A DNA stretch of 64,000 bases from Spirochaetia bacterium (GTDB lineage Bacteria; Spirochaetota; Spirochaetia; DSM-2461). Below, piece after piece: positions 1-64,000 of the stretch. A program made the position numbers and the translations under genes. The notes beneath the pieces are model-generated. The model saw nothing but the letters and a program-made list of their open reading frames with translations, did not search any database and was not told the origin of the DNA. How positions within the stretch are numbered: position 1 is the first letter of the stretch; each line of letters begins with the position of its first letter. The DNA lies in NCBI GenBank assembly GCA_963668315.1, contig OY764216.1:1088001-1152000 (forward strand), read 5' to 3'.

Positions 1-548
1 TTGTCTCCCACTCTTCTTTTTACTTCGGCAAGCTGCTGAACGCTGCTGGTAGCCTCCTTGTCCGCCACGAAATGGGGGAATTCGTCGGCCAGTTTTTCAA
101 TGGTTTCCGGTTTGATATTGATGACGACCCGGGACGGGTTGTTGTAGATGCCGACGGGAATGGAAACGGCGCCCATACAGGCTCTCAGATAAGCGTAAAG
201 GGCCGTCTGGGTAAGGAGCAGGTAAGGGGGGCAGGTGAAGACAAGTCCGTCGGCACCTTCGGCCTCGGCAAACTGGGCGAACTCGATCGTCTGTTCCGTG
301 GTGGGAAAAGAGGAGCCGAAGAAAACGGGAAGTTTTCCCTTGGCGTAAGCGGCAACATGGGTGACGATTTTTTTTCGCTCTTCCGCGGTGAGAAGAGTCA
401 CTTCCCCTGCGGAGCCCATAACGAGAAGCATGGCAGTGCCGTGTTTGGCATGAAAGTCAATCAGTGTATTGAAGCCGCCCAGATCGACTGATCCGTCTTT
501 ATTGAATGGCGTGGGAATGGCAACCCAGGAACCTTGAGGTTTGATCAT
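1..548 (-). CDS. DapA/NanA (dihydrodipicolinate synthase-like, class I aldolase) family protein, 3' end runs off the window
   Basis: Not in the ORF track; translated by hand from ATG at 548: MIKPQGSWVAIPTPFNKDGSVD...MGSAGEVTLLT...PPY...GIYNNPSR...VADKEA (catalytic Tyr and Schiff-base Lys). SD GAAGGAG upstream. Confidence 0.85.
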   Translation of the reverse strand, partial: MIKPQGSWVAIPTPFNKDGSVDLGGFNTLIDFHAKHGTAMLLVMGSAGEVTLLTAEERKKIVTHVAAYAKGKLPVFFGSSFPTTEQTIEFAQFAEAEGADGLVFTCPPYLLLTQTALYAYLRACMGAVSIPVGIYNNPSRVVINIKPETIEKLADEFPHFVADKEATSSVQQLAEVKRRVGD

Positions 549-676
549 GGTGTTTTCTCCTTCTGTTATCCCTGTTCTTCTGTATGGGGTGACCATAAGC
601 GCTATTGATCCCGGTTTACAGGAAAACAGTAAATATAAATAATAATTTAAAAATACTTAATATTTATGTGGATGCC

Positions 677-705
677 AGTATAGGAAAAAACAATTCGGTT
701 GTAAA
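677..705 (-). promoter_or_regulatory. sigma70-type promoter for the DapA-family gene
   Basis: Minus strand reads TTTACA-17 nt-TATACT in an AT-rich intergenic region. Confidence 0.55.
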
Positions 706-732
706 GCAAATATTAAACTATAATGAAATATA

Positions 733-748
733 TTTTGTATATACAAAA
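733..748. promoter_or_regulatory. Perfect 16-bp palindrome, candidate GntR/FadR-type operator
   Basis: TTTTGTATATACAAAA, just upstream of the predicted -35. Confidence 0.55.
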
Positions 749-938
749 CTATGTAAATGTGTATAGTCTGGTAAATAATTAATATAAAAGAAGATAAAGC
801 AATATATGAAAATTTGTGTATATAAGTTATCCGTGACGATGTTCAGTATTTTTTAACGCAGGGGCCCCTCTCATCTGAGGAGTCACATCCGTATCCTACA
901 CGAAAGAAGGTTGCTGCTATATTTATACATTAATGAAC

Positions 939-969
939 AAAAAAAGAGGATGGCCTTAACCATCCTCTT
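939..969 (-). terminator. Rho-independent terminator of the sugar ABC operon
   Basis: AAGAGGATGG/CCATCCTCTT stem with a T-run on the minus strand, about 40 nt after the permease stop. Confidence 0.8.
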
Positions 970-1011
970 CCTCATTTTCAGGGTCTCTTTCCCTGACGAA
1001 ACTGATGTCCG

Positions 1012-2181
1012 TCAGGAATTGCTTTTTTTCTTAGTCGTTACGTCAAATACAACGGCCAGAAGAAGAACCAGTCCCTTAATGGCCTGCTGCCAGTCAACGC
1101 CCACGCCCATGATAGACATGCCGTTGTTCAAAACACCCATGACAAGGCCTCCGATTATGGCGCCCATAATGGTACCGATACCGCCCGAAGCAGAAGCTCC
1201 GCCGATGAAACAGGAGGCGATGGCGTCCAGCTCGAACATGTTGCCCGCCTTCGGTGTGGCCGCATTAAGGCGTCCGGCTACGACGATACCGGCGAGAGCC
1301 GAAAGAAGGCCCATATTCGTATAGACCAGAAACATGACGCGCTGGGTTTTGACTCCGGAGAGCATGGCCGCTTTCTCGTTGCCGCCCAACGCGTAGATAT
1401 GCCGGCCGAAGATCGTTTTCTGGGTAATGAACGTATAAAGAAGAATCAGGAAGGCCAGAAGAATCAGGACGATGGGAATACCGTTATAGTTCGCCAGTGA
1501 GAAGGCCAGGGCATTGATCGCCAGCACTATGAGAACAATCTTGAGCATCTCGGCCCAGAAGGGAGGCACTTCGAAGTTATACTTTACCTTGTCCCTTCTG
1601 GATTTGATCAGGAAGACAATGAAAAGAATAGAGACGAGGATACCAACGGCCACGGCGATGGTATTGAAACTGCCGATTCGGATCTCTCTGCCGGGGAGAT
1701 AGCCGGCGGCCAGGGCCTGGAAGCTTTTCTCAAAGGGAGCTTTCGTCTGCCCCTTGAGGATGACCATGGTAAGACCGCGCCAGATGAGCATTCCCGCCAG
1801 AGTGACAATAAAGGCGGGAATATGCATATAGGCGATGAAATAGCCATGGAAGGCGCCTATGGCAACTCCGATCAAAAGAGCCAGCAGAATGGTAAGTCCC
1901 ACGGGAAGACCCCAGTCCACCATCATAATAGCCGCGACGGCTCCCACAAAGGCCACCACGGAACCGACGGAGAGGTCGATATTCCCGGTTAGAATGCAGA
2001 GCAGCATACCTGTGGCCAGAATCAGAACATAGGCGTTCTGAAGGATAATATTATTCACGTTCATGGAACGGAACAGAATACCCCCCGTAAGGATCTGGAA
2101 CAGAACCATGATAAACACCAGGGCCAGGACCATTCCATTCTTCCTCACGTTGTTTTTGAATAGAGACGATAACTGATTCAT
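1012..2181 (-). CDS. gguB: Multiple-monosaccharide ABC transporter permease (GguB/MmsB)
   Basis: [29 protein letters not shown] and FELDAIA motifs. Start moved to MNQLSS (2181), which gives an ATGA overlap with the ATPase stop. Confidence 0.9.
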
Positions 2182-3731
2182 ACACTCTTCCTTAACTTGA
2201 TTTCTTTTTGATGGGTCATGATTGTTTTCATAATGCTTTCCTGGGATGCTTCCCTGCGGGCGAGGCATCCGGCCACTTCACCTTCGTTGATCACGTAGAT
2301 GCGGTCGCACATTCCCAGGAGTTCAGGCAGCTCCGAGCTGATCATCAGGACGGCCTTCCCCTGGGAGGCCAGCTGGTTGATAATCGTATAGATTTCATAT
2401 TTGGCGCCCACGTCGATTCCCCTAGTCGGTTCATCGAGAAGAAGAACGTCCGGTTCGGACATGAGCCATTTGCTTAGTACCACTTTCTGCTGATTCCCTC
2501 CTGAGAGGTTTTCCACGTTCTGGTTCAGCCCGCTGCAGCGTACGGCCAGTTTCTTCCTGAAATCGTCTGCCTGGACGATCTCCTCGTTCAGGTTCAGGAT
2601 GCCCTTGTCGGAAATCTTCTTCAGATTGGGGAGGCAGATATTGGTCTTGATGTCGTTGATCAGGACAAGGCCGTAGTTCTTCCGGTCTTCCGTCAGATAG
2701 ACGACTCCCTTTTCTATGGACTCGTTTACCGAATCCAGAGTGATCTCTTTGCCGTTTTTAAAGATTTTTCCCGAATGATTTTTTCCGTAGGATTTTCCGA
2801 AGAGACTCATGGCCAGTTCCGTCCGGCCCGCTCCCATCAGCCCGGCAAAACCTACCACTTCCCCCGCCTTGATATCAAAGGAAGCTTTGTTTACGATAAT
2901 TCTGCCGTCCTGAACGGGGTGATATACGGTCCAGTCTTCCACGCGGAAAACCTCGTCTCCGATGGGGGTGTCCCTCTCGGGCCACCGGTCGGTTATCTCA
3001 CGTCCGACCATGCTCTTGATGATCTGGTCTTCCTTGAAGGAGTTTTCACCCCTGACAAGGGTTTCGATGACCTGGCCGTCCCGGATGACGGTTATCTGAT
3101 CGGCGACCTGCTCCACTTCATTCAGTTTGTGGCTGATGAGGATGGATGTGACGCCGTGGGCTTTCAGGTCGATAAGCAGCTTCAGAAGCTTCTGGGATTC
3201 CTCGTCGTTGAGGGCGGCGGTCGGCTCGTCCAGAATAAGAAGCTTCACGTCTTTGGATAGGGCCTTGGCAATTTCCACGAGCTGCTGCTTGCCCACGCCG
3301 ATATCCCCGATAAGGGTCGTGGGATTTTCGTCCAGTCCCACTTTTCTGAGCAGTCCGTAGGCCCGGTCGATGGATTTATTCCAGTCGATAACCCCGCCGT
3401 GATGGACCTCGTTGCCCAGAAATATATTCTCCGCAATGGAGAGATAAGGGATCAGCGCCAATTCCTGGTGGATGATGACGATGCCCTCTTTTTCGCTGTC
3501 TTTAATGTCCTTAAAGGAACACTCCTTTCCCTTAAGGAGGATCTGCCCTCCGTAAGTGCCGTGGGGGTAGACGCCGGAAAGAACATTCATGAGCGTGGAT
3601 TTTCCGGCTCCGTTTTCACCGACAAGAGCGTGAATCTCATCATCCTCTACGGAAAGAGAAACGCCGTTCAATGCCTTTACCCCGGAAAACTCCTTTGTAA
3701 TCTGGCGCATTTCTAATATGGTCTGGCTCAT
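2178..3731 (-). CDS. gguA: Multiple-monosaccharide ABC transporter ATP-binding protein (GguA/MmsA, two ABC domains)
   Basis: [32 protein letters not shown]. Confidence 0.92.
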
Positions 3732-3760
3732 TTTTAATATCTCCCGATGGTGAAGAAAAA

Positions 3761-3791
3761 CTGCCGGCTTCGGTATCTCCGCCGCCGGCAG
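3761..3791. other. Intergenic stem-loop after the sugar-binding protein gene (mRNA stabiliser or partial terminator)
   Basis: CTGCCGGC...GCCGGCAG inverted repeat, followed by a short T-run on the minus strand. Confidence 0.55.
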
Positions 3792-3823
3792 TCCTCAAAA
3801 TCGTCGATGGAGGATTACTATTA

Positions 3824-4897
3824 CTATAATCCTAATTCATCTTTCGTGTAATATCCAGTGTCTACAAGAGCTTCTATTACATTGTTTTTATCAACGGAAA
3901 CGGGTACTTCCAGGAAGGAAGGCACAACGAATACGCCGTTGTCATAGGTTTTTGTGTCGTTGACTTCGGGGGTCTCGCCCTTCAGTACGGCATCTACCAT
4001 GTCGGAGGCTCTCTTGGCCAGGGTTCTGGTGTCCTTGAATACGGTGGAGTACTGCTCGCCGGCGAGGATCGATTTGACAGAAGGAATCTCCGCATCCTGT
4101 CCGGAAACCACGGGTATGGGCTTGGCGGAACCGTATCCCACGCTCTTGAGAGCGGAAAGAATACCGATGGAAAGACCGTCGTAGGGAGAAAGAACGGCAT
4201 CCACATTCTTGTCGGTGTAGTAAGCAGCCAGAAGGTTGTCCATTCTCTGCTGTGCCACAACTCCGTCCCAGCGCAGGGTGGCGCCCTGTTCAAAATTGGT
4301 CTGGCCGGAAGCGACAACGAGCTGTCCTTTGTCGATGTAGGGCTGAAGAACGCTCATGGCTCCGTCCCAGAAGTAGTAGGCGTTGGTGTCGTCGGGAGAT
4401 CCGCCGAAGAGCTCGATGTTGAAGGGGCCCGCATTGGATTTAAGGTTCAGTCCTTCCACGATGGAGGTAGCCTGGATAACGCCTACCTGGAAGTTGTCGA
4501 AGGTGGCGTAGTAGCTGACATGGGGGGTGTTGACGATAAGGCGGTCGTAGGAAATGATCTTTACGTCATTCTGGGCAGCCTGTTCGAGCACGTTGAAGAG
4601 AGCCGCACCGTCGATAGCGGCGATAACCAGACAGTCGGCGCCTTTCACGATCATGTTCTCGATCTGGTTGACCTGGGCATCGATGTTGTCTTCGGCATAC
4701 TGAAGATCAACTTTGTATCCTCTCTTTTCCAGAATGTCCTTCATGTAGCCGCCGTCCTGAATCCATCTCTGGGAGGACTGTGTAGGCATGGCGATTCCCA
4801 CGGTTTTGACATCACTTTCCGAACCGCCGTTGGCGAAAACGGGAAGGGCCGAAAGAGCCACGAGGCCGATCAGGGCCAGGGTTAGGATTTTTTTCAT
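3824..4897 (-). CDS. chvE: Multiple-monosaccharide ABC substrate-binding protein (ChvE/SbpA type)
   Basis: Signal peptide; [45 protein letters not shown] motifs. Confidence 0.9.
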
Positions 4898-4957
4898 ACT
4901 TTACTCCTTGGTACGCAGACGGAAAATTGCGGTACAATCGCCCGTCCTTTGAAAATG

Positions 4958-5123
4958 TTTGAAACAAACAAAAACGAAGCAAAACGTAATCATTGTGTTT
5001 CAAATGTGAATTTACGGTACACCCAGTACACCCTCCTGTCAAGAAAAAGTTTCGTTTTACTCTTTTTATGATCGAAACAAAGGGAGAATCAAATTGCCAA
5101 CTTCCCCCGGGCTGTGATAGTAT
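4958..5123. promoter_or_regulatory. Divergent promoter region with candidate DeoR operators
   Basis: Minus strand TTGACA(5042-5037)-17-TACCGT; plus strand TTGCCA-18-TAGTAT with extended TG. Inverted pairs TTTGAAAC/GTTTCAAA and GTTTCG/CGAAAC. Confidence 0.5.
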
Positions 5124-5144
5124 TAATTCCGGAGGAAAGCCGCT

Positions 5145-5930
5145 TTGTATGCTATTGAACGAATACGAATCATCAAGCAATATCTGGAAGAGCATGGCCA
5201 GGCGCAGGTACAGGCGCTCAGTTCCCTCCTGGACGTTTCGGAAGTAACCGTAAGGAGAGATCTGGAGAGACTGGAAGCCGAAGGGTGGCTGACCCGTACC
5301 CATGGGGGGGCGATAATCAACCGGACCGAAAGTTCATTTTCCCTGGGTGAGCGGGGGCTTGATCTCCTTGAGGACGCCTACAGGGGAATCGCTTCCGTTG
5401 CCCTGCAAATGATTTCCGATGGGGATGTAATAATGCTTACCGGCGGGGAGGCGAACAATGTCATTGCCTCCCGTCTGGGGGAACGGTCCGGTTTGACCGT
5501 CCTGACCAATGATATAAGGATCGCCGCCCAGTTGGGAGAACAGGATTCCAACAAAACCGTCCTTCTGGGCGGGACTCTGGAAAAAGGGGAGCTGGCCCTG
5601 TACGGTTCACTGACCCTGTCCAATCTGGAACGCTTCTATGTAAATCTGCTCTTTTCCGAAGTGGACGGCATCAGCCGGGATCTTCAGTTTACCGTCAGGA
5701 GCCAGGAAAAGGCCGATCTTATCATGCAGGCGAAGAGAGTCGCCCGGAAAAATATCGTGGTCTGCCCCTCGGACAGGGCCGATCAGAACGCCTTCTACAG
5801 GCTGGGGGATATCCATTTCGCCGATCAGCTTATATCCACTTCCGACCTGTCGGGGGATTATAAGTCTTCCATATTCAGCGAGGGAGTCCCCCTCTACACG
5901 CCTATGGAAGCCTATGAGGGGAGCCGCTGA
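5145..5930 (+). CDS. DeoR/GlpR family transcriptional regulator
   Basis: HTH LDVSEVTVRRDLERLE, RTHGGA, C-terminal DeoRC domain; TTG start with SD GGAGG. Confidence 0.9.
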   Translation: MYAIERIRIIKQYLEEHGQAQVQALSSLLDVSEVTVRRDLERLEAEGWLTRTHGGAIINRTESSFSLGERGLDLLEDAYRGIASVALQMISDGDVIMLTGGEANNVIASRLGERSGLTVLTNDIRIAAQLGEQDSNKTVLLGGTLEKGELALYGSLTLSNLERFYVNLLFSEVDGISRDLQFTVRSQEKADLIMQAKRVARKNIVVCPSDRADQNAFYRLGDIHFADQLISTSDLSGDYKSSIFSEGVPLYTPMEAYEGSR

Positions 5931-5932
5931 TA

Positions 5933-7432
5933 ATGTCACAATATGAACCTTGGCTGGAACTGGTAAATATAGAGAAGCAGTTTGACGGATTCGGACTCGG
6001 ACCGGTCAATTTATCTCTCAGTTCGGGCGAGGTTCATATGGTGGTCGGCGAAAACGGCTCGGGAAAGTCGACGTTGATGAAGCTGATAGCCGGGTGGTTT
6101 CCCCCCGATGAGGGGCAGCTCCTTCTTGAGGGAACACCGGTCCGTTTCAAGGATATCAGGGACGCCTATAAGCAGGGGGTCTTCTATCTTCATCAGGAAT
6201 TCCAGTGCTTTGAAAACTTATCCGTGGCGGAGAATCTTTTCCTGGGCAATCTGCCTTCCCTGAGCCGCTGCCCCCTGTTCTATAACAGGAATGAGATTTT
6301 CCATCGCGGCCGGGAGACCTTTAACGAGCTGGGGATCTCCCTCTCTGCCCAGACTCTTATCCGCAATCTGAATTATGCCGAAAGGCAGCTTGTCTCGGCG
6401 GTCCGCGGCTATCTGTCGCCGGCAAAAGTCGTCATTTTTGACGAGCCCTCCTCGGTTATGTCCCCCGCGGAAAGGGAGATCCTTTTTGATATCGTCACCC
6501 GTCTGAAGAAGCAGGGGAGGATCATTCTGTACATCTCCCACCGGCTGGACGAGATAACCCGGATCGGCGACCGTGTATCCGTCATGGACAAGGGCAAGCT
6601 GCTAATTCCCCAGGACTGCCGCCGGATCGATCAGAACCGTCTGGTGCGGATGATGACCGGGCAGGTTCACAAGGAGCGATATCCCCGGCTTGCCACCAAA
6701 AAGAAAAATGTGATTCTTTCCGTGGACGACCTGAAGTACGAGCCGATTCTCAAGGGGGTGAGCTTTGATCTGAGGGAAGGGGAGATTCTGGGCATTACGG
6801 GGCTGATGGGTTCGGGAAGGACCCTCCTCGCCAACTGCCTATTCGGGATCGTACCTCCCAGCGGGGGGAGAATCGCCGTAGACGGTGAGGATGTCCGATT
6901 CCGCCATCCCGAGGATGCCATGGCCCGCGGTATATCCCTCATTCCCGAAGACCGGGTGAAAAACGGGATTTTTACGAAGATGGATCTTCTGCGCAATATG
7001 ACAAGCGCTTCCCTGGACCGGTTCAAGAATCTCTTCTATCTGGACGAGACGTTCATGGATGAAATGACCCGCAGTTATGTGGACATCATGAAAATCAATC
7101 CGGGAAAGTGCAACGATATCATCGGCGGCTATTCCGGGGGGAATCAGCAGAAGGTCATGGTCTCCAAATGGCTTATGAGCCGGACGAAAATCTATATCAT
7201 GGACGAGCCGACCCGGGGGATAGACCAGGCGTCGCGCGTGGATATCTACAACACCATGAATGATCTGACGTCGAAGGGGGCCGGAATCATACTGATCTCC
7301 TCGGAGATAGAGGAGACTCTGGGCATGTCCGACAGGATTCTCGTCCTTTCAAACGGAGTTATCTCCCGGGAAATGACGAGGGAAGAAGCTTCCAAGGAAG
7401 TCATAATCGAAGCGGCCACTCTGGAGATTTAG
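5933..7432 (+). CDS. Sugar (CUT2) ABC transporter ATP-binding protein with no adjacent permease on its strand
   Basis: [31 protein letters not shown]. Confidence 0.88.
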   Translation: MSQYEPWLELVNIEKQFDGFGLGPVNLSLSSGEVHMVVGENGSGKSTLMKLIAGWFPPDEGQLLLEGTPVRFKDIRDAYKQGVFYLHQEFQCFENLSVAENLFLGNLPSLSRCPLFYNRNEIFHRGRETFNELGISLSAQTLIRNLNYAERQLVSAVRGYLSPAKVVIFDEPSSVMSPAEREILFDIVTRLKKQGRIILYISHRLDEITRIGDRVSVMDKGKLLIPQDCRRIDQNRLVRMMTGQVHKERYPRLATKKKNVILSVDDLKYEPILKGVSFDLREGEILGITGLMGSGRTLLANCLFGIVPPSGGRIAVDGEDVRFRHPEDAMARGISLIPEDRVKNGIFTKMDLLRNMTSASLDRFKNLFYLDETFMDEMTRSYVDIMKINPGKCNDIIGGYSGGNQQKVMVSKWLMSRTKIYIMDEPTRGIDQASRVDIYNTMNDLTSKGAGIILISSEIEETLGMSDRILVLSNGVISREMTREEASKEVIIEAATLEI

Positions 7433-10400
7433 CTTTCGGGGGTATCGAGGATGCGCCGGATCGTCAAAGCCAGCTCCCGGCTGGAAAAGGGTTTCTGTAT
7501 AAAGCGTATCCCCTCTTCGAGGATTCCGTGGCTGGCAATAATATCGTCGATGTAACCGCTCATGAACAGATATTTGATGCGGGGATGATCTGCGGTGATG
7601 ATTTTGATGAGCTCCTTGCCGTTCATCTCGGGCATCACGATATCGCTCAGTATCAGGTCCAGTTCATTCCCCTTCTCTTCGGCGACGCGCAGAGCCTCCC
7701 CCTTTGTCCCCGCCGTCAGAACGGAATAACCGTAGCGTTCAAGCATCCGGGCGGTCATATGCATGAGGGCCTCTTCGTCCTCTATCACCAGTATCTGTTC
7801 CTGACCCCCGGCGGCGGCCTTTTCCGTCTGCTCGGCTTTCTCTGTTTTTTCTCCCGTTTCACGGAGGAAGAAAACCTTGAATGTCGTACCTATCCCCGGT
7901 TCGCTGTAGACGCTTATACTGCCCTGGTTTTGTTTGACGATCCCGTAAACCGTGGAAAGCCCCAGCCCCGTGCCCTTTCCCCTGCTCTTGGTGGTGAAAA
8001 AGGGTTCGAATATCTGGGAAAGGGTCACTCCATCCATCCCTCTTCCGTCGTCGGAAACCGAAAGGCATATATATTCTCCCGGAGACACATCGGGATGAAA
8101 GGCGCAATAGGTCTCGTCCAGTACCTGATTGGACGTGCTGATGGTCATGGAGCCCGTTCCGTCAATCGCGTCACGGGCGTTGACACAGAGATTCGCCAGT
8201 ATCTGATCGATCTGAACGGGATCCATCAGTGTTTTCCACAGATCTCTGTCCGGTTTCCAGCTGAGTTCGATATATTCTCCGATCAGGCTTTTCAGCATCT
8301 TCAGCATCTTTTCCACCGTTGAGTTCAGGTCAAGCTGCTGCGGCCGGGCATTCTGCTTTCTGGCAAAAGCCAGCAACTGCCGGGTCAGATCGGCCGATCT
8401 CTCCGCTGCATTCATGATCTCATTAAGGTAGGAATCGTGTTCTGCATCTTTCCGGCGGCTGTTCAGGGCCATCTCGGTATATCCCATGATAATGCCCAGG
8501 ATGTTATTGAAATCATGGGCCACACCGCCGGCCAGCCGCCCGATGGATTCGACCTTCTGTATCTGCTGGAGCTGCTCCTCAAGGGTTTTCTGTTCCGTGA
8601 TATCGGTGGTGATGAATCCGATTCCCTCTCCCACGGGAAACACTTTGTGGCTGAGGTGCATCTCCCTGTTTTCACTCTGATGTCTTCGCTGGAACATATA
8701 GGTCCTGCCCGTTTCTCTGACCAGATCGAAGTACTTGATAATCTCTCTGCCGCTTTCGCTGTATCTCTCCTTAAAATCGGCAATATTCGAGCTTCTGACG
8801 CGGTCCCTGACAATTCCTTCGGGGTAGAGTTCAAGGGCCCTGTTATTGATAAGAACGATATAGCCGTTCTTATCGTAAATCGTTATGGCGTCGCTGGTGG
8901 ACTCCATAAAGGCCTGGAGCCAGGTACGCTTCTCATCAAGCTCCCGGGCGGCGGAGATTTTTTCCGTGATATCCTCTGACAGGCCAAGAAGATATTCCGG
9001 TTTCCCTTCGCTGTTCAGCAGGGGAATCTTCTGGGTATGAAGAATCCTCTCTTCCCCGTCCCGGGTCTCGACTCTCTCTTGGGGAATATCCAGCAAGGTC
9101 TTGGACTTCAGAATCTTCCGGTCCATTGAGTTGAAGAAATCGGCGATATCCCGGGGGAAAATATCTTCATCCCTTTTCCTCATTATTTCATCTCTTTTCC
9201 TTCCGATAAGCTCCTCTCCCGCTTTATTGATGCGGACGTATGTGAGTTCGGACGCCTCTTTGACAAATATCATGCTGGGAATATTCTCGAAGATATTGGT
9301 GATGAAATTCTCTTTTTCCTGGATATCTCTGTACATGAGAAGGTTGGTGAGGGAATCGGTTATACGGTTCCCTATCTCCTGGAAGAGCTCTTTCTCCCTC
9401 TCGGTCCATACTCTTTCATTCAGGCAGTGGTGAAGGACGAAAACCCAGGGCTTGCCCATTTTCGGGTGGAGGATTATCTGCATGATCGCTCGGGTTTTGT
9501 ACTTCTCCCAGTTCCCTTCATTCCCTTTTTCCGGTTCGTATCTTTCGTAGATTCTTCCCGTTTCGAGCATCTTGCGGTATGCGGCTGTCACAAAGGGGGA
9601 CATGGGTGTTTCCCGTCTCGTGTGGTCGGAATCGGGAACATCGGGAGTATGGCGGGAAAAGGGGACGCGCAGTATCGGGCTGTCCGGATCGCAGGGATAG
9701 ACAAAGTAGGCCCGGTGGCAATGAAATATGGAAAGCACGTCGTCGAGTATGTTGTTGAGGACTTCTTCCAGATCGGTACTTTTTTGTATGGTCTGATTAA
9801 TTCGGTCCAGGTTCCTGAAAAAGTCGATATGCTCCTGCCGTTCCCTTTCCGCTTCCTTGTGGGCGGTTATATCCCTGGCTATCCCAAGGACGCCGGTGAT
9901 TTCTCCGTTCCCCTGCAGAATGGGGGTTTTGATCGTTTCCAGTATTTCCCGGTGACCGTCGGAGGCGAAGGTCAGCTCTATCTCGTTCTTCACCTCTTCC
10001 CTGGTTTCCAGAACATGCCTATCCCTCTGATGGAAGGTTTCCGCCTGTTCTCTGCTGACAAGATCGTAATCAGTCTTTCCTATGATCTCCGAGCTGTCGG
10101 CCCCGAGGAAATTCTCCACCCGGGGATTGCAGTACAGGAAACGGCCTTCCTTGTCTTTCATCCAGAAAAGATCGGGCATGGTATTGATAAGGGTTCTCAG
10201 GTAGGACTCTTTTCTCTTCAGTTCATCCAACAGCTTCCTGTCCTTCTCCCTATGCCTGTTCAGTACATAATTCTGGTAGGCGATGGTGGAAAGCTGATCG
10301 GCCAGCAGGGTGAGAAACTGGACATCCTGCTCAAACCGTTCCCGCCTTATGGGGGTAATTTCGTTAAAGGCGGTGAGCAAATCTTCCTCGTCGGCGCCAA

Positions 10401-10818
10401 TCTTGCGGGCATACTGCCTGATATTGCTTTCCGGCTGGGAGTCGTCTCTTATCTGCCCGATCATCCAGAAGGCGATGGGCCGGCCGTTGATCCTTATGGC
10501 AGTGGCGGCATCCAGCATTCCCGCACTTAGGCAGGGATGTATAATCGGCTCCCCTTCGGTCATCTGGCCCAGGACGGCATCTGAATGGCGGCAGTTAATC
10601 AATCCGGCGGGCGTATCCCTTACCATCTGGCAGAACCGGGTAAAGCCCGATGCCCTGGTTATGGGAGCGCCTGAGGTCTCGACGATGATCGAAGCCGTCC
10701 CGGTGGTGAGTGAAAATTGATCCTGCAGCCGCTGTAAATCCTCCAACGCGAAGAGTTCGGTCAAAGAGAGGTCATCGTTTACTGAGCTATCCGTATCATT
10801 GTCATGACGTTTACCCAC
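7429..10818 (-). CDS. Cytoplasmic hybrid sensor histidine kinase: PocR - PAS - GAF-like - PAS - PAS - HisKA - HATPase - REC
   Basis: PocR-type N-terminus (LQRLQDQF..FTRFC..C..SD..C..G), PAS/PAC repeats, H-box GVAHDFNNIL, PFFTTK, GTGLGLS, receiver DLILSDIVMP. Confidence 0.88.
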   Translation of the reverse strand: MGKRHDNDTDSSVNDDLSLTELFALEDLQRLQDQFSLTTGTASIIVETSGAPITRASGFTRFCQMVRDTPAGLINCRHSDAVLGQMTEGEPIIHPCLSAGMLDAATAIRINGRPIAFWMIGQIRDDSQPESNIRQYARKIGADEEDLLTAFNEITPIRRERFEQDVQFLTLLADQLSTIAYQNYVLNRHREKDRKLLDELKRKESYLRTLINTMPDLFWMKDKEGRFLYCNPRVENFLGADSSEIIGKTDYDLVSREQAETFHQRDRHVLETREEVKNEIELTFASDGHREILETIKTPILQGNGEITGVLGIARDITAHKEAERERQEHIDFFRNLDRINQTIQKSTDLEEVLNNILDDVLSIFHCHRAYFVYPCDPDSPILRVPFSRHTPDVPDSDHTRRETPMSPFVTAAYRKMLETGRIYERYEPEKGNEGNWEKYKTRAIMQIILHPKMGKPWVFVLHHCLNERVWTEREKELFQEIGNRITDSLTNLLMYRDIQEKENFITNIFENIPSMIFVKEASELTYVRINKAGEELIGRKRDEIMRKRDEDIFPRDIADFFNSMDRKILKSKTLLDIPQERVETRDGEERILHTQKIPLLNSEGKPEYLLGLSEDITEKISAARELDEKRTWLQAFMESTSDAITIYDKNGYIVLINNRALELYPEGIVRDRVRSSNIADFKERYSESGREIIKYFDLVRETGRTYMFQRRHQSENREMHLSHKVFPVGEGIGFITTDITEQKTLEEQLQQIQKVESIGRLAGGVAHDFNNILGIIMGYTEMALNSRRKDAEHDSYLNEIMNAAERSADLTRQLLAFARKQNARPQQLDLNSTVEKMLKMLKSLIGEYIELSWKPDRDLWKTLMDPVQIDQILANLCVNARDAIDGTGSMTISTSNQVLDETYCAFHPDVSPGEYICLSVSDDGRGMDGVTLSQIFEPFFTTKSRGKGTGLGLSTVYGIVKQNQGSISVYSEPGIGTTFKVFFLRETGEKTEKAEQTEKAAAGGQEQILVIEDEEALMHMTARMLERYGYSVLTAGTKGEALRVAEEKGNELDLILSDIVMPEMNGKELIKIITADHPRIKYLFMSGYIDDIIASHGILEEGIRFIQKPFSSRELALTIRRILDTPES

Positions 10819-10920
10819 GATAATAGAATAGCGTCGAAAAAGAGAAAAAGCAAATTGTTTTATCTATCGGATCCCGGGAACCCTATCTCCCTTCCGGGAG
10901 GGAGATTTCATTCAGGACGG

Positions 10921-12219
10921 CTATTCTCTCTCGTCCACTACCCTTATCGCTTTCCCTTCCTGCACCGGAAGCACGCCCGGTTCGTGAAGTTCTATCTGGG
11001 GATTGATCGTAATCGAGGCGCGGAGGTCATTTTTCAACCGTCCGATCAGGGCGTTCATTTTGCGTGAGTCATCGCTGAAAATGCCTTCATTCACTTCGGT
11101 CTGGATGATCAGCTGGTCCAGGGTCCCTTTCTTCCTGAGCAGAATGCGGTAGTTATTACCGATTTCGGGCATTTTCATGATGACTTCCTCAATCTGGCTG
11201 GGGAAGACATTCACACCGTTTATAATCATCATGTCGTCTGTCCGTCCGGTTATGCGGCTGATCCGTCTTCCCGTCCTCCCGCAGGGGCATTTCCCGGGGA
11301 TGATAGACGTCAGATCTTTGGTCCTGTAACGGAGGATCGGGGTGGCCGACCGGATGAGAATGGTAAGGACCAGTTCGCCTTCGGTCCCTTCCGGAACGGG
11401 CTGGAAGTTATGCCTGTCTATAATCTCCATGTAGTAGGAATCCTCCCAGAGGTGCATTCCGGTTTTTTCCTCACACTCGAAGGCCACGCTCGGGCCGTTC
11501 ATCTCTGAAAGGCCGTAGGAGTTGTAAGCCTGAATGCCCCAGAGCTCCTCTATTTTCTGGCGGACTTCCTCCGAATGGGGTTCCGCGCCTATCAGGGCTC
11601 TCTTCAGCTTGAAATCGGAGGGCTTATAACCGTATTCGGCCATCTTCCCGAACATATGCAGCATATAGCTGGGAGTGGCATGAACGACGGTCGTGCCGAA
11701 ATCCTTCATAAGTTTGTATTGACGGGCCGTGTTGCCGCTGGAAGCGGGAATAACCAGCATCCCCAGTTTTTCCGCCCCGTAATGAAGGCCGATACCCCCT
11801 GTAAAGAGACCGTAGGTCATCATATTCTGGAACACATCCCCCCTGTGGCAGCCTACGGCCATGAGGGAGCGGACCGTCATATCGGTCCAGTTGTCAAGGT
11901 CTTTCTGATTCAGATAGATGACCGTGGGATCTCCTGTCGTGCCGCTCGAAGCGTGCATCCGCACCACTTCGTCCATGGAACAGGAGAGCATTCCCGTCGG
12001 GTAGGCGTCGCGGAGATCATCTTTGGTGGTAAAGGGGATCTGCTCTATGTCTTTAAGGGACTTCAGATCTTCCGCAGAGGTCAGTCCGATTTTGCCCAGC
12101 CTTTCCCGGTAGAAAGGTGTCTTTAACGCATGGGATACGGTTCTTTTCAGCTGGAATAACTGAAGGGCCCGCAGTCCTTCTCTGTCCAGGGTTTCCAGTT
12201 CTTCGTTATGACATACCAT
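10921..12219 (-). CDS. paaK: Phenylacetate-CoA ligase family protein
   Basis: HASSGTTG, YGLFTGG, YGLSE, RYRTKD, GRTDDM..INGVNVFPSQIE. Confidence 0.88.
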   Translation of the reverse strand: MVCHNEELETLDREGLRALQLFQLKRTVSHALKTPFYRERLGKIGLTSAEDLKSLKDIEQIPFTTKDDLRDAYPTGMLSCSMDEVVRMHASSGTTGDPTVIYLNQKDLDNWTDMTVRSLMAVGCHRGDVFQNMMTYGLFTGGIGLHYGAEKLGMLVIPASSGNTARQYKLMKDFGTTVVHATPSYMLHMFGKMAEYGYKPSDFKLKRALIGAEPHSEEVRQKIEELWGIQAYNSYGLSEMNGPSVAFECEEKTGMHLWEDSYYMEIIDRHNFQPVPEGTEGELVLTILIRSATPILRYRTKDLTSIIPGKCPCGRTGRRISRITGRTDDMMIINGVNVFPSQIEEVIMKMPEIGNNYRILLRKKGTLDQLIIQTEVNEGIFSDDSRKMNALIGRLKNDLRASITINPQIELHEPGVLPVQEGKAIRVVDERE

Positions 12220-12277
12220 ATTAATTCTCCTCCGGGAAACGGTTGATTTCTAAGGGATACGGAATAGGGACTTCTAT

Positions 12278-12315
12278 AAAAAAAGAAGCTTTCCTGCCTG
12301 GGTCGGCGGGCTTCT
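12278..12315 (-). terminator. Probable terminator between the membrane-protein gene and paaK
   Basis: AGAAGC...GCTTCT imperfect stem followed by T7 on the minus strand. Confidence 0.5.
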
Positions 12316-12328
12316 GATTATATACCGA

Positions 12329-13153
12329 TTATCTCCAAAGGTAAAGCTTGTAAATACGATGAGAAAAAAGGATCGTCCCTGAGAGGAGGAGGATAAGTCC
12401 TCCCACGCAGCTGTAAAATGTCATGTAAAAAAGAAGCGTTTCCCCGGTTATACATAGAATGGTCGCCGTTGTCAAAATGAAATAGTCTATCGTTTTCCGC
12501 TGGTAGAAGAACCAGAGAAAATTAATGGGGATGATAAGTTTGATTATCAGGAAGAGGAAGAAAAGGCTCAGCTCGTTGACCGGCAGATAGGTGAGGGTAT
12601 TCTGGATGAAACGGCTGCTCACGGGGATTGTCGCTGCCAGGCCGAAGGAGACGACCAGAGCGAACGGGAAAAAGGGATCGCTTTTCTGGATTCGGTTGTC
12701 AAACACGGAAATTCCGGAAAGGAGGAGAAAAAGGAGGCCGCTGAACCGGAAGAATAAAACCGCCCGGCTTATCCGTACGGTTACACTGAAGGGAAGATGA
12801 TACCAGGCCGCCCCATAGCTGTAAAGCCGGATGGATATAAGGGAGAGGGAAAGAAGAAACAGCTGGAAATAGAAAATCTCCTGGGATGAGGAGTGACGGA
12901 AGCACAGAATAAGAACAAGAGAGGCAAGAAGGGGAAGGCTTGAGGACGCTCCATGGAGCAGCAGCAGCCGGCCGAAGGGAAGGGGAGAACCGTTGCCCGT
13001 GCCGAGCCATCTGCTCTGCCTTATAAGGGAGAGGGGATGGTATTGCTCCATTTCCTGAAGATGAACGGCGAGAAAATAGAGGATTATTCCATTAAGAATG
13101 ACGCTTAGAGCGAAGAGGCCCCAGATTGTTTTGTGTCTCGCCGAGAGAGTCAT
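12329..13153 (-). CDS. Hypothetical multi-pass membrane protein (about 7-8 TM)
   Basis: 274-aa ORF filling the gap between known genes, with many hydrophobic segments; no family recognised. Confidence 0.7.
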   Translation of the reverse strand: MTLSARHKTIWGLFALSVILNGIILYFLAVHLQEMEQYHPLSLIRQSRWLGTGNGSPLPFGRLLLLHGASSSLPLLASLVLILCFRHSSSQEIFYFQLFLLSLSLISIRLYSYGAAWYHLPFSVTVRISRAVLFFRFSGLLFLLLSGISVFDNRIQKSDPFFPFALVVSFGLAATIPVSSRFIQNTLTYLPVNELSLFFLFLIIKLIIPINFLWFFYQRKTIDYFILTTATILCITGETLLFYMTFYSCVGGLILLLSGTILFSHRIYKLYLWR

Positions 13154-13233
13154 GCCCGGGATTATACCATAAAAATCAAAAAAATCCGACTTTTTTCAAT
13201 AGCGATGCCGATATAAAAAAGAGGGGAGTAGGA

Positions 13234-15756
13234 GTGAGTAATCTCAAGATAGTATCGTGGAAAAACGTCGCGGTCTTCATTCTTTTGACCGGGGCCGGAG
13301 CATGCCTGAATATGATGAGTCTGAGTTTTGAACTGGGGCAGACTTTTTTCCTCGGAGGCATCGCCGTACTTCTCATCTTCATGACTCTTCCTTTTCCCTT
13401 TGCCCTTATCAGTGTTCTGCTGATCAATCTCCCCCTCTTCGGCAGCTGGCTTTTTTTCTTTTTTCCGGTATTTTCCCTCGGCGAACTTTTCTTTCTGTGG
13501 TTTGCACGGAGGAAGGGGATCCGTAATCTGGTGGGCGTGGATGGCCTCTTCTGGCTGTTTCCCGGCCTGCCTCTTATTTTCGCCCTGACCTCCCGGATCT
13601 ACGGCTTTGAACCGGGACTCTCCTTTGCCTTCTTCGCCGGAATAGCCGTCAACGGCATTATCTGCGTCACATCGGCTTCCATGCTGTACTACGGCTGGAT
13701 CCTATGTATAGCCAGAATCCTCAACAGGCCCAATGGCGTCGTCTTTTCCCTGAGAACCATACTATTCAATACGGTCGCCCTGGGAATACTTGTGATTTCT
13801 CTTCTGTTCTATGCCCTGGATAATGGCCGGTTTACCCACCGTTTCATGAATGAAACCGGCAGTATACTGGAGAGGGAAGCCGACAGAATCCTCAGTCTTG
13901 GAAATGAAGGGGGAAACGCCTCCTTTGTGGAATTCACTCCCCGGCCGGCCGCCTACCTGGAGGAAGGGGGATCCGTCCTCCGTAACCGTCCGGGCGAAGA
14001 TGGGCCCCTGGGAAAGAATGATTTACTCTGGGAGAGCGTGGAATCGGGACAATCGCTTTTTCTCACCTACGGAGAGAGAGAACACGACCTGCTGCCCTGG
14101 ATAGGAGCTCATGTCGTCTTTAGTAAGGATGTCATAGGAGCCAGACAGGGGTATCTTTTTCTCTCCTACCCGCTTGCTTACTCGGAGACTCCCGTAAAGA
14201 TCCATTACATTCGTACTATGGCCGTTTTTCTCGTGATTCTTTACGGAGCCTTTCTTCTGGCCCTGATACTCTCCCCTCTGCTGGCCGGACCGATTACGGA
14301 ACTGACCCGCATCGCCGAAGCATTGAGCCGGGAGGAAACGGAGGGCCTGGGGAAAATCCGATGGCCCGACAGCACGGTGGAAGAGATACATAATCTGGTG
14401 GATTTTTCCCAGAAGTCCTACGGCAATATGATTGAGCGCAACGTCCAGCTGACCTCTCTCAACCGGTCGCTGGAGTATTCCGCCTATTATGACGGGCTGA
14501 CGAAGCTTCCGAACCGGAACCTGTTTATCGACAAACTGGAAGAGATGATCCATGACGGGATGCATTTTGTTCTTGTTTTTACGGATCTCGACGGCTTCAA
14601 GATGATAAACGATACCTATGGGCACAGAATCGGTGACGTCATACTCATCGAATACGCCTTCCGTTTTTCCAATCTGGGGAAGTGCGATTTTGCCGCCCGG
14701 CTGGGGGGAGATGAGTTCGCCCTTCTTATTCCCGATGTGGAGACGACAGAACAGATTGAAGCACGTATGAAAGGGATGATGGAGAGGCTTATCCGCCCGA
14801 TAGATGTGGAAGGGGAGCTGCATTCCATCCATTCCAGCATCGGAGTGGCCCTCTGCCCTGAGCACGGGATGTCCGTCTCGGCTCTCCTGCGGAATGCCGA
14901 TCTGGCCATGTACAAGGTCAAGTCGGAAGGGAAGAACAACTGGCTCTTATATAACGAAGAGCTGAATAACACCCTAACCCAGTATGAAATGGAGATCGGC
15001 ATATACAAGGCCTTCGAACAGAAGCAGTTCGAGCTTTACTACCAGCCCCAGGTGGATATACGGACGGGCTCGATCGTCAGCCTGGAGGCTCTGATCCGCT
15101 GGAATCATCCCGAGAAGGGATTTATCTCTCCTTCCCTTTTCATCCCCCTGGCCGAGAGGATGGATATTATGATCCCCATCGGCTACTGGGTCATTGAAGA
15201 AGCGGCGAAGAAAGGAAAGGATCTGATCGACAGGGGATTCAGGGGCGTTATCTCGGTAAACGTTTCCCCGCGGCAGTTTTCGGAGACGAACTTTTTTCAT
15301 GCGACCCGGGAGATCCTGGAGAGAATCGGCCTGGAGCCCTGTTATTTCGGCATAGAAGTGACCGAGACCATGGTCATGGGCAATGTGAGTTTTACCAGCA
15401 GAATCATTTCCCAGTTCATGAAATACGGGGTCCGTGTCTCCATCGATGACTTCGGAACCGGCTATACTTCTCTGAGCCTCCTCCAGGATTTGAATGTCCA
15501 TACATTGAAAATCGATCAGACCTTTGTGGGCAAGGTGGGGCAGAGCAAGAAGAATGAGATTGTTCTGAACAATATCATCAAACTGACGAAAGAGCTGGAA
15601 ATGGACATCGTGGTGGAAGGGGTCGAAACGGAAGAGCAGAACAGTTTTTTCCTTGACCGGGCCTGTTACACCTCCCAGGGGTTTCTCTACCATAAGCCCC
15701 TCCCCTATGGAGAGCTGAAAGAGGTTCTCAGGCAGTCTTCCGAATTCCTCGGATAG
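13234..15756 (+). CDS. Membrane-bound GGDEF-EAL c-di-GMP cyclase/phosphodiesterase
   Basis: Multi-TM N-terminus, HAMP-like region, DGLTKLPNR, RLGGDEF, EALIRW, DDFGTGY. Start moved to GTG 13234 after GAGGGG. Confidence 0.9.
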   Translation: MSNLKIVSWKNVAVFILLTGAGACLNMMSLSFELGQTFFLGGIAVLLIFMTLPFPFALISVLLINLPLFGSWLFFFFPVFSLGELFFLWFARRKGIRNLVGVDGLFWLFPGLPLIFALTSRIYGFEPGLSFAFFAGIAVNGIICVTSASMLYYGWILCIARILNRPNGVVFSLRTILFNTVALGILVISLLFYALDNGRFTHRFMNETGSILEREADRILSLGNEGGNASFVEFTPRPAAYLEEGGSVLRNRPGEDGPLGKNDLLWESVESGQSLFLTYGEREHDLLPWIGAHVVFSKDVIGARQGYLFLSYPLAYSETPVKIHYIRTMAVFLVILYGAFLLALILSPLLAGPITELTRIAEALSREETEGLGKIRWPDSTVEEIHNLVDFSQKSYGNMIERNVQLTSLNRSLEYSAYYDGLTKLPNRNLFIDKLEEMIHDGMHFVLVFTDLDGFKMINDTYGHRIGDVILIEYAFRFSNLGKCDFAARLGGDEFALLIPDVETTEQIEARMKGMMERLIRPIDVEGELHSIHSSIGVALCPEHGMSVSALLRNADLAMYKVKSEGKNNWLLYNEELNNTLTQYEMEIGIYKAFEQKQFELYYQPQVDIRTGSIVSLEALIRWNHPEKGFISPSLFIPLAERMDIMIPIGYWVIEEAAKKGKDLIDRGFRGVISVNVSPRQFSETNFFHATREILERIGLEPCYFGIEVTETMVMGNVSFTSRIISQFMKYGVRVSIDDFGTGYTSLSLLQDLNVHTLKIDQTFVGKVGQSKKNEIVLNNIIKLTKELEMDIVVEGVETEEQNSFFLDRACYTSQGFLYHKPLPYGELKEVLRQSSEFLG

Positions 15757-15764
15757 GGCGCATC

Positions 15765-15791
15765 AAAAAAGGGAGCCCCGGAAGGCTCCCT
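15765..15791 (-). terminator. Rho-independent terminator between convergent genes
   Basis: AGGGAGCC-CCGGAA-GGCTCCCT with A6 on the left (T-run on the minus strand). Confidence 0.75.
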
Positions 15792-15809
15792 CTGACTTCT
15801 TGCTGATAT

Positions 15810-18017
15810 CTAGTAGTGCAGTCTCACGTCCAGTGATACGGAATAGGTGGCATCCGGATTTCCCTTGGAATCGTAAACGAGGTCACCCGATGTATCCCTT
15901 TCCAGAGCCGATGCCAGAACAAGGGCTATGTTCAGATAATCGGAAACGGGATAGACCACTTCTCCCGAAAAGGTTGTCTTTTCATCTATGAAGGACAGCC
16001 CGCCCCGGCCGACCGCGTCGGCAAAACCGGTTCGGGCGTATCCGATCGTTCCATAAACGCCGATGACGGGGATGACATTGGGCTTGAGGCTCAGGCTCAT
16101 CTGAAGGTAGTCATTCTCCGGTTCAAATCCTTCGCTTGTCCATAACCAGTTATATCCTGCGGAAAAATAGAGAATCTGGGCCAGGGTCATGCCGGCCTTT
16201 CCGTAGATACCCTGGCGGGGATCCACTTCATCGGCAGTATCGATATTATCCACATATGTCAGGATTTCCTTGATTCTCTCGCCCCGCATTTTATCATAGG
16301 TGCTGTTGTAAAAGCCGTGGTAGAAAACTCCGTCGGCGTACTGATATTCCAGTTTGTAATCCAGAATCAGCAGATTGCCCATCACGCCGGCAGAAGCGCC
16401 GTAGTTTCTGGGGAAGCTGTCATCATCAAGAAAATATTCCGTGCAGGGATCTCCGTCCACTATGGGGAACATGGACGCCACATCCGTATAGAACAGCATG
16501 GTGAGGGCCGGCCGTTCAATCAGGGGGAAATCCAGGTCCAGGGCAAAGTTCACCAGCATGGGGTCTCTGTCTATAAAGGACTGATCCATATCGGGATCAA
16601 GATCCTGTGCCGGATCCAGATCGGCGGCAGCGGAAAATCCCAGGGAGAGGGGGCCGAACAGTTTGAAAGCCAGCCTGGTTCCGATCACCTGGTTGAGGGG
16701 GCGGGAAAAATCTTCTCCCACCAGCTCGAAATCCCTTCTCTCGCCGTAGGCGCCCAGGTTCAGTCCCACCTTTCTTACCGCGGGGAATTCGGAATTGTTG
16801 TTGTAGTCGTTCATGAGGATGCCATGTCCCAGATTCACCCCGTTGTAGTTCCCGAAGGCGAAGTAGAAGGGATCCCGCTGTCTGCCCCATTTGAGGTATC
16901 GGATTTTCAGGAAAAGGTCCCCGAAGGCGTCGCTTAGGATATCCAGGGTGTCGTCCTGGTCCGTACCGAATGACCACTCATTGTTTCCGGCCGGTTTATA
17001 CCAGTCGTCGGGATCGAAAAGATTCTGGTTGTAGATAAAGGGGAGATAAAGGCTGGCTTCCAGTCTTCCCGCCTGGAAAGTCGGCTGGAACAGGAGTTTG
17101 GAATAGGTAACCCCGTCCACGGAGAAGGAGCCTACTTCCATGGCCAGTACGCCTCCAAGTATTCTCATGAGAGGATCGTCGCCGGGTTCCCCGTTAAGGG
17201 CCGGGGATGCGTCCTGCGGATCTCCCTCGCCCGCGGCGGTTTCGGCGGCCGGAGCTCCCGTGTCAGAGCTCATCGTTTCTTCGGATGCGGGTTCTTCTTC
17301 AGGGGCTTCCGCTGCAGCCGCTTCCGGCTCTTCGGCGGCCGGTTCCGCTTCCACGACAGGAGCCGCGTGGCCCGGGACGTCGGCCGGATTCAGCTGAACG
17401 AACTGCACATTCGAATAGAATCGGTTCATTTCATCCTGGGTCAGCCGGGACAGGGCGAAAATCTCCGCCGCTCCGTTCACCATGTTTCCCGTGGTGACCC
17501 GGAGGGTTTCCTCGGTGGCGGTTCTGGTGAAGTCCACCGCGCCGTCGGCAACGGCCAGAACATCGTCGGCGCTTAGTACGAAGTCGGTGCCCCTTATGCC
17601 GCAGATCGTATTCCGCGAAAAGAAGCTGTACCGGTCCTCCCTGTCGGTCAGTCTGGCGATAACCGCGCGGATTTTCCCATTCTTCACAGAGATATTGCTG
17701 GAGCCGACCGATCCCTTCTGAAGGGTATCAATGGACATCAGCGTCTCCCGGGCAATTTTAAGAATGGAGCCGCTCGGTTCCAGCCGAAGTTCCGCCGAAG
17801 TGGCTCCCGTCCGCAGGGAGGAACCGGCGGGAATGTCCATTCCCAGATAGACATCGAGAAGATTGCCCGCCCCGTCGGTAACGGTCATGGCCGTCTCGTC
17901 GTCGGCATAGACCAGCACGCCCCGGGGATCGCCGGAGGTCAGATCCTGAGCCTGAATGAAGAAGAGAGAGAGGGCAAATAACAGCCCCGTCAGAACTAAT
18001 TTATTAGGAAATTTCAT
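15810..18017 (-). CDS. Secreted FecR-domain protein with acidic linker and a C-terminal putative outer-membrane beta-barrel
   Basis: Signal peptide; FecR-like LRTGATSAELRL...ICGIRGTDF; Ala/Glu/Pro linker; amphipathic strands ending in ...SLDVRLHY. Confidence 0.7.
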   Translation of the reverse strand: MKFPNKLVLTGLLFALSLFFIQAQDLTSGDPRGVLVYADDETAMTVTDGAGNLLDVYLGMDIPAGSSLRTGATSAELRLEPSGSILKIARETLMSIDTLQKGSVGSSNISVKNGKIRAVIARLTDREDRYSFFSRNTICGIRGTDFVLSADDVLAVADGAVDFTRTATEETLRVTTGNMVNGAAEIFALSRLTQDEMNRFYSNVQFVQLNPADVPGHAAPVVEAEPAAEEPEAAAAEAPEEEPASEETMSSDTGAPAAETAAGEGDPQDASPALNGEPGDDPLMRILGGVLAMEVGSFSVDGVTYSKLLFQPTFQAGRLEASLYLPFIYNQNLFDPDDWYKPAGNNEWSFGTDQDDTLDILSDAFGDLFLKIRYLKWGRQRDPFYFAFGNYNGVNLGHGILMNDYNNNSEFPAVRKVGLNLGAYGERRDFELVGEDFSRPLNQVIGTRLAFKLFGPLSLGFSAAADLDPAQDLDPDMDQSFIDRDPMLVNFALDLDFPLIERPALTMLFYTDVASMFPIVDGDPCTEYFLDDDSFPRNYGASAGVMGNLLILDYKLEYQYADGVFYHGFYNSTYDKMRGERIKEILTYVDNIDTADEVDPRQGIYGKAGMTLAQILYFSAGYNWLWTSEGFEPENDYLQMSLSLKPNVIPVIGVYGTIGYARTGFADAVGRGGLSFIDEKTTFSGEVVYPVSDYLNIALVLASALERDTSGDLVYDSKGNPDATYSVSLDVRLHY

Positions 18018-18026
18018 GTCAGCCTC

Positions 18027-19448
18027 CTAGTTTGTTGCTATGGTCGTCATCAGCTTGGCCGATGTGTCGAATTCATCGGTAGACGGATTGTACCGGAAAT
18101 CGTATCCAAGGGTTATGACCGCCGGTCCGGTTCGGTAATTGACGGCGGCGCCGATGACGGCTCCCACCGGATGAAACGTATCCGGGAAGGAGGTAATGTA
18201 TTTCTTGTCGTAATAGGCATCCAGGGAGACATTGGGGATAATTCCCTCTCCCAGGGTGAACATCATGGCCACGTGGGGGAACTGGGCTTCGCTGTAGTTC
18301 AGCTTGTCCTCTTCGTCCGTGGTGGGTACTCCGTCGAAGGGGCCTTCAATCATGGCGTTGAAAACGATGGTATCCTGCAGCAGGGAGAATCCCGTGGAGG
18401 CCAGCCATCCCACCATGGCGGGAGAACCGCTGACGGCTCCGGAAAGAACGGCATATTTCTGGGCCCGGTAGAGGTCGTAGGATCGATCGAAATAGGTAGG
18501 AATGAAGTTTTCGCCCAGTATGCGAATCTGAGCGGTGTAGGGAATGACTTTGATCAGTCTTCCCCCGAATCCGATCATTTCTCCCGTGGCCGTGTCGCTG
18601 TTGTCCCCGGTCCCCGGCTGGGCGGCGAAGGCGGTAAAAGCGGCCAGATTGATAATCTCATTGGAAAGGAGGGGCTGAATCAGGTCGGCTCCCCATGTCA
18701 GGGCCGTATCGATGGGGGTCGTCAGCTTATCTCCGCTGACGGAGTAGATTGTATCGAGCTCGGTAAAATACTCCTCCCTGTAGGCCGGATCTCTGTCGGC
18801 GGCTATGGTAAAGCCCACTTCCAGGTTCTGGAGCAGCCGGTTCTCCGACAGAATGAGAGGTCTCAGGAAAAGGCGTGATCCCACCACATCCATGGCGGCC
18901 ATGTTTCCCACGAAGGTTTCGATTCCCAGCAGGGGAAAGTTGACCAGAGCCCCGTCAAAGTCAAGGGCCAGTCCCAGGAGGCGGCTATCGGGCAGAAACA
19001 TGGTATTGGCGTAGTTTCCCATAATGAAGCCCGTTCCCAGGGTCCCGTTGTTTATGGAGCCGAACTGGGCATAGAGGGGATCTCCCTTCCGGCCGTATCT
19101 CACATAGGCGAATTTGGAGAGGTAGAGCTCCAGCCAGGCGCTCAGGGTATCGTCCTCAGGCACCCAGTCCTCGTCTCTGAAGTAAAGAAACTCACCCCCG
19201 GAGCCTGAACGGACATGGAAAGAGAGGTCAAGGGCCACGCCCCATTTCCCTATGGAAAATTCCGGGAGAACTCCGATCTTCTGATAGGATATCTCCTCCC
19301 CGTCTGCGCCGTCGTTGAATGTCTGGACTCCCAGCCCGATTCCCATATTGAAAGCAAAGGCTGAGTCTTCCCCTTCCTGTGCCGAGAGAACCGGGGGAGC
19401 TAAAAAGAGGGCTGTTATGATGATTAACCAAGTGTGCCTTATTTTCAT
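18027..19448 (-). CDS. Secreted putative outer-membrane beta-barrel protein, paralogous to the C-terminal part of 15810-18017
   Basis: Signal peptide; YVRYGRKGDPLYAQFG..NGTLGTGFIMGNY matches YLKWGRQRDPFYFAFG..GVNLGHGILMNDY in the neighbour. Confidence 0.65.
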   Translation of the reverse strand: MKIRHTWLIIITALFLAPPVLSAQEGEDSAFAFNMGIGLGVQTFNDGADGEEISYQKIGVLPEFSIGKWGVALDLSFHVRSGSGGEFLYFRDEDWVPEDDTLSAWLELYLSKFAYVRYGRKGDPLYAQFGSINNGTLGTGFIMGNYANTMFLPDSRLLGLALDFDGALVNFPLLGIETFVGNMAAMDVVGSRLFLRPLILSENRLLQNLEVGFTIAADRDPAYREEYFTELDTIYSVSGDKLTTPIDTALTWGADLIQPLLSNEIINLAAFTAFAAQPGTGDNSDTATGEMIGFGGRLIKVIPYTAQIRILGENFIPTYFDRSYDLYRAQKYAVLSGAVSGSPAMVGWLASTGFSLLQDTIVFNAMIEGPFDGVPTTDEEDKLNYSEAQFPHVAMMFTLGEGIIPNVSLDAYYDKKYITSFPDTFHPVGAVIGAAVNYRTGPAVITLGYDFRYNPSTDEFDTSAKLMTTIATN

Positions 19449-19601
19449 TATCTATCTCCTGTCACTACCTATTATAGAGTAATTTTCCCGTGAGAACCAT
19501 ATTTCGGGAAGTTCCTTTATGAAACGCCCTTATATTTCAGGGAAAATACCGTTTTCTTTTGCCAAAATAAGGATTTAGCTGTATATTATTGAGGGAGGGG
19601 G

Positions 19602-21704
19602 ATGCCGTTAACGATGCAGTCGTTGAGCGAGGCTATTCAGGAAAGGGATGATCTCATCGGCAAAGTCGATTATTATAATCGGTATTTTGCAGAGAGACGT
19701 GTCGAGTACCCCCTTGAAGTCCTTGATCTGTCGGAAGATGCTCTGCGCTGCGGCCATCGCATCGCCTACAGCCAGGGCGTTTTCCAGACGCTGATTCACA
19801 GAGCCTATTCCTATATTCAGATCTCCGAAATGAACCAGGCCGAAGAGGAGATAGGCAAGTTGAAGCAGCTCTTTTCCGAAGAGGCCGCCTGGGACAGAAG
19901 CAACATGTATTTTTATCATCTGCTCTGCCTTTACTACTGCGGCAAAACCTACCACGGGCTCTGCTATGACTATGCCTACCGCTGTCTGGCCCTGGCCCGT
20001 AAGCTTTCTGAACACAGAATCAGCGCTTCGGTCCTGGATGTTCTGGGGCAGATTAACGGAAAAATGAAAATCTACGACAAGGCCCTGTCCTTCTTTGATG
20101 AGGCCCGGGAGTCCCTGGCCGCAGAGGAGGATATCTACCTCTCCAGTATAATCAACTGTCACCGGGGGGAGATTTTCGCCCTTATGGGGAATGTATCCCG
20201 GGCACGCTGCAGCTTTCATGACGGCTACCGCCTCATCAAGAAGGAATCGGTCGGATCACGGGGGTATGCCTGGGTCTTGAAAAAGTTCGCCGCCTTTGAG
20301 GAAGGGGCGGGAAATCTGGCCACCGCGGAATATCTCTACGAGGAAGCTCTCAATACCCTTGAGAGCAACGGCTATAACGATCTGGCGGCCGAGTTCCGGC
20401 TGAATCTGGGACGGCTTCTGCTGAAAAGGGGGGAGGAGAAAGGGGTTAAGCTGCTTCTTGATCAGCGGACATCCCTTCTGGGAAAGGGGCGCTACGAGGA
20501 TGTCCTTTCCCTCGGCGATCTGATTGCTAAGCATTATATGGAAAAGGGTGATTATCGTGTCGCCGCCGATGAGCTCAAGCTGCTCCGGGAGATTTCGAAA
20601 AAAATGCAGCATATTCGGGAAAAGGAGGATCACAACTCCTGCGAAAGGGACTTGTGGGCGGTGAGCCGGGAGTACATGAAGCGAGTCAGCGAGCTGGGAA
20701 GCCGCCTGGTCGCCTGCCGGAACAGGGAGGATATTTTCCGGGTTTTGACGGAGGCCCTGGGGTTTCTCAAGGACGAGGACGGGCTGTTTGTTGTGGAAGA
20801 GAAGTCCGCTTCCCAGCTGGAGCTGATCTACGGACGGATGGGCGGCGTCACAGTGGAACCCCGTCTTTACGGGTATGATCCGGAGACGGATCTTGCCGCG
20901 TATTGCCTTAGAAAAGATCAATCTCTGCTCATAGACGATTTCAATGAGGAGAAGGGGTTCTTCTTGTCCCGTAAGGTGATGGGAATTATGTTCGATGAGG
21001 ATTTCCCTCCCTCCCGCTCCCTTCTGAACATTGTCTTCAAACGGGAGGAGACCCGGTGCGTTATCTCTCTGCAGAGCAGAGAAAGGAAGGCCTTCCGTTT
21101 TCATCAGCTGGAATTTCTGAAATCCCTTTTGCCCTTTGTGTCGGTCGCTCTGGATAACGAGCAGAAAACCGGAGTGATTCTGAAGCTTTCTTCCCTGGAC
21201 AGTCTGACTGAATTGTGCAACCGCCGGGAGTTCATGAGGCTGCTCAATAACAGCTGGTGCGCTCACAGCCGCAGTGGAGATCCGCTGTCCCTGCTTATGA
21301 TCGATATTGATTATTTCAAATCCATTAACGACGCCTATGGCCATAAGGCAGGAGACGAGGGACTTAAAAGTCTTTCCCGTCTGCTGGAAAGCCATTTTAA
21401 GCGGACGACCGATGTCTGCTGCCGATATGGGGGAGAGGAGTTCATCATACTTTCCGGCTATACGGATGAAGAAACCTGTCAGTTGAAAGCGGAGAAGATG
21501 AGAAGAGATGTGGAAGAGCATATCTTTCAGGTCGAAGAGCATAAATTGTCATTCACCGTAAGCATCGGAACGGTAACGATAGTTCCCACAGAAGAAGTAA
21601 ATGTGGAAAAAATTATCCGTGATGCCGACGTATCACTTTATGAAGCAAAGAATAATGGGCGAAACTGCGTCGTCAGCTGCAAGGGCGTATCCCTCTCCGC
21701 ATAA
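19602..21704 (+). CDS. TPR-like - GAF-like - GGDEF diguanylate cyclase
   Basis: Helical repeat N-terminus; DSLTELCNRR, DIDYFK, RTTD I-site, RYGGEEF. Upstream TTGCCA-17-TATATT. Confidence 0.88.
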   Translation: MPLTMQSLSEAIQERDDLIGKVDYYNRYFAERRVEYPLEVLDLSEDALRCGHRIAYSQGVFQTLIHRAYSYIQISEMNQAEEEIGKLKQLFSEEAAWDRSNMYFYHLLCLYYCGKTYHGLCYDYAYRCLALARKLSEHRISASVLDVLGQINGKMKIYDKALSFFDEARESLAAEEDIYLSSIINCHRGEIFALMGNVSRARCSFHDGYRLIKKESVGSRGYAWVLKKFAAFEEGAGNLATAEYLYEEALNTLESNGYNDLAAEFRLNLGRLLLKRGEEKGVKLLLDQRTSLLGKGRYEDVLSLGDLIAKHYMEKGDYRVAADELKLLREISKKMQHIREKEDHNSCERDLWAVSREYMKRVSELGSRLVACRNREDIFRVLTEALGFLKDEDGLFVVEEKSASQLELIYGRMGGVTVEPRLYGYDPETDLAAYCLRKDQSLLIDDFNEEKGFFLSRKVMGIMFDEDFPPSRSLLNIVFKREETRCVISLQSRERKAFRFHQLEFLKSLLPFVSVALDNEQKTGVILKLSSLDSLTELCNRREFMRLLNNSWCAHSRSGDPLSLLMIDIDYFKSINDAYGHKAGDEGLKSLSRLLESHFKRTTDVCCRYGGEEFIILSGYTDEETCQLKAEKMRRDVEEHIFQVEEHKLSFTVSIGTVTIVPTEEVNVEKIIRDADVSLYEAKNNGRNCVVSCKGVSLSA

Positions 21705-21734
21705 GAAAATATAGGAAAAACTATATATTTTTGC

Positions 21735-21806
21735 TTGAAATTTCCGTGAGCATACATTATACTCGTAATATATTATAATCCTAATATATCGATATTAAAT
21801 TATATA
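21735..21806 (+). promoter_or_regulatory. sigma70 promoter plus AT-rich palindromic candidate operator(s)
   Basis: TTGAAA-17-TATACT followed by TAATATATTA and TAATAT..ATATTA inverted repeats. Confidence 0.55.
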
Positions 21807-21820
21807 AACGGGAGTAACGG

Positions 21821-24313
21821 ATGAAAGTTGTTATCATAGGAGGAGTGGCAGGCGGTGCTACTGCGGCTGCCCGGTTACGGCGGCAGGATGAGAAAGCGGA
21901 AATTATCATGTATGAGAAGGGCGAGTATATCAGCTATGCCAACTGCGGCCTTCCCTATTACATCGGAGATACCATTTCGGAGCGGGAGCGCCTTTTTGTT
22001 CAGACTCCGGAGAGCTTCAACGGTATCCTGAATGTTAATGTGAAAACCCGTCACGAAGTTTTAAAAATCAATCGGGAAGCAAAAAGCGTTACCCTTAAGA
22101 ATCTTGCTACAGGTGACACCTATGATGACAGCTATGATAAGCTGATCCTTTCTCCCGGGGCGGAACCCATCAAACCGCCCATTCCCGGAATCGACTCAAA
22201 ACGGGTCTACACCATGCGCAATGTTACCGATACGGATGCCATTAAAACAGCGGTGGAAGAGGGGAAACCCAAAAGAGCCGTTGTCATAGGCGCCGGTTTC
22301 ATCGGGCTGGAAATGGCGGAGAACCTTCATGAAAAGGGGATTTTCGTCACCGTCGTCGAGGCGGTTGACCAGGTCATGGGCATTCTCGATTATGAGATGG
22401 CCGCTGAGGTCCACTCCCAGCTGAAACAGAAGGGCGTTGAGCTCTACCTGAGCGACGGGGTCACCAAATTCGAGGATACGGACAACCTGGTCAGGCTGAC
22501 TCTGCAGAGCGGCAAGGTCCTGGATGCGGATATGGTCATCCTTTCCATCGGAGTCAAGCCGGACACGAAACTGGCTTCCGAAGCAGGATTGACCATAGGG
22601 AAATTCGGCGGCATCTGGGTCAACGACAAGATGCAGACCAGTGATCCCGATATTTTCTCCCTGGGTGATGCCATTGAATTCCCCAGTCCTCTGACCGGTG
22701 ACTCTCTTCGTACTCCCCTGGCCGGACCGGCCAACAAGCAGGGACGCATCGTGGCGGATAACGTCATCAAGGCCATGGCGGGGGAGGAACTTATTTCGTT
22801 CAAGGGTTCCCTCGGAACGGGTATCGCCAAGGTTTTTGACCTGACGGTGGCCTCTACGGGACTTTCGGAGAAGCAGCTGGCCCGCCTTGGAAAGACCGAT
22901 GTCAAGTCACTCATTATTCACGGCAGCTCCCATGCGGGATACTATCCCGATGCCCACCCGCTGACCGTAAAAATCGTATACGACAGGGAGGGAAAGCTTT
23001 ACGGGGCCCAGGCCGTGGGATACGACGGTGTGGATAAGCGAATTGATATGATTGCCGCGGTTATGGGGATGGGCGGCACGGTTTATGATCTTCAGGAAAT
23101 AGAGCATGCCTACGCGCCGCCCTTTTCCAGCGCCAAAGACCCGGTGAATATCGCCGGTTTTACCGCGGAGAATATTCTTAAGGGCCGGTCCACCCATATC
23201 ACCTGGAGAGAGCTGAGAGATCTTCCCGAGGAGGAGAGGTTCATCCTGGATGTGAGAACCCCCGATGAGTTCGGACTGGGAACCATATCGGGAGCCTACA
23301 ATATTCCCCAGCCGGAAGTTCGGAGCCGTCTGGGAGAGATCCCGCGGGACAGAAAGATTGTCCTGCTCTGCGGAGTGGGCAAGCGTGCCTACATGGTGGA
23401 ACGTATACTTAAGCAGGAAGGTTTTGACGCCTGTATTCTCTCCGGCGGGCTCAAGATCTATTCGGCGGCCACGGCCGTTCAGAGTAATGAAAACCTCTGG
23501 GAAAGCCAGCAGGTCATCAGGCCTCTGAAACAGGGAGAGGCGACCAACGAGAGTCTGCCCCTTTCCATTGACGTACAGACCATCGAAGTGGATGCATGCG
23601 GTCTTCAGTGCCCCGGCCCCATTCTCAAGCTGAAAACCGAAATTGAAAAGCTTCATCCCGGAGAAATGCTCAGGGAAGTGGCTACCGATCCGGGATTCGC
23701 CAAGGATGTGTACGCCTGGGCCAAGATGACCGGCAACCATGTCATTTCCGTTGAACAGAAAGGCCCGAAAGTTTCGGCCCTCGTGCAGAGAGGCAAACCC
23801 AAAGGGGCCGCCCCTGCCGCGGGCCAGGCTGCCAATCTGCCTCAGGACGGAACCAGCATGGTCGTCTTTTCCGATGATATGGACAAAGCCCTCGCCTCCT
23901 TTGTTATTGCCAACGGGGCTGCGGCTGCGGGAAAAAAAGTAACCCTTTTCTTTACCTTTTGGGGTTTATCGATTATAAAGAAAGTAGGACCTGTTCGTGT
24001 TAAGAAGGATTTCATGGGAAAGATGTTCGGTATGATGCTTCCCAATCACAGCAAAAAGCTGGGCCTTTCCAAGATGAACATGGGCGGCCTGGGGGCTGTC
24101 ATGATGAGGTCCCGTATGAAGGCCCAGGGAGTTGACTCCCTTGAGACGATGATTCAGACAGCGGTGGATGCCGGCGTCAAGCTGGTCGCCTGCCAGATGT
24201 CTATGGATGTTATGGGTGTTAAGAAGGAAGAGTTGTTGGATTGCGTGGAGATTGGCGGAGTCGCCAGTTTCCTCGAATCCACCGATGACGCACAGGCAAC
24301 TTTGTTCATTTAA
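21821..24313 (+). CDS. CoA-disulfide/persulfide reductase - rhodanese - TusA/SirA - DsrE/F-like fusion
   Basis: GGVAGG FAD motif, SYANCGLPY, GAGFIGLE, YAPPFS; rhodanese DVRTPDEF...CGVGKR; TusA CGLQCPGP; DsrE-like FFTFWG...ACQMSMDVMG. Confidence 0.9.
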   Translation: MKVVIIGGVAGGATAAARLRRQDEKAEIIMYEKGEYISYANCGLPYYIGDTISERERLFVQTPESFNGILNVNVKTRHEVLKINREAKSVTLKNLATGDTYDDSYDKLILSPGAEPIKPPIPGIDSKRVYTMRNVTDTDAIKTAVEEGKPKRAVVIGAGFIGLEMAENLHEKGIFVTVVEAVDQVMGILDYEMAAEVHSQLKQKGVELYLSDGVTKFEDTDNLVRLTLQSGKVLDADMVILSIGVKPDTKLASEAGLTIGKFGGIWVNDKMQTSDPDIFSLGDAIEFPSPLTGDSLRTPLAGPANKQGRIVADNVIKAMAGEELISFKGSLGTGIAKVFDLTVASTGLSEKQLARLGKTDVKSLIIHGSSHAGYYPDAHPLTVKIVYDREGKLYGAQAVGYDGVDKRIDMIAAVMGMGGTVYDLQEIEHAYAPPFSSAKDPVNIAGFTAENILKGRSTHITWRELRDLPEEERFILDVRTPDEFGLGTISGAYNIPQPEVRSRLGEIPRDRKIVLLCGVGKRAYMVERILKQEGFDACILSGGLKIYSAATAVQSNENLWESQQVIRPLKQGEATNESLPLSIDVQTIEVDACGLQCPGPILKLKTEIEKLHPGEMLREVATDPGFAKDVYAWAKMTGNHVISVEQKGPKVSALVQRGKPKGAAPAAGQAANLPQDGTSMVVFSDDMDKALASFVIANGAAAAGKKVTLFFTFWGLSIIKKVGPVRVKKDFMGKMFGMMLPNHSKKLGLSKMNMGGLGAVMMRSRMKAQGVDSLETMIQTAVDAGVKLVACQMSMDVMGVKKEELLDCVEIGGVASFLESTDDAQATLFI

Positions 24314-24333
24314 AAAGAACCCCATGTAAAAAG

Positions 24334-24371
24334 AAAAAACGCCCCGGACCAAGTTCACGGGGCGTTTTTTT
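24334..24371. terminator. Bidirectional Rho-independent terminator overlapping the CapA stop
   Basis: AAAAAACGCCCCG-11 nt-CGGGGCGTTTTTT. Confidence 0.8.
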
Positions 24372-25311
24372 GGGGCTCCTCCTCTACGGTTGTCCCATCC
24401 GGCTTCAAGCTGACAAAGCTTTCCCGGTACTTTACCCGCCGTCCCCTTACTCCGAATTCCGCTTCCAGAAGGAGTCCTCTGCGGGTCTCCGGGGAAAAGT
24501 ATTGATCGAAGATGAAATTCCCCAGGGAGTAATACACCGGGACTCCGCCGATAATCTCGCGGGGCTGTATGACATGGGGATGGCTCCCGACAACGAGATC
24601 CGCTCCGGCCTCGATGAATGTTTTTGCCAGGGTCCTCTGCCGTACCGAAGGTTCCGTCCTGTACTCCTCCCCCCAGTGGCAGTACATAATCTGGATATCG
24701 CTCCGGTGAACTTTCTCCTTAAGCGTCTCAAGGGCGGTCTCCTCTCCCCCTTGTGTGAATTGGTTGTAATTGATGAAGCACAGCCTTATACCGCCTTTTT
24801 CCAGAAGGAGATAATTTTTTCCTTCGTCCTTCCCGTTATCTCCGAACCAGCGCAGACCGTATTTTTCAAGGTACCGGTAAGTCTCCTCTCTCTCTTCCTT
24901 TCCGAAAGCACCCATATGGTTGTTTCCCGTGTTGAGAATGGCAATCCCGTTTCTCCTGAGCAGTTCCAGAGCCGCCGGTTCCATTCGGAGAAGAAAATTT
25001 TCCCGACTGCCGTAGGCCGTGCCGCGGCTCAGGGAGGGATTTGTGCTGACGGGAGCTTCCAGGTTGGCGATGATGAAGTCCGCATCGGCGAGGGAGGGGA
25101 GAGGGAGGGGCAGAATGAAACCGTAGGGATTCTCATCATCCGGGGAGTATTCGGCCCGTGTTCTGAAGTACCGGTCCATCATAATGTCACCGGCGAAGAC
25201 AATTTTTACTTTTCTGCCGGTTATCCCCCGGGGGATAAGCAGACCGGCGGCGAGAAAGGGTATAATAAAAAGGGCGTAAAAAAGGTATCTCTTGCGTAAT
25301 TCTACTTTCAT
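24355..25311 (-). CDS. CapA (PGA_cap) family metallophosphatase-fold protein with N-terminal membrane anchor
   Basis: FAGDIM, NLEAP, GNNH, HWGEEY, GSHPHV, YSLGNF. Confidence 0.9.
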   Translation of the reverse strand: MKVELRKRYLFYALFIIPFLAAGLLIPRGITGRKVKIVFAGDIMMDRYFRTRAEYSPDDENPYGFILPLPLPSLADADFIIANLEAPVSTNPSLSRGTAYGSRENFLLRMEPAALELLRRNGIAILNTGNNHMGAFGKEEREETYRYLEKYGLRWFGDNGKDEGKNYLLLEKGGIRLCFINYNQFTQGGEETALETLKEKVHRSDIQIMYCHWGEEYRTEPSVRQRTLAKTFIEAGADLVVGSHPHVIQPREIIGGVPVYYSLGNFIFDQYFSPETRRGLLLEAEFGVRGRRVKYRESFVSLKPDGTTVEEEPQKNAP

Positions 25312-25356
25312 GTTTATTATTCCCAGATTGTATCAGAATCATGGGGGGAGAGAGAA

Positions 25357-28083
25357 TTGGATAAGAGTCGATTTATCGTACTATGCTTTTTTGTTGTCCT
25401 GTTAGGGGCATGCGGAGTCCAGGAGAAGGAAACGTCCGCGGATGTAAGGGAGAATGCTGTCGTCGAGGGACCTGCTTTGCCTCCCCCGACTCCCGCGGCA
25501 GAGGAGCAGGAAGCCGCCCCCGCACCGGAAGAGGCTGAGACCGTTTCCTTTGATCTTGCCCTTGTCGGTGCCGACGGAGGCCGGGGAGATGCGGCCGAGG
25601 CCCACGCCGGTTATCTTGATGACGATATGACCTTTATGAATCTGGCCACCGAATGGGAAGGCGATACGGCGGTGGTGGGAAGCAAGGTCGCGCGGTTCTA
25701 TCCCGGTGTGCGGGTGGAAAAGGATGAGGATCTGCCGGCACTTCCCGAGGGAATTCCTCTCCCCTTTGCCGCTCTGATACCCATTAGGGAGAGACTGTCC
25801 AATCCTGAGGGGGATTATTACGGATTTTTCGAATTTGAGGATAACTACAACTATTTTTATTTGACCGAATGGGAAGGGCAGCAGGGAATCGTCTTCGGGG
25901 CGGATCTGGCGGGGCTGAATGCTTCGACAGAGAAAAATCTCCTGACCGCTTCCATGTATGCCGGCGGAAGCCGTTATGAGGAGTTTCCCCCCTATGCGGG
26001 TTATTATCCCCTGGCGGATAATGAGATTGATACTCTGGAGAAAAATCGTTTGGCCCTTCAGCGTGTCCGCAAGAAGGAGTATTACCTTAGCCTGGAAAGG
26101 CCTGACGATATGATTTCCCTTTATATGAATACGGCCCGGGACAAGTATACGCCCCTGTTCATCACCACCGACCTTGTCTCCCAGGGACTGCATCTTTTCT
26201 TCGATCAGTTTCTGCAGCAGACGGAGGAGAAAATCTTCATTCCCCGATTAGGCCGGCTGACCGGAGTCTTTCTTGACCGTCTGGAAGAATCGGATGTGAC
26301 GGAGGACGCCGATGATGCCTATGGTAAGGCCGTGAATACCCTCATAACCTATTTTCAGGTCGCCGACTGTCTCATCAAACTGGCTCCGGAAATCCATATT
26401 GCCAAAGAGGACTGGGGGGAGGAGAAGATCGAATATACTGAACCTGACCGGGACACGGTGCTGGCCCTTTATCCCGAAAAGGTACGGGAGGAGGTGGAGC
26501 TTATCTGCAACGCCGCCGGTTCGGCCCTTTCTCCTTCGTTTCAGTACGAGGAGGATTATTCCCAATACAAACCAAGAGGACATTATACCAAAAACGGCGT
26601 ACTCGAGGCTTACTTCAGGACAATGATGTGGTTCGGACGGATTCATTTCTATATGAGCGACGGACAGGAGGCCGTCATATCCGATGACAGCGAGGCCATG
26701 ACTCAGGGAAGTGCCGCCTCTCTCTCTCTGGACACTCTTCCCATGGTGGCGGTGGCAACGGATATCGCCGTGAAAAATCCCGACCTCTTTCAGGACTGGA
26801 AGCTGTTGTTCGATCCCATAACCGACCTGATCGGGATGAGCGATGATCTCTCCTTCTATGAGGCCATGCCCTTTTTCGAGGGGCTGCATATCGAGGACCT
26901 GAGAGCCTGGACCAACGATGTGGAACAGGTTTCTGTGGCGATTCTCAAGGCCCGGGAAGAACTCCGGTCTCCTCTTATCGCCGGTAATTCTGTCTGGGAG
27001 GCGCCGTCGGGGGAGGGGCGCACACCGCCGATGGGGTGGCGTCTTTTCGGCCAGCGTTTTACCTGGGATTCCTATGTCCACCAGCTTGTCTCGCCCCCCC
27101 GGCTGATGAGCCGGGATATCGTACGGGGGCTGGACATCATGAAGGCCTTCGGTTCCCGTACGGCGGACAATCTGCTACGGATTTCCGATTATCCGGAAAT
27201 GGCGGGACTGGAAGAGACTCTGGGAAAAATAGAGGAGGAATTTGAGGCGAAGGATGAAGCCTTCTGGAAGGAAAGCTACTACAACAGCACCCTGGCCATG
27301 ATCCGTGCCCAGGCCTGTTTCGAGCCGGGAGCGGGGTTCTACTTTACCGAGTCCCCCCTCTGGGGAATTAAATCCCAGATTTCGGCCCACGGCACATGGG
27401 CCGCTCTCCGTCATGATACCATTCTTTATGTCAAGCAGGTCTATGCCGAAAGAGCGGGAGACGGCGACTTCAACCCCACATTCCGTACCGAACCCTTGCC
27501 GCTTCCGGTTCACTATATTGAACCGAACCTTCCCTTTTTCGACGCGGCTCTGTCTGCGGTCAGGGAAATTCGGGAATCGGGGAGGAAATACGGGTTTATC
27601 GGTGAGGATTACGAAGAGAAGCTTGCTTCCTGGGATAAGCTGCTCGCGCGGATGACCGATATCGCCTATCTGGAATATAAGGACGAAGAGGTGGCTCCGA
27701 ATGATGTGGAATGGATAAGGACCATTCCCCAGCAGCTGGTTCCTCTGGTTCTCGCCCCCGAAATGAACTACGCATCCTACGTGGAGGACGAGGACATTCT
27801 CAAGAGCGCCATCGTGGCCGATGTTTTTACGAATGCGGAGCAGGGTGTCGCCCTGGAAGTGGGAACGGGAATTCCCTACCGCTTGCTGGTGGCTTTGAAC
27901 GACGGTCAGGGAAGGAAGAGGATCGCCGTGGGATTCACCTTCAGTTACTTTGAGTTTCTTGTGGGACAGTCGGAGCGTATGACCAATGAAGAGTGGAGGG
28001 AAATCGTCTATCCCGGAGATGAAAATATGGATGAGTACCTTCCGTTCTGGAGCAAGGGGCTCATGCTGGAAGCCCGTCCGTAA
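25357..28083 (+). CDS. DUF3160 family lipoprotein
   Basis: Lipobox LGAC; DYSQYKPRGHYT, YFRTMMW, GQRF, W..LRHDTILYVKQ, IVADV, FSYFEF..RMTNEEW. Confidence 0.8.
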   Translation: MDKSRFIVLCFFVVLLGACGVQEKETSADVRENAVVEGPALPPPTPAAEEQEAAPAPEEAETVSFDLALVGADGGRGDAAEAHAGYLDDDMTFMNLATEWEGDTAVVGSKVARFYPGVRVEKDEDLPALPEGIPLPFAALIPIRERLSNPEGDYYGFFEFEDNYNYFYLTEWEGQQGIVFGADLAGLNASTEKNLLTASMYAGGSRYEEFPPYAGYYPLADNEIDTLEKNRLALQRVRKKEYYLSLERPDDMISLYMNTARDKYTPLFITTDLVSQGLHLFFDQFLQQTEEKIFIPRLGRLTGVFLDRLEESDVTEDADDAYGKAVNTLITYFQVADCLIKLAPEIHIAKEDWGEEKIEYTEPDRDTVLALYPEKVREEVELICNAAGSALSPSFQYEEDYSQYKPRGHYTKNGVLEAYFRTMMWFGRIHFYMSDGQEAVISDDSEAMTQGSAASLSLDTLPMVAVATDIAVKNPDLFQDWKLLFDPITDLIGMSDDLSFYEAMPFFEGLHIEDLRAWTNDVEQVSVAILKAREELRSPLIAGNSVWEAPSGEGRTPPMGWRLFGQRFTWDSYVHQLVSPPRLMSRDIVRGLDIMKAFGSRTADNLLRISDYPEMAGLEETLGKIEEEFEAKDEAFWKESYYNSTLAMIRAQACFEPGAGFYFTESPLWGIKSQISAHGTWAALRHDTILYVKQVYAERAGDGDFNPTFRTEPLPLPVHYIEPNLPFFDAALSAVREIRESGRKYGFIGEDYEEKLASWDKLLARMTDIAYLEYKDEEVAPNDVEWIRTIPQQLVPLVLAPEMNYASYVEDEDILKSAIVADVFTNAEQGVALEVGTGIPYRLLVALNDGQGRKRIAVGFTFSYFEFLVGQSERMTNEEWREIVYPGDENMDEYLPFWSKGLMLEARP

Positions 28084-28974
28084 ATGATGAGAGTAAAAGA
28101 GCTGCTGCTCTGCTTCTCCCTTTTGCTCCTGGCCGGATGCCGGGAGGAAGGGATAGGGGCCGCGGAAGACCCCTACCTTACCTGGGACCTCAAGGGGGAT
28201 TCCTATCCCTCCTTGCCGGACGTGGAGATGGGACGTCTTCCCGAGGGGGAAGCTTTTCCTGTCGCAGGCATCGTTAGCCACCACCTTCTGGCGGGGGAGC
28301 TGATCGATGACTGGTTCCGTGAGCTGGCCCGCAGGCGGAAGGTCGAGCGTTTTTTCATCCTCTCTCCCCGGCACTGGGATCTCGGGACGGGAGACTACTC
28401 CCTGACCGCCGAAAGCTGGCTGACCGCACGGGGCAAAGTGAAAGCCGATGGGGACGTGGTCGATCGGCTCGCGGAGGAACTTGACTGTGAAGTGGACAGG
28501 GAGGTCTTTGTCATGGAGCACGGAATCGAGACTCTCATCCCCTTTATCAAGAAATATTTCCCCGATGCGAAGGTTGTTCCCCTCAACTACCGGGGGGAGG
28601 CCCCTGTCAATATGCCCGTGGTCAACCGGCTGTGGAAAAGCCTTTCCCCCTATTTTGAAGGGGCCGGGGCAGAGGAGAATTTTCTTCTTATCTCCAGTGA
28701 TTTCGCCCATCATGGGGATTTTGAAGGCACCCGCATAAAGGATGAGCGGACGGATCGGTTTATGGAGAATCCGGGCCGTACAAACTGGATTTTCGCCGGC
28801 TGTGATAACCGCCCCGGCATTTATCTCCTGGCTTCCCTGGCCGATCGGATGACATCCCCCGAAATGGGCATTCTCTACCACAGTAATTCCTACGAATTGT
28901 CCGGAAAGGATGCCCGGGACATCACCAGTTATTTTTTTACTTTTCTCTTTGAGAGACAGGAAGGCGCACTCTGA
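28084..28974 (+). CDS. Memo (MEMO1 / AmmeMemoRadiSam protein B) family lipoprotein
   Basis: Lipobox LAGC; GIVSHH, LSPRH, EHGIE, SSDFAHH and C-terminal Cys (GCDN). Starts directly after the DUF3160 stop. Confidence 0.82.
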   Translation: MMRVKELLLCFSLLLLAGCREEGIGAAEDPYLTWDLKGDSYPSLPDVEMGRLPEGEAFPVAGIVSHHLLAGELIDDWFRELARRRKVERFFILSPRHWDLGTGDYSLTAESWLTARGKVKADGDVVDRLAEELDCEVDREVFVMEHGIETLIPFIKKYFPDAKVVPLNYRGEAPVNMPVVNRLWKSLSPYFEGAGAEENFLLISSDFAHHGDFEGTRIKDERTDRFMENPGRTNWIFAGCDNRPGIYLLASLADRMTSPEMGILYHSNSYELSGKDARDITSYFFTFLFERQEGAL

Positions 28975-30421
28975 CGGAGGGAGCCCGGTAGAACCTGACT
29001 CCCGGCTGTTTCCATCCTTCTTCTCCCAGTCCGCTTTTCCTTGAGAGTGTACGGAGAAACTGACGGCGGGAGAGATTCCTTTCCTGGGCCAGAGAGGCCT
29101 GAAGGAGGGTCCGCTCTCCCTCGTATTCCAGTATAAGGCTGTCCAGAGAGGGTATGAAGTCTTCCGGGGAGTCAAGGGGAGTAAAATCTCCGAAGAGAGT
29201 TACTTCCACGTCCAGATCCTCCAGCTCATCGGCTCTGACAGGTTCATAGCGGGGATCATGGAACGCCGCCTCGGCTACGGCCGTGCCTATCATGGCCGAC
29301 GGGTTTTCAATACCCCGGTAGTAGGCAATACAGCCCCGGTCCTCATAACGTGAGATAAACCGCACGGCCAGCCCCCGTTCCGCTCCGGAAAGGGCAGGCC
29401 CGGAATCGGGTTCACCGCTTTTCATTCCGGATAAATCTTCCGTGAGAATTTGGGCGGCCTGCCGGGCCAGTTTCTCAAGCTGCTTTTCGGGAAACTCCCG
29501 GCGAAGTTCTTCATTCTCCCTCCGGGCCCGCAGCATATTCCCGGTGATCTCCGCCATCGTATCATCGGTGGGAATCAACGGAAGGGAGATAAGTTCCTGC
29601 CAGAAAAGGGCGGGGGCCATATCCCAGAGGGCTGCTCCGGGTGCGAAAAAAGCGGAGAAGTCCGTTTTTATTCCCCTTTCCTTCCACTCTGACCATCGGC
29701 GTAACTCCTCATTTCCCTCCGGCCGGGGGCTCATTTCACCTCCGGCCATTAGAATCCTGCGATTACTGCCGAGCCTTTTCAGCGAGTGGGCGAACCACTT
29801 CCAGGCCAGAGAGGCTTCCGGCTGATAGGCGGCCGAAAAGGCCACGGTCAGGACAGGGGGATTCAGTTTATCGATAAAATCCAGCATTTCATCAAGAAAA
29901 TCCTCGGGAGAGTCTCCCGGATCGACGGTCAGAATATCCAGATCCAGACTCAGAGCCACCGGGCCAGAGAATTGTCCCGCAGCGTAAAGATCATTCAGGT
30001 CGGACCAGTCTATGATGTGCACGGCCTCTCTTTTTCTCGCCCCTATGTGGGGGGGATCCTCTCCGGTTTTTCGGTTGAGCCAGGCCAGCCGGGCATTGCG
30101 GTTGGGGAGAAGGAGATCCCGCCCCGAGACCCAGTACACGTCTCCTATCATTCCCCCGTCGACCAGCCCTCCCAGCCAGTTAAAGCTCGTAACGTCCCAT
30201 TCCCCGGGGGGAAGATAAAGGGAAGAGGGGCCGGGGCCCATATCGTGGTGATAATCGAGGAGGATCAGGGTCGCCGGGGCCTCCTTTTCCAGATGGCTGA
30301 GCAGATAGGGGTAGGAGCCGGAATGCCTGTCGCTGACGAAAACTTCTCCCCCGGGTCGGCAGGAGAGAAGCAGTACAAGGGGAAGAAGGATTAGTATTTT
30401 TTGAGTCATGGATAATTTCAA
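28937..30421 (-). CDS. Lipoprotein with N-terminal arginase/UPF0489-like metallohydrolase domain and C-terminal AMMECR1 domain
   Basis: Lipobox LLSC; LDYHHD, NW, LDLD; RGCI...AAFHDPRYEPV..DEL.DL.VEV...FL..L..K.GL. Confidence 0.75.
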   Translation of the reverse strand: MKLSMTQKILILLPLVLLLSCRPGGEVFVSDRHSGSYPYLLSHLEKEAPATLILLDYHHDMGPGPSSLYLPPGEWDVTSFNWLGGLVDGGMIGDVYWVSGRDLLLPNRNARLAWLNRKTGEDPPHIGARKREAVHIIDWSDLNDLYAAGQFSGPVALSLDLDILTVDPGDSPEDFLDEMLDFIDKLNPPVLTVAFSAAYQPEASLAWKWFAHSLKRLGSNRRILMAGGEMSPRPEGNEELRRWSEWKERGIKTDFSAFFAPGAALWDMAPALFWQELISLPLIPTDDTMAEITGNMLRARRENEELRREFPEKQLEKLARQAAQILTEDLSGMKSGEPDSGPALSGAERGLAVRFISRYEDRGCIAYYRGIENPSAMIGTAVAEAAFHDPRYEPVRADELEDLDVEVTLFGDFTPLDSPEDFIPSLDSLILEYEGERTLLQASLAQERNLSRRQFLRTLSRKSGLGEEGWKQPGVRFYRAPSVRVRLPVSQREK

Positions 30422-30436
30422 CGGGTTGTAAGATTC

Positions 30437-33400
30437 CTAAACAGAGATCCGCAGTCCTTTGTTCTGCCTGTGCTTCTCCATCGCCCGGTTTAAGAGATAG
30501 TAGACCGCGGGCACGACGAAAAGAGTCATGAACGTGCTGGAAAGAAGGCCTCCCACCATGGTCTGCCCTATGGGCTGTATCTGTTCGGCCCCTTCCCCGG
30601 GGAAAAAGGCCATGGGAACCATTCCCAGAATGGTGGTAAGACTGGTCATGAGAATGGGCCGCATGCGATGGGCTCCCGCGTCCAGGCAGGCCTTTCTGAG
30701 AGGTGTGCCCCGTCTTCTGAGGATGTTGGTATAGTCCACCAGTACGATGGCATTGTTGACGACAATCCCCACCAGGGCCACAATTCCCACCGCCGCATAG
30801 GTGCTGAAAGGCTGTGCGGTTATGGCATACATAGCCGATACGCCGATGAGCAGCAGGGGTATGGAAAAAAGGATGATGAAAGGATCCAGAAGCGACTCGA
30901 ACTGACCAGCCATGACGCCGAAAACGAGAAATACGGCAACGGCTACGATGAGAAGAATGGACGAGTTGAATTCCTGCATCTGACGATATTCTCCCCCCAT
31001 CTCTATGGTGACCCCCTCGGGAAGGATGAGCCGTTCATCCAGAATGGAACGGACCAGGGGAGAGAGGTCCGATACGGCTGCGTTCGCCGAGGCATCCGCC
31101 GTGACATGAATGATGCGGGTTCTGTTTTCCCGGGAGATGGAGCTGGGCGAACGGCTTTCGACCAGTTCCGCCACGTTGGACAGGGGAATCCGGCCGCTTC
31201 CTCCGGTGATATAGAAGGAACTCAGATCCGTCAGATTGGAGCGATCCTCTTCCTTCAGGGAGAGGCTGATATTCATCTCCTCGCCTTTCATGCGGAAAGT
31301 CGTGGCCGTTAGTCCGTTGAGAAGGGCTCCGATCTCGTTGCCCAGTGTTGTGATAGAGATGCCGAGAGCGGCGGCCCTGTCCCTGTCTACGGAGATCTGA
31401 AGTTCGGGGCCGCCCGCCTCGAGGCTGGAGACGGGATCCAGCACGTCGGGGACGGTTCTGAGGATTTCCACGATCTCGTCGGCGACCTGCTCGGTCAAAT
31501 CCACATCTTCGGAGAGGACGGATATGTCCACGGCGGAACGGTTCCCGAAACGCCTGCCTGCAGAGAAAGTGAAATTCGCCGAGGGGAACTCCTTCAGATA
31601 ACCCCTGAGAATCGTCATAATCTCTTCGGTGGACTGGGTCTGGAATTCGGGATCGGGAAGGCTTATCTCAATGCTTCCCGAGCTGCCGCCCACCCGGATG
31701 ATGATGTTTTCGTACTCCTTCACCTCCTGCTCAATAATATCCGCCATGGCGAAAAGGTTATCCCTGGTTATATCGGTATTGGTTCCTTCGGGCATGGACA
31801 GACTGATGGTGACCTTGTCGTCGGTGGTCGATCTCATGCTCATATTCATTCCCAGGCCGGTAAAGCTCCGCAGGGCAATGGCGAACAGGACCGATACCAG
31901 AACCAGAACCAGGAATTTGTTATTCAGCACCAGATCCAGGATATTGCGGTATCCGTCTTCAAGGCCGGTGAGGAGCTTCTCGGCCCCGTCGTCTATTCTC
32001 TTCAGAAACCGGATCTTCAAGGGTTTCTGCACCCGGGTGTTCAGCTTGAGAAAACCGCCGCAGAGGGAGGGAACCAGAGTGACCGCCACGAAGAGGGAGC
32101 AGATGAGGGAGATGATGACCGTGATAACCAGCTCCTCAAACATCTCTCCCAGCATTTCCAGGTCGCTTTTGAAAATCAGGACCGGAATGAAAACACAGAG
32201 GGTGGTCAAGGTGGAGGCGGTGATGGCGGAGAGCATCTCATGGCTTCCCAGTACGGCGGCCACCTTCGGCTTGGCTCCCCGTTCCCGGTAGCGGTGGATA
32301 TTCTCCAGAATGACGATGGAGCAGTCCACGATCATTCCCACACCCAGTATGAGTCCGGACATGGTCATCATATTCAGGGTCAGGTCCATGAAATACATGC
32401 ATGCCAGGGTGATCAGTATGGAAATGGGCAGGGAAAAGGCGATGACCAGCGTGCTTTTCAGGCTCCTGAGAAAGAGGAAAATAATGATAACCGCCAGTAT
32501 GACACCCTGGTATGCCGCCTGGTAGACCTGGTTCATGCTGGATGCCGTGATAGAGGTCTCGTCGGCGGTGATGACCAGACTGATTCCTTCGGGGAGGGAC
32601 TCGTTTATGGCCTGGAGCGCTTCGTTGACACCCCGGGCGACATGAATGCTGTTGGCGTCCGATTCGTCGGAGACACGGAGCATGACGCTGGGAGTTCCGT
32701 TGACATAGACAAGGTAGCTGCTCTCCTCATACCCGAGGGAGACTTCGGCTATGTCTTCGAGGCGTACGACTTTGGAACGGTTGACCGATTCCGAGGCGGA
32801 AGGGGCCGATATGGTTTTTACCACGGCGTTGCGGATCTCTTCCAGACGGGAGAATTCTTCATCCGTCCGGACAAGATAATCAAGGCTCCCCGCCGTCAGG
32901 CTGCCCGAAGACATCTGGATATTCTGATTTCTCAGGGCCGAGGCGACCTGACTCATGGTCAGTCCGTAGGCTTCGAGCCGGTTGGCCGAAAGGGCCACTT
33001 TGACAATCCGGTCCTGGCCGCCGGACACCTCCGCTTCGGCCACGCCGGGGACTCGCTCGAGCATGGGTTTGGCTATCTTCTCGGCCAGCTGCTTGAGTTC
33101 CTCGATGGGGGCGTTTCCCGTAATCATCAGCTGCATGATGGGCCAGGACGTCATATCGAATTTCCTCAGCCGGGCGTCCTCCGCATCGTCGGGAAGGCGG
33201 TTCCCCAGGGTGTCGAGAACCTGCTGGACCTGATCGGCCGCTTCATCCATATCCTTGTCGAATCCGTAATTCAGCCTTATCCGGCTTCTGCCTTCATAGC
33301 TGACCGATGAGATCTCCTCCAGATCTTCCAGACTGGCCAGAGCATCCTCCAGGGGAATGGTTATGTTTTTCTCCACTTCCTCCGGTCCGGCTCCGCTGTA

Positions 33401-33550
33401 GTTGCAGGTGACCATAAGCGTGGGGAACTCGGTGGAAGGAAACATATCCACGGCCAGTTTGGGGACAAAGATGACCGCAATGGCGCAGATGAGAATATAG
33501 ACCATGAGAATCGCAACGGGGCGTCTGACGGAAAGTTCGGCTATGTTCAT
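30437..33550 (-). CDS. RND efflux permease (AcrB/AcrD/AcrF family)
   Basis: SVRRPV N-terminus, GMIVDCSIVILENI, GIVVNNAIVLVD, RMRPILMT; 1037 aa. Confidence 0.93.
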   Translation of the reverse strand: MNIAELSVRRPVAILMVYILICAIAVIFVPKLAVDMFPSTEFPTLMVTCNYSGAGPEEVEKNITIPLEDALASLEDLEEISSVSYEGRSRIRLNYGFDKDMDEAADQVQQVLDTLGNRLPDDAEDARLRKFDMTSWPIMQLMITGNAPIEELKQLAEKIAKPMLERVPGVAEAEVSGGQDRIVKVALSANRLEAYGLTMSQVASALRNQNIQMSSGSLTAGSLDYLVRTDEEFSRLEEIRNAVVKTISAPSASESVNRSKVVRLEDIAEVSLGYEESSYLVYVNGTPSVMLRVSDESDANSIHVARGVNEALQAINESLPEGISLVITADETSITASSMNQVYQAAYQGVILAVIIIFLFLRSLKSTLVIAFSLPISILITLACMYFMDLTLNMMTMSGLILGVGMIVDCSIVILENIHRYRERGAKPKVAAVLGSHEMLSAITASTLTTLCVFIPVLIFKSDLEMLGEMFEELVITVIISLICSLFVAVTLVPSLCGGFLKLNTRVQKPLKIRFLKRIDDGAEKLLTGLEDGYRNILDLVLNNKFLVLVLVSVLFAIALRSFTGLGMNMSMRSTTDDKVTISLSMPEGTNTDITRDNLFAMADIIEQEVKEYENIIIRVGGSSGSIEISLPDPEFQTQSTEEIMTILRGYLKEFPSANFTFSAGRRFGNRSAVDISVLSEDVDLTEQVADEIVEILRTVPDVLDPVSSLEAGGPELQISVDRDRAAALGISITTLGNEIGALLNGLTATTFRMKGEEMNISLSLKEEDRSNLTDLSSFYITGGSGRIPLSNVAELVESRSPSSISRENRTRIIHVTADASANAAVSDLSPLVRSILDERLILPEGVTIEMGGEYRQMQEFNSSILLIVAVAVFLVFGVMAGQFESLLDPFIILFSIPLLLIGVSAMYAITAQPFSTYAAVGIVALVGIVVNNAIVLVDYTNILRRRGTPLRKACLDAGAHRMRPILMTSLTTILGMVPMAFFPGEGAEQIQPIGQTMVGGLLSSTFMTLFVVPAVYYLLNRAMEKHRQNKGLRISV

Positions 33551-34521
33551 TTTGTATCCCGGGTAATGGCGTGAACGGGAGTGCCCTCATCCAGAAGGGT
33601 CTGCCCGGCGGTGATAACCGATTCTCCGGGGGATACTCCCTCCTTGAGTTCAACCAGCTCGGAAGAACGGAGTCCTACCGTTACTTCGCGCCGTTCCGCC
33701 TTTCCCTCGGAGTTGATAACGAATACGGTATCATTTCCATAGTAGGAGAACAGGGCTTCCTCGGGAACGGCCACCACATTCCTTACCTGTTCGGTCACCA
33801 GTTTTATCGAGGCGAACATCCCCGGTTTGACGTTCTCCCTTTCATTAAGCTTAATGGTTATTTCCAGAGTTCTGGATGCCGGGTCGATAACCGTGCCCAC
33901 GTCGGAAATCTCCCCGCCGTACAGACGGTCTCCGAAGGCGGCAAAGGTGATTTCGGCGGGAAGACCCTTTTTTATGTAGGCGGCGAATTTCTCGGGGATA
34001 TAGGTGACCAGCTTAAGTCTGGTCAGATCGCCTATGGTCAGAATGGACGTTCCGGTTGTCACCTTGTCGCCCCGGTGGGCGTTATATCGCAGAACGGTGC
34101 CTCCGATCGTGGCGTATACGGTACTGCGGGAGTAATTCTGCCCGGGAAGGGACGGGTCGACCGACGCGATCGGCTGTCCCGCCGCGACTTTATCTCCCAC
34201 CGAGACGGAAATATCGGTGAGTTTTCCCGAAATATCCGGGTAGATTTCAATCTCTCCTTCGGTGAGGATATCCCCGTTGACTTTGATATAATTGGAGACC
34301 GTCTCCAGGGAGGTGACATAGGCTTCCACGGCCTGGCTCGGCGTCTTCTGTTCTCTTCCAGAACCGCCCTGCGCCGGAGCTCCGCCTGAGGAAGGCGCGG
34401 TACTGCGGTTTTCTGCGGGAGCCGCTTTGTTCGGCAGGGCGGGAATGACAAGGAATGCCAGGCTTATCACGATGGCTGCTGACACGACTATTTTGAAAAG
34501 GAAGTCCCTACTGTTATTCAT
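33547..34521 (-). CDS. RND efflux periplasmic adaptor (membrane fusion protein)
   Basis: N-terminal anchor, lipoyl-like VSVGDKVAAGQPI, IDPASRT, KPGMF, VAVPEEA. Confidence 0.9.
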   Translation of the reverse strand: MNNSRDFLFKIVVSAAIVISLAFLVIPALPNKAAPAENRSTAPSSGGAPAQGGSGREQKTPSQAVEAYVTSLETVSNYIKVNGDILTEGEIEIYPDISGKLTDISVSVGDKVAAGQPIASVDPSLPGQNYSRSTVYATIGGTVLRYNAHRGDKVTTGTSILTIGDLTRLKLVTYIPEKFAAYIKKGLPAEITFAAFGDRLYGGEISDVGTVIDPASRTLEITIKLNERENVKPGMFASIKLVTEQVRNVVAVPEEALFSYYGNDTVFVINSEGKAERREVTVGLRSSELVELKEGVSPGESVITAGQTLLDEGTPVHAITRDTK

Positions 34522-34628
34522 GCTGTTTCCCCCATGGTCTCTCGAAGCCCCTGGTGTTTGCTGATCGGGAATTTCCAGTAAAAAATCCCACCGGCGTTGT
34601 CAAGCGGACATGAGTGAACCTTACGTGA

Positions 34629-34670
34629 ATTATATCCTAACTCAATCTTGTGAGAAAAGTGTAAAGAAAA
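34629..34670 (-). promoter_or_regulatory. Candidate activator-dependent promoter of the RND operon with an OmpR/PhoB-type direct repeat
   Basis: Minus strand TATAAT at 34634-34629; TTCTTTACA and TTTCTCACA repeats 11 bp apart replace the -35. Confidence 0.5.
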
Positions 34671-34833
34671 AAAATTATATTCCCTTTTGTCGGACGTCCA
34701 TCGTTTTTAGCCACAATCCCGCTTCAATCACGGCAAATGGGGCAAGAACGGGGTTAACTGCGGGTAATGAAACCTTTTCTGTAGATCCGATTCATTCGAC
34801 TCCTTATCATGGGGGCCGATGTAAGGAGGAGTC

Positions 34834-36102
34834 ATGATGAACGGAAGAAAAATGACCGCGATTATACTCATTTTCGCGGGAACCTTTGTTGCCTGGATGA
34901 TTTTGGGAACGGCGACGACGGCCCGGACGGATACTCAGTATAGTTCTCTGAAGAGCGAAGTGGCAAGCCTTTACGGCGGTGATCTCCTCTTCCGGTCCCC
35001 CCGGTTCTACAGGAAGAGGGAAGAGACCGTGAAAGTCTGGGAGAACGGCGCCGAGGTGGAAAGGGCCATGTTTGTGCCTGTGGAGAGGGAAGCCCTGGAA
35101 TCGAATGTGTCTATCGATGTGTCTCTGGACAGGAGGAAGCGGGGCAATCTCTGGTTTCCCACATTCAAGGCGCGCTTTGAAGGGGAATATCTTTTTAAAG
35201 CCGATGATCCGAAGGAGCAGTGGTATCTCTATTCCGCCCTGGAGTCTTCCGACTCTATCTATCGCGATATCTCCCTGGAGGTAAACGGCATAGCCCGGGA
35301 AGATCTGCTTCCCCTGATTCGGAAGGAGGAGTTCTCTGTCCGGCCCGATGACGATGGTTTTGTCAGACTGACCCTCTCCTATGAATCCACCGGCATGGAG
35401 AATCTTTACTACTATATCTCGGAAGGGGACCAGATCGCCCAGTTGAATAACTTCAACCTGAAAATCCGCACCGACTTTGAAGATTTCGATTTTCCCCCTT
35501 CCCTGATGTCCCCTTCGCAAAAAACGAAAGTCGACGGGGGATATGAGATGGTCTGGACCCTCGACAAGGCCATGACCGGAAAGGATTTGGGGCTTATTAT
35601 CCCCAATAGGCAGAATCCGGGAGAGATCGTGACCAGGGTTACCTTCTTCGCGCCGGTGCCGCTACTTTTCTTCTTTACCATTCTGCTGATCGTCACGACA
35701 ATTATGGGTTGTCCTTTTCATCCCATGCATTACTTCTTCCTGGCCGCCACGTTCTTCTCATTCCATCTCATGTACTCCTATTTTTCAGATCATATGAATC
35801 TCTATTTGACTTTCGCGGTGGCTTCCGCGGTCTCGTTGGCGCTTACCGTAACATATCTGCGGCTGTTTGCTCCTCCCCGGCTGGCCTATATCATTGCTCC
35901 GGGCGTGCAGCTTATCTATCTGATCTTCTTCTCATGGTCGTTTTTCTTTGAGGGGATTACCGGGATGATCCTTACCGTCTGTTCCGTCCTTACCCTTTTC
36001 GTGCTTATGCAGCTGACGGGTAGGACAGACTGGGAGAGCCTGTTCGCCAAGCTGCCTCCCGACGGAAAACCTTCCGTCCGGGAGGGTGAGGAATCAGACT
36101 AG
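34834..36102 (+). CDS. CreD-like inner membrane protein
   Basis: N-terminal TM, periplasmic domain (RKRGNL, F..SLMSP), about 6 C-terminal TMs with HPMHY (CreD-type HPxQY). Confidence 0.65.
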   Translation: MMNGRKMTAIILIFAGTFVAWMILGTATTARTDTQYSSLKSEVASLYGGDLLFRSPRFYRKREETVKVWENGAEVERAMFVPVEREALESNVSIDVSLDRRKRGNLWFPTFKARFEGEYLFKADDPKEQWYLYSALESSDSIYRDISLEVNGIAREDLLPLIRKEEFSVRPDDDGFVRLTLSYESTGMENLYYYISEGDQIAQLNNFNLKIRTDFEDFDFPPSLMSPSQKTKVDGGYEMVWTLDKAMTGKDLGLIIPNRQNPGEIVTRVTFFAPVPLLFFFTILLIVTTIMGCPFHPMHYFFLAATFFSFHLMYSYFSDHMNLYLTFAVASAVSLALTVTYLRLFAPPRLAYIIAPGVQLIYLIFFSWSFFFEGITGMILTVCSVLTLFVLMQLTGRTDWESLFAKLPPDGKPSVREGEESD

Positions 36103-36515
36103 AGGGTCTCGTTCACCGCCTGCTGAAGGGCGTTTTCCACGGCTGCCATGATCGCCATGCTGGTCGCGGTGGCCCCGGTCACGGCATCCACCGAGGTGGA
36201 TTGCTCCTCCACAATTTCTCCGGGAACAAGGGATATGGGCCTTTTGTAATACTGGGGCCCCACTTCGTTATGATCAACGACAGCTACGTCCACGACGGTT
36301 CCCTCTTCTACGGTGACCTCCACAATCAGTCCCTCCCTGAATCCCGTGGCTTCTCCCTGGTAAATCCCGTCCTGCAGATTATAGGCCGAGAAGTCCCAGC
36401 CTTCGGGATGGGAGTAGTTTGCCCTGTGACCTCCTCTGAAAGAGGTCATCATAATAAACGCAAAGGGCAGCAGCAGGAGCCCGAGGATCAGGCTATTCCG
36501 TTTTCTCATTTTCAT
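36099..36515 (-). CDS. Exported FMN-binding domain protein (flavinylation substrate)
   Basis: N-terminal anchor; DGIYQGEATGF, VDAVTGATATS ([S/T]GA[S/T] motif). Confidence 0.85.
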   Translation of the reverse strand: MKMRKRNSLILGLLLLPFAFIMMTSFRGGHRANYSHPEGWDFSAYNLQDGIYQGEATGFREGLIVEVTVEEGTVVDVAVVDHNEVGPQYYKRPISLVPGEIVEEQSTSVDAVTGATATSMAIMAAVENALQQAVNETL

Positions 36516-37206
36516 TCTCCTTGACGGGGGAGCGTTTCTTCAGCGCCCAGCCGTATGTTAGTGTTTTATCTCTGGGACAGGATCGTATGCACTCAAAACA
36601 GTTGATGCACTGTCCGTTTCGAACTTGATTAATCCGTGAGACTTCTATACCCGCGGGACATGCTTTATCGCATTTTCTGCAGCTGATACAGGTCTCCTCT
36701 TTTCTCTTCACCGTAAAAAAACGTGCCATACTAAGGGCTCCGTACCGTGCTCCCTCGGTACAAAAGTAACGGCAGAAGGGTCTGTCGATAAAAAGTGAAA
36801 GGGTAAGGAAAGCCCCTGTCAGCAGGGCCGCAGCCGGTATGACCGCCCCTCCGAGTCCCGTTAGAAATCCCATGGACTGGGAGTAGGGCGTCCCCAGAAA
36901 ATAGATGAATCCCAGGCCTGTAAAGCTCAGAACAAAGAGGAGGTAACGGAGAAATCTCAGGTATTTCTCCCATCCCGGGGGGAGGGAAAAATGAGGGATA
37001 TGAAGTCTGCGGCCCAGTTTTCCCAGTAGTTCCTGAAGGTAACCGAACGGGCAGAGCCAGCCGCAGTGAAACGCTCCGAAAAACAGGGAGGAAACCATGA
37101 AAATTCCGATGAGGAAGAAGCTTTTATAGAGAATTCCGAGAAAGAGGAGACTCCCGAACAGGACAGGAGTTATCATGCGCATCAGGGAGTACCAGGTTTG
37201 TTTCAT
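36493..37206 (-). CDS. NapH/YccM-like membrane 4Fe-4S protein
   Basis: CGWLCPFG, FCRYFC, CISCRKCDKACP, CINCFECIRSCP. Start moved to MKQTW (37206) after SD AAGGAG. Confidence 0.85.
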   Translation of the reverse strand: MKQTWYSLMRMITPVLFGSLLFLGILYKSFFLIGIFMVSSLFFGAFHCGWLCPFGYLQELLGKLGRRLHIPHFSLPPGWEKYLRFLRYLLFVLSFTGLGFIYFLGTPYSQSMGFLTGLGGAVIPAAALLTGAFLTLSLFIDRPFCRYFCTEGARYGALSMARFFTVKRKEETCISCRKCDKACPAGIEVSRINQVRNGQCINCFECIRSCPRDKTLTYGWALKKRSPVKENENEKTE

Positions 37207-37256
37207 CAATTCTTTTCTCCTTTTCATGCCGATGATGAATCGGCTTTATGAAAAGA

Positions 37257-37288
37257 AGAATAGAGGCTGATTATGAAGGAAATGTGAA
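37257..37288 (-). promoter_or_regulatory. Candidate OmpR/PhoB-type box and -10 upstream of the NapH-like gene
   Basis: Minus strand TTCACA-N5-TTCATA (11-bp period), then TATTCT 9 nt downstream. Confidence 0.4.
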
Positions 37289-37301
37289 CGGGAGATAAAT
37301 A

Positions 37302-37967
37302 TTATTGAGCTTCGGGATTATGTCTGCCGGGAGCGGCGATAGAGAAGTAGATGATACGGAACATCTCCTCCATAATTTCTTTTCCCGAAAGGCTATATTG
37401 TTCCAGCATCCAGTTTCTTCTGACGGCCAGTTTCTGCATGGTGGACTGAATCATCGTCATATAGGTGAAGGCGGTTTTGAAGGGATCGCTGACAAGGGCC
37501 AGGGAGTTGTCCTTCTGCCCCTCCTCCAGAATTTCTCCCAGGAGAGTGGTTATGTTTTTTATAGCCCTAAGACATTCTCGGGCTTCCTTATCAGACGTAT
37601 CCTCCGGCTTGATTCTGTAGTCGAAAAGCAGGGTGAATACGAGCTGGTCGAAATCATCCTTGTAGAAGTCAAGATAGGCGTCGCTTATCTTTTTCAGCTT
37701 TGAATAGGCGTCGCCCTTTTCCTCTTTAATCGCTTGTTTTAGACGATTGAGGAGAAGAGCATAGGCATCGCTCATGACGCGGAAGGATATTTCTTCCTTG
37801 CTTTTGAAATAAAGGTAGAGAGTCCGACGGCTCAATTCCGATTCCTGTGCGATGTCGAGCATTGTCGTGCTGCTGTACCCTTTGTTAATAAACAGTACTC
37901 GTGCGGCATTCAGAATTTCCTGGATGCGCTTTTCCTTTTCCCTTATTTTTCTCTCTACTATACCCAT
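37302..37967 (-). CDS. TetR/AcrR family transcriptional regulator
   Basis: ILNAARVLF..KGY..TTMLDIA...LSRRTLYLYFKSKEE. Confidence 0.92.
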   Translation of the reverse strand: MGIVERKIREKEKRIQEILNAARVLFINKGYSSTTMLDIAQESELSRRTLYLYFKSKEEISFRVMSDAYALLLNRLKQAIKEEKGDAYSKLKKISDAYLDFYKDDFDQLVFTLLFDYRIKPEDTSDKEARECLRAIKNITTLLGEILEEGQKDNSLALVSDPFKTAFTYMTMIQSTMQKLAVRRNWMLEQYSLSGKEIMEEMFRIIYFSIAAPGRHNPEAQ

Positions 37968-37973
37968 AAAGTA

Positions 37974-38072
37974 ATTAAAACCGGGATATCATTTCATGTC
38001 AAGTTTCAGTTTTTTCTTTTTAGTCTTGACTAGATTGCACACAGTGTGTAATTTAGATGCACATAGTGTGCA
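37974..38072. promoter_or_regulatory. Divergent promoters plus two tandem palindromic TetR-type operators
   Basis: Minus TTGACA(38002-37997)-17-TTTAAT; plus TTGACT(38026)-17-TAATTT. Operators ATTGCACACAGTGTGTAAT (38034-38052) and TGCACATAGTGTGCA (38058-38072). Confidence 0.75.
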
Positions 38073-38110
38073 ACGAATGCAAAAGGTGAAAAAATCAAAG
38101 GAGGGTTGTA

Positions 38111-40891
38111 ATGCATAAACATCCCAAAATCGTTTTATCATTAGTTATCCTGCTGACCATTTTATTCGGAGTTGTGGCTCTATCCATTGTGATAGATAAC
38201 GACCTGATGATTTTTTTCCCCGAGGACAATCCTTCCTTTGTCAGGAAAGAGGCTCTTGAGGATAATTACGGCAGTCAGCTGATGATGGATATCTGTATCA
38301 CCACGGAAGAGGATTCCCTGATTAACTGGGAAGATCTGGATATGGTCGAAGCTCTTGTGGCGGACATCGAAGATCTGGAGTACGTGGAGGATGTACAGGC
38401 AATAACCAATACGGATTATCCTGTAGGAACCGATGAAGGCATGGCCGTGTCCAAGCTTATCCCCGAAGGGGAAGAGAGGACGGCTGAAAATCTGGTGGCC
38501 TTCAAGGAGCGTCTCCTGGACTGGACCGACGCTTACAGGAGAACTCTCTACTCGGATGACTTCAAATCGACGCAGATTCTCGTCAGTATTTCCAAGGACT
38601 GTCACTCCGAGCAGATCGGAGAGCTCCTGGACAATGTGAGGGAGCTTATCAAGCCTTACGACAAGTATCCCCTGACATTCCGCATCGCCGGTGACCCGGT
38701 TGTCACGCAGATCGGTAAACAGTATATGTACTCCGACCTGTATATTCTGATACCCTTTGTCGCCGTCGTTCTTTTCCTGTGCCTTTTCCTCTCATTCAAG
38801 AGGATTTCCTCGGCCCTTCTTCCCCTGCTGACCGTGTTGATAGCAACCGTCTGGACCGTGGGAACCATGGCCATTTTCGGAAGAACATTCACGATTATTT
38901 CATCCTGTCTGCCCGTTCTCATTATTGCGGTGGGAAGCGCCTACGGGATCCATGTTATCAACCATTATTATCATGTGAAAAGCGAGAACAAGGGACGCAG
39001 TATCAAGGAGAACCTGGCTGACGGTATGAAGGGTGTTTTTCTTCCCATTCTGCTCGCCGGCGTTACCACCCTCATCGGCTTCCTTTCCATCCTGACCAGT
39101 CCGATTGTTCCCATGAAAGACTTCGGTCTCTTTGCCGGTATAGGTACGGTCTATTCTCTCCTGCTCTCTTTCTTCTTCGTTCCTGTGCTCCTTGAATGGG
39201 CCGAGAACAGACGGGCAAAGAGAAAAGGTGCAGACGATTCCGACGACGTGGATGAGGGAGGCCAGGGTGCCGCTCTTATGAGAATCACCTCCTTCTCTGT
39301 GAAGTATAAAAAAACTACCGTCTTCACTATCCTGATTCTGGCCGCCCTCTCCTTCTGGGGACTGACACAGATCAATGTGGAGAGTTCACTTATCGGATAC
39401 TTCCCCTACAATGAGCCTATCCGCCAGGACAGCCGTTTTATCGATGACCACTTCGGCGGTACCAATATGTTCAACGTGGTATTTGCCGCGGAAGAGGGAA
39501 AGGACCTGACCGATCCGGCGGCCCTGAAAGCCATGGACGATATGAAGCAGTTCCTTCTGGACCGCTATCCCGAGACGGTGGGACAGATCATCTCCTACAG
39601 CGATTTCATCAAGCGGATGAATCAGATCATGAACTATCCCGCAGCGGTAGAAAGCAGTTCGGCTGCTGACGACTTCGGCGGAGATGACGCCGTGGCGGAC
39701 GACAGCTTTTTCGGCGGGGACAGTTTCTACGAAGATGATTCGGCAGGAACGGACAGTTTCTTTGACGATTCCACCTCCGGTATGGACAGTTTCTTCGGAG
39801 ACGATAGCGCCGGTACGGACAGCTTTTTCGACGATTCCGCCTCCAGCGAGGGAACGGATAGTTTCTTCGGAGACGATATGGCCGCTGCCGAACCTGCCGC
39901 CGCCGGCGGTGATGTTACGGCTGAGTTCGTTCCCCTTTCCCGGGAAATGAACATTCAGGAACTCATCATGCTGATCAACGACAGTGTAACCGCCGGAGAC
40001 AATGCCGAGCTTTCCCTGTCCGAACTCACCGAGAAGCTGAAGGAGCTGACCAACTACAACGGAGCCGCCTACTATGAGATCCCCTGGGATCTGGAGAAAT
40101 ATCCCGTGGCGGAGAGGGACGAGCTGAAAAACCTGATCGCCCAGTATCTGCTGCTCTACTCCGGCTCTCTGGATAAGTATGCCAACGATTCTCTCAAGCC
40201 CACCGAGGCGAGAATGATGATTCAGCTTAAAACCCACGGTTCGGCCGAGACGGATATGATTATCAAAGAGATTGAGGCATTTGCCGACAGGAATCTGCCC
40301 GAGGGGTATTCCATAAGCTGCGCCGGTATTGCCGAGCTGGAGCTGGCTCTGACCAACCTTATTCTCTCTTCGCAGATGTCCAGCATTCTGTTTGCCCTGC
40401 TGGCCGTCTTCCTCATCATTGCCTTTACCTATAAATCACCCCTGGCCGGTGTTATCGGTATCGTGCCTCTGACCCTGTCCATACTGATGAACTTCGGTCT
40501 GATGAGTCTTCTGGGAATCAACCTGGATATGGTAACCGCCATCATCGCCTCCATCGCTATCGGAATCGGTGTGGACTATACGGTTCACTTCCTTTCCCGC
40601 TACAAGATAGAGAGAGCCCTGTCCGATGATCTCGTTCAGGTAACGAGAAACACGGTCCTTTCCACGGGACGGGGCATTATCATCAACGCCCTCTCCGTAG
40701 GTCTGGGGTTTGCGGTTCTCTGCTTCTCCCGGTTCCTGGTTCTCAGGTACATAGGTATTCTCGTGGCCATCATCATGGCTACGTCCAGTATGGGAGCGCT
40801 GATTATTCTGCCCCTCATCCTTAATAAACTGGATCCCCGTTTCATGAGAAGAAAAGACGGGGACGTATCGACTAGTAAGAAATCCGCCTGA
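38111..40891 (+). CDS. MMPL/RND-superfamily transporter with an acidic low-complexity insert
   Basis: Two MMPL halves (AVGSAYGIH; GIGVDYTVHF), about 12 TM, periplasmic domains. Confidence 0.88.
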   Translation: MHKHPKIVLSLVILLTILFGVVALSIVIDNDLMIFFPEDNPSFVRKEALEDNYGSQLMMDICITTEEDSLINWEDLDMVEALVADIEDLEYVEDVQAITNTDYPVGTDEGMAVSKLIPEGEERTAENLVAFKERLLDWTDAYRRTLYSDDFKSTQILVSISKDCHSEQIGELLDNVRELIKPYDKYPLTFRIAGDPVVTQIGKQYMYSDLYILIPFVAVVLFLCLFLSFKRISSALLPLLTVLIATVWTVGTMAIFGRTFTIISSCLPVLIIAVGSAYGIHVINHYYHVKSENKGRSIKENLADGMKGVFLPILLAGVTTLIGFLSILTSPIVPMKDFGLFAGIGTVYSLLLSFFFVPVLLEWAENRRAKRKGADDSDDVDEGGQGAALMRITSFSVKYKKTTVFTILILAALSFWGLTQINVESSLIGYFPYNEPIRQDSRFIDDHFGGTNMFNVVFAAEEGKDLTDPAALKAMDDMKQFLLDRYPETVGQIISYSDFIKRMNQIMNYPAAVESSSAADDFGGDDAVADDSFFGGDSFYEDDSAGTDSFFDDSTSGMDSFFGDDSAGTDSFFDDSASSEGTDSFFGDDMAAAEPAAAGGDVTAEFVPLSREMNIQELIMLINDSVTAGDNAELSLSELTEKLKELTNYNGAAYYEIPWDLEKYPVAERDELKNLIAQYLLLYSGSLDKYANDSLKPTEARMMIQLKTHGSAETDMIIKEIEAFADRNLPEGYSISCAGIAELELALTNLILSSQMSSILFALLAVFLIIAFTYKSPLAGVIGIVPLTLSILMNFGLMSLLGINLDMVTAIIASIAIGIGVDYTVHFLSRYKIERALSDDLVQVTRNTVLSTGRGIIINALSVGLGFAVLCFSRFLVLRYIGILVAIIMATSSMGALIILPLILNKLDPRFMRRKDGDVSTSKKSA
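39668..39880 (+). repeat. Coding imperfect tandem repeat (about 21-36 bp units) encoding six DSF(F/Y) motifs in an Asp/Gly/Ser tract
   Basis: gacagtttc(t/tt)/gacagctttttc recurs; protein DDSFFGGDSFYEDDSAGTDSFFDDSTSGMDSFFGDDSAGTDSFFDDSASSEGTDSFFGDD. Confidence 0.9.
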
Positions 40892-40936
40892 TAGAGCGGC
40901 ATCATGCCGGCCTGGTGCCGGCGAAGGAGTTAAATC

Positions 40937-41707
40937 ATGAAATTACTGAAAAAAGGAGCTCTTATCGGGAGCTTGGTTATGCTGAATGCCGGACTTTTTG
41001 CCATCACCGGTACGGAAATTGCCCAGAACGCCCACGATGTCAAGGACCCCGCCACGACCCACGCGGCCGTGAAGATGGATCTGGTAAGCGCCAACGGCGA
41101 CGTTGACTCCCGCATGGTAGAAGAGTGGAGCACCGAAGACGGAGACCTGGAATCCACCGTTATGGTTTTCCGCAGCCCCGCTTCCGTGGCCAACACCCGG
41201 TTTCTCCAGAAGGAGAACGACGGCCGCGATGACGACAGATGGATCTACCTGCCCGCACTGAAAAGAGTTCGCCGTATCGCCGCTTCCGACGGGGGAAAAT
41301 CCTTCATGGGAACCGACATGACCTATGACGACATGGGGTCCCGTTCTGTTGATCAGGACACCCATGAGCTTATCGGCGAAGAGACATACGAATCCTGGGA
41401 CTGCTACAAAGTAAAGGGGCAGGCCAAGGATCCGGAAGATTCCCAGTACGCTTACAGAATCACCTGGTTTGACAAGGCTACCTGGTACCCCGTGAAAATC
41501 GAGATGTATGACAAATCCGAACAGCTTGAAAAGGTCATGGTTGTGGAGAGACTTGAGAATATCGACGGTTATGACACTCCTATGGCAGTGAAAATGACCA
41601 ATGTTCAGACCGGACACTATACCGAAGTGACCATGATGAAGATCGTTTTCGACGAACCCATCAGCGACAGACTTTTCACCACCAACTATCTGGAACAGGG
41701 CCGCTAA
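40937..41707 (+). CDS. LolA-like 'outer membrane lipoprotein-sorting' periplasmic protein
   Basis: Signal peptide; F.SPASV..TRFL, WIYLPALKRVRRIA, SFMGTD.TYDD. Confidence 0.85.
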   Translation: MKLLKKGALIGSLVMLNAGLFAITGTEIAQNAHDVKDPATTHAAVKMDLVSANGDVDSRMVEEWSTEDGDLESTVMVFRSPASVANTRFLQKENDGRDDDRWIYLPALKRVRRIAASDGGKSFMGTDMTYDDMGSRSVDQDTHELIGEETYESWDCYKVKGQAKDPEDSQYAYRITWFDKATWYPVKIEMYDKSEQLEKVMVVERLENIDGYDTPMAVKMTNVQTGHYTEVTMMKIVFDEPISDRLFTTNYLEQGR

Positions 41708-41763
41708 ACTTATCCGGGCCCGACCTGAAAAGGGGAGGGCCTTCTATAACAAGGAGAAAAAAC

Positions 41764-43236
41764 ATGAAAAATATTGCTATCTGCGTGTTAACCCTCATGA
41801 TGATAATAGCTCCCCTCGCCGCCGATGATTTTGACTTCGGCGACCTGATGGGCGGTGATGATACCAGCATGGGATTCGAAAGCGCTCCCGCCATTGAAGT
41901 GGCCGGAAGCCTGGCCGTTCCTTTCAGGGCTGGCTGGGGAGACTGGGCCGATTCTGACAGCTGGGACAGCGATTCCTTCGGTGAGGGAAGCTGCTCGGTC
42001 AATCCGGACATGACTCTGGACCTCTCCTTCTCTTCGGACAAGGCGGAGTTCAAGGCCGATCTTAATATAAATGAAGCTGACCTGGAGGACAATCTCTTCG
42101 ACGAGCTGTCCCTGACTTACTACGGCGACAGAATGACCGCTATTTTCGGTTGGCAGAAAGTGGTCTGGGGCAAGGGCGACAAAGTACACGTACTGGACCT
42201 TCTTAATCCCATGGACTACTCCGATTTCCTGAATCCCGAGTACCTGGACCGCAAGATCGCCCAGCCCATGATCAATGTGGCAATTCCCAACAACATGAAC
42301 GGCAAACTGGAACTGGTCTTCGTTCCCTTCTTCGAGGCCGATCAGCTGGCTTCCGACGGAGAATGGATGATGAATGAGACAAAGACTCTGGTCGATACCG
42401 TCACCGGTTTCGTAGAAAATGCCGCCGTTTCGAGTTATGCATCCGATTATAGCAGCTACTACACCTATTTTTCCGGTTTGGGATATACTGCCGCTCAGGC
42501 TGATGCCGCTGCTAACGGTGCCGCCTCCGCTGCCCAGACCATGTTCCTTTCGGAAAACAGCAGCATCGATGCCTTCCTCCCTGACACGAACTCCCTGAAG
42601 TACTTTCAGGCCGGTACCCGTTACACCGCCACGGTGGGACAGGTCGATCTGGGCGCCGTTTACTATATCGGCCGTTACAGAACCCCGAGTGTCAGCGGCA
42701 CCGACTTCGCCAGCCTGAATATCGACTACGATCCCATGCAGGTCTTCGGACTCGAAGCGGGCGGAATCCTCGCCGGTTTCAACCTGCGCAGTGAGGCGGC
42801 CTATTACATGACACAGGACCTCGCCGGAGACGATCCGGATGTGCATAACAACAGCCTGAACTATGTTGCCGGTTTCGACCGGGACATACCGGTCCATAAC
42901 CTGAATGTGAACTTTCAGGCCACCGGAAGCTATATGCTGAATCATGATGACACTCAGGTCGCCGGAGATGTCGAGAACGGCAGCGACGCCACCGAGACAA
43001 CCCTGGTTCTGAATGTCTCCGATTCCTTCAACCACGAAAAGGTGAAACCGGAAGTCACCGTTACCTATCGTGCCGAGGATTTTTCCGGCATGGTAAAACC
43101 CGCCGTAGAGTGGGATGTGGATGGAAACCTTTTCCTTGAACTTAGCGGAACCGTTTTATGGGGCGATGAGGATACTTTCTTCGGTCAGTTTGACGAGAAC
43201 GATTTTATCTCTCTGGAAGCTTCCTACCAGTTCTAA
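41764..43236 (+). CDS. Putative outer-membrane beta-barrel (DUF1302-like)
   Basis: Signal peptide; GWQKVVWGKGD..LD.LNP.D, amphipathic strands, FGQFD.ND and terminal ...ASYQF. Confidence 0.7.
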   Translation: MKNIAICVLTLMMIIAPLAADDFDFGDLMGGDDTSMGFESAPAIEVAGSLAVPFRAGWGDWADSDSWDSDSFGEGSCSVNPDMTLDLSFSSDKAEFKADLNINEADLEDNLFDELSLTYYGDRMTAIFGWQKVVWGKGDKVHVLDLLNPMDYSDFLNPEYLDRKIAQPMINVAIPNNMNGKLELVFVPFFEADQLASDGEWMMNETKTLVDTVTGFVENAAVSSYASDYSSYYTYFSGLGYTAAQADAAANGAASAAQTMFLSENSSIDAFLPDTNSLKYFQAGTRYTATVGQVDLGAVYYIGRYRTPSVSGTDFASLNIDYDPMQVFGLEAGGILAGFNLRSEAAYYMTQDLAGDDPDVHNNSLNYVAGFDRDIPVHNLNVNFQATGSYMLNHDDTQVAGDVENGSDATETTLVLNVSDSFNHEKVKPEVTVTYRAEDFSGMVKPAVEWDVDGNLFLELSGTVLWGDEDTFFGQFDENDFISLEASYQF

Positions 43237-43258
43237 TCATAAGTATTTTAGTTTTTGC

Positions 43259-43289
43259 AGGGCTGCCCTCACCGGACAGCCCTTTTTTT
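43259..43289 (+). terminator. Rho-independent terminator of the MMPL operon
   Basis: AGGGCTG...CAGCCCT followed by a T-run. Confidence 0.8.
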
Positions 43290-45150
43290 ATGCCCGGGAG
43301 ATCCTGTAGCGGCTGAGAACCGTTACTACATCCTTGAGGGAGGTGTCGGTTCGTTTATTCTGCTCAAGAAGCCGCTCCGATTCCTTTGCTATGGATTCGG
43401 AATGACCGGATATATCCTTGATGGCCTCGGTGACATTCTGATTGATATCACGAATCACCGTGACGGCATCCAGAATCTCCTTGTTGCCTATCTGCATCTC
43501 ATTCGACCCCTGAATGACCCCTTCCGATACTTTTTCCAGGTCGTTTATGGCTTTCTCAAGTCCCTTGGAAAAGGCGATGACATTTTCCGAGAAACCGAAC
43601 ATTCTATCAAGGGATGACTGAACATCGGTCACATTCCCATCCATCTGGGAAAAGGAATCCTGCATATCCTTGAACCCTCCCCCTATCTTATTGATACGGG
43701 AAAGAACCTGTTTCAGATTGTTGCCGATGCTCTTGGACTGCAGGGATGCGGTCTCCGCCAGTTTTCTGATCTCTTCGGCTACCACGGCAAATCCCCGTCC
43801 CGAATCTCCGGCGTGGGCCGCCTCGATAGCGGCGTTCATGGCAAGGAGATTGGTTTGTGCGGCCACGGAGGCAATGAGGGTGTTGGCTTCCAGCAGGTGT
43901 TGTGAATCCTGGGTGATCTGTGTGATTTCTTCCTCCATGGTCTGAAGCTGCTCCCGGCTCTCCGCCGTAGAAGACGCCAGGGCGGTACTGTTTTCCCGGC
44001 CCCTTCCGGATATTTCCATGAGCCGCCCATTGGACTCTGTCAATTCGGCAAGAGATTCGGATGAAACCTGGAGTATCTCCTTCTGTTTTTCTATGGAATC
44101 GCCCAGGGATTCGATGTTCCGGGCCAGCTGTTCAACGGCGGCGGTCGTTTCTACGACACTGGTGCTGTGTTCTTCCATTTGTTCCGAAGTGTGGTTGAGA
44201 TGCTCCCTTATGACGGTAAGAGCCGAAGCCATCTCTTCCACCCGGTGGCCCAGCTCACTCTTATCCTTCTCCAGATCCTCGACATTGTTCAGGATCAGGC
44301 TGAATCCGCCGTTAAGACTGACAAAGAGATTGTTGGCCATCTGACTCAGCAGACCGATTTCATCGGTGGAATTGACAGGTATGGAGACAGTCAGATCCCC
44401 CGATGAGCCGGTTTGAAAATTGGTCAGCATGTCCTGTACGGGAGTGATCATGTTTTTCATAATGAGGGTAAGCATCATGAGCATGAATATCAGGGCCGAT
44501 AACCCCGCTATCAGGAACAACTGGATTCTGGGGAGGGGAAGAGTTCTGCCCAATTCCACGGCGATGGAGGAGATCATCTCAATATGAAGGAACATGATTA
44601 TCGTTCCGACAAAGGAGCAGAGGATTCCCAGGGACAGCTTGAAACGGAGAGAAAATATCGTTTCCAGTTCCTTGCTGTTTTCCCGGACGACCTTATCGTA
44701 GCGGGTATTGACTACCGCCATTAAAGGAATAAATATCATAAGGAAGAAAGGAACAATCCAAAGGATGGTAAACAAGACCCTTCGGGGGAAAGCTATTTTA
44801 ACCAGAAGTCCCAGATTGACCGCCCCTCCGAGGCATACAACAAGAAAGAGGATAGACAGATTGAGCATCAGGCTAATCCCGAACTGGCGCTGACTCTTCC
44901 AGTCAAGGGCTTCTCGTTCCTTCTTCCCGTATCGGGAGAGGGGAAGAAGGGCCAGGGCGGCCCCGGCTGCCAGAGTAACAAGGGCGCTGACCTTGATCAG
45001 AGGGTGAAGGGCTATCTGGATAAGCTCATCGGTTGTGATAAAGCCGCTGAGAAAGGAAAAAAGCGTCAGAAAAACGGGCGCCGTAAGGGGAAAGGAAATA
45101 AAAAGGGTCAGAACAGCCCTTCTCAGTCTTTTAAAATTATCTTTGTTCAT
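43288..45150 (-). CDS. Methyl-accepting chemotaxis protein with multi-TM sensor
   Basis: About 6 TM, HAMP (GDLT...DEIG), [33 protein letters not shown]. Confidence 0.92.
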
Positions 45151-45222
45151 GATGTCCTGCCTCGGGATTTTATGTCTACATTATTACATTGTAGTCATTA
45201 CCCGGGACAAGTCAAACTTTTT

Positions 45223-46905
45223 TTATCCGAGAGAATCGGCTTTTCTCTGCCGCTCCCAGACCATCAGGGACAATTTCTTTCGGGCCGTTCTTTCTTCCAG
45301 AATCCCCATGCAGTTTCCGTCCTTATCCGTCAGGGAGAGGAAATCGCGGTTGTTCTTTTTCATCAGGGCAAAGGCCTCCTGGGCACCAGCCTCGGCAGGA
45401 CATGTTCCCAGGAGGGGCAGCATGATGTCATGGGCCAGGAGGAAAGGAGAAAGTTCAGAGGCGATGAAAGTATCTTTGAGAGTATCGATCGTGATAATGC
45501 CTATGACCTTCTTTTCCCTGTTGATAACCGGATAGACCAGGTCGTCCCTTTCGGAAAAAATCTGAAGGATCTGCTCGATGGTCTTGTTCTCTTCGATCAT
45601 CATGGTATTGGTCATCAGGTCGGACGCCAGGCTCCTGGCAATCAGATCCTCTTCGGTGATATTGAGTCCCGTCTCCCCCGCCCGGTCCACGGCGAATTTG
45701 ACGCTGGGGGGACCGAGCAGCTGAACGACGAAGGTCGTCGTCGTCACGACCATGACGATGATTCCCCCCAGGGGATCGGGAAAGGTCTGCCCGGCGATCA
45801 CGGAGAGCCCCACGGCCACACCGGCCTGGCTGAGAAGACAGAAGGGGAGATATTTCTTCACCGTGGCCGGAGCCTTGGATATTATCGCTCCCAGGGTGGA
45901 ACCGAGAAACTTGCCTCCCGTCCGTCCGATAAGGAACAGGGCGGCCAGCAGAGCCACCAGTCCGTTTATGGAACTAAGGTCCATTTTGCCTCCCACCATG
46001 ACGAAAAACAGGACATAAATGGGGGGGGTGAATTTTTCCACGAGGGCAAAGAGGTTTTTACTCTTTTTGGGAGAGAAATTCACCATGAAGAAGCCCATGG
46101 ACATGGCGCACAGTATCGTATCCAGATCAAGGATCTGGGTGAGGCCGATTATCAGCAGAATGATTCCCAGAGAGAATACAAGAATCTTGTCATCATCGAT
46201 ATAACCGCGGATCAGTTTGGAGAGTCCCCAACCCATAAGCGAGCCGACGATAATGGAGCCCCCTATCTCCCAGGCAAGCATCAGAAGGCCCATTCCCAGG
46301 CCGCCCGTCGCTGTCCCGAGAAGAGCTCCCGCCACGCTGGTTGCCACGGCGAATAAAAGGAGGGCCACGCCGTCATCCATCGCTACCAGTCCCAGGACTG
46401 TTGTTGTGAGCGGCCCGCGGGTTTTGTTCTCCCACAAGACGTCGGTTGTCGCCGCCGGTGCGGTGGCCGAGGAGATTGAGCCCAGGAGCAGTCCCAGAGC
46501 CAGGGCTTGTTTGAAATCGTGAAAAATGAAAAAACTGCCCAGGGTCACCAGGACGGATACAACGAAGAATGCCAGAAGCGCTTCCAGGAGCAGAATCCAG
46601 GTGAACTGGCTGCCGTATTTCCTGAGGGTTTTGATCTTCAGTTCCCCGCCGATCATAAACCCGATCAGCGCCAGGGCGAAAGAGCTGAAACCCTGCAGAT
46701 TGACAATTGACTGCCGGGAAATCAGTTTAAGACCAGACTGCCCCAGGATGATGCCTATGGCTATATAGCCGACAACCTGGGGAATCTTGATTTTCTGGAA
46801 GAGTCTTCCGCCGGCGGAACCGAGAAAAAGAACCAGACCAAGGAGAAGAATGACGTTGAAATGTCCGGGAGTTACCGATTCGATAATCCGGGAAAATTCA
46901 TTCAT
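45223..46905 (-). CDS. Cation:proton antiporter with C-terminal CBS domain pair
   Basis: IPQVVGY, SATAPAAT, AMDD, LSQAGVAVGL; C-terminal CBS-like YPVIN...IGIIT. Confidence 0.85.
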   Translation of the reverse strand: MNEFSRIIESVTPGHFNVILLLGLVLFLGSAGGRLFQKIKIPQVVGYIAIGIILGQSGLKLISRQSIVNLQGFSSFALALIGFMIGGELKIKTLRKYGSQFTWILLLEALLAFFVVSVLVTLGSFFIFHDFKQALALGLLLGSISSATAPAATTDVLWENKTRGPLTTTVLGLVAMDDGVALLLFAVATSVAGALLGTATGGLGMGLLMLAWEIGGSIIVGSLMGWGLSKLIRGYIDDDKILVFSLGIILLIIGLTQILDLDTILCAMSMGFFMVNFSPKKSKNLFALVEKFTPPIYVLFFVMVGGKMDLSSINGLVALLAALFLIGRTGGKFLGSTLGAIISKAPATVKKYLPFCLLSQAGVAVGLSVIAGQTFPDPLGGIIVMVVTTTTFVVQLLGPPSVKFAVDRAGETGLNITEEDLIARSLASDLMTNTMMIEENKTIEQILQIFSERDDLVYPVINREKKVIGIITIDTLKDTFIASELSPFLLAHDIMLPLLGTCPAEAGAQEAFALMKKNNRDFLSLTDKDGNCMGILEERTARKKLSLMVWERQRKADSLG

Positions 46906-47356
46906 TGGGTACGCTCGTGATCAGTTCGTATATCTCTTTGTGCGTGGCGGCTTTCATGAGAGCGTTCCTCTTGTCATCATCTTTGAGGCGCTCCATTATC
47001 TGCGAGAGGAGACGTATATGCTGTTTATGCTGGTTCTCTCCCACCAGGATCATGACAATCAGCTTCACCGGTTCGTTATCGATGCTGCCGTAATCTTCTA
47101 TACCCGGGGGAGAGATGCCCAGGGCGGCGATGGGTTCGGAAATTCCCTTGAAACGGACATGGGGGACACCTATTCCCATTCCTATACCCGTGCTCATAAG
47201 CTGTTCTCTGTAAAAGATTTCTCTTTGCAGATCTTCTCCGCTGGCAATCTTCCCTGTGGAAGAAAGACTTTCAATCATCTCCATCAGAGCTTCGGTTTTT
47301 GTTGATTCCTGCAGGATGAGGCAGTTTTCCTCGTGAAATATATTTTTTAGATCCAT
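46898..47356 (-). CDS. PTS EIIA (fructose/mannitol/Ntr family) protein
   Basis: RE.LMSTGIG.GIGVPH (phospho-His), PV.LI.MI, H..LLS; overlaps the antiporter start by 8 nt. Confidence 0.88.
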   Translation of the reverse strand: MDLKNIFHEENCLILQESTKTEALMEMIESLSSTGKIASGEDLQREIFYREQLMSTGIGMGIGVPHVRFKGISEPIAALGISPPGIEDYGSIDNEPVKLIVMILVGENQHKQHIRLLSQIMERLKDDDKRNALMKAATHKEIYELITSVPNE

Positions 47357-47390
47357 TGTACACCTCTCAGAATATTGGCATCACCATATT

Positions 47391-47420
47391 ATGTCTATTA
47401 ATGTCCATCTATGTCTATGG
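47391..47420. repeat. Three phased 10-bp direct repeats upstream of the EIIA gene
   Basis: ATGTCTATTA ATGTCCATCT ATGTCTATGG. Confidence 0.7.
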
Positions 47421-47462
47421 GCGTTAAGAGCTTCTCGGGAAAAAAAAGAAACCCCGGCGCCG

Positions 47463-48329
47463 TTAAATCTCAATCCCTATGAATACTCTTACCGCCACTC
47501 CTATGGCGAACGAGAGGGCGGAAACTCCCAGGCTCAAGCCTGCCATTTCCAGAAAATGCCGGACAAAGGAGAGTTCCTTCGCCACGGACAGATAGAAATT
47601 GAACAGGGCGATAATCACCACCGCCGTCAGCAGGGTCACGACCAGGGCCAGGATGAAATTTTCCATGAGAAGGAAGGGAAGCACCAGCAGAATGACGGTG
47701 ACAATATAGGCGAAGCCCGTGTAGATGGAGGCGGTCAGGGCTTTCGCTCCCTTTTCCTGCGCCCGGTGGGAGAGGAATTCCGAAGACGCCATGGAGAGGG
47801 AAGCGGCGATTCCCGTGATCAGTCCGGTTAATGCAATGAGCCGGGTATTCTGGAAGGCGAAGGTGTAGCCGGCCAGGGCCCCCGTGAGTTCCACCAGGGC
47901 GTCGTTCAGCCCCAGGACGATGGAGCCCACGTATTCCAGCCTCTCTTCCTGCAGCATATTCAACAGCTCTTTCTCGTGCTTTTCTTCATCCTTCAGTATC
48001 TGTTCAAGTCCGGGGACTGTATCAATCCGGCTCCCGTACTGCTTCTGCGCTCCCTCCTCCAGCTTTTCCACCATTTTCAGGGTAAAGGTCAGGCCGAGAA
48101 GACGGGCGCAGAATATGACGAATCCGGCATAGAGGCGATTGGGCTTCACATCCACTCCGGACAGTCTATGGAAAATCTCGTAATGGCTTTTTTCATCCCG
48201 GGAAAACTGCGCCAGGAGGCGGCTGTTTTTTTCGTCCTTTTCCATTCGTGCCAGTTTGCTGTAGAAAAGGCTGGCGGTTATCTCTTCTTTCTGGAAGCTG
48301 ATGAGCATTTTTCTTGTTTTCTGATCCAT
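47463..48329 (-). CDS. Rubrerythrin/ferritin-like + VIT1/CCC1 membrane protein (MbfA-like metal exporter)
   Basis: E..EKSH and E..EEKH diiron motifs; VLGLNDALVE, SLSMASSEFL. Confidence 0.85.
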   Translation of the reverse strand: MDQKTRKMLISFQKEEITASLFYSKLARMEKDEKNSRLLAQFSRDEKSHYEIFHRLSGVDVKPNRLYAGFVIFCARLLGLTFTLKMVEKLEEGAQKQYGSRIDTVPGLEQILKDEEKHEKELLNMLQEERLEYVGSIVLGLNDALVELTGALAGYTFAFQNTRLIALTGLITGIAASLSMASSEFLSHRAQEKGAKALTASIYTGFAYIVTVILLVLPFLLMENFILALVVTLLTAVVIIALFNFYLSVAKELSFVRHFLEMAGLSLGVSALSFAIGVAVRVFIGIEI

Positions 48330-48463
48330 GTTCTCTCCTGTCGGGCCGTGCCTGATATGATCCCCGGTATGGTTCTATCTTCCTATATTGGGGGTAATCA
48401 ATCAAGAGGAATAAGGATTAAATGTTCCCCTCGGGATATCGGTCCCAGAGCGGAACGTCCTCC

Positions 48464-49369
48464 TTATCTGAGAATCTTGGCCTCAATGCCGAGTGAAAGA
48501 TCCGGCTGCCAATAAAGCCCCGGGACAAACAGGGAGAATCCCGACGAATCATTCCTGCTTCCCGAGAGCCCTCCCCCGCAGAAGAAGGAGAAAACCTCGC
48601 CCGTCCTGACTCCGACTCTCAGTGTCGCACCTGCGGAGTTTTCCGTTTTGGAGAAGGATTGGAATTTCTGGGTCGTTTTCCCTTCCCCTTCAAGATAAAA
48701 CGATTCACTTTCGTATCTGTATCCTGCGGCGAAGGAGGAGGAAAGATATTCGTCAGCGTAATTGTAACCGGCGGACAGGGAGCAATAGTAGCCGCCGAGC
48801 CCGCTCTGAACCGTCAGGTAAGTCGAGCCCGGGGGGCCCGCTTCGGCCCGAAGATTTACCCAGGCGTTCCTGTGGAAATTGAAGAGCCCGAAAGATTTGA
48901 TGTCTTCCCCTGCTGCGAAGTTGAAAACCCCTATCTGCTTGCCTTCTCCGGTCGATGCAATGTTGAATATTCCGATCTGAGTTCCTGTCAGCTCTCCCGT
49001 CAGGTTCAGTACTCCCGCGATCTGGGTGCCATAGGTCTTTCTCGCATAGTTTAGGCAGCAGATCTGGACACCTTTCAGATCACCCGTTTCGTTAAGTACC
49101 CCGGACAACTGCAGGCCTTCGGTTTTTTGGGCCCAGGAAACTCCCGTAGAGAGATGGAGACCGTGAACATAATCTGCCTCCGAAGCGACCATGCCCAGGC
49201 ATATTCCGGTAGCTTCCCTCACCCCACTATATATGGGTACAGGTACGAACTGAAAGATAATAGGCCTTTCCACAGTAATTTCATTTTCTGTCTCAGCCGA
49301 GCCCATAACAGCCGCCGTAAGATAAATAATCGCCAGTATCATCAGGTTTTTACTGTCAGGTAACTTCAT
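48464..49369 (-). CDS. Secreted LA_2272-type (GxQ-xG-xN) repeat protein with a C-terminal beta-rich domain
   Basis: Signal peptide; GLQLSGVLN, GVQICCLN, GTQIAGVLN, GTQIGIFN, GKQIGVFN. Confidence 0.65.
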   Translation of the reverse strand: MKLPDSKNLMILAIIYLTAAVMGSAETENEITVERPIIFQFVPVPIYSGVREATGICLGMVASEADYVHGLHLSTGVSWAQKTEGLQLSGVLNETGDLKGVQICCLNYARKTYGTQIAGVLNLTGELTGTQIGIFNIASTGEGKQIGVFNFAAGEDIKSFGLFNFHRNAWVNLRAEAGPPGSTYLTVQSGLGGYYCSLSAGYNYADEYLSSSFAAGYRYESESFYLEGEGKTTQKFQSFSKTENSAGATLRVGVRTGEVFSFFCGGGLSGSRNDSSGFSLFVPGLYWQPDLSLGIEAKILR

Positions 49370-50265
49370 TTAGAAAGCACCCTTACCTTTCCGTCTCCCG
49401 AATGGGCTGCAAGAGTATTCTGGGAAGTCCCAATTTGGCCTTCCAGCCTGTGGGAGTCATATATGGTAACCGGGCCGATGGCGGGCAGATCTGTTCCGAC
49501 CGATCCCAACGCGCTGGAGAGGCTGAGGTCAAGCTGGGAGTCCGCCGGGACAAATACTGTGATTTTCCCCAACTTCGACACCAGCCGGGAAGTTCCGCTG
49601 TATTCTGAGAAATCGATGAGGATATTGCCGTCCGCCGTTTCAGCGTCAACGGATCCCGTTATATTCCGGGCGGTTATCTTTCCCAGTTTTCCCCTTAATC
49701 TCCAGGTCCCGGCGCTGACATTGTCGGCTTCGAAATTTGAATCGGCTCCCATGGACATTTCCACCGCTCTGAACTCCGAGTCGGTAACCGTCAGATTCGC
49801 CTTTTGCATGTTGACGGTCAGCGTCCCGGTCCTAAGCTCCTCAATGCTTGTTGGCACAGAAAAATCCTTAAGCTCCAATTCCCCTTCCCACGTTTCGGGA
49901 ACGAGAATGGTAATCTCAATTGCCCCGATACGTATGCCAATGCCGAATGAATCCACCGGGGAAAGGGATACCGCAGCCTCGCTTCCCCGGCGGGCGTGGG
50001 TCACGGCCAGGGGGGTAATGCGTCCCAGGGAGCGGCGGCCTTTCTGGATTACGGCCAGTTCATCCCCCTCCCAGCTTTTTACCGTAGCGGTTGTCGTTAC
50101 GATGTTCACGCCCAGCCGGACTTCCTCAAGACTATCTCCGTTCACTACGATTTTTTCCAAACCGTTAATCGGTATGCGTGTCTCTTTATCGATAGACTCA
50201 GCGGAAAGCGGATAGAGCAGCAAGAATCCGAATAACAGTACTTGTCCTAAAAATGCTTTGGCCAT
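49366..50265 (-). CDS. Secreted DUF4097/putative-adhesin beta-strand repeat protein
   Basis: Start moved to MAKAFL (50265) after SD AGGAGG; signal peptide; ITILVPE, T..GNI, S.LGKI.V.VP, SGDG.V repeats. Confidence 0.7.
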   Translation of the reverse strand: MAKAFLGQVLLFGFLLLYPLSAESIDKETRIPINGLEKIVVNGDSLEEVRLGVNIVTTTATVKSWEGDELAVIQKGRRSLGRITPLAVTHARRGSEAAVSLSPVDSFGIGIRIGAIEITILVPETWEGELELKDFSVPTSIEELRTGTLTVNMQKANLTVTDSEFRAVEMSMGADSNFEADNVSAGTWRLRGKLGKITARNITGSVDAETADGNILIDFSEYSGTSRLVSKLGKITVFVPADSQLDLSLSSALGSVGTDLPAIGPVTIYDSHRLEGQIGTSQNTLAAHSGDGKVRVLSK

Positions 50266-50321
50266 AAAGCATCCTCCTGAAATATTTTTCATAAGTCTGC
50301 TCTCTGACCGGCATGCCAGCC

Positions 50322-50373
50322 ATCCTATATTGATGGGATTTTGGGGAAAAGGAGAATCACATGGATATGTGAT
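50322..50373. promoter_or_regulatory. Two 7-4-7 inverted repeats, candidate LuxR-family operators
   Basis: ATCCTAT-ATTG-ATGGGAT (50322-50339) and ATCACAT-GGAT-ATGTGAT (50356-50373). Confidence 0.65.
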
Positions 50374-51326
50374 CAGGATCGGGGATGGTCTCCGCGAAGG
50401 AGATTTATCAGTTCCACTTTGCTGTTCACGTCGGTTTTCCTGTAAATATTCCTGATATGCGTCTGAACGGTTGCCAGGGAGATGCAAAGCTTATCCGCAA
50501 TATCCTTATACCCTTCGCCGTTAATCAGAAGGTGGATAACCTCTTCTTCTCTCGGGCTGATGGCGCAGGACTTGAGGAGTGCCGGATCGATTCTGGCCGA
50601 TGAGTCCATCTTTCGGGTTGTGGAGCTAAGTGTGAAAACCGTAAGCAGTGTGGACACGATCAGGGCATAGGCGGGCAGTACATGGAAAATACTCAGATCT
50701 CTCTGGAAATGCAGTTTACTCCAGAGGCCGTAAAGAATATCGATGAGGAATACGGCGACAATAATCAAAAGGCCTAGAGAGAACATGATGGCTTTGAGGC
50801 TGCGGTGCCGGGGCTGCCACGAAAGGACTAATGAAGTAAGGGCATAGATGGAAGAAGCCATGAAGGAGAGAAATAGGGCGAGCTGGAGAAGGCCGGTGAT
50901 CAAATCGATGGGCGAAGACAGAAAAAGGGGCGTAGCCCTCAGGAATTGCCCTCCCCCATAGAGAATGAATAGGGGGAATATGGGAAAGGCAAGAAGGGGC
51001 GGAGCTTTTCTGTCGCCGCTCCCGGGAAAGACGGCGGCGGGGATGAAAAGGAAGGAAAAGGATGAAGCTGTCAAGCCCAGAAAGAAGGTGAATTGGAAAA
51101 GCTGATAATACCTGCTTTCCGTTTCAAAGGCCTTTTGGTAATAAGCGAATATTACAAGAGAGACAGAGAGTACCATGAAGAGGAGGGAAATCTCCGTGAA
51201 GAGGATAATGCGGAAGGGGCGCCTGCCGTACCTTGCTGCCGCGAGAGCGGAAATCGCCGTTCCCGCGATGATCGCCGTATACGTGATGAACCAGAAAATA
51301 AGCTGTCCGTAGGGCATTGGCTTCAC
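50373..51326 (-). CDS. Membrane-embedded (about 7 TM) LuxR-family HTH regulator
   Basis: Hydrophobic N-terminus; ISPREEEVI.LL..G..YKDIA.KLCIS..TVQTHIRNIYRK. Confidence 0.88.
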   Translation of the reverse strand: MKPMPYGQLIFWFITYTAIIAGTAISALAAARYGRRPFRIILFTEISLLFMVLSVSLVIFAYYQKAFETESRYYQLFQFTFFLGLTASSFSFLFIPAAVFPGSGDRKAPPLLAFPIFPLFILYGGGQFLRATPLFLSSPIDLITGLLQLALFLSFMASSIYALTSLVLSWQPRHRSLKAIMFSLGLLIIVAVFLIDILYGLWSKLHFQRDLSIFHVLPAYALIVSTLLTVFTLSSTTRKMDSSARIDPALLKSCAISPREEEVIHLLINGEGYKDIADKLCISLATVQTHIRNIYRKTDVNSKVELINLLRGDHPRS

Positions 51327-51514
51327 TCCGGATTTGGATTGCTTCCCCGCGGAAGAACGGGGCGCGCGAGTTCATTTTTACATTTCCCGATATTTTATTC
51401 AAGAGACGTAACGGAGGCTTTCAGGAGGGTTTCACGCCGTTGGCACAACTCTGTTGGTGTATTCACACTATTGCTTCTAGTACAATGTCCTATTGCTTGT
51501 TTTGTACTATTTCG

Positions 51515-51547
51515 TTGCGGGATCTGACAAATTGCTTTATAATGTCA
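51515..51547 (+). promoter_or_regulatory. sigma70 promoter of the 2-oxoacid oxidoreductase operon, overlapped by an inverted repeat
   Basis: TTGCGG-17-TATAAT; TGACA-N13-TGTCA spans the spacer and -10. Confidence 0.5.
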
Positions 51548-51644
51548 ATATAAAGCCGTTCCTTTCAGGATCTTTGCAAACCTCCTGCAGAGGGCGGCCG
51601 GCAGCTTCGGCGGCCACTCCGCCGGAGCTTCCCAAGGAGATGTT

Positions 51645-51860
51645 ATGGCTAAAGGAAAAGTCACCTTTATTACGGATAGATGCAAGGGCTGCGGTCTCTG
51701 CGTGAATGCCTGCCCCAAGGGCATTCTGGAAATTGACCGGAGCATAATCAATAAGAAAGGATATCAGCCGGCGCACATTGCGCGCCCCGATGAATGTATC
51801 GGCTGCGCGGCCTGCGCTCTCATGTGTCCCGATCAGGTTATTACGGTGGAAAGGGAGTAG
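51645..51860 (+). CDS. 2x[4Fe-4S] ferredoxin-like delta subunit of 2-oxoacid:ferredoxin oxidoreductase
   Basis: CKGCGLCVNACP, CIGCAACALMCP. Confidence 0.92.
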   Translation: MAKGKVTFITDRCKGCGLCVNACPKGILEIDRSIINKKGYQPAHIARPDECIGCAACALMCPDQVITVERE

Positions 51861-51863
51861 GCT

Positions 51864-52931
51864 ATGGCAAAAGTATTAATGAAAGGAAACGAAGCGGTGG
51901 GAGCCGCTGCGATCAAGGCGGGATGCCGCCTCTTCTGCGGTTATCCCATAACGCCCCAGAACGAGATCCCCGAGTATATGTCCCGTGAGCTTCCCAAGGT
52001 GGGCGGCACATTCATTCAGGCCGAGAGCGAAGTGGCCGCCATCAATATGGTGTACGGGGCCGCCGGTGCGGGAGCCCGGGTCATGACCTCCTCCTCCAGC
52101 CCGGGAATCGCCCTCAAGCAGGAGGGCATCAGCTATATCGCCGGTGCCGAGCTGCCCTGCGTCATCGTGAATATGATGCGCTGCGGGCCGGGACTGGGGG
52201 GCATTCAGCCCGGACAGGCCGATTACTACCAGGTGACTCGGGGCGGAGGCAACGGCGACTACAACATGCCCGTCTACGCACCCTATTCGATACAGGAGAT
52301 GGTGGATATCATCTCCGACGCCTTTGATCTGGCCGATAAGTACCGCACTCCCGTCATGATCTGCGGCGACGGCATGCTGGGACAGATGATGGAGGCGGTA
52401 GAGTTTCCTGATAAGGATGTTCCTGTTCCCGCACCGGAGGATAAAGCCTGGGCAACCACCGGAACGAAGGGTAAGCGCAAGCCGAATATCATCAACTCCC
52501 TCGACATAATTCCGGAGAGCCTGGAAGACCACTGCCTGGCCCTGGACGCCAAATGGCAGAAGATAAAGAAAGAGGAGTGCCGCGTCGAGCTGATCGGCGT
52601 GGAGGATGCGGATATCGTCATAACCGCCTACGGAACCATGGCCCGTATCGCCATGAACGCCCGCAAGGCGCTGGCCGAAGAGGGCATCAAGATGGGAATC
52701 ATACGTCCCATTACGATATGGCCCTATCCTTACCACGCCTTCGACGGCATAGGTAAGGACTGCAAGGCCGTCCTGTGTGTGGAAATGAGCATGGGGCAGA
52801 TGCTGGATGATGTGAAAATTGGCGTGAGCGGACGTTACCCCGTACATTTTTACGGCCGCACGGGCGGGATCGTTCCCCTGCAGGAAGAGATCGTCGAAGA
52901 AGTGAAGAAAATATTGGGAGGTGCCCAATGA
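51864..52931 (+). CDS. vorB: 2-oxoacid:ferredoxin oxidoreductase alpha subunit (VorB type, branched-chain 2-oxoacids)
   Basis: MKGNEA, GYPITPQ, QAESE, TSSSSPG, GPGLG. Confidence 0.85.
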
Positions 52932-53671
52932 GTACCGTTTTTTCTAGAACCGAGGGGCTGGTAGACACCCCCACCCACTACTGTCCCGGGTGTACCCACG
53001 GGATCATACACAGGCTGATAGGCGAAACCCTGGAAGAACTGGGCGTTCTGGGCCATGCGGTGGGCATCGCCCCCGTGGGATGCGCCGTCTTCGCCTACGA
53101 CTACTTCAACTGCGACATGCAGGAAGCGGCCCACGGCCGGGCGCCGGCCGTAGCCACCGGCATCAAGCGCACCCTGCCGGGCAACGTGGTCTTCACCTAT
53201 CAGGGAGACGGAGACCTGGCCGCCATCGGTACGGCCGAGACGGTCCACGCCGCCGCCAGGGGCGAAAACATCACGGTTATATTTGTCAATAACGCCATAT
53301 ACGGCATGACCGGAGGCCAAATGGCGCCCACCACTCTGGTGGGACAGAAATCCACCACCAGTCCCCTGGGACGGAAAAAGGAACTCCAGGGAAGCCCCAT
53401 ACGCATGTGCGAAATGCTGGCCACCCTGGACGGCCCGGCCTTTCTGGAACGGGTCTCCGTGCATAATCCGGCCAACGTCAGAAAAGCCAAGAAAGCCATC
53501 AAATCCGCTTTCGAAGCCCAGATCGCCAAAAAAGGGTTCTCCATGGTCGAAGTGCTCTCCACCTGTCCCACCAACTGGGGAATGAGCCCGGTGAAATCTC
53601 TTGAATGGCTGGAAGAGAACATGATGCCCTATTATCCTCTGGGAAATTATAAGAACTGGGAGGAAGAGTAA
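52928..53671 (+). CDS. 2-oxoacid:ferredoxin oxidoreductase beta (TPP-binding) subunit
   Basis: YCPGC.HG, VGC, HGRA, GDGD...[15 protein letters not shown]. Confidence 0.9.
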
Positions 53672-54219
53672 TGGGAAAGTCGATTAACGAAGAGATCATT
53701 ATAGCCGGTTTCGGCGGTCAGGGCGTCCTGTCCATGGGAATGCTTCTGGTTTACGCCGGAATGGTGGAAGGGAAAAACGTCTCATGGCTTCCCAGCTACG
53801 GCCCCGAAATGCGCGGTGGCACGGCCAACTGCAATGTCATCATTTCCGACGATATGGTGGGAAGCCCTGTTATATCCCAGGCGGATACCCTCATTGCCAT
53901 GAATCTTCCCTCTCTGGAGAAATTCGAATCCCGGGTTAAACCGGGCGGGAGAATCCTGGTAAACAGCGATCTGATCGATAAAAAGGTATCCCGTACCGAT
54001 GTGGAAGTATCCTACCTGCCGGTCAATACGACGGCCATGGCGGGCGGCGGATCGGACAAGGCGGCGAATGTGGTCATGCTGGGGGCTTATACGGCCTTAA
54101 CAGGATTCCCCGGAAAAGAAGCGGTTTTCCAGGCCTTTCATAAGGTCTTCGGAGAGAAGAAAGCCCATCTTATCCCCATGAACGAGGAAGCCTTTAACGA
54201 AGGGGCCGGACTGATTTAA
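53671..54219 (+). CDS. 2-oxoacid:ferredoxin oxidoreductase gamma subunit
   Basis: AGFGGQG, PSYGPEMRGG, NVVMLGA. Confidence 0.9.
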   Translation: MGKSINEEIIIAGFGGQGVLSMGMLLVYAGMVEGKNVSWLPSYGPEMRGGTANCNVIISDDMVGSPVISQADTLIAMNLPSLEKFESRVKPGGRILVNSDLIDKKVSRTDVEVSYLPVNTTAMAGGGSDKAANVVMLGAYTALTGFPGKEAVFQAFHKVFGEKKAHLIPMNEEAFNEGAGLI

Positions 54220-54242
54220 GCCGTGAATAGACCATTCGGGCG

Positions 54243-54276
54243 AAAAGGACAGGGTTATATCTCCTGTCCTTTTTTT
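54243..54276 (+). terminator. Rho-independent terminator
   Basis: AAAAGGACAGG-9 nt-CCTGTCCTTTTTTT. Confidence 0.85.
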
Positions 54277-54279
54277 ATT

Positions 54280-54308
54280 TTGTCTTTTTTCTTAATATGA
54301 GGTATAAC
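54280..54308 (+). promoter_or_regulatory. sigma70-type promoter upstream of the OmpA-domain gene
   Basis: TTGTCT-17-TATAAC. Confidence 0.5.
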
Positions 54309-54377
54309 CTATAGTTAGGAGAGAAAAATGAAACGCCCCGTCCAGATCCCCCTCTTCAGGGGAAAAAGGAATAAAAA

Positions 54378-55271
54378 ATGAAAAAAGTGTTATTATCTGC
54401 CGTTCTGCTTCTCGTTCAGCTTTCTGTCTGGGCTAAAGCTCCCGAATGGGTGACCCATCTTCCTTTTACGGAGGATGCTTTCTGGGGAGTCGGTTCGGGA
54501 GAGTCTCTGGAAATCGCCGTGGACAAAGGAAAGCAGGATATACTCATGCAGCTGTGCAGCCAGGTCGAAGCGGTGATTTCCATGGAAACGCGCAGCGACG
54601 GAGGCGAAGAAAGGGTAACGGAAAAACTGGATGCCGTGATCGGCGGCAATTCGCTCCGGGGAGCCTCGGTTGAATCGACCTACGAAGAGGACGGCCGCTA
54701 CTGGGTTCTGATGAAGTACTGCGACGATTGCGGGCAGATGCTCGTAGGAAGCGCCCTGCAGTGTTTTGAGGATGAGCTGAGTTCCGATGTGGAGGATATT
54801 ATGGTCCGCTTCGAGGATAAGACGACCTTTCAGGCCGTCATGCTGGAACGGAGACTTCAAGAGCTGAGTCTGGAAGATTACCGGTCCGATGATCTCTCCC
54901 TTATCCTGGATGGGAAGCAGATCGTGATCATGATCATGAATTTCCTTCCCAATGACGATACCCTGACCCCATCCCAGGAGGAAGGGCTGGCCCAGCTGAG
55001 CCGAGGGCTTCTTTCCGAGCTGGAGAGCATGAATTACACCGGTGTTTCCATCGTGGGCCATGCCAATCCCATGGGGGAGGCCGATGAAGAGGCGGAATTG
55101 AGGGAACTGTCCCGTAAAAGAGCCCAGACAATGGCCGATTTCCTCCGGGCCGCGGGTGTCGTCGTTTCCGATGTCTCCTGGAGGGGGGGAGAGGAGAGGA
55201 TTGCCGATGGTTCCACCAAGAAAGGCCGCAGCCGCAACAGGCGGGTCGAAATCTTTGTCGAGTTCGAGTAG
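54378..55271 (+). CDS. Secreted protein with LPP20-like N-terminal domain and C-terminal OmpA-like domain
   Basis: Signal peptide; APEWV..FWGVG; IVGH...LS..RA....L...RNRRVEI. Confidence 0.75.
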   Translation: MKKVLLSAVLLLVQLSVWAKAPEWVTHLPFTEDAFWGVGSGESLEIAVDKGKQDILMQLCSQVEAVISMETRSDGGEERVTEKLDAVIGGNSLRGASVESTYEEDGRYWVLMKYCDDCGQMLVGSALQCFEDELSSDVEDIMVRFEDKTTFQAVMLERRLQELSLEDYRSDDLSLILDGKQIVIMIMNFLPNDDTLTPSQEEGLAQLSRGLLSELESMNYTGVSIVGHANPMGEADEEAELRELSRKRAQTMADFLRAAGVVVSDVSWRGGEERIADGSTKKGRSRNRRVEIFVEFE

Positions 55272-55286
55272 GGGGAAGGGGCTCCT

Positions 55287-56063
55287 CTAGAAGAACATTC
55301 TCACCGTGCCGAAGATGGTTACCAGAATGATCAGAAGGCGGAAGAGCTTATCCGGGATTTTATTCAGCAGAGCGAATCCCAGGGCGATTCCTACAAATAC
55401 CATGGGAACCAGGGTCAGGGAGAGCCGCAGGGTATCCTCTTTGATCGTATTCCAGAAGAAGATGTGAATGGGAAGCTTAAGCACATTCACAATGAAGAAG
55501 AACACTGCTCCCGTGCCGATGAATATTTTCTTGGGAAGATCCAGAGCCAGCAGATAGGCCGCCATAATCGGTCCGGGGGCGTTCCCCAGCATGGAGGAAA
55601 TTCCCCCCAGCAGTCCCGCTCCGTAGTGGATCAGCCTGTTGTCGGGGAGTTTGAGGTCGGAACCGTTGATCTCCTTCCAGATCATGAATACCAGGCAGAT
55701 GGATACGATAACCGCCAGGATAAGGAGAAAAATCCTGTCCGGAACAATATTGCCCAGCAGCATGCCCGCAATCAATCCTATAATGGCCATGGGAAGCATC
55801 TTCTTCAGATAAGAGAAGCCCACATGCCCGCGGTAGATGATGAGGGAGCAGATGTCCCCGACGACCAGCATGGGAAGGATGACGCCCGTTGAAACCCGGG
55901 CGCCCAGAGCATTGGCGAAAAGGGGAATCGCAATTATTCCGATCCCCCTGAGTCCTGCCTTGTCCATTCCCATGAACATCGTCCCAACTGCCAGAATCAG
56001 CCACTGACTGAGTGTGGGAGATCCGGGCAATCGGGATAGAAAATCGGAAAAAATATCCAGCAT
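55287..56063 (-). CDS. TSUP/TauE/SafE family (sulfite exporter-like) membrane protein
   Basis: GMDKAG..G, LPML..GD, GNAPGP, FIGT...FF..N..K.P; about 8 TM. Confidence 0.82.
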   Translation of the reverse strand: MLDIFSDFLSRLPGSPTLSQWLILAVGTMFMGMDKAGLRGIGIIAIPLFANALGARVSTGVILPMLVVGDICSLIIYRGHVGFSYLKKMLPMAIIGLIAGMLLGNIVPDRIFLLILAVIVSICLVFMIWKEINGSDLKLPDNRLIHYGAGLLGGISSMLGNAPGPIMAAYLLALDLPKKIFIGTGAVFFFIVNVLKLPIHIFFWNTIKEDTLRLSLTLVPMVFVGIALGFALLNKIPDKLFRLLIILVTIFGTVRMFF

Positions 56064-57253
56064 TATTTGCCTAGCGAGTCCAGAAGGTCCAGACCGCTGA
56101 AGACGAAAAAGCCGATACCCACGGGAAAGGATTCCTCATCCACATCAAAGAGGGGATGGTGGTTGGCATACACAATGCCCTTTTCCTCGTTGCCCGCACC
56201 CAGAGTAATAAACGTACCGGGAGCCTTATCCAGATAGGCCGAGAAATCCTCTCCTCCCATCATCTGTTTGGCGGGGATTATGGCGGATTCCCCGTAGACT
56301 CTGGTCATGGTTTTCTTCACCGAATCGGTGGTTTCCTGGTCATTGATTACCGCTTTGTAGGTAAACTCGAAGGAGATCTCATACTCCGCTCCGTGGGCAT
56401 CGGTCACGCCTTTGACAATCCGCTCGATGAAGGGGGGGATCTTTTCCCGGAAATCTTCGGTGACGCCCCGCCCGTTGAGGCCGATAACGGCATAGTCGGG
56501 AATCACATTGAAAGCTTCCCCGGGGGTATTGAACCGGGTGGCGCCCAGGACGAGGGGTTCGAAGGCTCCGGAATACCGGGCAACCACGTGCTGAATATTC
56601 AGAACAACCTGGGCTCCGATGGAAACGGGGTCTATACAGTGTTCGGGCATGGAGGAGTGGCCGCCCTTGCCCTTGATTTTTATTTCGCAGTTCATTCCGT
56701 CCGCCGTCATGGCGCCGTAGCCGATACCGATCTGTCCGCAGGGATTCATGGGGCTGATATGAAGACCGATGACCCGGTCAACGCCTTCCATCACGCCGGC
56801 GTCCACCATCTGGGAGGCTCCTCCGGGGGGAAGTTCTTCGGCATGCTGGAAGAAAAAGCGGAACTCGCCTTTAATCTGATCCTTCATTCCCGAAAGAATC
56901 TTGGCGGCACCCAGCAGCATGGCCGCATGGGTATCGTGTCCGCAGGCGTGCATGGCGCCGTCATTGGCCGAGGCGTAGTCGGCCGTGCTGTTCTCCTGCA
57001 TGGCCAGGGCGTCGATGTCGGCGCGCATGGCCACAACGGGACCGGAGGGGTCGCCGATAAGACGGGCCATGACGCTGGTTTCCGTCGGTCTGGAGAGTTC
57101 AAAGTTTCCGAAAGATTCAAGCTTCTCATAGATAAACTTGGATGTTTCGAACTCTTTGAACGAGAGCTCGGGGTTCTTATGAATATGCCGTCTCCATGCG
57201 ATTACGTCATCTTTGATAGATTCAATTGCTTCTTGTAATTCTTTATCTGACAT
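56063..57253 (-). CDS. M20D family amidohydrolase
   Basis: RRHIHKNPELSFKE, RADIDAL, MHACGHD.H, QHAEE, GGH, GEDF, HHP.F. Confidence 0.92.
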   Translation of the reverse strand: MSDKELQEAIESIKDDVIAWRRHIHKNPELSFKEFETSKFIYEKLESFGNFELSRPTETSVMARLIGDPSGPVVAMRADIDALAMQENSTADYASANDGAMHACGHDTHAAMLLGAAKILSGMKDQIKGEFRFFFQHAEELPPGGASQMVDAGVMEGVDRVIGLHISPMNPCGQIGIGYGAMTADGMNCEIKIKGKGGHSSMPEHCIDPVSIGAQVVLNIQHVVARYSGAFEPLVLGATRFNTPGEAFNVIPDYAVIGLNGRGVTEDFREKIPPFIERIVKGVTDAHGAEYEISFEFTYKAVINDQETTDSVKKTMTRVYGESAIIPAKQMMGGEDFSAYLDKAPGTFITLGAGNEEKGIVYANHHPLFDVDEESFPVGIGFFVFSGLDLLDSLGK

Positions 57254-57275
57254 CGTTGTTATCCTATATTAATGA

Positions 57276-57300
57276 CGGGACCCGGCATAACCGGGCCCCG
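57276..57300. other. Intergenic GC-rich stem-loop after the SBP gene (likely mRNA stabiliser)
   Basis: CGGGACCCGG-CATAA-CCGGGCCCCG with no T-run in the operon direction. Confidence 0.55.
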
Positions 57301-57313
57301 AAAATGCTTTTTT

Positions 57314-58933
57314 TTATTCAGCCAGGTCCCATTCGTTCACGTCATAGAACGTGCCGTAGAAACGGGGCTCACCCTTGATGAGTTTGTTGGAAACACCAAG
57401 GAGCTCCTGGTAGGAGTACAGGGTGATGAGGGGGAGTTCCTCATGCATGATTTTCTGAATCTCGTTGTAGTAGGTTCTCCGCACGGCGGGATCCGGCTCG
57501 ATCCGTCCCTTGACAAAGTAATCGCTGAACTCTTTGTTGTGGTAGTCGGAAAAGTTCAGACCGGCACCCTCTTCAACCATGACGGAGATTCCATCGGGGT
57601 CGAGGAGGAAGTTGTTGCCGATGAGGAGCAGATCGAAGTCATGTACTCTTCCCTTCTGCATGATGGTGGGGAAGTCGTACTTGGTCATCTCGATCTTCAG
57701 ACCTATCTCGGTGAGATTCTGGGTGATGATGTTGGCGGACTGCTCGCGGTCCTTGTTTCCGATGGGAACCACAAGGTTGATGGTTCTGTCGAAGTCCCAG
57801 CCGGCCTCTTCCAGCATGGCCTTGGCCTTGCCGGGATCATAGGTGTACTGTGGGATATCCTTGTTCAGGTAGGGGTTCAGAGAGGTGTAGGGGGGGTCCA
57901 CGACTTCGCCCGATCCTTTCAGAAGCTTGTTCAGAATGGTCTCTCTGTCCAGAGCGTATACGATAGCCTGGCGGACTTTGGGATCGGTGATGGTGCCCAC
58001 GTTGAAGAGCATCATCTGAACACTGGTGTTGGGTTCGGTCTTGGTCCAGATGCCGTCCATCTCCTTAACCGTGTCAAAGTCGGTACTGGGGAAAAGACCG
58101 ATTCCGAGACCGGTGTTGAAGTGGATCTCTCCCGTTTCCAGCTGGGTGGCCAGGTTGGTGGAGGGAACGAGTTTGATGTACATGTTCTTGATCTTGGGAG
58201 CGCCGCGGTAGTAGTCCTCGTTGGCAACGTACTGAACGAACTGGTCCTTTTCGTAGGTTACGAATTTGTAGGGACCGCTGGTTACGTCGGGAGCCAGGAA
58301 GTAGGGGAGCTGTGCGAACTCGGCGGGATCGGCATCCTTGAGCACGTGCTTGGGAAGGATGAAGAGCTTGGTTCCGAGCTGTTCCCGGATCATGTTCAAG
58401 TCGATGGCCTGCTTCAGGGTGATCTCGAGGGATTTCTCGTCGAGAACCTTGATGGAAGAGAGTTCGGTTTCTCCCTCGGGGAGTTTGCCGTTCTCGGCAA
58501 GACCGGCGAACTGAGCGATATAGGTACCGATGTTCGTTTCGGTTTTGGGATTGGCGAGAAGGTTCAGGGTAAAGGCCACGTCTTCGGCGGTGATAGATTC
58601 GCCGTCGGTCCATTTTGCCTTGTCGTTGAGTTTGATATAAAGGGTCGTGGGATCCTTCAGCTCAAAGGTATCGGCCAGCATGGGCTCGAATTCGAGGGGT
58701 TTTACCATGCCGAGCAGAGAGTCGAACATGGGGCCCTGGTCATACTGGGACCCGATGTCCGGTGAATTCAGGGGGTTGAAGGTGATCGGGGGATTGACCT
58801 GTCCGATATAGATGGTCTTTTCCGCCGCCGCTTCATCTCCGCCGGAGCAGGACGCCAGTCCGGCAAAGAGAAGTACTGCCGATAAAACTGTTACGCTCAG
58901 TTTTATCCCATTGCTGAAAAATCGTTTTTTCAT
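57314..58933 (-). CDS. Peptide/opine/nickel ABC substrate-binding lipoprotein (family 5)
   Basis: Lipobox LASC; P.LA, KWTDGE.ITAEDV.FT, GPYK, VRQAI.YALDR, YDP.KAK..LEEAG. Confidence 0.92.
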   Translation of the reverse strand: MKKRFFSNGIKLSVTVLSAVLLFAGLASCSGGDEAAAEKTIYIGQVNPPITFNPLNSPDIGSQYDQGPMFDSLLGMVKPLEFEPMLADTFELKDPTTLYIKLNDKAKWTDGESITAEDVAFTLNLLANPKTETNIGTYIAQFAGLAENGKLPEGETELSSIKVLDEKSLEITLKQAIDLNMIREQLGTKLFILPKHVLKDADPAEFAQLPYFLAPDVTSGPYKFVTYEKDQFVQYVANEDYYRGAPKIKNMYIKLVPSTNLATQLETGEIHFNTGLGIGLFPSTDFDTVKEMDGIWTKTEPNTSVQMMLFNVGTITDPKVRQAIVYALDRETILNKLLKGSGEVVDPPYTSLNPYLNKDIPQYTYDPGKAKAMLEEAGWDFDRTINLVVPIGNKDREQSANIITQNLTEIGLKIEMTKYDFPTIMQKGRVHDFDLLLIGNNFLLDPDGISVMVEEGAGLNFSDYHNKEFSDYFVKGRIEPDPAVRRTYYNEIQKIMHEELPLITLYSYQELLGVSNKLIKGEPRFYGTFYDVNEWDLAE

Positions 58934-58973
58934 TTTTATAAGTTCTCCTTTATTGGTTTACTTTCTTCTTATA

Positions 58974-59834
58974 TTATTGAACTTTTTTCGGGTCCAGGGC
59001 ATCGCGCAGCCCGTCTCCGATAAAGTTGATTGACAATACGGTGATGACGATCATCAGACCCGCCGGAATCCACATCCAGGGCTCCTTGGCGAGAATCGTC
59101 ATGGACTGGGCGTCGGTGAGGATATTACCCCAGGTCGCCGTGGGAGGCTGGACTCCCATACCCAGAAAGCTGAGGGACGATTCCATCAGGATGGCGCTGG
59201 AAACACCGAAGGTCGCGTTGACGATGACCGGCGCCAGGATATTGGGCAGGATATGCTTGAAGATCAGTCTCTTGTGGGAATACCCCAGGACGATGCCCGC
59301 TTTGACGTAGTCCGATTCCTTGACGGTCAGGATGCTTCCCCTTATCAGTCTGGCAACGCCCGGCCAGCCGAGGAGTCCCAGGGACAGGATGACGTTGAAC
59401 GTGGACGGTCCCAGGATACTTACCAGAACCAGGATGACCATGATCTGGGGAAAGGACATGATAATATCGGTGAAGCGCATGATCAGCATATTCAGCTTGC
59501 CCCCGAAATACCCGGAGAGGACCCCCATGATACCGCCGATGATCACGTAGATAATCACGGTCCCGACACCGATGATGAGGGACACCCGGGAACCGTACAG
59601 AATACGGCTCAGGACGTCTCTTCCCACGGGATCCGTTCCCAGGGGATGCTCGGCGGAGGGGGCCGCTTCAAAGGTATCGCTTACCTCGTAGGGGCTGTGG
59701 GGAGCCAGAAGAGGGGCGAAAATGGCGGAAAGGACAATCAGAGAGAAGATAATACTGCCGATCATCGCCGGTTTATGTCTTAAAAATCGTCTGAGGACGG
59801 AATTGGTTGGCTGTGTTTTTTCTGTTTTACTCAT
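58974..59834 (-). CDS. Peptide ABC permease (DppC/OppC family)
   Basis: HPLGTD..GRD, ARLIRG, H.LPN, LSFLG.G. Confidence 0.92.
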   Translation of the reverse strand: MSKTEKTQPTNSVLRRFLRHKPAMIGSIIFSLIVLSAIFAPLLAPHSPYEVSDTFEAAPSAEHPLGTDPVGRDVLSRILYGSRVSLIIGVGTVIIYVIIGGIMGVLSGYFGGKLNMLIMRFTDIIMSFPQIMVILVLVSILGPSTFNVILSLGLLGWPGVARLIRGSILTVKESDYVKAGIVLGYSHKRLIFKHILPNILAPVIVNATFGVSSAILMESSLSFLGMGVQPPTATWGNILTDAQSMTILAKEPWMWIPAGLMIVITVLSINFIGDGLRDALDPKKVQ

Positions 59835-59846
59835 ATCGGGAATTCC

Positions 59847-60791
59847 TTATTCTTTAATTCTCGGATCTGTAACCAGATAGGCCAGATCGGTCAGGAGGTT
59901 GGCACCTATGACAAACAGGGCTGATATCAGGTTGATGGCCATGAGGACGGGATAGTCACGGGAGCCGATGGACTGAATGGTCAGCTGTCCGATACCGGGC
60001 CACTGAAAAATCTGTTCCGTAACAACCGCTCCGCCTATCAGCAGGGGAATATCCAGGCCGATTACCGTAATGATGGGAATCAGGGCATTTTTCAGCGCAT
60101 GTCTCAGAATCACGATCCATTCGCTCAGCCCTTTGGAGCGGGCCGTTCTGAGATAGTCCTGGTTAAGAACATCCAGCATGCTCGATCTTACGTAGCGGAC
60201 CATCTTTCCGGCGATAGCCATGGCCAGTACGAATACGGGCAGAATCAGGTGCTCAATGCGGTCGCCGATATCCATTCCCTTTCCCAGGCTGTACATGTTT
60301 CCCGTAGGAAGCAGATGCAGTTTGAGCGAGAAAATGTAGATCCCGAACATGCCGAAGAAAAAGGGCGGCACGGATATTCCGAGAAAGGAGAGTCCCGTCA
60401 CACCGTGGTCCAGAAGGGAGTACTGCTTCGTGGCGCTCAGGATACCGATCGGAATGGCGATGATGTAGGCTACCAGCATGGCGATTCCCATGAGAAGCAG
60501 GGTCGGTCCGATTCTGTCGGCCATGATATCCTTGACCGGTTCATAGCTCGAATAGGAGTATCCCAGGTCTCCCTGTATGACCTTTCCGAGCCAGACGCCG
60601 TACTGGTAAAGAACCGGTTTGTCCAGTCCCATGGCCGCCCTTTTCTGGGCGAGGTCTTCCTCGGTGGCGTAGGGGTTCATGTAGGCGTCTACCGGATCTC
60701 CCGGTGCCATGGACATGATGAGGAAGTTGAACAGGGTGACAAAAAATAAAATGGGTATGGTAAGAAGCAGTCTGTGTCGCAGTTTATTCAT
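59847..60791 (-). CDS. Peptide ABC permease (DppB/OppB family)
   Basis: PGDP, GDLG.S, DY.RTARSKGL, HAL.NA, E.IF.WPG.G. Confidence 0.92.
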   Translation of the reverse strand: MNKLRHRLLLTIPILFFVTLFNFLIMSMAPGDPVDAYMNPYATEEDLAQKRAAMGLDKPVLYQYGVWLGKVIQGDLGYSYSSYEPVKDIMADRIGPTLLLMGIAMLVAYIIAIPIGILSATKQYSLLDHGVTGLSFLGISVPPFFFGMFGIYIFSLKLHLLPTGNMYSLGKGMDIGDRIEHLILPVFVLAMAIAGKMVRYVRSSMLDVLNQDYLRTARSKGLSEWIVILRHALKNALIPIITVIGLDIPLLIGGAVVTEQIFQWPGIGQLTIQSIGSRDYPVLMAINLISALFVIGANLLTDLAYLVTDPRIKE

Positions 60792-60794
60792 GAT

Positions 60795-61676
60795 TTACTT
60801 CTCCTCCGTGGTATTTGTGAAGTTGTTTCTCCTGGTCCGCTTGAGCGGATCGGGAATGGGGTAGGCGCTCAGGAGTTTTTTGGTATAGGCATCCTGGGGA
60901 TTGGCGAAAATCTCGTGAACGTCTCCGGTCTCAACGATTTTGCCCTTGTTCATAACAATGATCCTGTCGCTGATATACTTGACCGCGCCCAGCCCGTGGG
61001 CGATGAAAAGCACGGTGAGGTTCAATTCTTTCTGGAGATCCTTGAGAAGGTTCAGAACCTGGACCTGGATGGATACGTCCAGTGCCGATACGGGCTCGTC
61101 GCAGACGAGAAGCTTCGGATTGACGCTCAGCGCCCGGGCTATGCCGATTCTCTGTCTCTGGCCGCCGGAGAACTCATGGGGGTACCGGTCGGCGGAGCTT
61201 TCCGGAATTCCTACCAGATCTAGAAGATGAAGTACGCGCTTCCACCTCTCCTGACGGTCTTTCATACCGTGAACATAGAGAGCCTCGGCCAGCATTTCTC
61301 CGATCTTCTGCCGGGGATTGAGGGAGGAGTAGGGATCCTGAAACACAATCTGGAAGTTTTTCCTGGCCAGAAGAAGCTCTGTACCGTTAAGCGTGCTTAT
61401 ATCCTGTCCGTCAAACCAGATCCTGCCGTCCGTAACGTTTTCCAGCCGAACGATCAAGCGGGCCATGGTGGACTTTCCGCATCCCGATTCGCCCACGAGA
61501 CCGAGCATTTCTCCCTCAAAAATTTTAAAGGAAACCCCGTCCACGGCCTTTACGAATTCAGGCTCGGAGGAACGGCGGAGAGAGCTCTTGCCGATGGGGT
61601 AGTGTTTCTTGACTTCCTGAACCGTCAGCAGGGTTTTCCGGGATTCTTTCATTTTATCGCTAATATTCTCAGCCAT
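60795..61676 (-). CDS. Peptide ABC ATP-binding protein (DppF/OppF family)
   Basis: [38 protein letters not shown]. Confidence 0.92.
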   Translation of the reverse strand: MAENISDKMKESRKTLLTVQEVKKHYPIGKSSLRRSSEPEFVKAVDGVSFKIFEGEMLGLVGESGCGKSTMARLIVRLENVTDGRIWFDGQDISTLNGTELLLARKNFQIVFQDPYSSLNPRQKIGEMLAEALYVHGMKDRQERWKRVLHLLDLVGIPESSADRYPHEFSGGQRQRIGIARALSVNPKLLVCDEPVSALDVSIQVQVLNLLKDLQKELNLTVLFIAHGLGAVKYISDRIIVMNKGKIVETGDVHEIFANPQDAYTKKLLSAYPIPDPLKRTRRNNFTNTTEEK

Positions 61677-62649
61677 GTTTTACTCCTTCCGCCAGCCAGC
61701 AACGAATCTTATGGTTTCCATCGGTAGTGAAAACGGGCGGATTATTGGTTTTGCACTTATCCATCGCCATGGAACAGCGCTCGCAGAAACGGCAGCCTTC
61801 GGGCATATCCCTGAGGCTGGGGACGTTTCCAGGAATGGATTTCAACCGTTCGGTGAAATCGTCCGAAACATTCGGAATGGAACCCATGAGCCCCTTGGTA
61901 TAGGGGTGGGTCGGCGATTGAAACAGGGTGAAAACGTCGGCTTCCTCCACAATCTGTCCGGCGTACATAACAATAACTCTGTCCGCCATTTCCGCGACGA
62001 CTCCGAGGTCGTGGGTTATCAGCAGAATGGATGCTTCCGATTCCTTCCTGAGGTCCTCCATCAGGTCCAGAATCTGGGCCTGAATCGTTACGTCAAGGGC
62101 CGTGGTCGGTTCGTCGGCGATAAGCAGATCGGGTGAGCAGAGCATAGCCATGGCGATCATGACCCGCTGCCTCATCCCTCCCGAAAGGGTCCCGGGATAG
62201 TCGGCGAAAACTTTGTCCGCCCGGGGAATCCCGACTTTTTCCAGCCAGGAGATACAGACTTTCTTTCCCTCTTCTTTGGAGAGGCCTTTGTGGATCTCGA
62301 GGGGCTCGAGCATCTGACGGCCGATGGTCAGTACGGGATTCAGGGAGGTCATGGGTTCCTGAAAAATCATGGAAATCCGGTTGCCCCTGAGTTTCTTCAT
62401 TTTATCGGGACTCAGAGTCGCGATGTCCTCATCTCCAAAGGCGATGCTGCCCTTCTTTATGATACCGTTCTTTCCCAGCAGTCTCATGAGAGACATGGCC
62501 GTCACACTCTTTCCGCAGCCCGATTCGCCCACTATGGAAAGAACTTCTCCCTTTTTAATGGAAAAAGAGATATTCTCCACGCAGACAAGCTCGCCGTCGT
62601 CGGTGTTGAACGCTATCTGTAAATCCTTAACGTCAATTATATTATCCAT
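61669..62649 (-). CDS. Peptide ABC ATP-binding protein (DppD/OppD family)
   Basis: [30 protein letters not shown]-terminal Cys motif. Confidence 0.92.
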
Positions 62650-63816
62650 CTATTTGTCCTCATACTTTTTAAGAAGTGCCAGGGCGCCATTGACCATCAC
62701 CTTCACTCCCGCTCCCAGGGCAGCTTCGTCAAGGTTGAACTGGGGATGATGGAGGGGATTCCCCTTGCCTTCATCGCCGCCCTTTATTCCCAGGAAGTAA
62801 AAGCAGCCGGGAATATATTTCTGATATTCCCCGAAATCCTCTCCACCCATAAAAGGTGCCCTGGGAATGACGTTTTCATCTCCCAGCACAGCTTTGGCTG
62901 TCTCTTCCAGGAGCGCGGTCACCTCCCTGTCGTTGATAACGCAGGGGTAGCCCTCAATGAACTCAAAGGAGCCCCGGGCGTTATTGCACCGGCATACGCC
63001 TTCGATAATCTGCTCCATGCGGGATTTGATCAGATCACGGGTTTCCACATTGAATGTCCGGACCGTGCCGCACAGCTCGGCTTTGCCGGGAATGACGTTA
63101 TGGGTCGTTCCCCCGTGGAACTGGGTTATGGAAAGAACCGCGTTCTCCATGGGGCCGACATTACGGGAAATGATCGTCTGAAAATTCTGGGCTATCTGAA
63201 CTCCGATCATAATCGGATCAATTGTTTCCTGTGGAATAGCTCCATGGCCGCCTTTGCCGGTTATCACAACTTTGAATTCATCCGGTTCCGCCATGGCGGG
63301 GCCGTAGGTTATCCCGACTTTTCCCGATTCGACATCCGGCGCCACATGGGTTCCCAGAATGGCCGAAACTCCTTCCAGGGCTCCGGCTTTGACGAAGTCC
63401 ACGGCTCCTCCCGGGGAAAGTTCTTCTCCATGCTGGAAGAAAAACCGTATTTCCCCGTTCCAGCTCTCTCTGGTCGAGTGGAGCGACAGAAGGGTTCCCA
63501 GAAGCATGGCCGTATGGGAATCATGACCGCAGGCATGCATGACACCGGGATTCTTGGAGATATAATCAACGCTATTCTCTTCGGTAATGGGAAGGGCGTC
63601 CATATCCCCGCGAAGGGCTATGACCGGCCCGGGACCGTTTCCGCGCAGTACGGCAAGCAGACCTGTCCGGGCGGGTCTTGATATTTCCACTCCCTCAAGA
63701 GAACTGACGATTCCGTAGATATATTCTGTTGTTTTCTCTTCATGAAAGGAGAGCTCCGGATTTTCATGCAGATAGCGTCTCCAGGTTATGACTTTTTTAA
63801 TAATTTCTTCATTCAT
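62650..63816 (-). CDS. M20D family amidohydrolase (second paralog)
   Basis: RRYLHENPELSFHE, RGDMDAL, MHACGHD.H, QHGEE, GGH, GEDF, LHHP.F. Confidence 0.92.
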   Translation of the reverse strand: MNEEIIKKVITWRRYLHENPELSFHEEKTTEYIYGIVSSLEGVEISRPARTGLLAVLRGNGPGPVIALRGDMDALPITEENSVDYISKNPGVMHACGHDSHTAMLLGTLLSLHSTRESWNGEIRFFFQHGEELSPGGAVDFVKAGALEGVSAILGTHVAPDVESGKVGITYGPAMAEPDEFKVVITGKGGHGAIPQETIDPIMIGVQIAQNFQTIISRNVGPMENAVLSITQFHGGTTHNVIPGKAELCGTVRTFNVETRDLIKSRMEQIIEGVCRCNNARGSFEFIEGYPCVINDREVTALLEETAKAVLGDENVIPRAPFMGGEDFGEYQKYIPGCFYFLGIKGGDEGKGNPLHHPQFNLDEAALGAGVKVMVNGALALLKKYEDK

Positions 63817-63890
63817 CTTGCAAAACTCTTCTCAGTTATCAATTTTGAAACCCATTCCGTCAAACGGAATTGTGGATGATACTCCCATAG

Positions 63891-63907
63891 TGCAATTACC
63901 GGGCCAA
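63891..63907 (-). promoter_or_regulatory. sigma54 (-24/-12) promoter candidate for the amidohydrolase/peptide-ABC operon
   Basis: Minus strand TTGGCCCGGTAATTGCA, exact GG-N10-GC spacing, 74 nt upstream of the ATG. Confidence 0.65.
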
Positions 63908-64000
63908 TTAGATCATTCACTGAATAAATAAAGAGTAGAGAAGAAAAAAAGAATTCGGGGAAAAAAAGAATCGTACTTGGGTGTATGAAAAGTTACGAAT

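Follow-up and report, generated by a model that had tools for sequence, protein, structure and literature searches.

Gene organization of the locus

The window, a 64,000-nucleotide stretch of a Spirochaetia bacterium genome (contig OY764216.1, positions 1,088,001 to 1,152,000), contains four adjacent genes with the following parts, numbered from the first nucleotide of the window.

24355–25311, minus strand: CapA gene (318 aa)
25357–28083, plus strand: DUF3160 gene (908 aa)
25657–25926, plus strand: predicted SH3b-type domain in DUF3160 (residues about 101–190)
28084–28974, plus strand: Memo gene (296 aa)
28937–30421, minus strand: AMMECR1-containing gene (494 aa)
28985–29458, minus strand: AMMECR1 domain (residues 322–479)
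29552–30352, minus strand: arginase-fold domain, OspR/UPF0489 type (residues about 24–290)

Pfam assigned the products to PGA_cap (PF09587, E 7.8e-52), DUF3160 (PF11369, E 2.1e-165), Memo (PF01875, E 1.2e-15) and AMMECR1 (PF01871, E 6.1e-21), the last match being confined to the C-terminal domain listed above. The AMMECR1 protein of the first-pass annotation consists of two domains, its N-terminal half being a separate arginase-fold domain overlooked there. The reading-frame coordinates agree with the divergent arrangement of CapA and DUF3160 across a 45-bp gap, and we re-found the DUF3160 stop directly abutting the Memo ATG with zero gap, as well as the 38-bp overlap between the convergent Memo and AMMECR1 genes. 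The four genes do not form one operon, as they are transcribed in both directions and the fusion gene follows a same-strand RND efflux gene, with 15 bp between the RND stop and the fusion start. Both flanking candidates were rejected as members, as RND genes occurred in 0 of 28 loci and a CoA-disulfide-reductase-like neighbour in one of them. A promoter scan of the locus stayed at chance level (4 vs 3.1), Rfam gave no match within positions 22000–36000 of the window, and the PADLOC anti-phage models (library of 2023) gave 0 matches for the four proteins.

Export signals of the module proteins

All four products had been described as exported. Indeed, lipoboxes are present in DUF3160 (LGAC19), Memo (LAGC19) and the AMMECR1 fusion (LLSC21), and CapA has an N-terminal hydrophobic stretch (residues 9–27, mean KD 2.1). 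We examined relatives with our own regular-expression pattern for a hydrophobic signal and lipobox Cys, rather than SignalP. The pattern was positive in 30 of 36 DUF3160 relatives, 30 of 37 AMMECR1-fusion relatives and 95 of 120 exported-type Memo relatives, most of the misses being truncated N-termini or uncleaved anchors, and in 0 of 23 cytoplasmic-type Memos. The lipobox Cys of Memo is invariant in all 40 aligned relatives. By this pattern test the export signals are conserved family-wide, and the predicted location of the module products is outside the cytoplasm, held by a lipid or a membrane anchor.

Conservation and modularity of the gene linkage

Among 350 genomes of the phylum, 21 were positive for the module, and DUF3160 lies directly upstream of the exported Memo in every one of them. 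The same order was found in 71 of 73 metagenome loci whose upstream sequence spans 600 bp or more, in a scan biased to close relatives because it used a narrower Memo alignment, the broad one having yielded no usable pattern. When loci were chosen by the AMMECR1 fusion alone, DUF3160, Memo and the fusion stood together in 17 of 22, and the four genomes with an unlinked fusion carry the DUF3160–Memo pair elsewhere. The exported AMMECR1 accompanies this pair in about half of the cases and CapA in few (adjacent in 2/21 sampled genomes and 6/80 metagenome loci); 10 of the 27 module genomes yielded no exported AMMECR1 but a single canonical-type match each. The four-gene linkage proposed earlier thus recurs, but not as a fixed unit: DUF3160 and Memo form the core, and AMMECR1 and CapA are optional.

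These linkage counts refute a chance cluster or a set of mis-annotated cytoplasmic AmrA/AmrB copies, to which we assign a negligible probability even though the genes run in two directions and their flanking genes vary between genomes. Mis-annotation is further contradicted by the lipobox counts for exported and cytoplasmic Memos, and by the tree, in which the exported Memos are not nested among the cytoplasmic ones but separate from them (split 100/99).

The optional parts occur in several combinations. AMMECR1 is found alone as a lipoprotein at loci L085–L089, and fused to Memo at L045, where a separate arginase-like gene with the motifs EENH, DAHSD and IDLDF lies next to it. Memo::CapA fusions occur at P0158–P0160 and on Rhizobium pRL31b3, and CapA directly follows DUF3160 in 4/4 plasmid-collection records, from Bacteroides and Deinococcus. 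A phylum search with a Memo::CapA fusion as query (E<=1e-40) gave 0/351 and is uninformative.

Memo and its metal site

Memo exceeds the TIGR04336 cut-off (74.4 bits vs 26) and matched human MEMO1/LigB-type structures by profile (E 1.7e-10); a direct PDB sequence search gave no match. The metal-site residues were said to be kept, and this holds for the His/Glu/Asp set (H66, H67, H97, E145, H146, D206, H209 and D241, invariant in 40 aligned rows). The Cys then counted among the ligands is doubtful, since C240 is restricted to the close clade and the neighbouring D241 is kept throughout the exported clade. The third ligand is probably Asp241 instead of the usual Cys, the alignments being compatible with C240 or D241. 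Many module hosts are gut or digester spirochaetes, in which oxygen chemistry is unlikely. The same genome encodes a third Memo at C1:333783.

For human MEMO1, Fe and Cu binding via H49, H81 and C244 is described in PMC11081632, with no dioxygenase activity detected. Both properties would suit an exported Memo acting as a metal-binding or redox partner (iron/copper handling) of DUF3160, with the other genes as loose additions, as would the anti-sigma-type domains (zf-HC2, FecR) to which DUF3160 is fused in 3 of the 35 relatives scanned. Such a role is improbable in our estimation, because it leaves unexplained both the intact catalytic motifs of AMMECR1, the arginase-like domain and CapA and the repeated fusion of those domains to Memo.

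Relationship to the radical SAM enzyme AmrS

A genome-wide search placed no AmrS-type radical SAM gene within the window (C1:1088001–1152000), as had been noted. The broader statement that the module has no radical-SAM partner holds insofar as none lies beside any copy; however, a complete AmrA-AmrS-AmrB operon, with its own Memo and AMMECR1, is present at C1:3893711–3896210. No AmrS was found beside the module in the sampled genome loci or the fusion-selected loci, and two weak radical-SAM matches in 80 metagenome loci are presumably activating enzymes beside a glycyl-radical-type gene. AmrS is kept in 21/21 module genomes vs 181/350 overall, and in 12/12 vs 17/45 within one family (f26), a co-occurrence drawn from few independent lineages, as 8 of the 21 belong to one genus and several families bear AmrS almost throughout.

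This co-occurrence would fit a module that, outside the cell, salvages or degrades modified nucleosides, nucleotides or a cofactor, perhaps what the cytoplasmic AmmeMemoRadiSam system produces. The phosphoesterase fold of CapA points the same way, as does the AMMECR1 fold, which is otherwise tied to nucleic acids with a predicted role in base modification (PMC2034487). We nevertheless regard this function as unlikely, given the few lineages behind the co-occurrence, the absence of a recurring nucleoside transporter nearby, and Deinococcus radiodurans, which encodes DUF3160-CapA as WP_162177619.1 and WP_027479716.1 and for which the control matches included neither Memo nor AMMECR1 nor AmrS.

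CapA

The metallophosphatase motifs of CapA are intact, as first described, with D42, N83, E85, N130-N131-H132, H212 and H246 invariant in 11 aligned CapAs. Its best PDB match was to MslH structures, although it falls far below the cut-off of the MslH profile NF038314 (37.8 vs 700), and its best BLAST scores were obtained with the CapA portions of Memo::CapA fusions (35–38%). PMC8179263 describes MslH as the epimerase of a C-terminal residue, an activity that the authors suggest for CapA too. The domain name would suggest a poly-gamma-glutamate capsule locus. However, the profiles TIGR04012 and PF14102 gave 0 matches for PgsB/CapB and CapC in the 97%-complete single-contig genome, with positive controls in Bacillus subtilis, so that this is not a polyglutamate capsule locus; with CapA so rarely adjacent, the capsule explanation is largely refuted and scarcely credible.

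The AMMECR1 fusion and its arginase-like domain

We found 37 full-length relatives of the fusion protein, whose structure model has a pLDDT of 90.9. Its AMMECR1 domain matches 1zq7 in fold (VIA Z 14.7) and lies below the AmrA cut-off of TIGR04335 (70 bits vs 99). The window protein carries R362-G-C364 and D389-P-R-Y392, and RGC and D[PS]RY are each kept in 37/37 relatives.

In the predicted model, the arginase-like domain matched the peptide arginase OspR (8brp) with a VIA Z of 14.3 (rmsd 4.0, 194 aligned), the next-best ureohydrolase reaching Z 10.3; the Foldseek match had an E of 8e-4. Pfam Arginase was found in 12 of 36 fusion members, and PF12640 (UPF0489) in one of 36, weakly (E 0.44). 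As a side observation, the Atlas feature neighbours of this domain at 0.87–0.89 are UPF0489 clusters, which we treat as a lead only. Peptide arginases have the metal motifs EEH, DXHXD and LDIDLDYF (PMC10028609), and the corresponding motifs of the window domain are D31-R-H33, D56-Y-H58-H-D60 and D160-L-D162. All six metal-ligand positions (H33, D56, H58, D60, D160 and D162) are thereby present by motif match to OspR, not by residue-level superposition, and H33 is kept in 32 of the 33 rows reaching that position. OspR converts peptidyl Arg to Orn, and its Glu11, the acidic residue before the first His, stabilises the guanidine (same source); by motif reading, the equivalent is Arg32 in the window protein and in most rows.

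DUF3160 and its predicted SH3b-like domain

The DUF3160 model (pLDDT 93.4) shows a large, mostly helical fold. Foldseek gave no PDB match at E<=0.001, nor did a direct PDB sequence search; the core reached a VIA Z of at best 6.9, to designed helical bundles, with no Atlas match, and a new fold is not thereby shown. About 40 polar residues are conserved in 85% or more of 119 relatives, including D272, H279, E290, R407-H409-Y410, H686-D687 and E722.

At the N-terminus, SH3-like barrel matches were obtained with Z of 5.9–6.4 and rmsd of 2.1–2.3, all below the VIA caution level of 8. They include 3pvq (Z 6.4, rmsd 2.1, 71 aligned), 9ovi (Z 6.0), LytB (7pj3, Z 5.9) and endolysin binding domains. 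Six of 49 relatives gave a Pfam SH3_3 match (best E 0.001), the window protein itself not being among them. SH3b domains need not bind peptidoglycan. Relatives also bear T9SS, Ig and dockerin tails, and DUF3160 occurs without Memo or CapA at 9/9 other spirochaete loci examined, as well as in a giant virus. Complex prediction for DUF3160 (model residues 125–823) with Memo (30–291) gave a score of 0.00 and no verdict for or against an interaction. DUF3160 is the hub of the module, in the position held by the radical SAM enzyme in the cytoplasmic system.

Proposed function of the module

The suggested redeployment of Memo and AMMECR1 to the envelope is upheld by the family-wide export signals, the recurring linkage and the tree separation, but not as a fixed four-gene set. 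As for the substrate, for which an envelope polymer or nucleotides had been put forward, polyglutamate is dropped for want of capB/capC, and the previously overlooked peptide-arginase-like and SH3b-like domains favour peptides over nucleotides. We tentatively propose that a conserved modular set around DUF3160-Memo performs periplasmic peptide editing, most likely on peptidoglycan stem peptides or muropeptides, and that its products are likely to cooperate as metal- and cysteine-dependent peptide-editing enzymes. In favour of this reading, the characterised relatives OspR and MslH both have peptides as substrates, some loci also encode the peptidases and transglutaminase-like proteins described below, and DUF3160 relatives bear the T9SS, Ig and dockerin tails noted above.

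In this scheme, DUF3160 would be tethered to the cell wall by its SH3b-like domain and would bind or cleave the peptide there through its conserved His/Asp/Glu/Arg/Tyr set. Memo would be a metallo-hydrolase, not an oxygenase, its metal being bound by two His and probably by Asp241. The arginase-like domain would hydrolyse a peptide side-chain C-N bond via a two-metal centre, as in OspR, on a substrate that is probably not arginine itself, Cys364 of AMMECR1 may be the carrier of an acyl or some other group, and CapA could, like MslH, act as an epimerase on a C-terminal residue.

Several findings weigh against this proposal. The similarity to SH3b is modest (Z about 6, below the caution level, and few Pfam hits), DUF3160 lacks Memo and CapA at other spirochaete loci and occurs in the giant virus, exported AMMECR1 was not found in some of the module genomes, the Glu11 position is apparently Arg, and the AMMECR1 fold otherwise points to nucleic acids. 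No recurring peptidoglycan-synthesis gene was seen among the neighbours read, and the patchy distribution (21/350 genomes, with DUF3160 in 0/3 same-genus genomes) indicates that basic wall building can do without the module.

Such patchiness would suit an accessory role in modifying or neutralising other peptides, namely the cell's own surface proteins, secreted peptides or foreign antimicrobial peptides in the periplasm, as RiPP-maturase chemistry outside the cell. Both characterised relatives, OspR and MslH, are RiPP maturases, and some loci encode exported C39-like peptidases (L045 and L085–L087, mostly below the Pfam cut-off) and transglutaminase-like proteins (L086 and L087). We hold this to be doubtful, as no recurring precursor-like or target gene was found among the neighbours (ORFs of at least 100 aa) and the SH3b-like domain is left unexplained.

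The peptidoglycan proposal can also be put more boldly, in a form that we consider speculative and rather doubtful: DUF3160 would be a wall-tethered enzyme of new fold that takes the place of the radical SAM enzyme and organises an as yet undescribed periplasmic tailoring pathway, made up of Memo, AMMECR1, a peptide arginase and a CapA epimerase, which chemically alters peptidoglycan peptides across several phyla. If true, Memo and AMMECR1 chemistry would be radical-free and act on peptides, opening human MEMO1, AMMECR1 and C5orf22 to enzymatic study for the first time. To our knowledge, these three are conserved human proteins without a known reaction, and we know of no explanation for CapA homologues outside capsule loci. 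The module unites relatives of all four in one soluble, oxygen-insensitive-looking, radical-SAM-free set, so the chemistry should be assayable without an iron-sulfur enzyme, and the substrate must be one that reaches the envelope. The module also gives DUF3160 its first recurring partners; this exported family is widespread and has a confident model but no clear solved relative. Deinococcus radiodurans offers a tractable test host. In the searched literature we found no description of the module, although the PCAD-Memo survey of Burroughs et al. (2019) may mention exported Memo or Memo::CapA. In the literature searched, DUF3160 appeared as a table entry, and nothing connected PGA_cap with peptidoglycan.

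Comparison with known systems

The module shares its Memo and AMMECR1 motifs with the AmmeMemoRadiSam system (TIGR04335 AmrA, TIGR04336 AmrB and TIGR04337 AmrS; context in PMC2034487 and PMC7159879), as neighbours or, at L045, fused. In contrast to that system, it has no adjacent AmrS, carries lipoprotein signals, and has DUF3160 as its fixed partner; its Memo has SHHLL instead of PHAGY and a probable Asp third ligand, the window AMMECR1 lies under the AmrA cut-off, and the canonical operon coexists in the genome. With human MEMO1 and the LigB-type extradiol dioxygenases (PDB 3bcz, 7kq8), the exported Memo has its His ligands in common and, as in LigB, possibly a carboxylate as the third ligand, but unlike MEMO1 it carries an export signal. 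CapA/PgsA and MslH (PF09587; PDB 8gq9) share the metallophosphoesterase-fold motifs and membrane anchor of the window CapA, whereas its genome has neither capB/capC matches nor a lasso cluster. Finally, OspR (PF12640, with human C5orf22) is the closest fold to the arginase-like domain, well above ordinary arginases, and has all three metal motifs in common with it; the window protein differs as an exported lipoprotein fused to AMMECR1, with no RiPP cluster seen, an Arg in place of Glu11, and 16% identity.

Gene layout and export signals

The four genes lie where the first-pass annotation had placed them and encode the Pfam domains it named, and the junctions it reported (a 45-bp gap, no gap and a 38-bp overlap, in map order) proved exact:

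24355-25311, minus strand, CapA
25357-28083, plus strand, DUF3160 protein
28084-28974, plus strand, Memo
28937-30421, minus strand, 494-aa AMMECR1-containing lipoprotein (hereafter, the fusion)

A custom pattern test on the sequences also bore out the claim that all four products carry export signals, giving a hydrophobic leader and lipobox in three and an N-terminal anchor in CapA. Among relatives, 95 of 120 Memos, 30 of 37 fusions and 30 of 36 DUF3160 proteins were positive in the same test, as were 0 of 23 cytoplasmic-type Memos. The lipobox Cys was invariant in 40/40 aligned Memo relatives. Judged from the sequences, export signals are thus a trait of the families, beyond the window proteins. 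All close relatives with a named taxon were spirochaetes, two records carrying none, and the host is therefore most probably a spirochaete as well.

Other features of the window are:

15810-19448, minus strand, two adjoining proteins of 735 and 473 aa that look exported, resemble each other in their C-terminal halves and match no Pfam family over the cut-off
21821-24313, plus strand, protein resembling CoA-disulfide reductase, with fused rhodanese, TusA and DsrE domains
24343-24371, GC-rich hairpin flanked by A and T tracts, where the reductase and capA genes converge
30437-34521, minus strand, AcrB-type RND pump and membrane-fusion protein

The hairpin looks like a bidirectional terminator, although it was absent from the output of a promoter scan. 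The fusion gene starts 15 bp past the pump stop, and the two may be co-transcribed in the window. Both the pump and the reductase-like gene were rejected as module members, since neither the pairing of the former with the fusion gene nor the neighbourhood of the latter is conserved.

Conservation and reshuffling of the module

We compared linkage in genome, phylum and metagenome samples, which partly overlap, so that the counts are not additive. Of the proposed four-gene linkage, the DUF3160-Memo pair recurs: DUF3160 lay directly upstream of Memo in 21/21 phylum loci (broken into two frames in one) and in 71 of the 73 metagenome loci with at least 600 bp there. These 73 belong to the best 80 out of 119 metagenome loci, many of which are short or nearly duplicated. 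The whole unit, however, is not fixed, as AMMECR1 was adjacent in 9/21 and CapA in 2/21 phylum loci; 41 of those best 80 metagenome loci had AMMECR1, 29 the arginase-like domain and 6 CapA. Searching with the fusion protein gave 22 genome loci, 17 with DUF3160, Memo and fusion together, either convergent as in the window or with the fusion divergent from DUF3160. One, on a short contig, had DUF3160 only, and four had neither, the pair sitting elsewhere in all four genomes; CapA adjoined in 5/22 and occurred somewhere in 25/27 module genomes. A fixed system is disfavoured because AMMECR1 was only of the canonical type in 10/27 module genomes, 8 further genomes had DUF3160 but no Memo, and DUF3160 was not found in the three same-genus genomes. 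One genome had a second DUF3160 copy, and no Memo or CapA was near DUF3160 in these nine further loci. At L185:5786-10610 (genome G148), DUF3160 stands in tandem copies, the first broken into two frames. We consider it very probable that an exported, co-functioning module exists, and a gene cluster by chance scarcely credible.

CapA was counted in the set because of Memo::CapA fusions, DUF3160-CapA pairs and its own best scores. Three membrane-anchored Memo::CapA fusions carry the same Memo type as the module; a fourth, on a Rhizobium plasmid, has no adjoining DUF3160. DUF3160 occurs in four records of the plasmid collection, one from Bacteroides finegoldii and three from Deinococcus. In each of them the CapA gene overlaps the stop of DUF3160, occupying the slot that Memo takes in spirochaetes, and the window CapA scored highest against the CapA halves of the Memo::CapA fusions among only 10 compared. 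At locus L045, AMMECR1 is fused to Memo, a free-standing arginase-like gene lies between Memo and DUF3160, and a C39-like peptidase is present. The fusions, the pairs and this rearrangement together argue that the same parts recombine independently.

In the Bacteroides record and two of the Deinococcus ones, DUF3160-CapA is flanked by a small protein (L179:5889-6338, L180:8665-9174, L182:8684-9226) bearing the motif D(V/I)TG(D/N)G.PE. It resembles an FG-GAP/VCBS calcium blade and might also belong to the module. Additional neighbours at some loci were C39-like, accompanying the module in three families (L085:3265-4122, L086:2385-4333, L087:11307-13246), and transglutaminase-like, a lipoprotein in two of these loci.

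Relation to cytoplasmic Memo

The first-pass annotation had noted no radical-SAM gene, which holds for the window, but the same genome carries a full AmrA-AmrS-AmrB operon (C1:3893711-3896210). It also holds a third Memo (G000:C1:333783-334631, L002), of a type common in its relatives (L018-L038, L040) that often adjoins canonical AMMECR1 and has SSN(L/M)S instead of SSDFxH; its metal site is possibly changed or degenerate. In a midpoint-rooted tree of 36 rows, with cytoplasmic rows only from the host genome's relatives and 8 of 23 cytoplasmic-type sequences left out, 18 exported and three CapA-fused Memos split from 15 cytoplasmic ones (support 100/99), and the 18 grouped together (99/94). 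Exported Memos thus stand apart, and because of this separation the window Memo is no recent copy of the genome's others. AmrS was present in 21/21 genomes with exported Memo, compared with 181/350 in the whole phylum sample, a co-occurrence inflated by kinship and taken as a lead only; salvage of nucleosides or a cofactor, tied to the cytoplasmic system, seems rather improbable.

In the alignment, Memo H67 and H97 are the counterparts of the His ligands in cytoplasmic Memos. Both C240 and D241 were present in 118/119 close relatives, and D241, without C240, persists in distant exported and CapA-fused forms. Human MEMO1 has ligands H49, H81 and C244, and dioxygenases use Glu at that place (excerpt of PMC11081632). 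We infer that D241 could be the third ligand, with alignments differing on register. Metal handling as the module's role is very unlikely.

Predicted peptide chemistry

The AMMECR1 domain had been recognised correctly, but the N-terminal half of the protein, an OspR-like arginase fold, had been overlooked. A Pfam search of the window protein gave no family for residues ~24-290. The model (pLDDT 90.9) superposed this domain on the peptide arginase OspR with Z 14.3 (rmsd 4.0, 194 residues), ordinary ureohydrolases giving Z 10.3 or lower, and Foldseek matched it at E 8e-4. Its conserved motifs, D31-R-H33, D56-Y-H58-H-D60 and D160-L-D162, are the counterparts of OspR's three manganese motifs, and OspR Glu11 is proposed to hold guanidine (excerpt of PMC10028609). 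The window protein has Arg at the Glu11 position and may therefore act on a substrate other than arginine. In the AMMECR1 half, RGC and DxRY, the predicted active site (PMC2034487, in part), were present in 37/37 relatives.

DUF3160 (pLDDT 93.4) gave no clear solved match for its core in structure searches. Residues ~101-190 resembled the SH3b domains found in wall hydrolases, at Z 5.9-6.4 and rmsd 2.1-2.3, and Pfam SH3_3 was found in 6/49 relatives. Fusions to anti-sigma-type zf-HC2 and/or FecR (P0241, P0299, P0305) suggest a role as an extracellular sensor. The giant virus Fadolivirus FV1/VV64 also encodes a DUF3160 protein (BFVD A0A7D3QV25).

Two parts have characterised relatives, OspR and MslH. 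MslH epimerises peptides at the C-terminus, and the authors of that work proposed the same role for CapA (excerpt of PMC8179263). On this basis we lean slightly towards a peptide substrate. Peptidoglycan peptides in particular, edited in the periplasm, would be the most economical choice because of the SH3b-like domain on the hub protein DUF3160 and the periplasmic location, and are put forward only tentatively; editing or disarming of other peptides seems unlikely. A polyglutamate capsule locus was rejected as highly improbable, as no capB or capC was found in the host genome. Ornithine, which a peptide arginase produces, occurs in the walls of spirochaetes and Deinococcus. This carries little weight, as Bacteroides does not fit and no arginase-like gene was seen in the Deinococcus loci.

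Comparison with known systems

No description of the module appeared in the literature searched; Burroughs et al. 2019, outside that search, may cover exported Memos. An excerpt of PMC4158269 names DUF3160 in a single row of a table, where it is classed as a secreted enzyme. We thus regard the module as real, conserved and apparently undescribed, with a putative mechanism. It shares Memo and AMMECR1 with the AmmeMemoRadiSam system, whereas the window set lacks AmrS and scores below the AmrA cut-off, and what sets this exported form apart is its DUF3160 and peptide-arginase partners.
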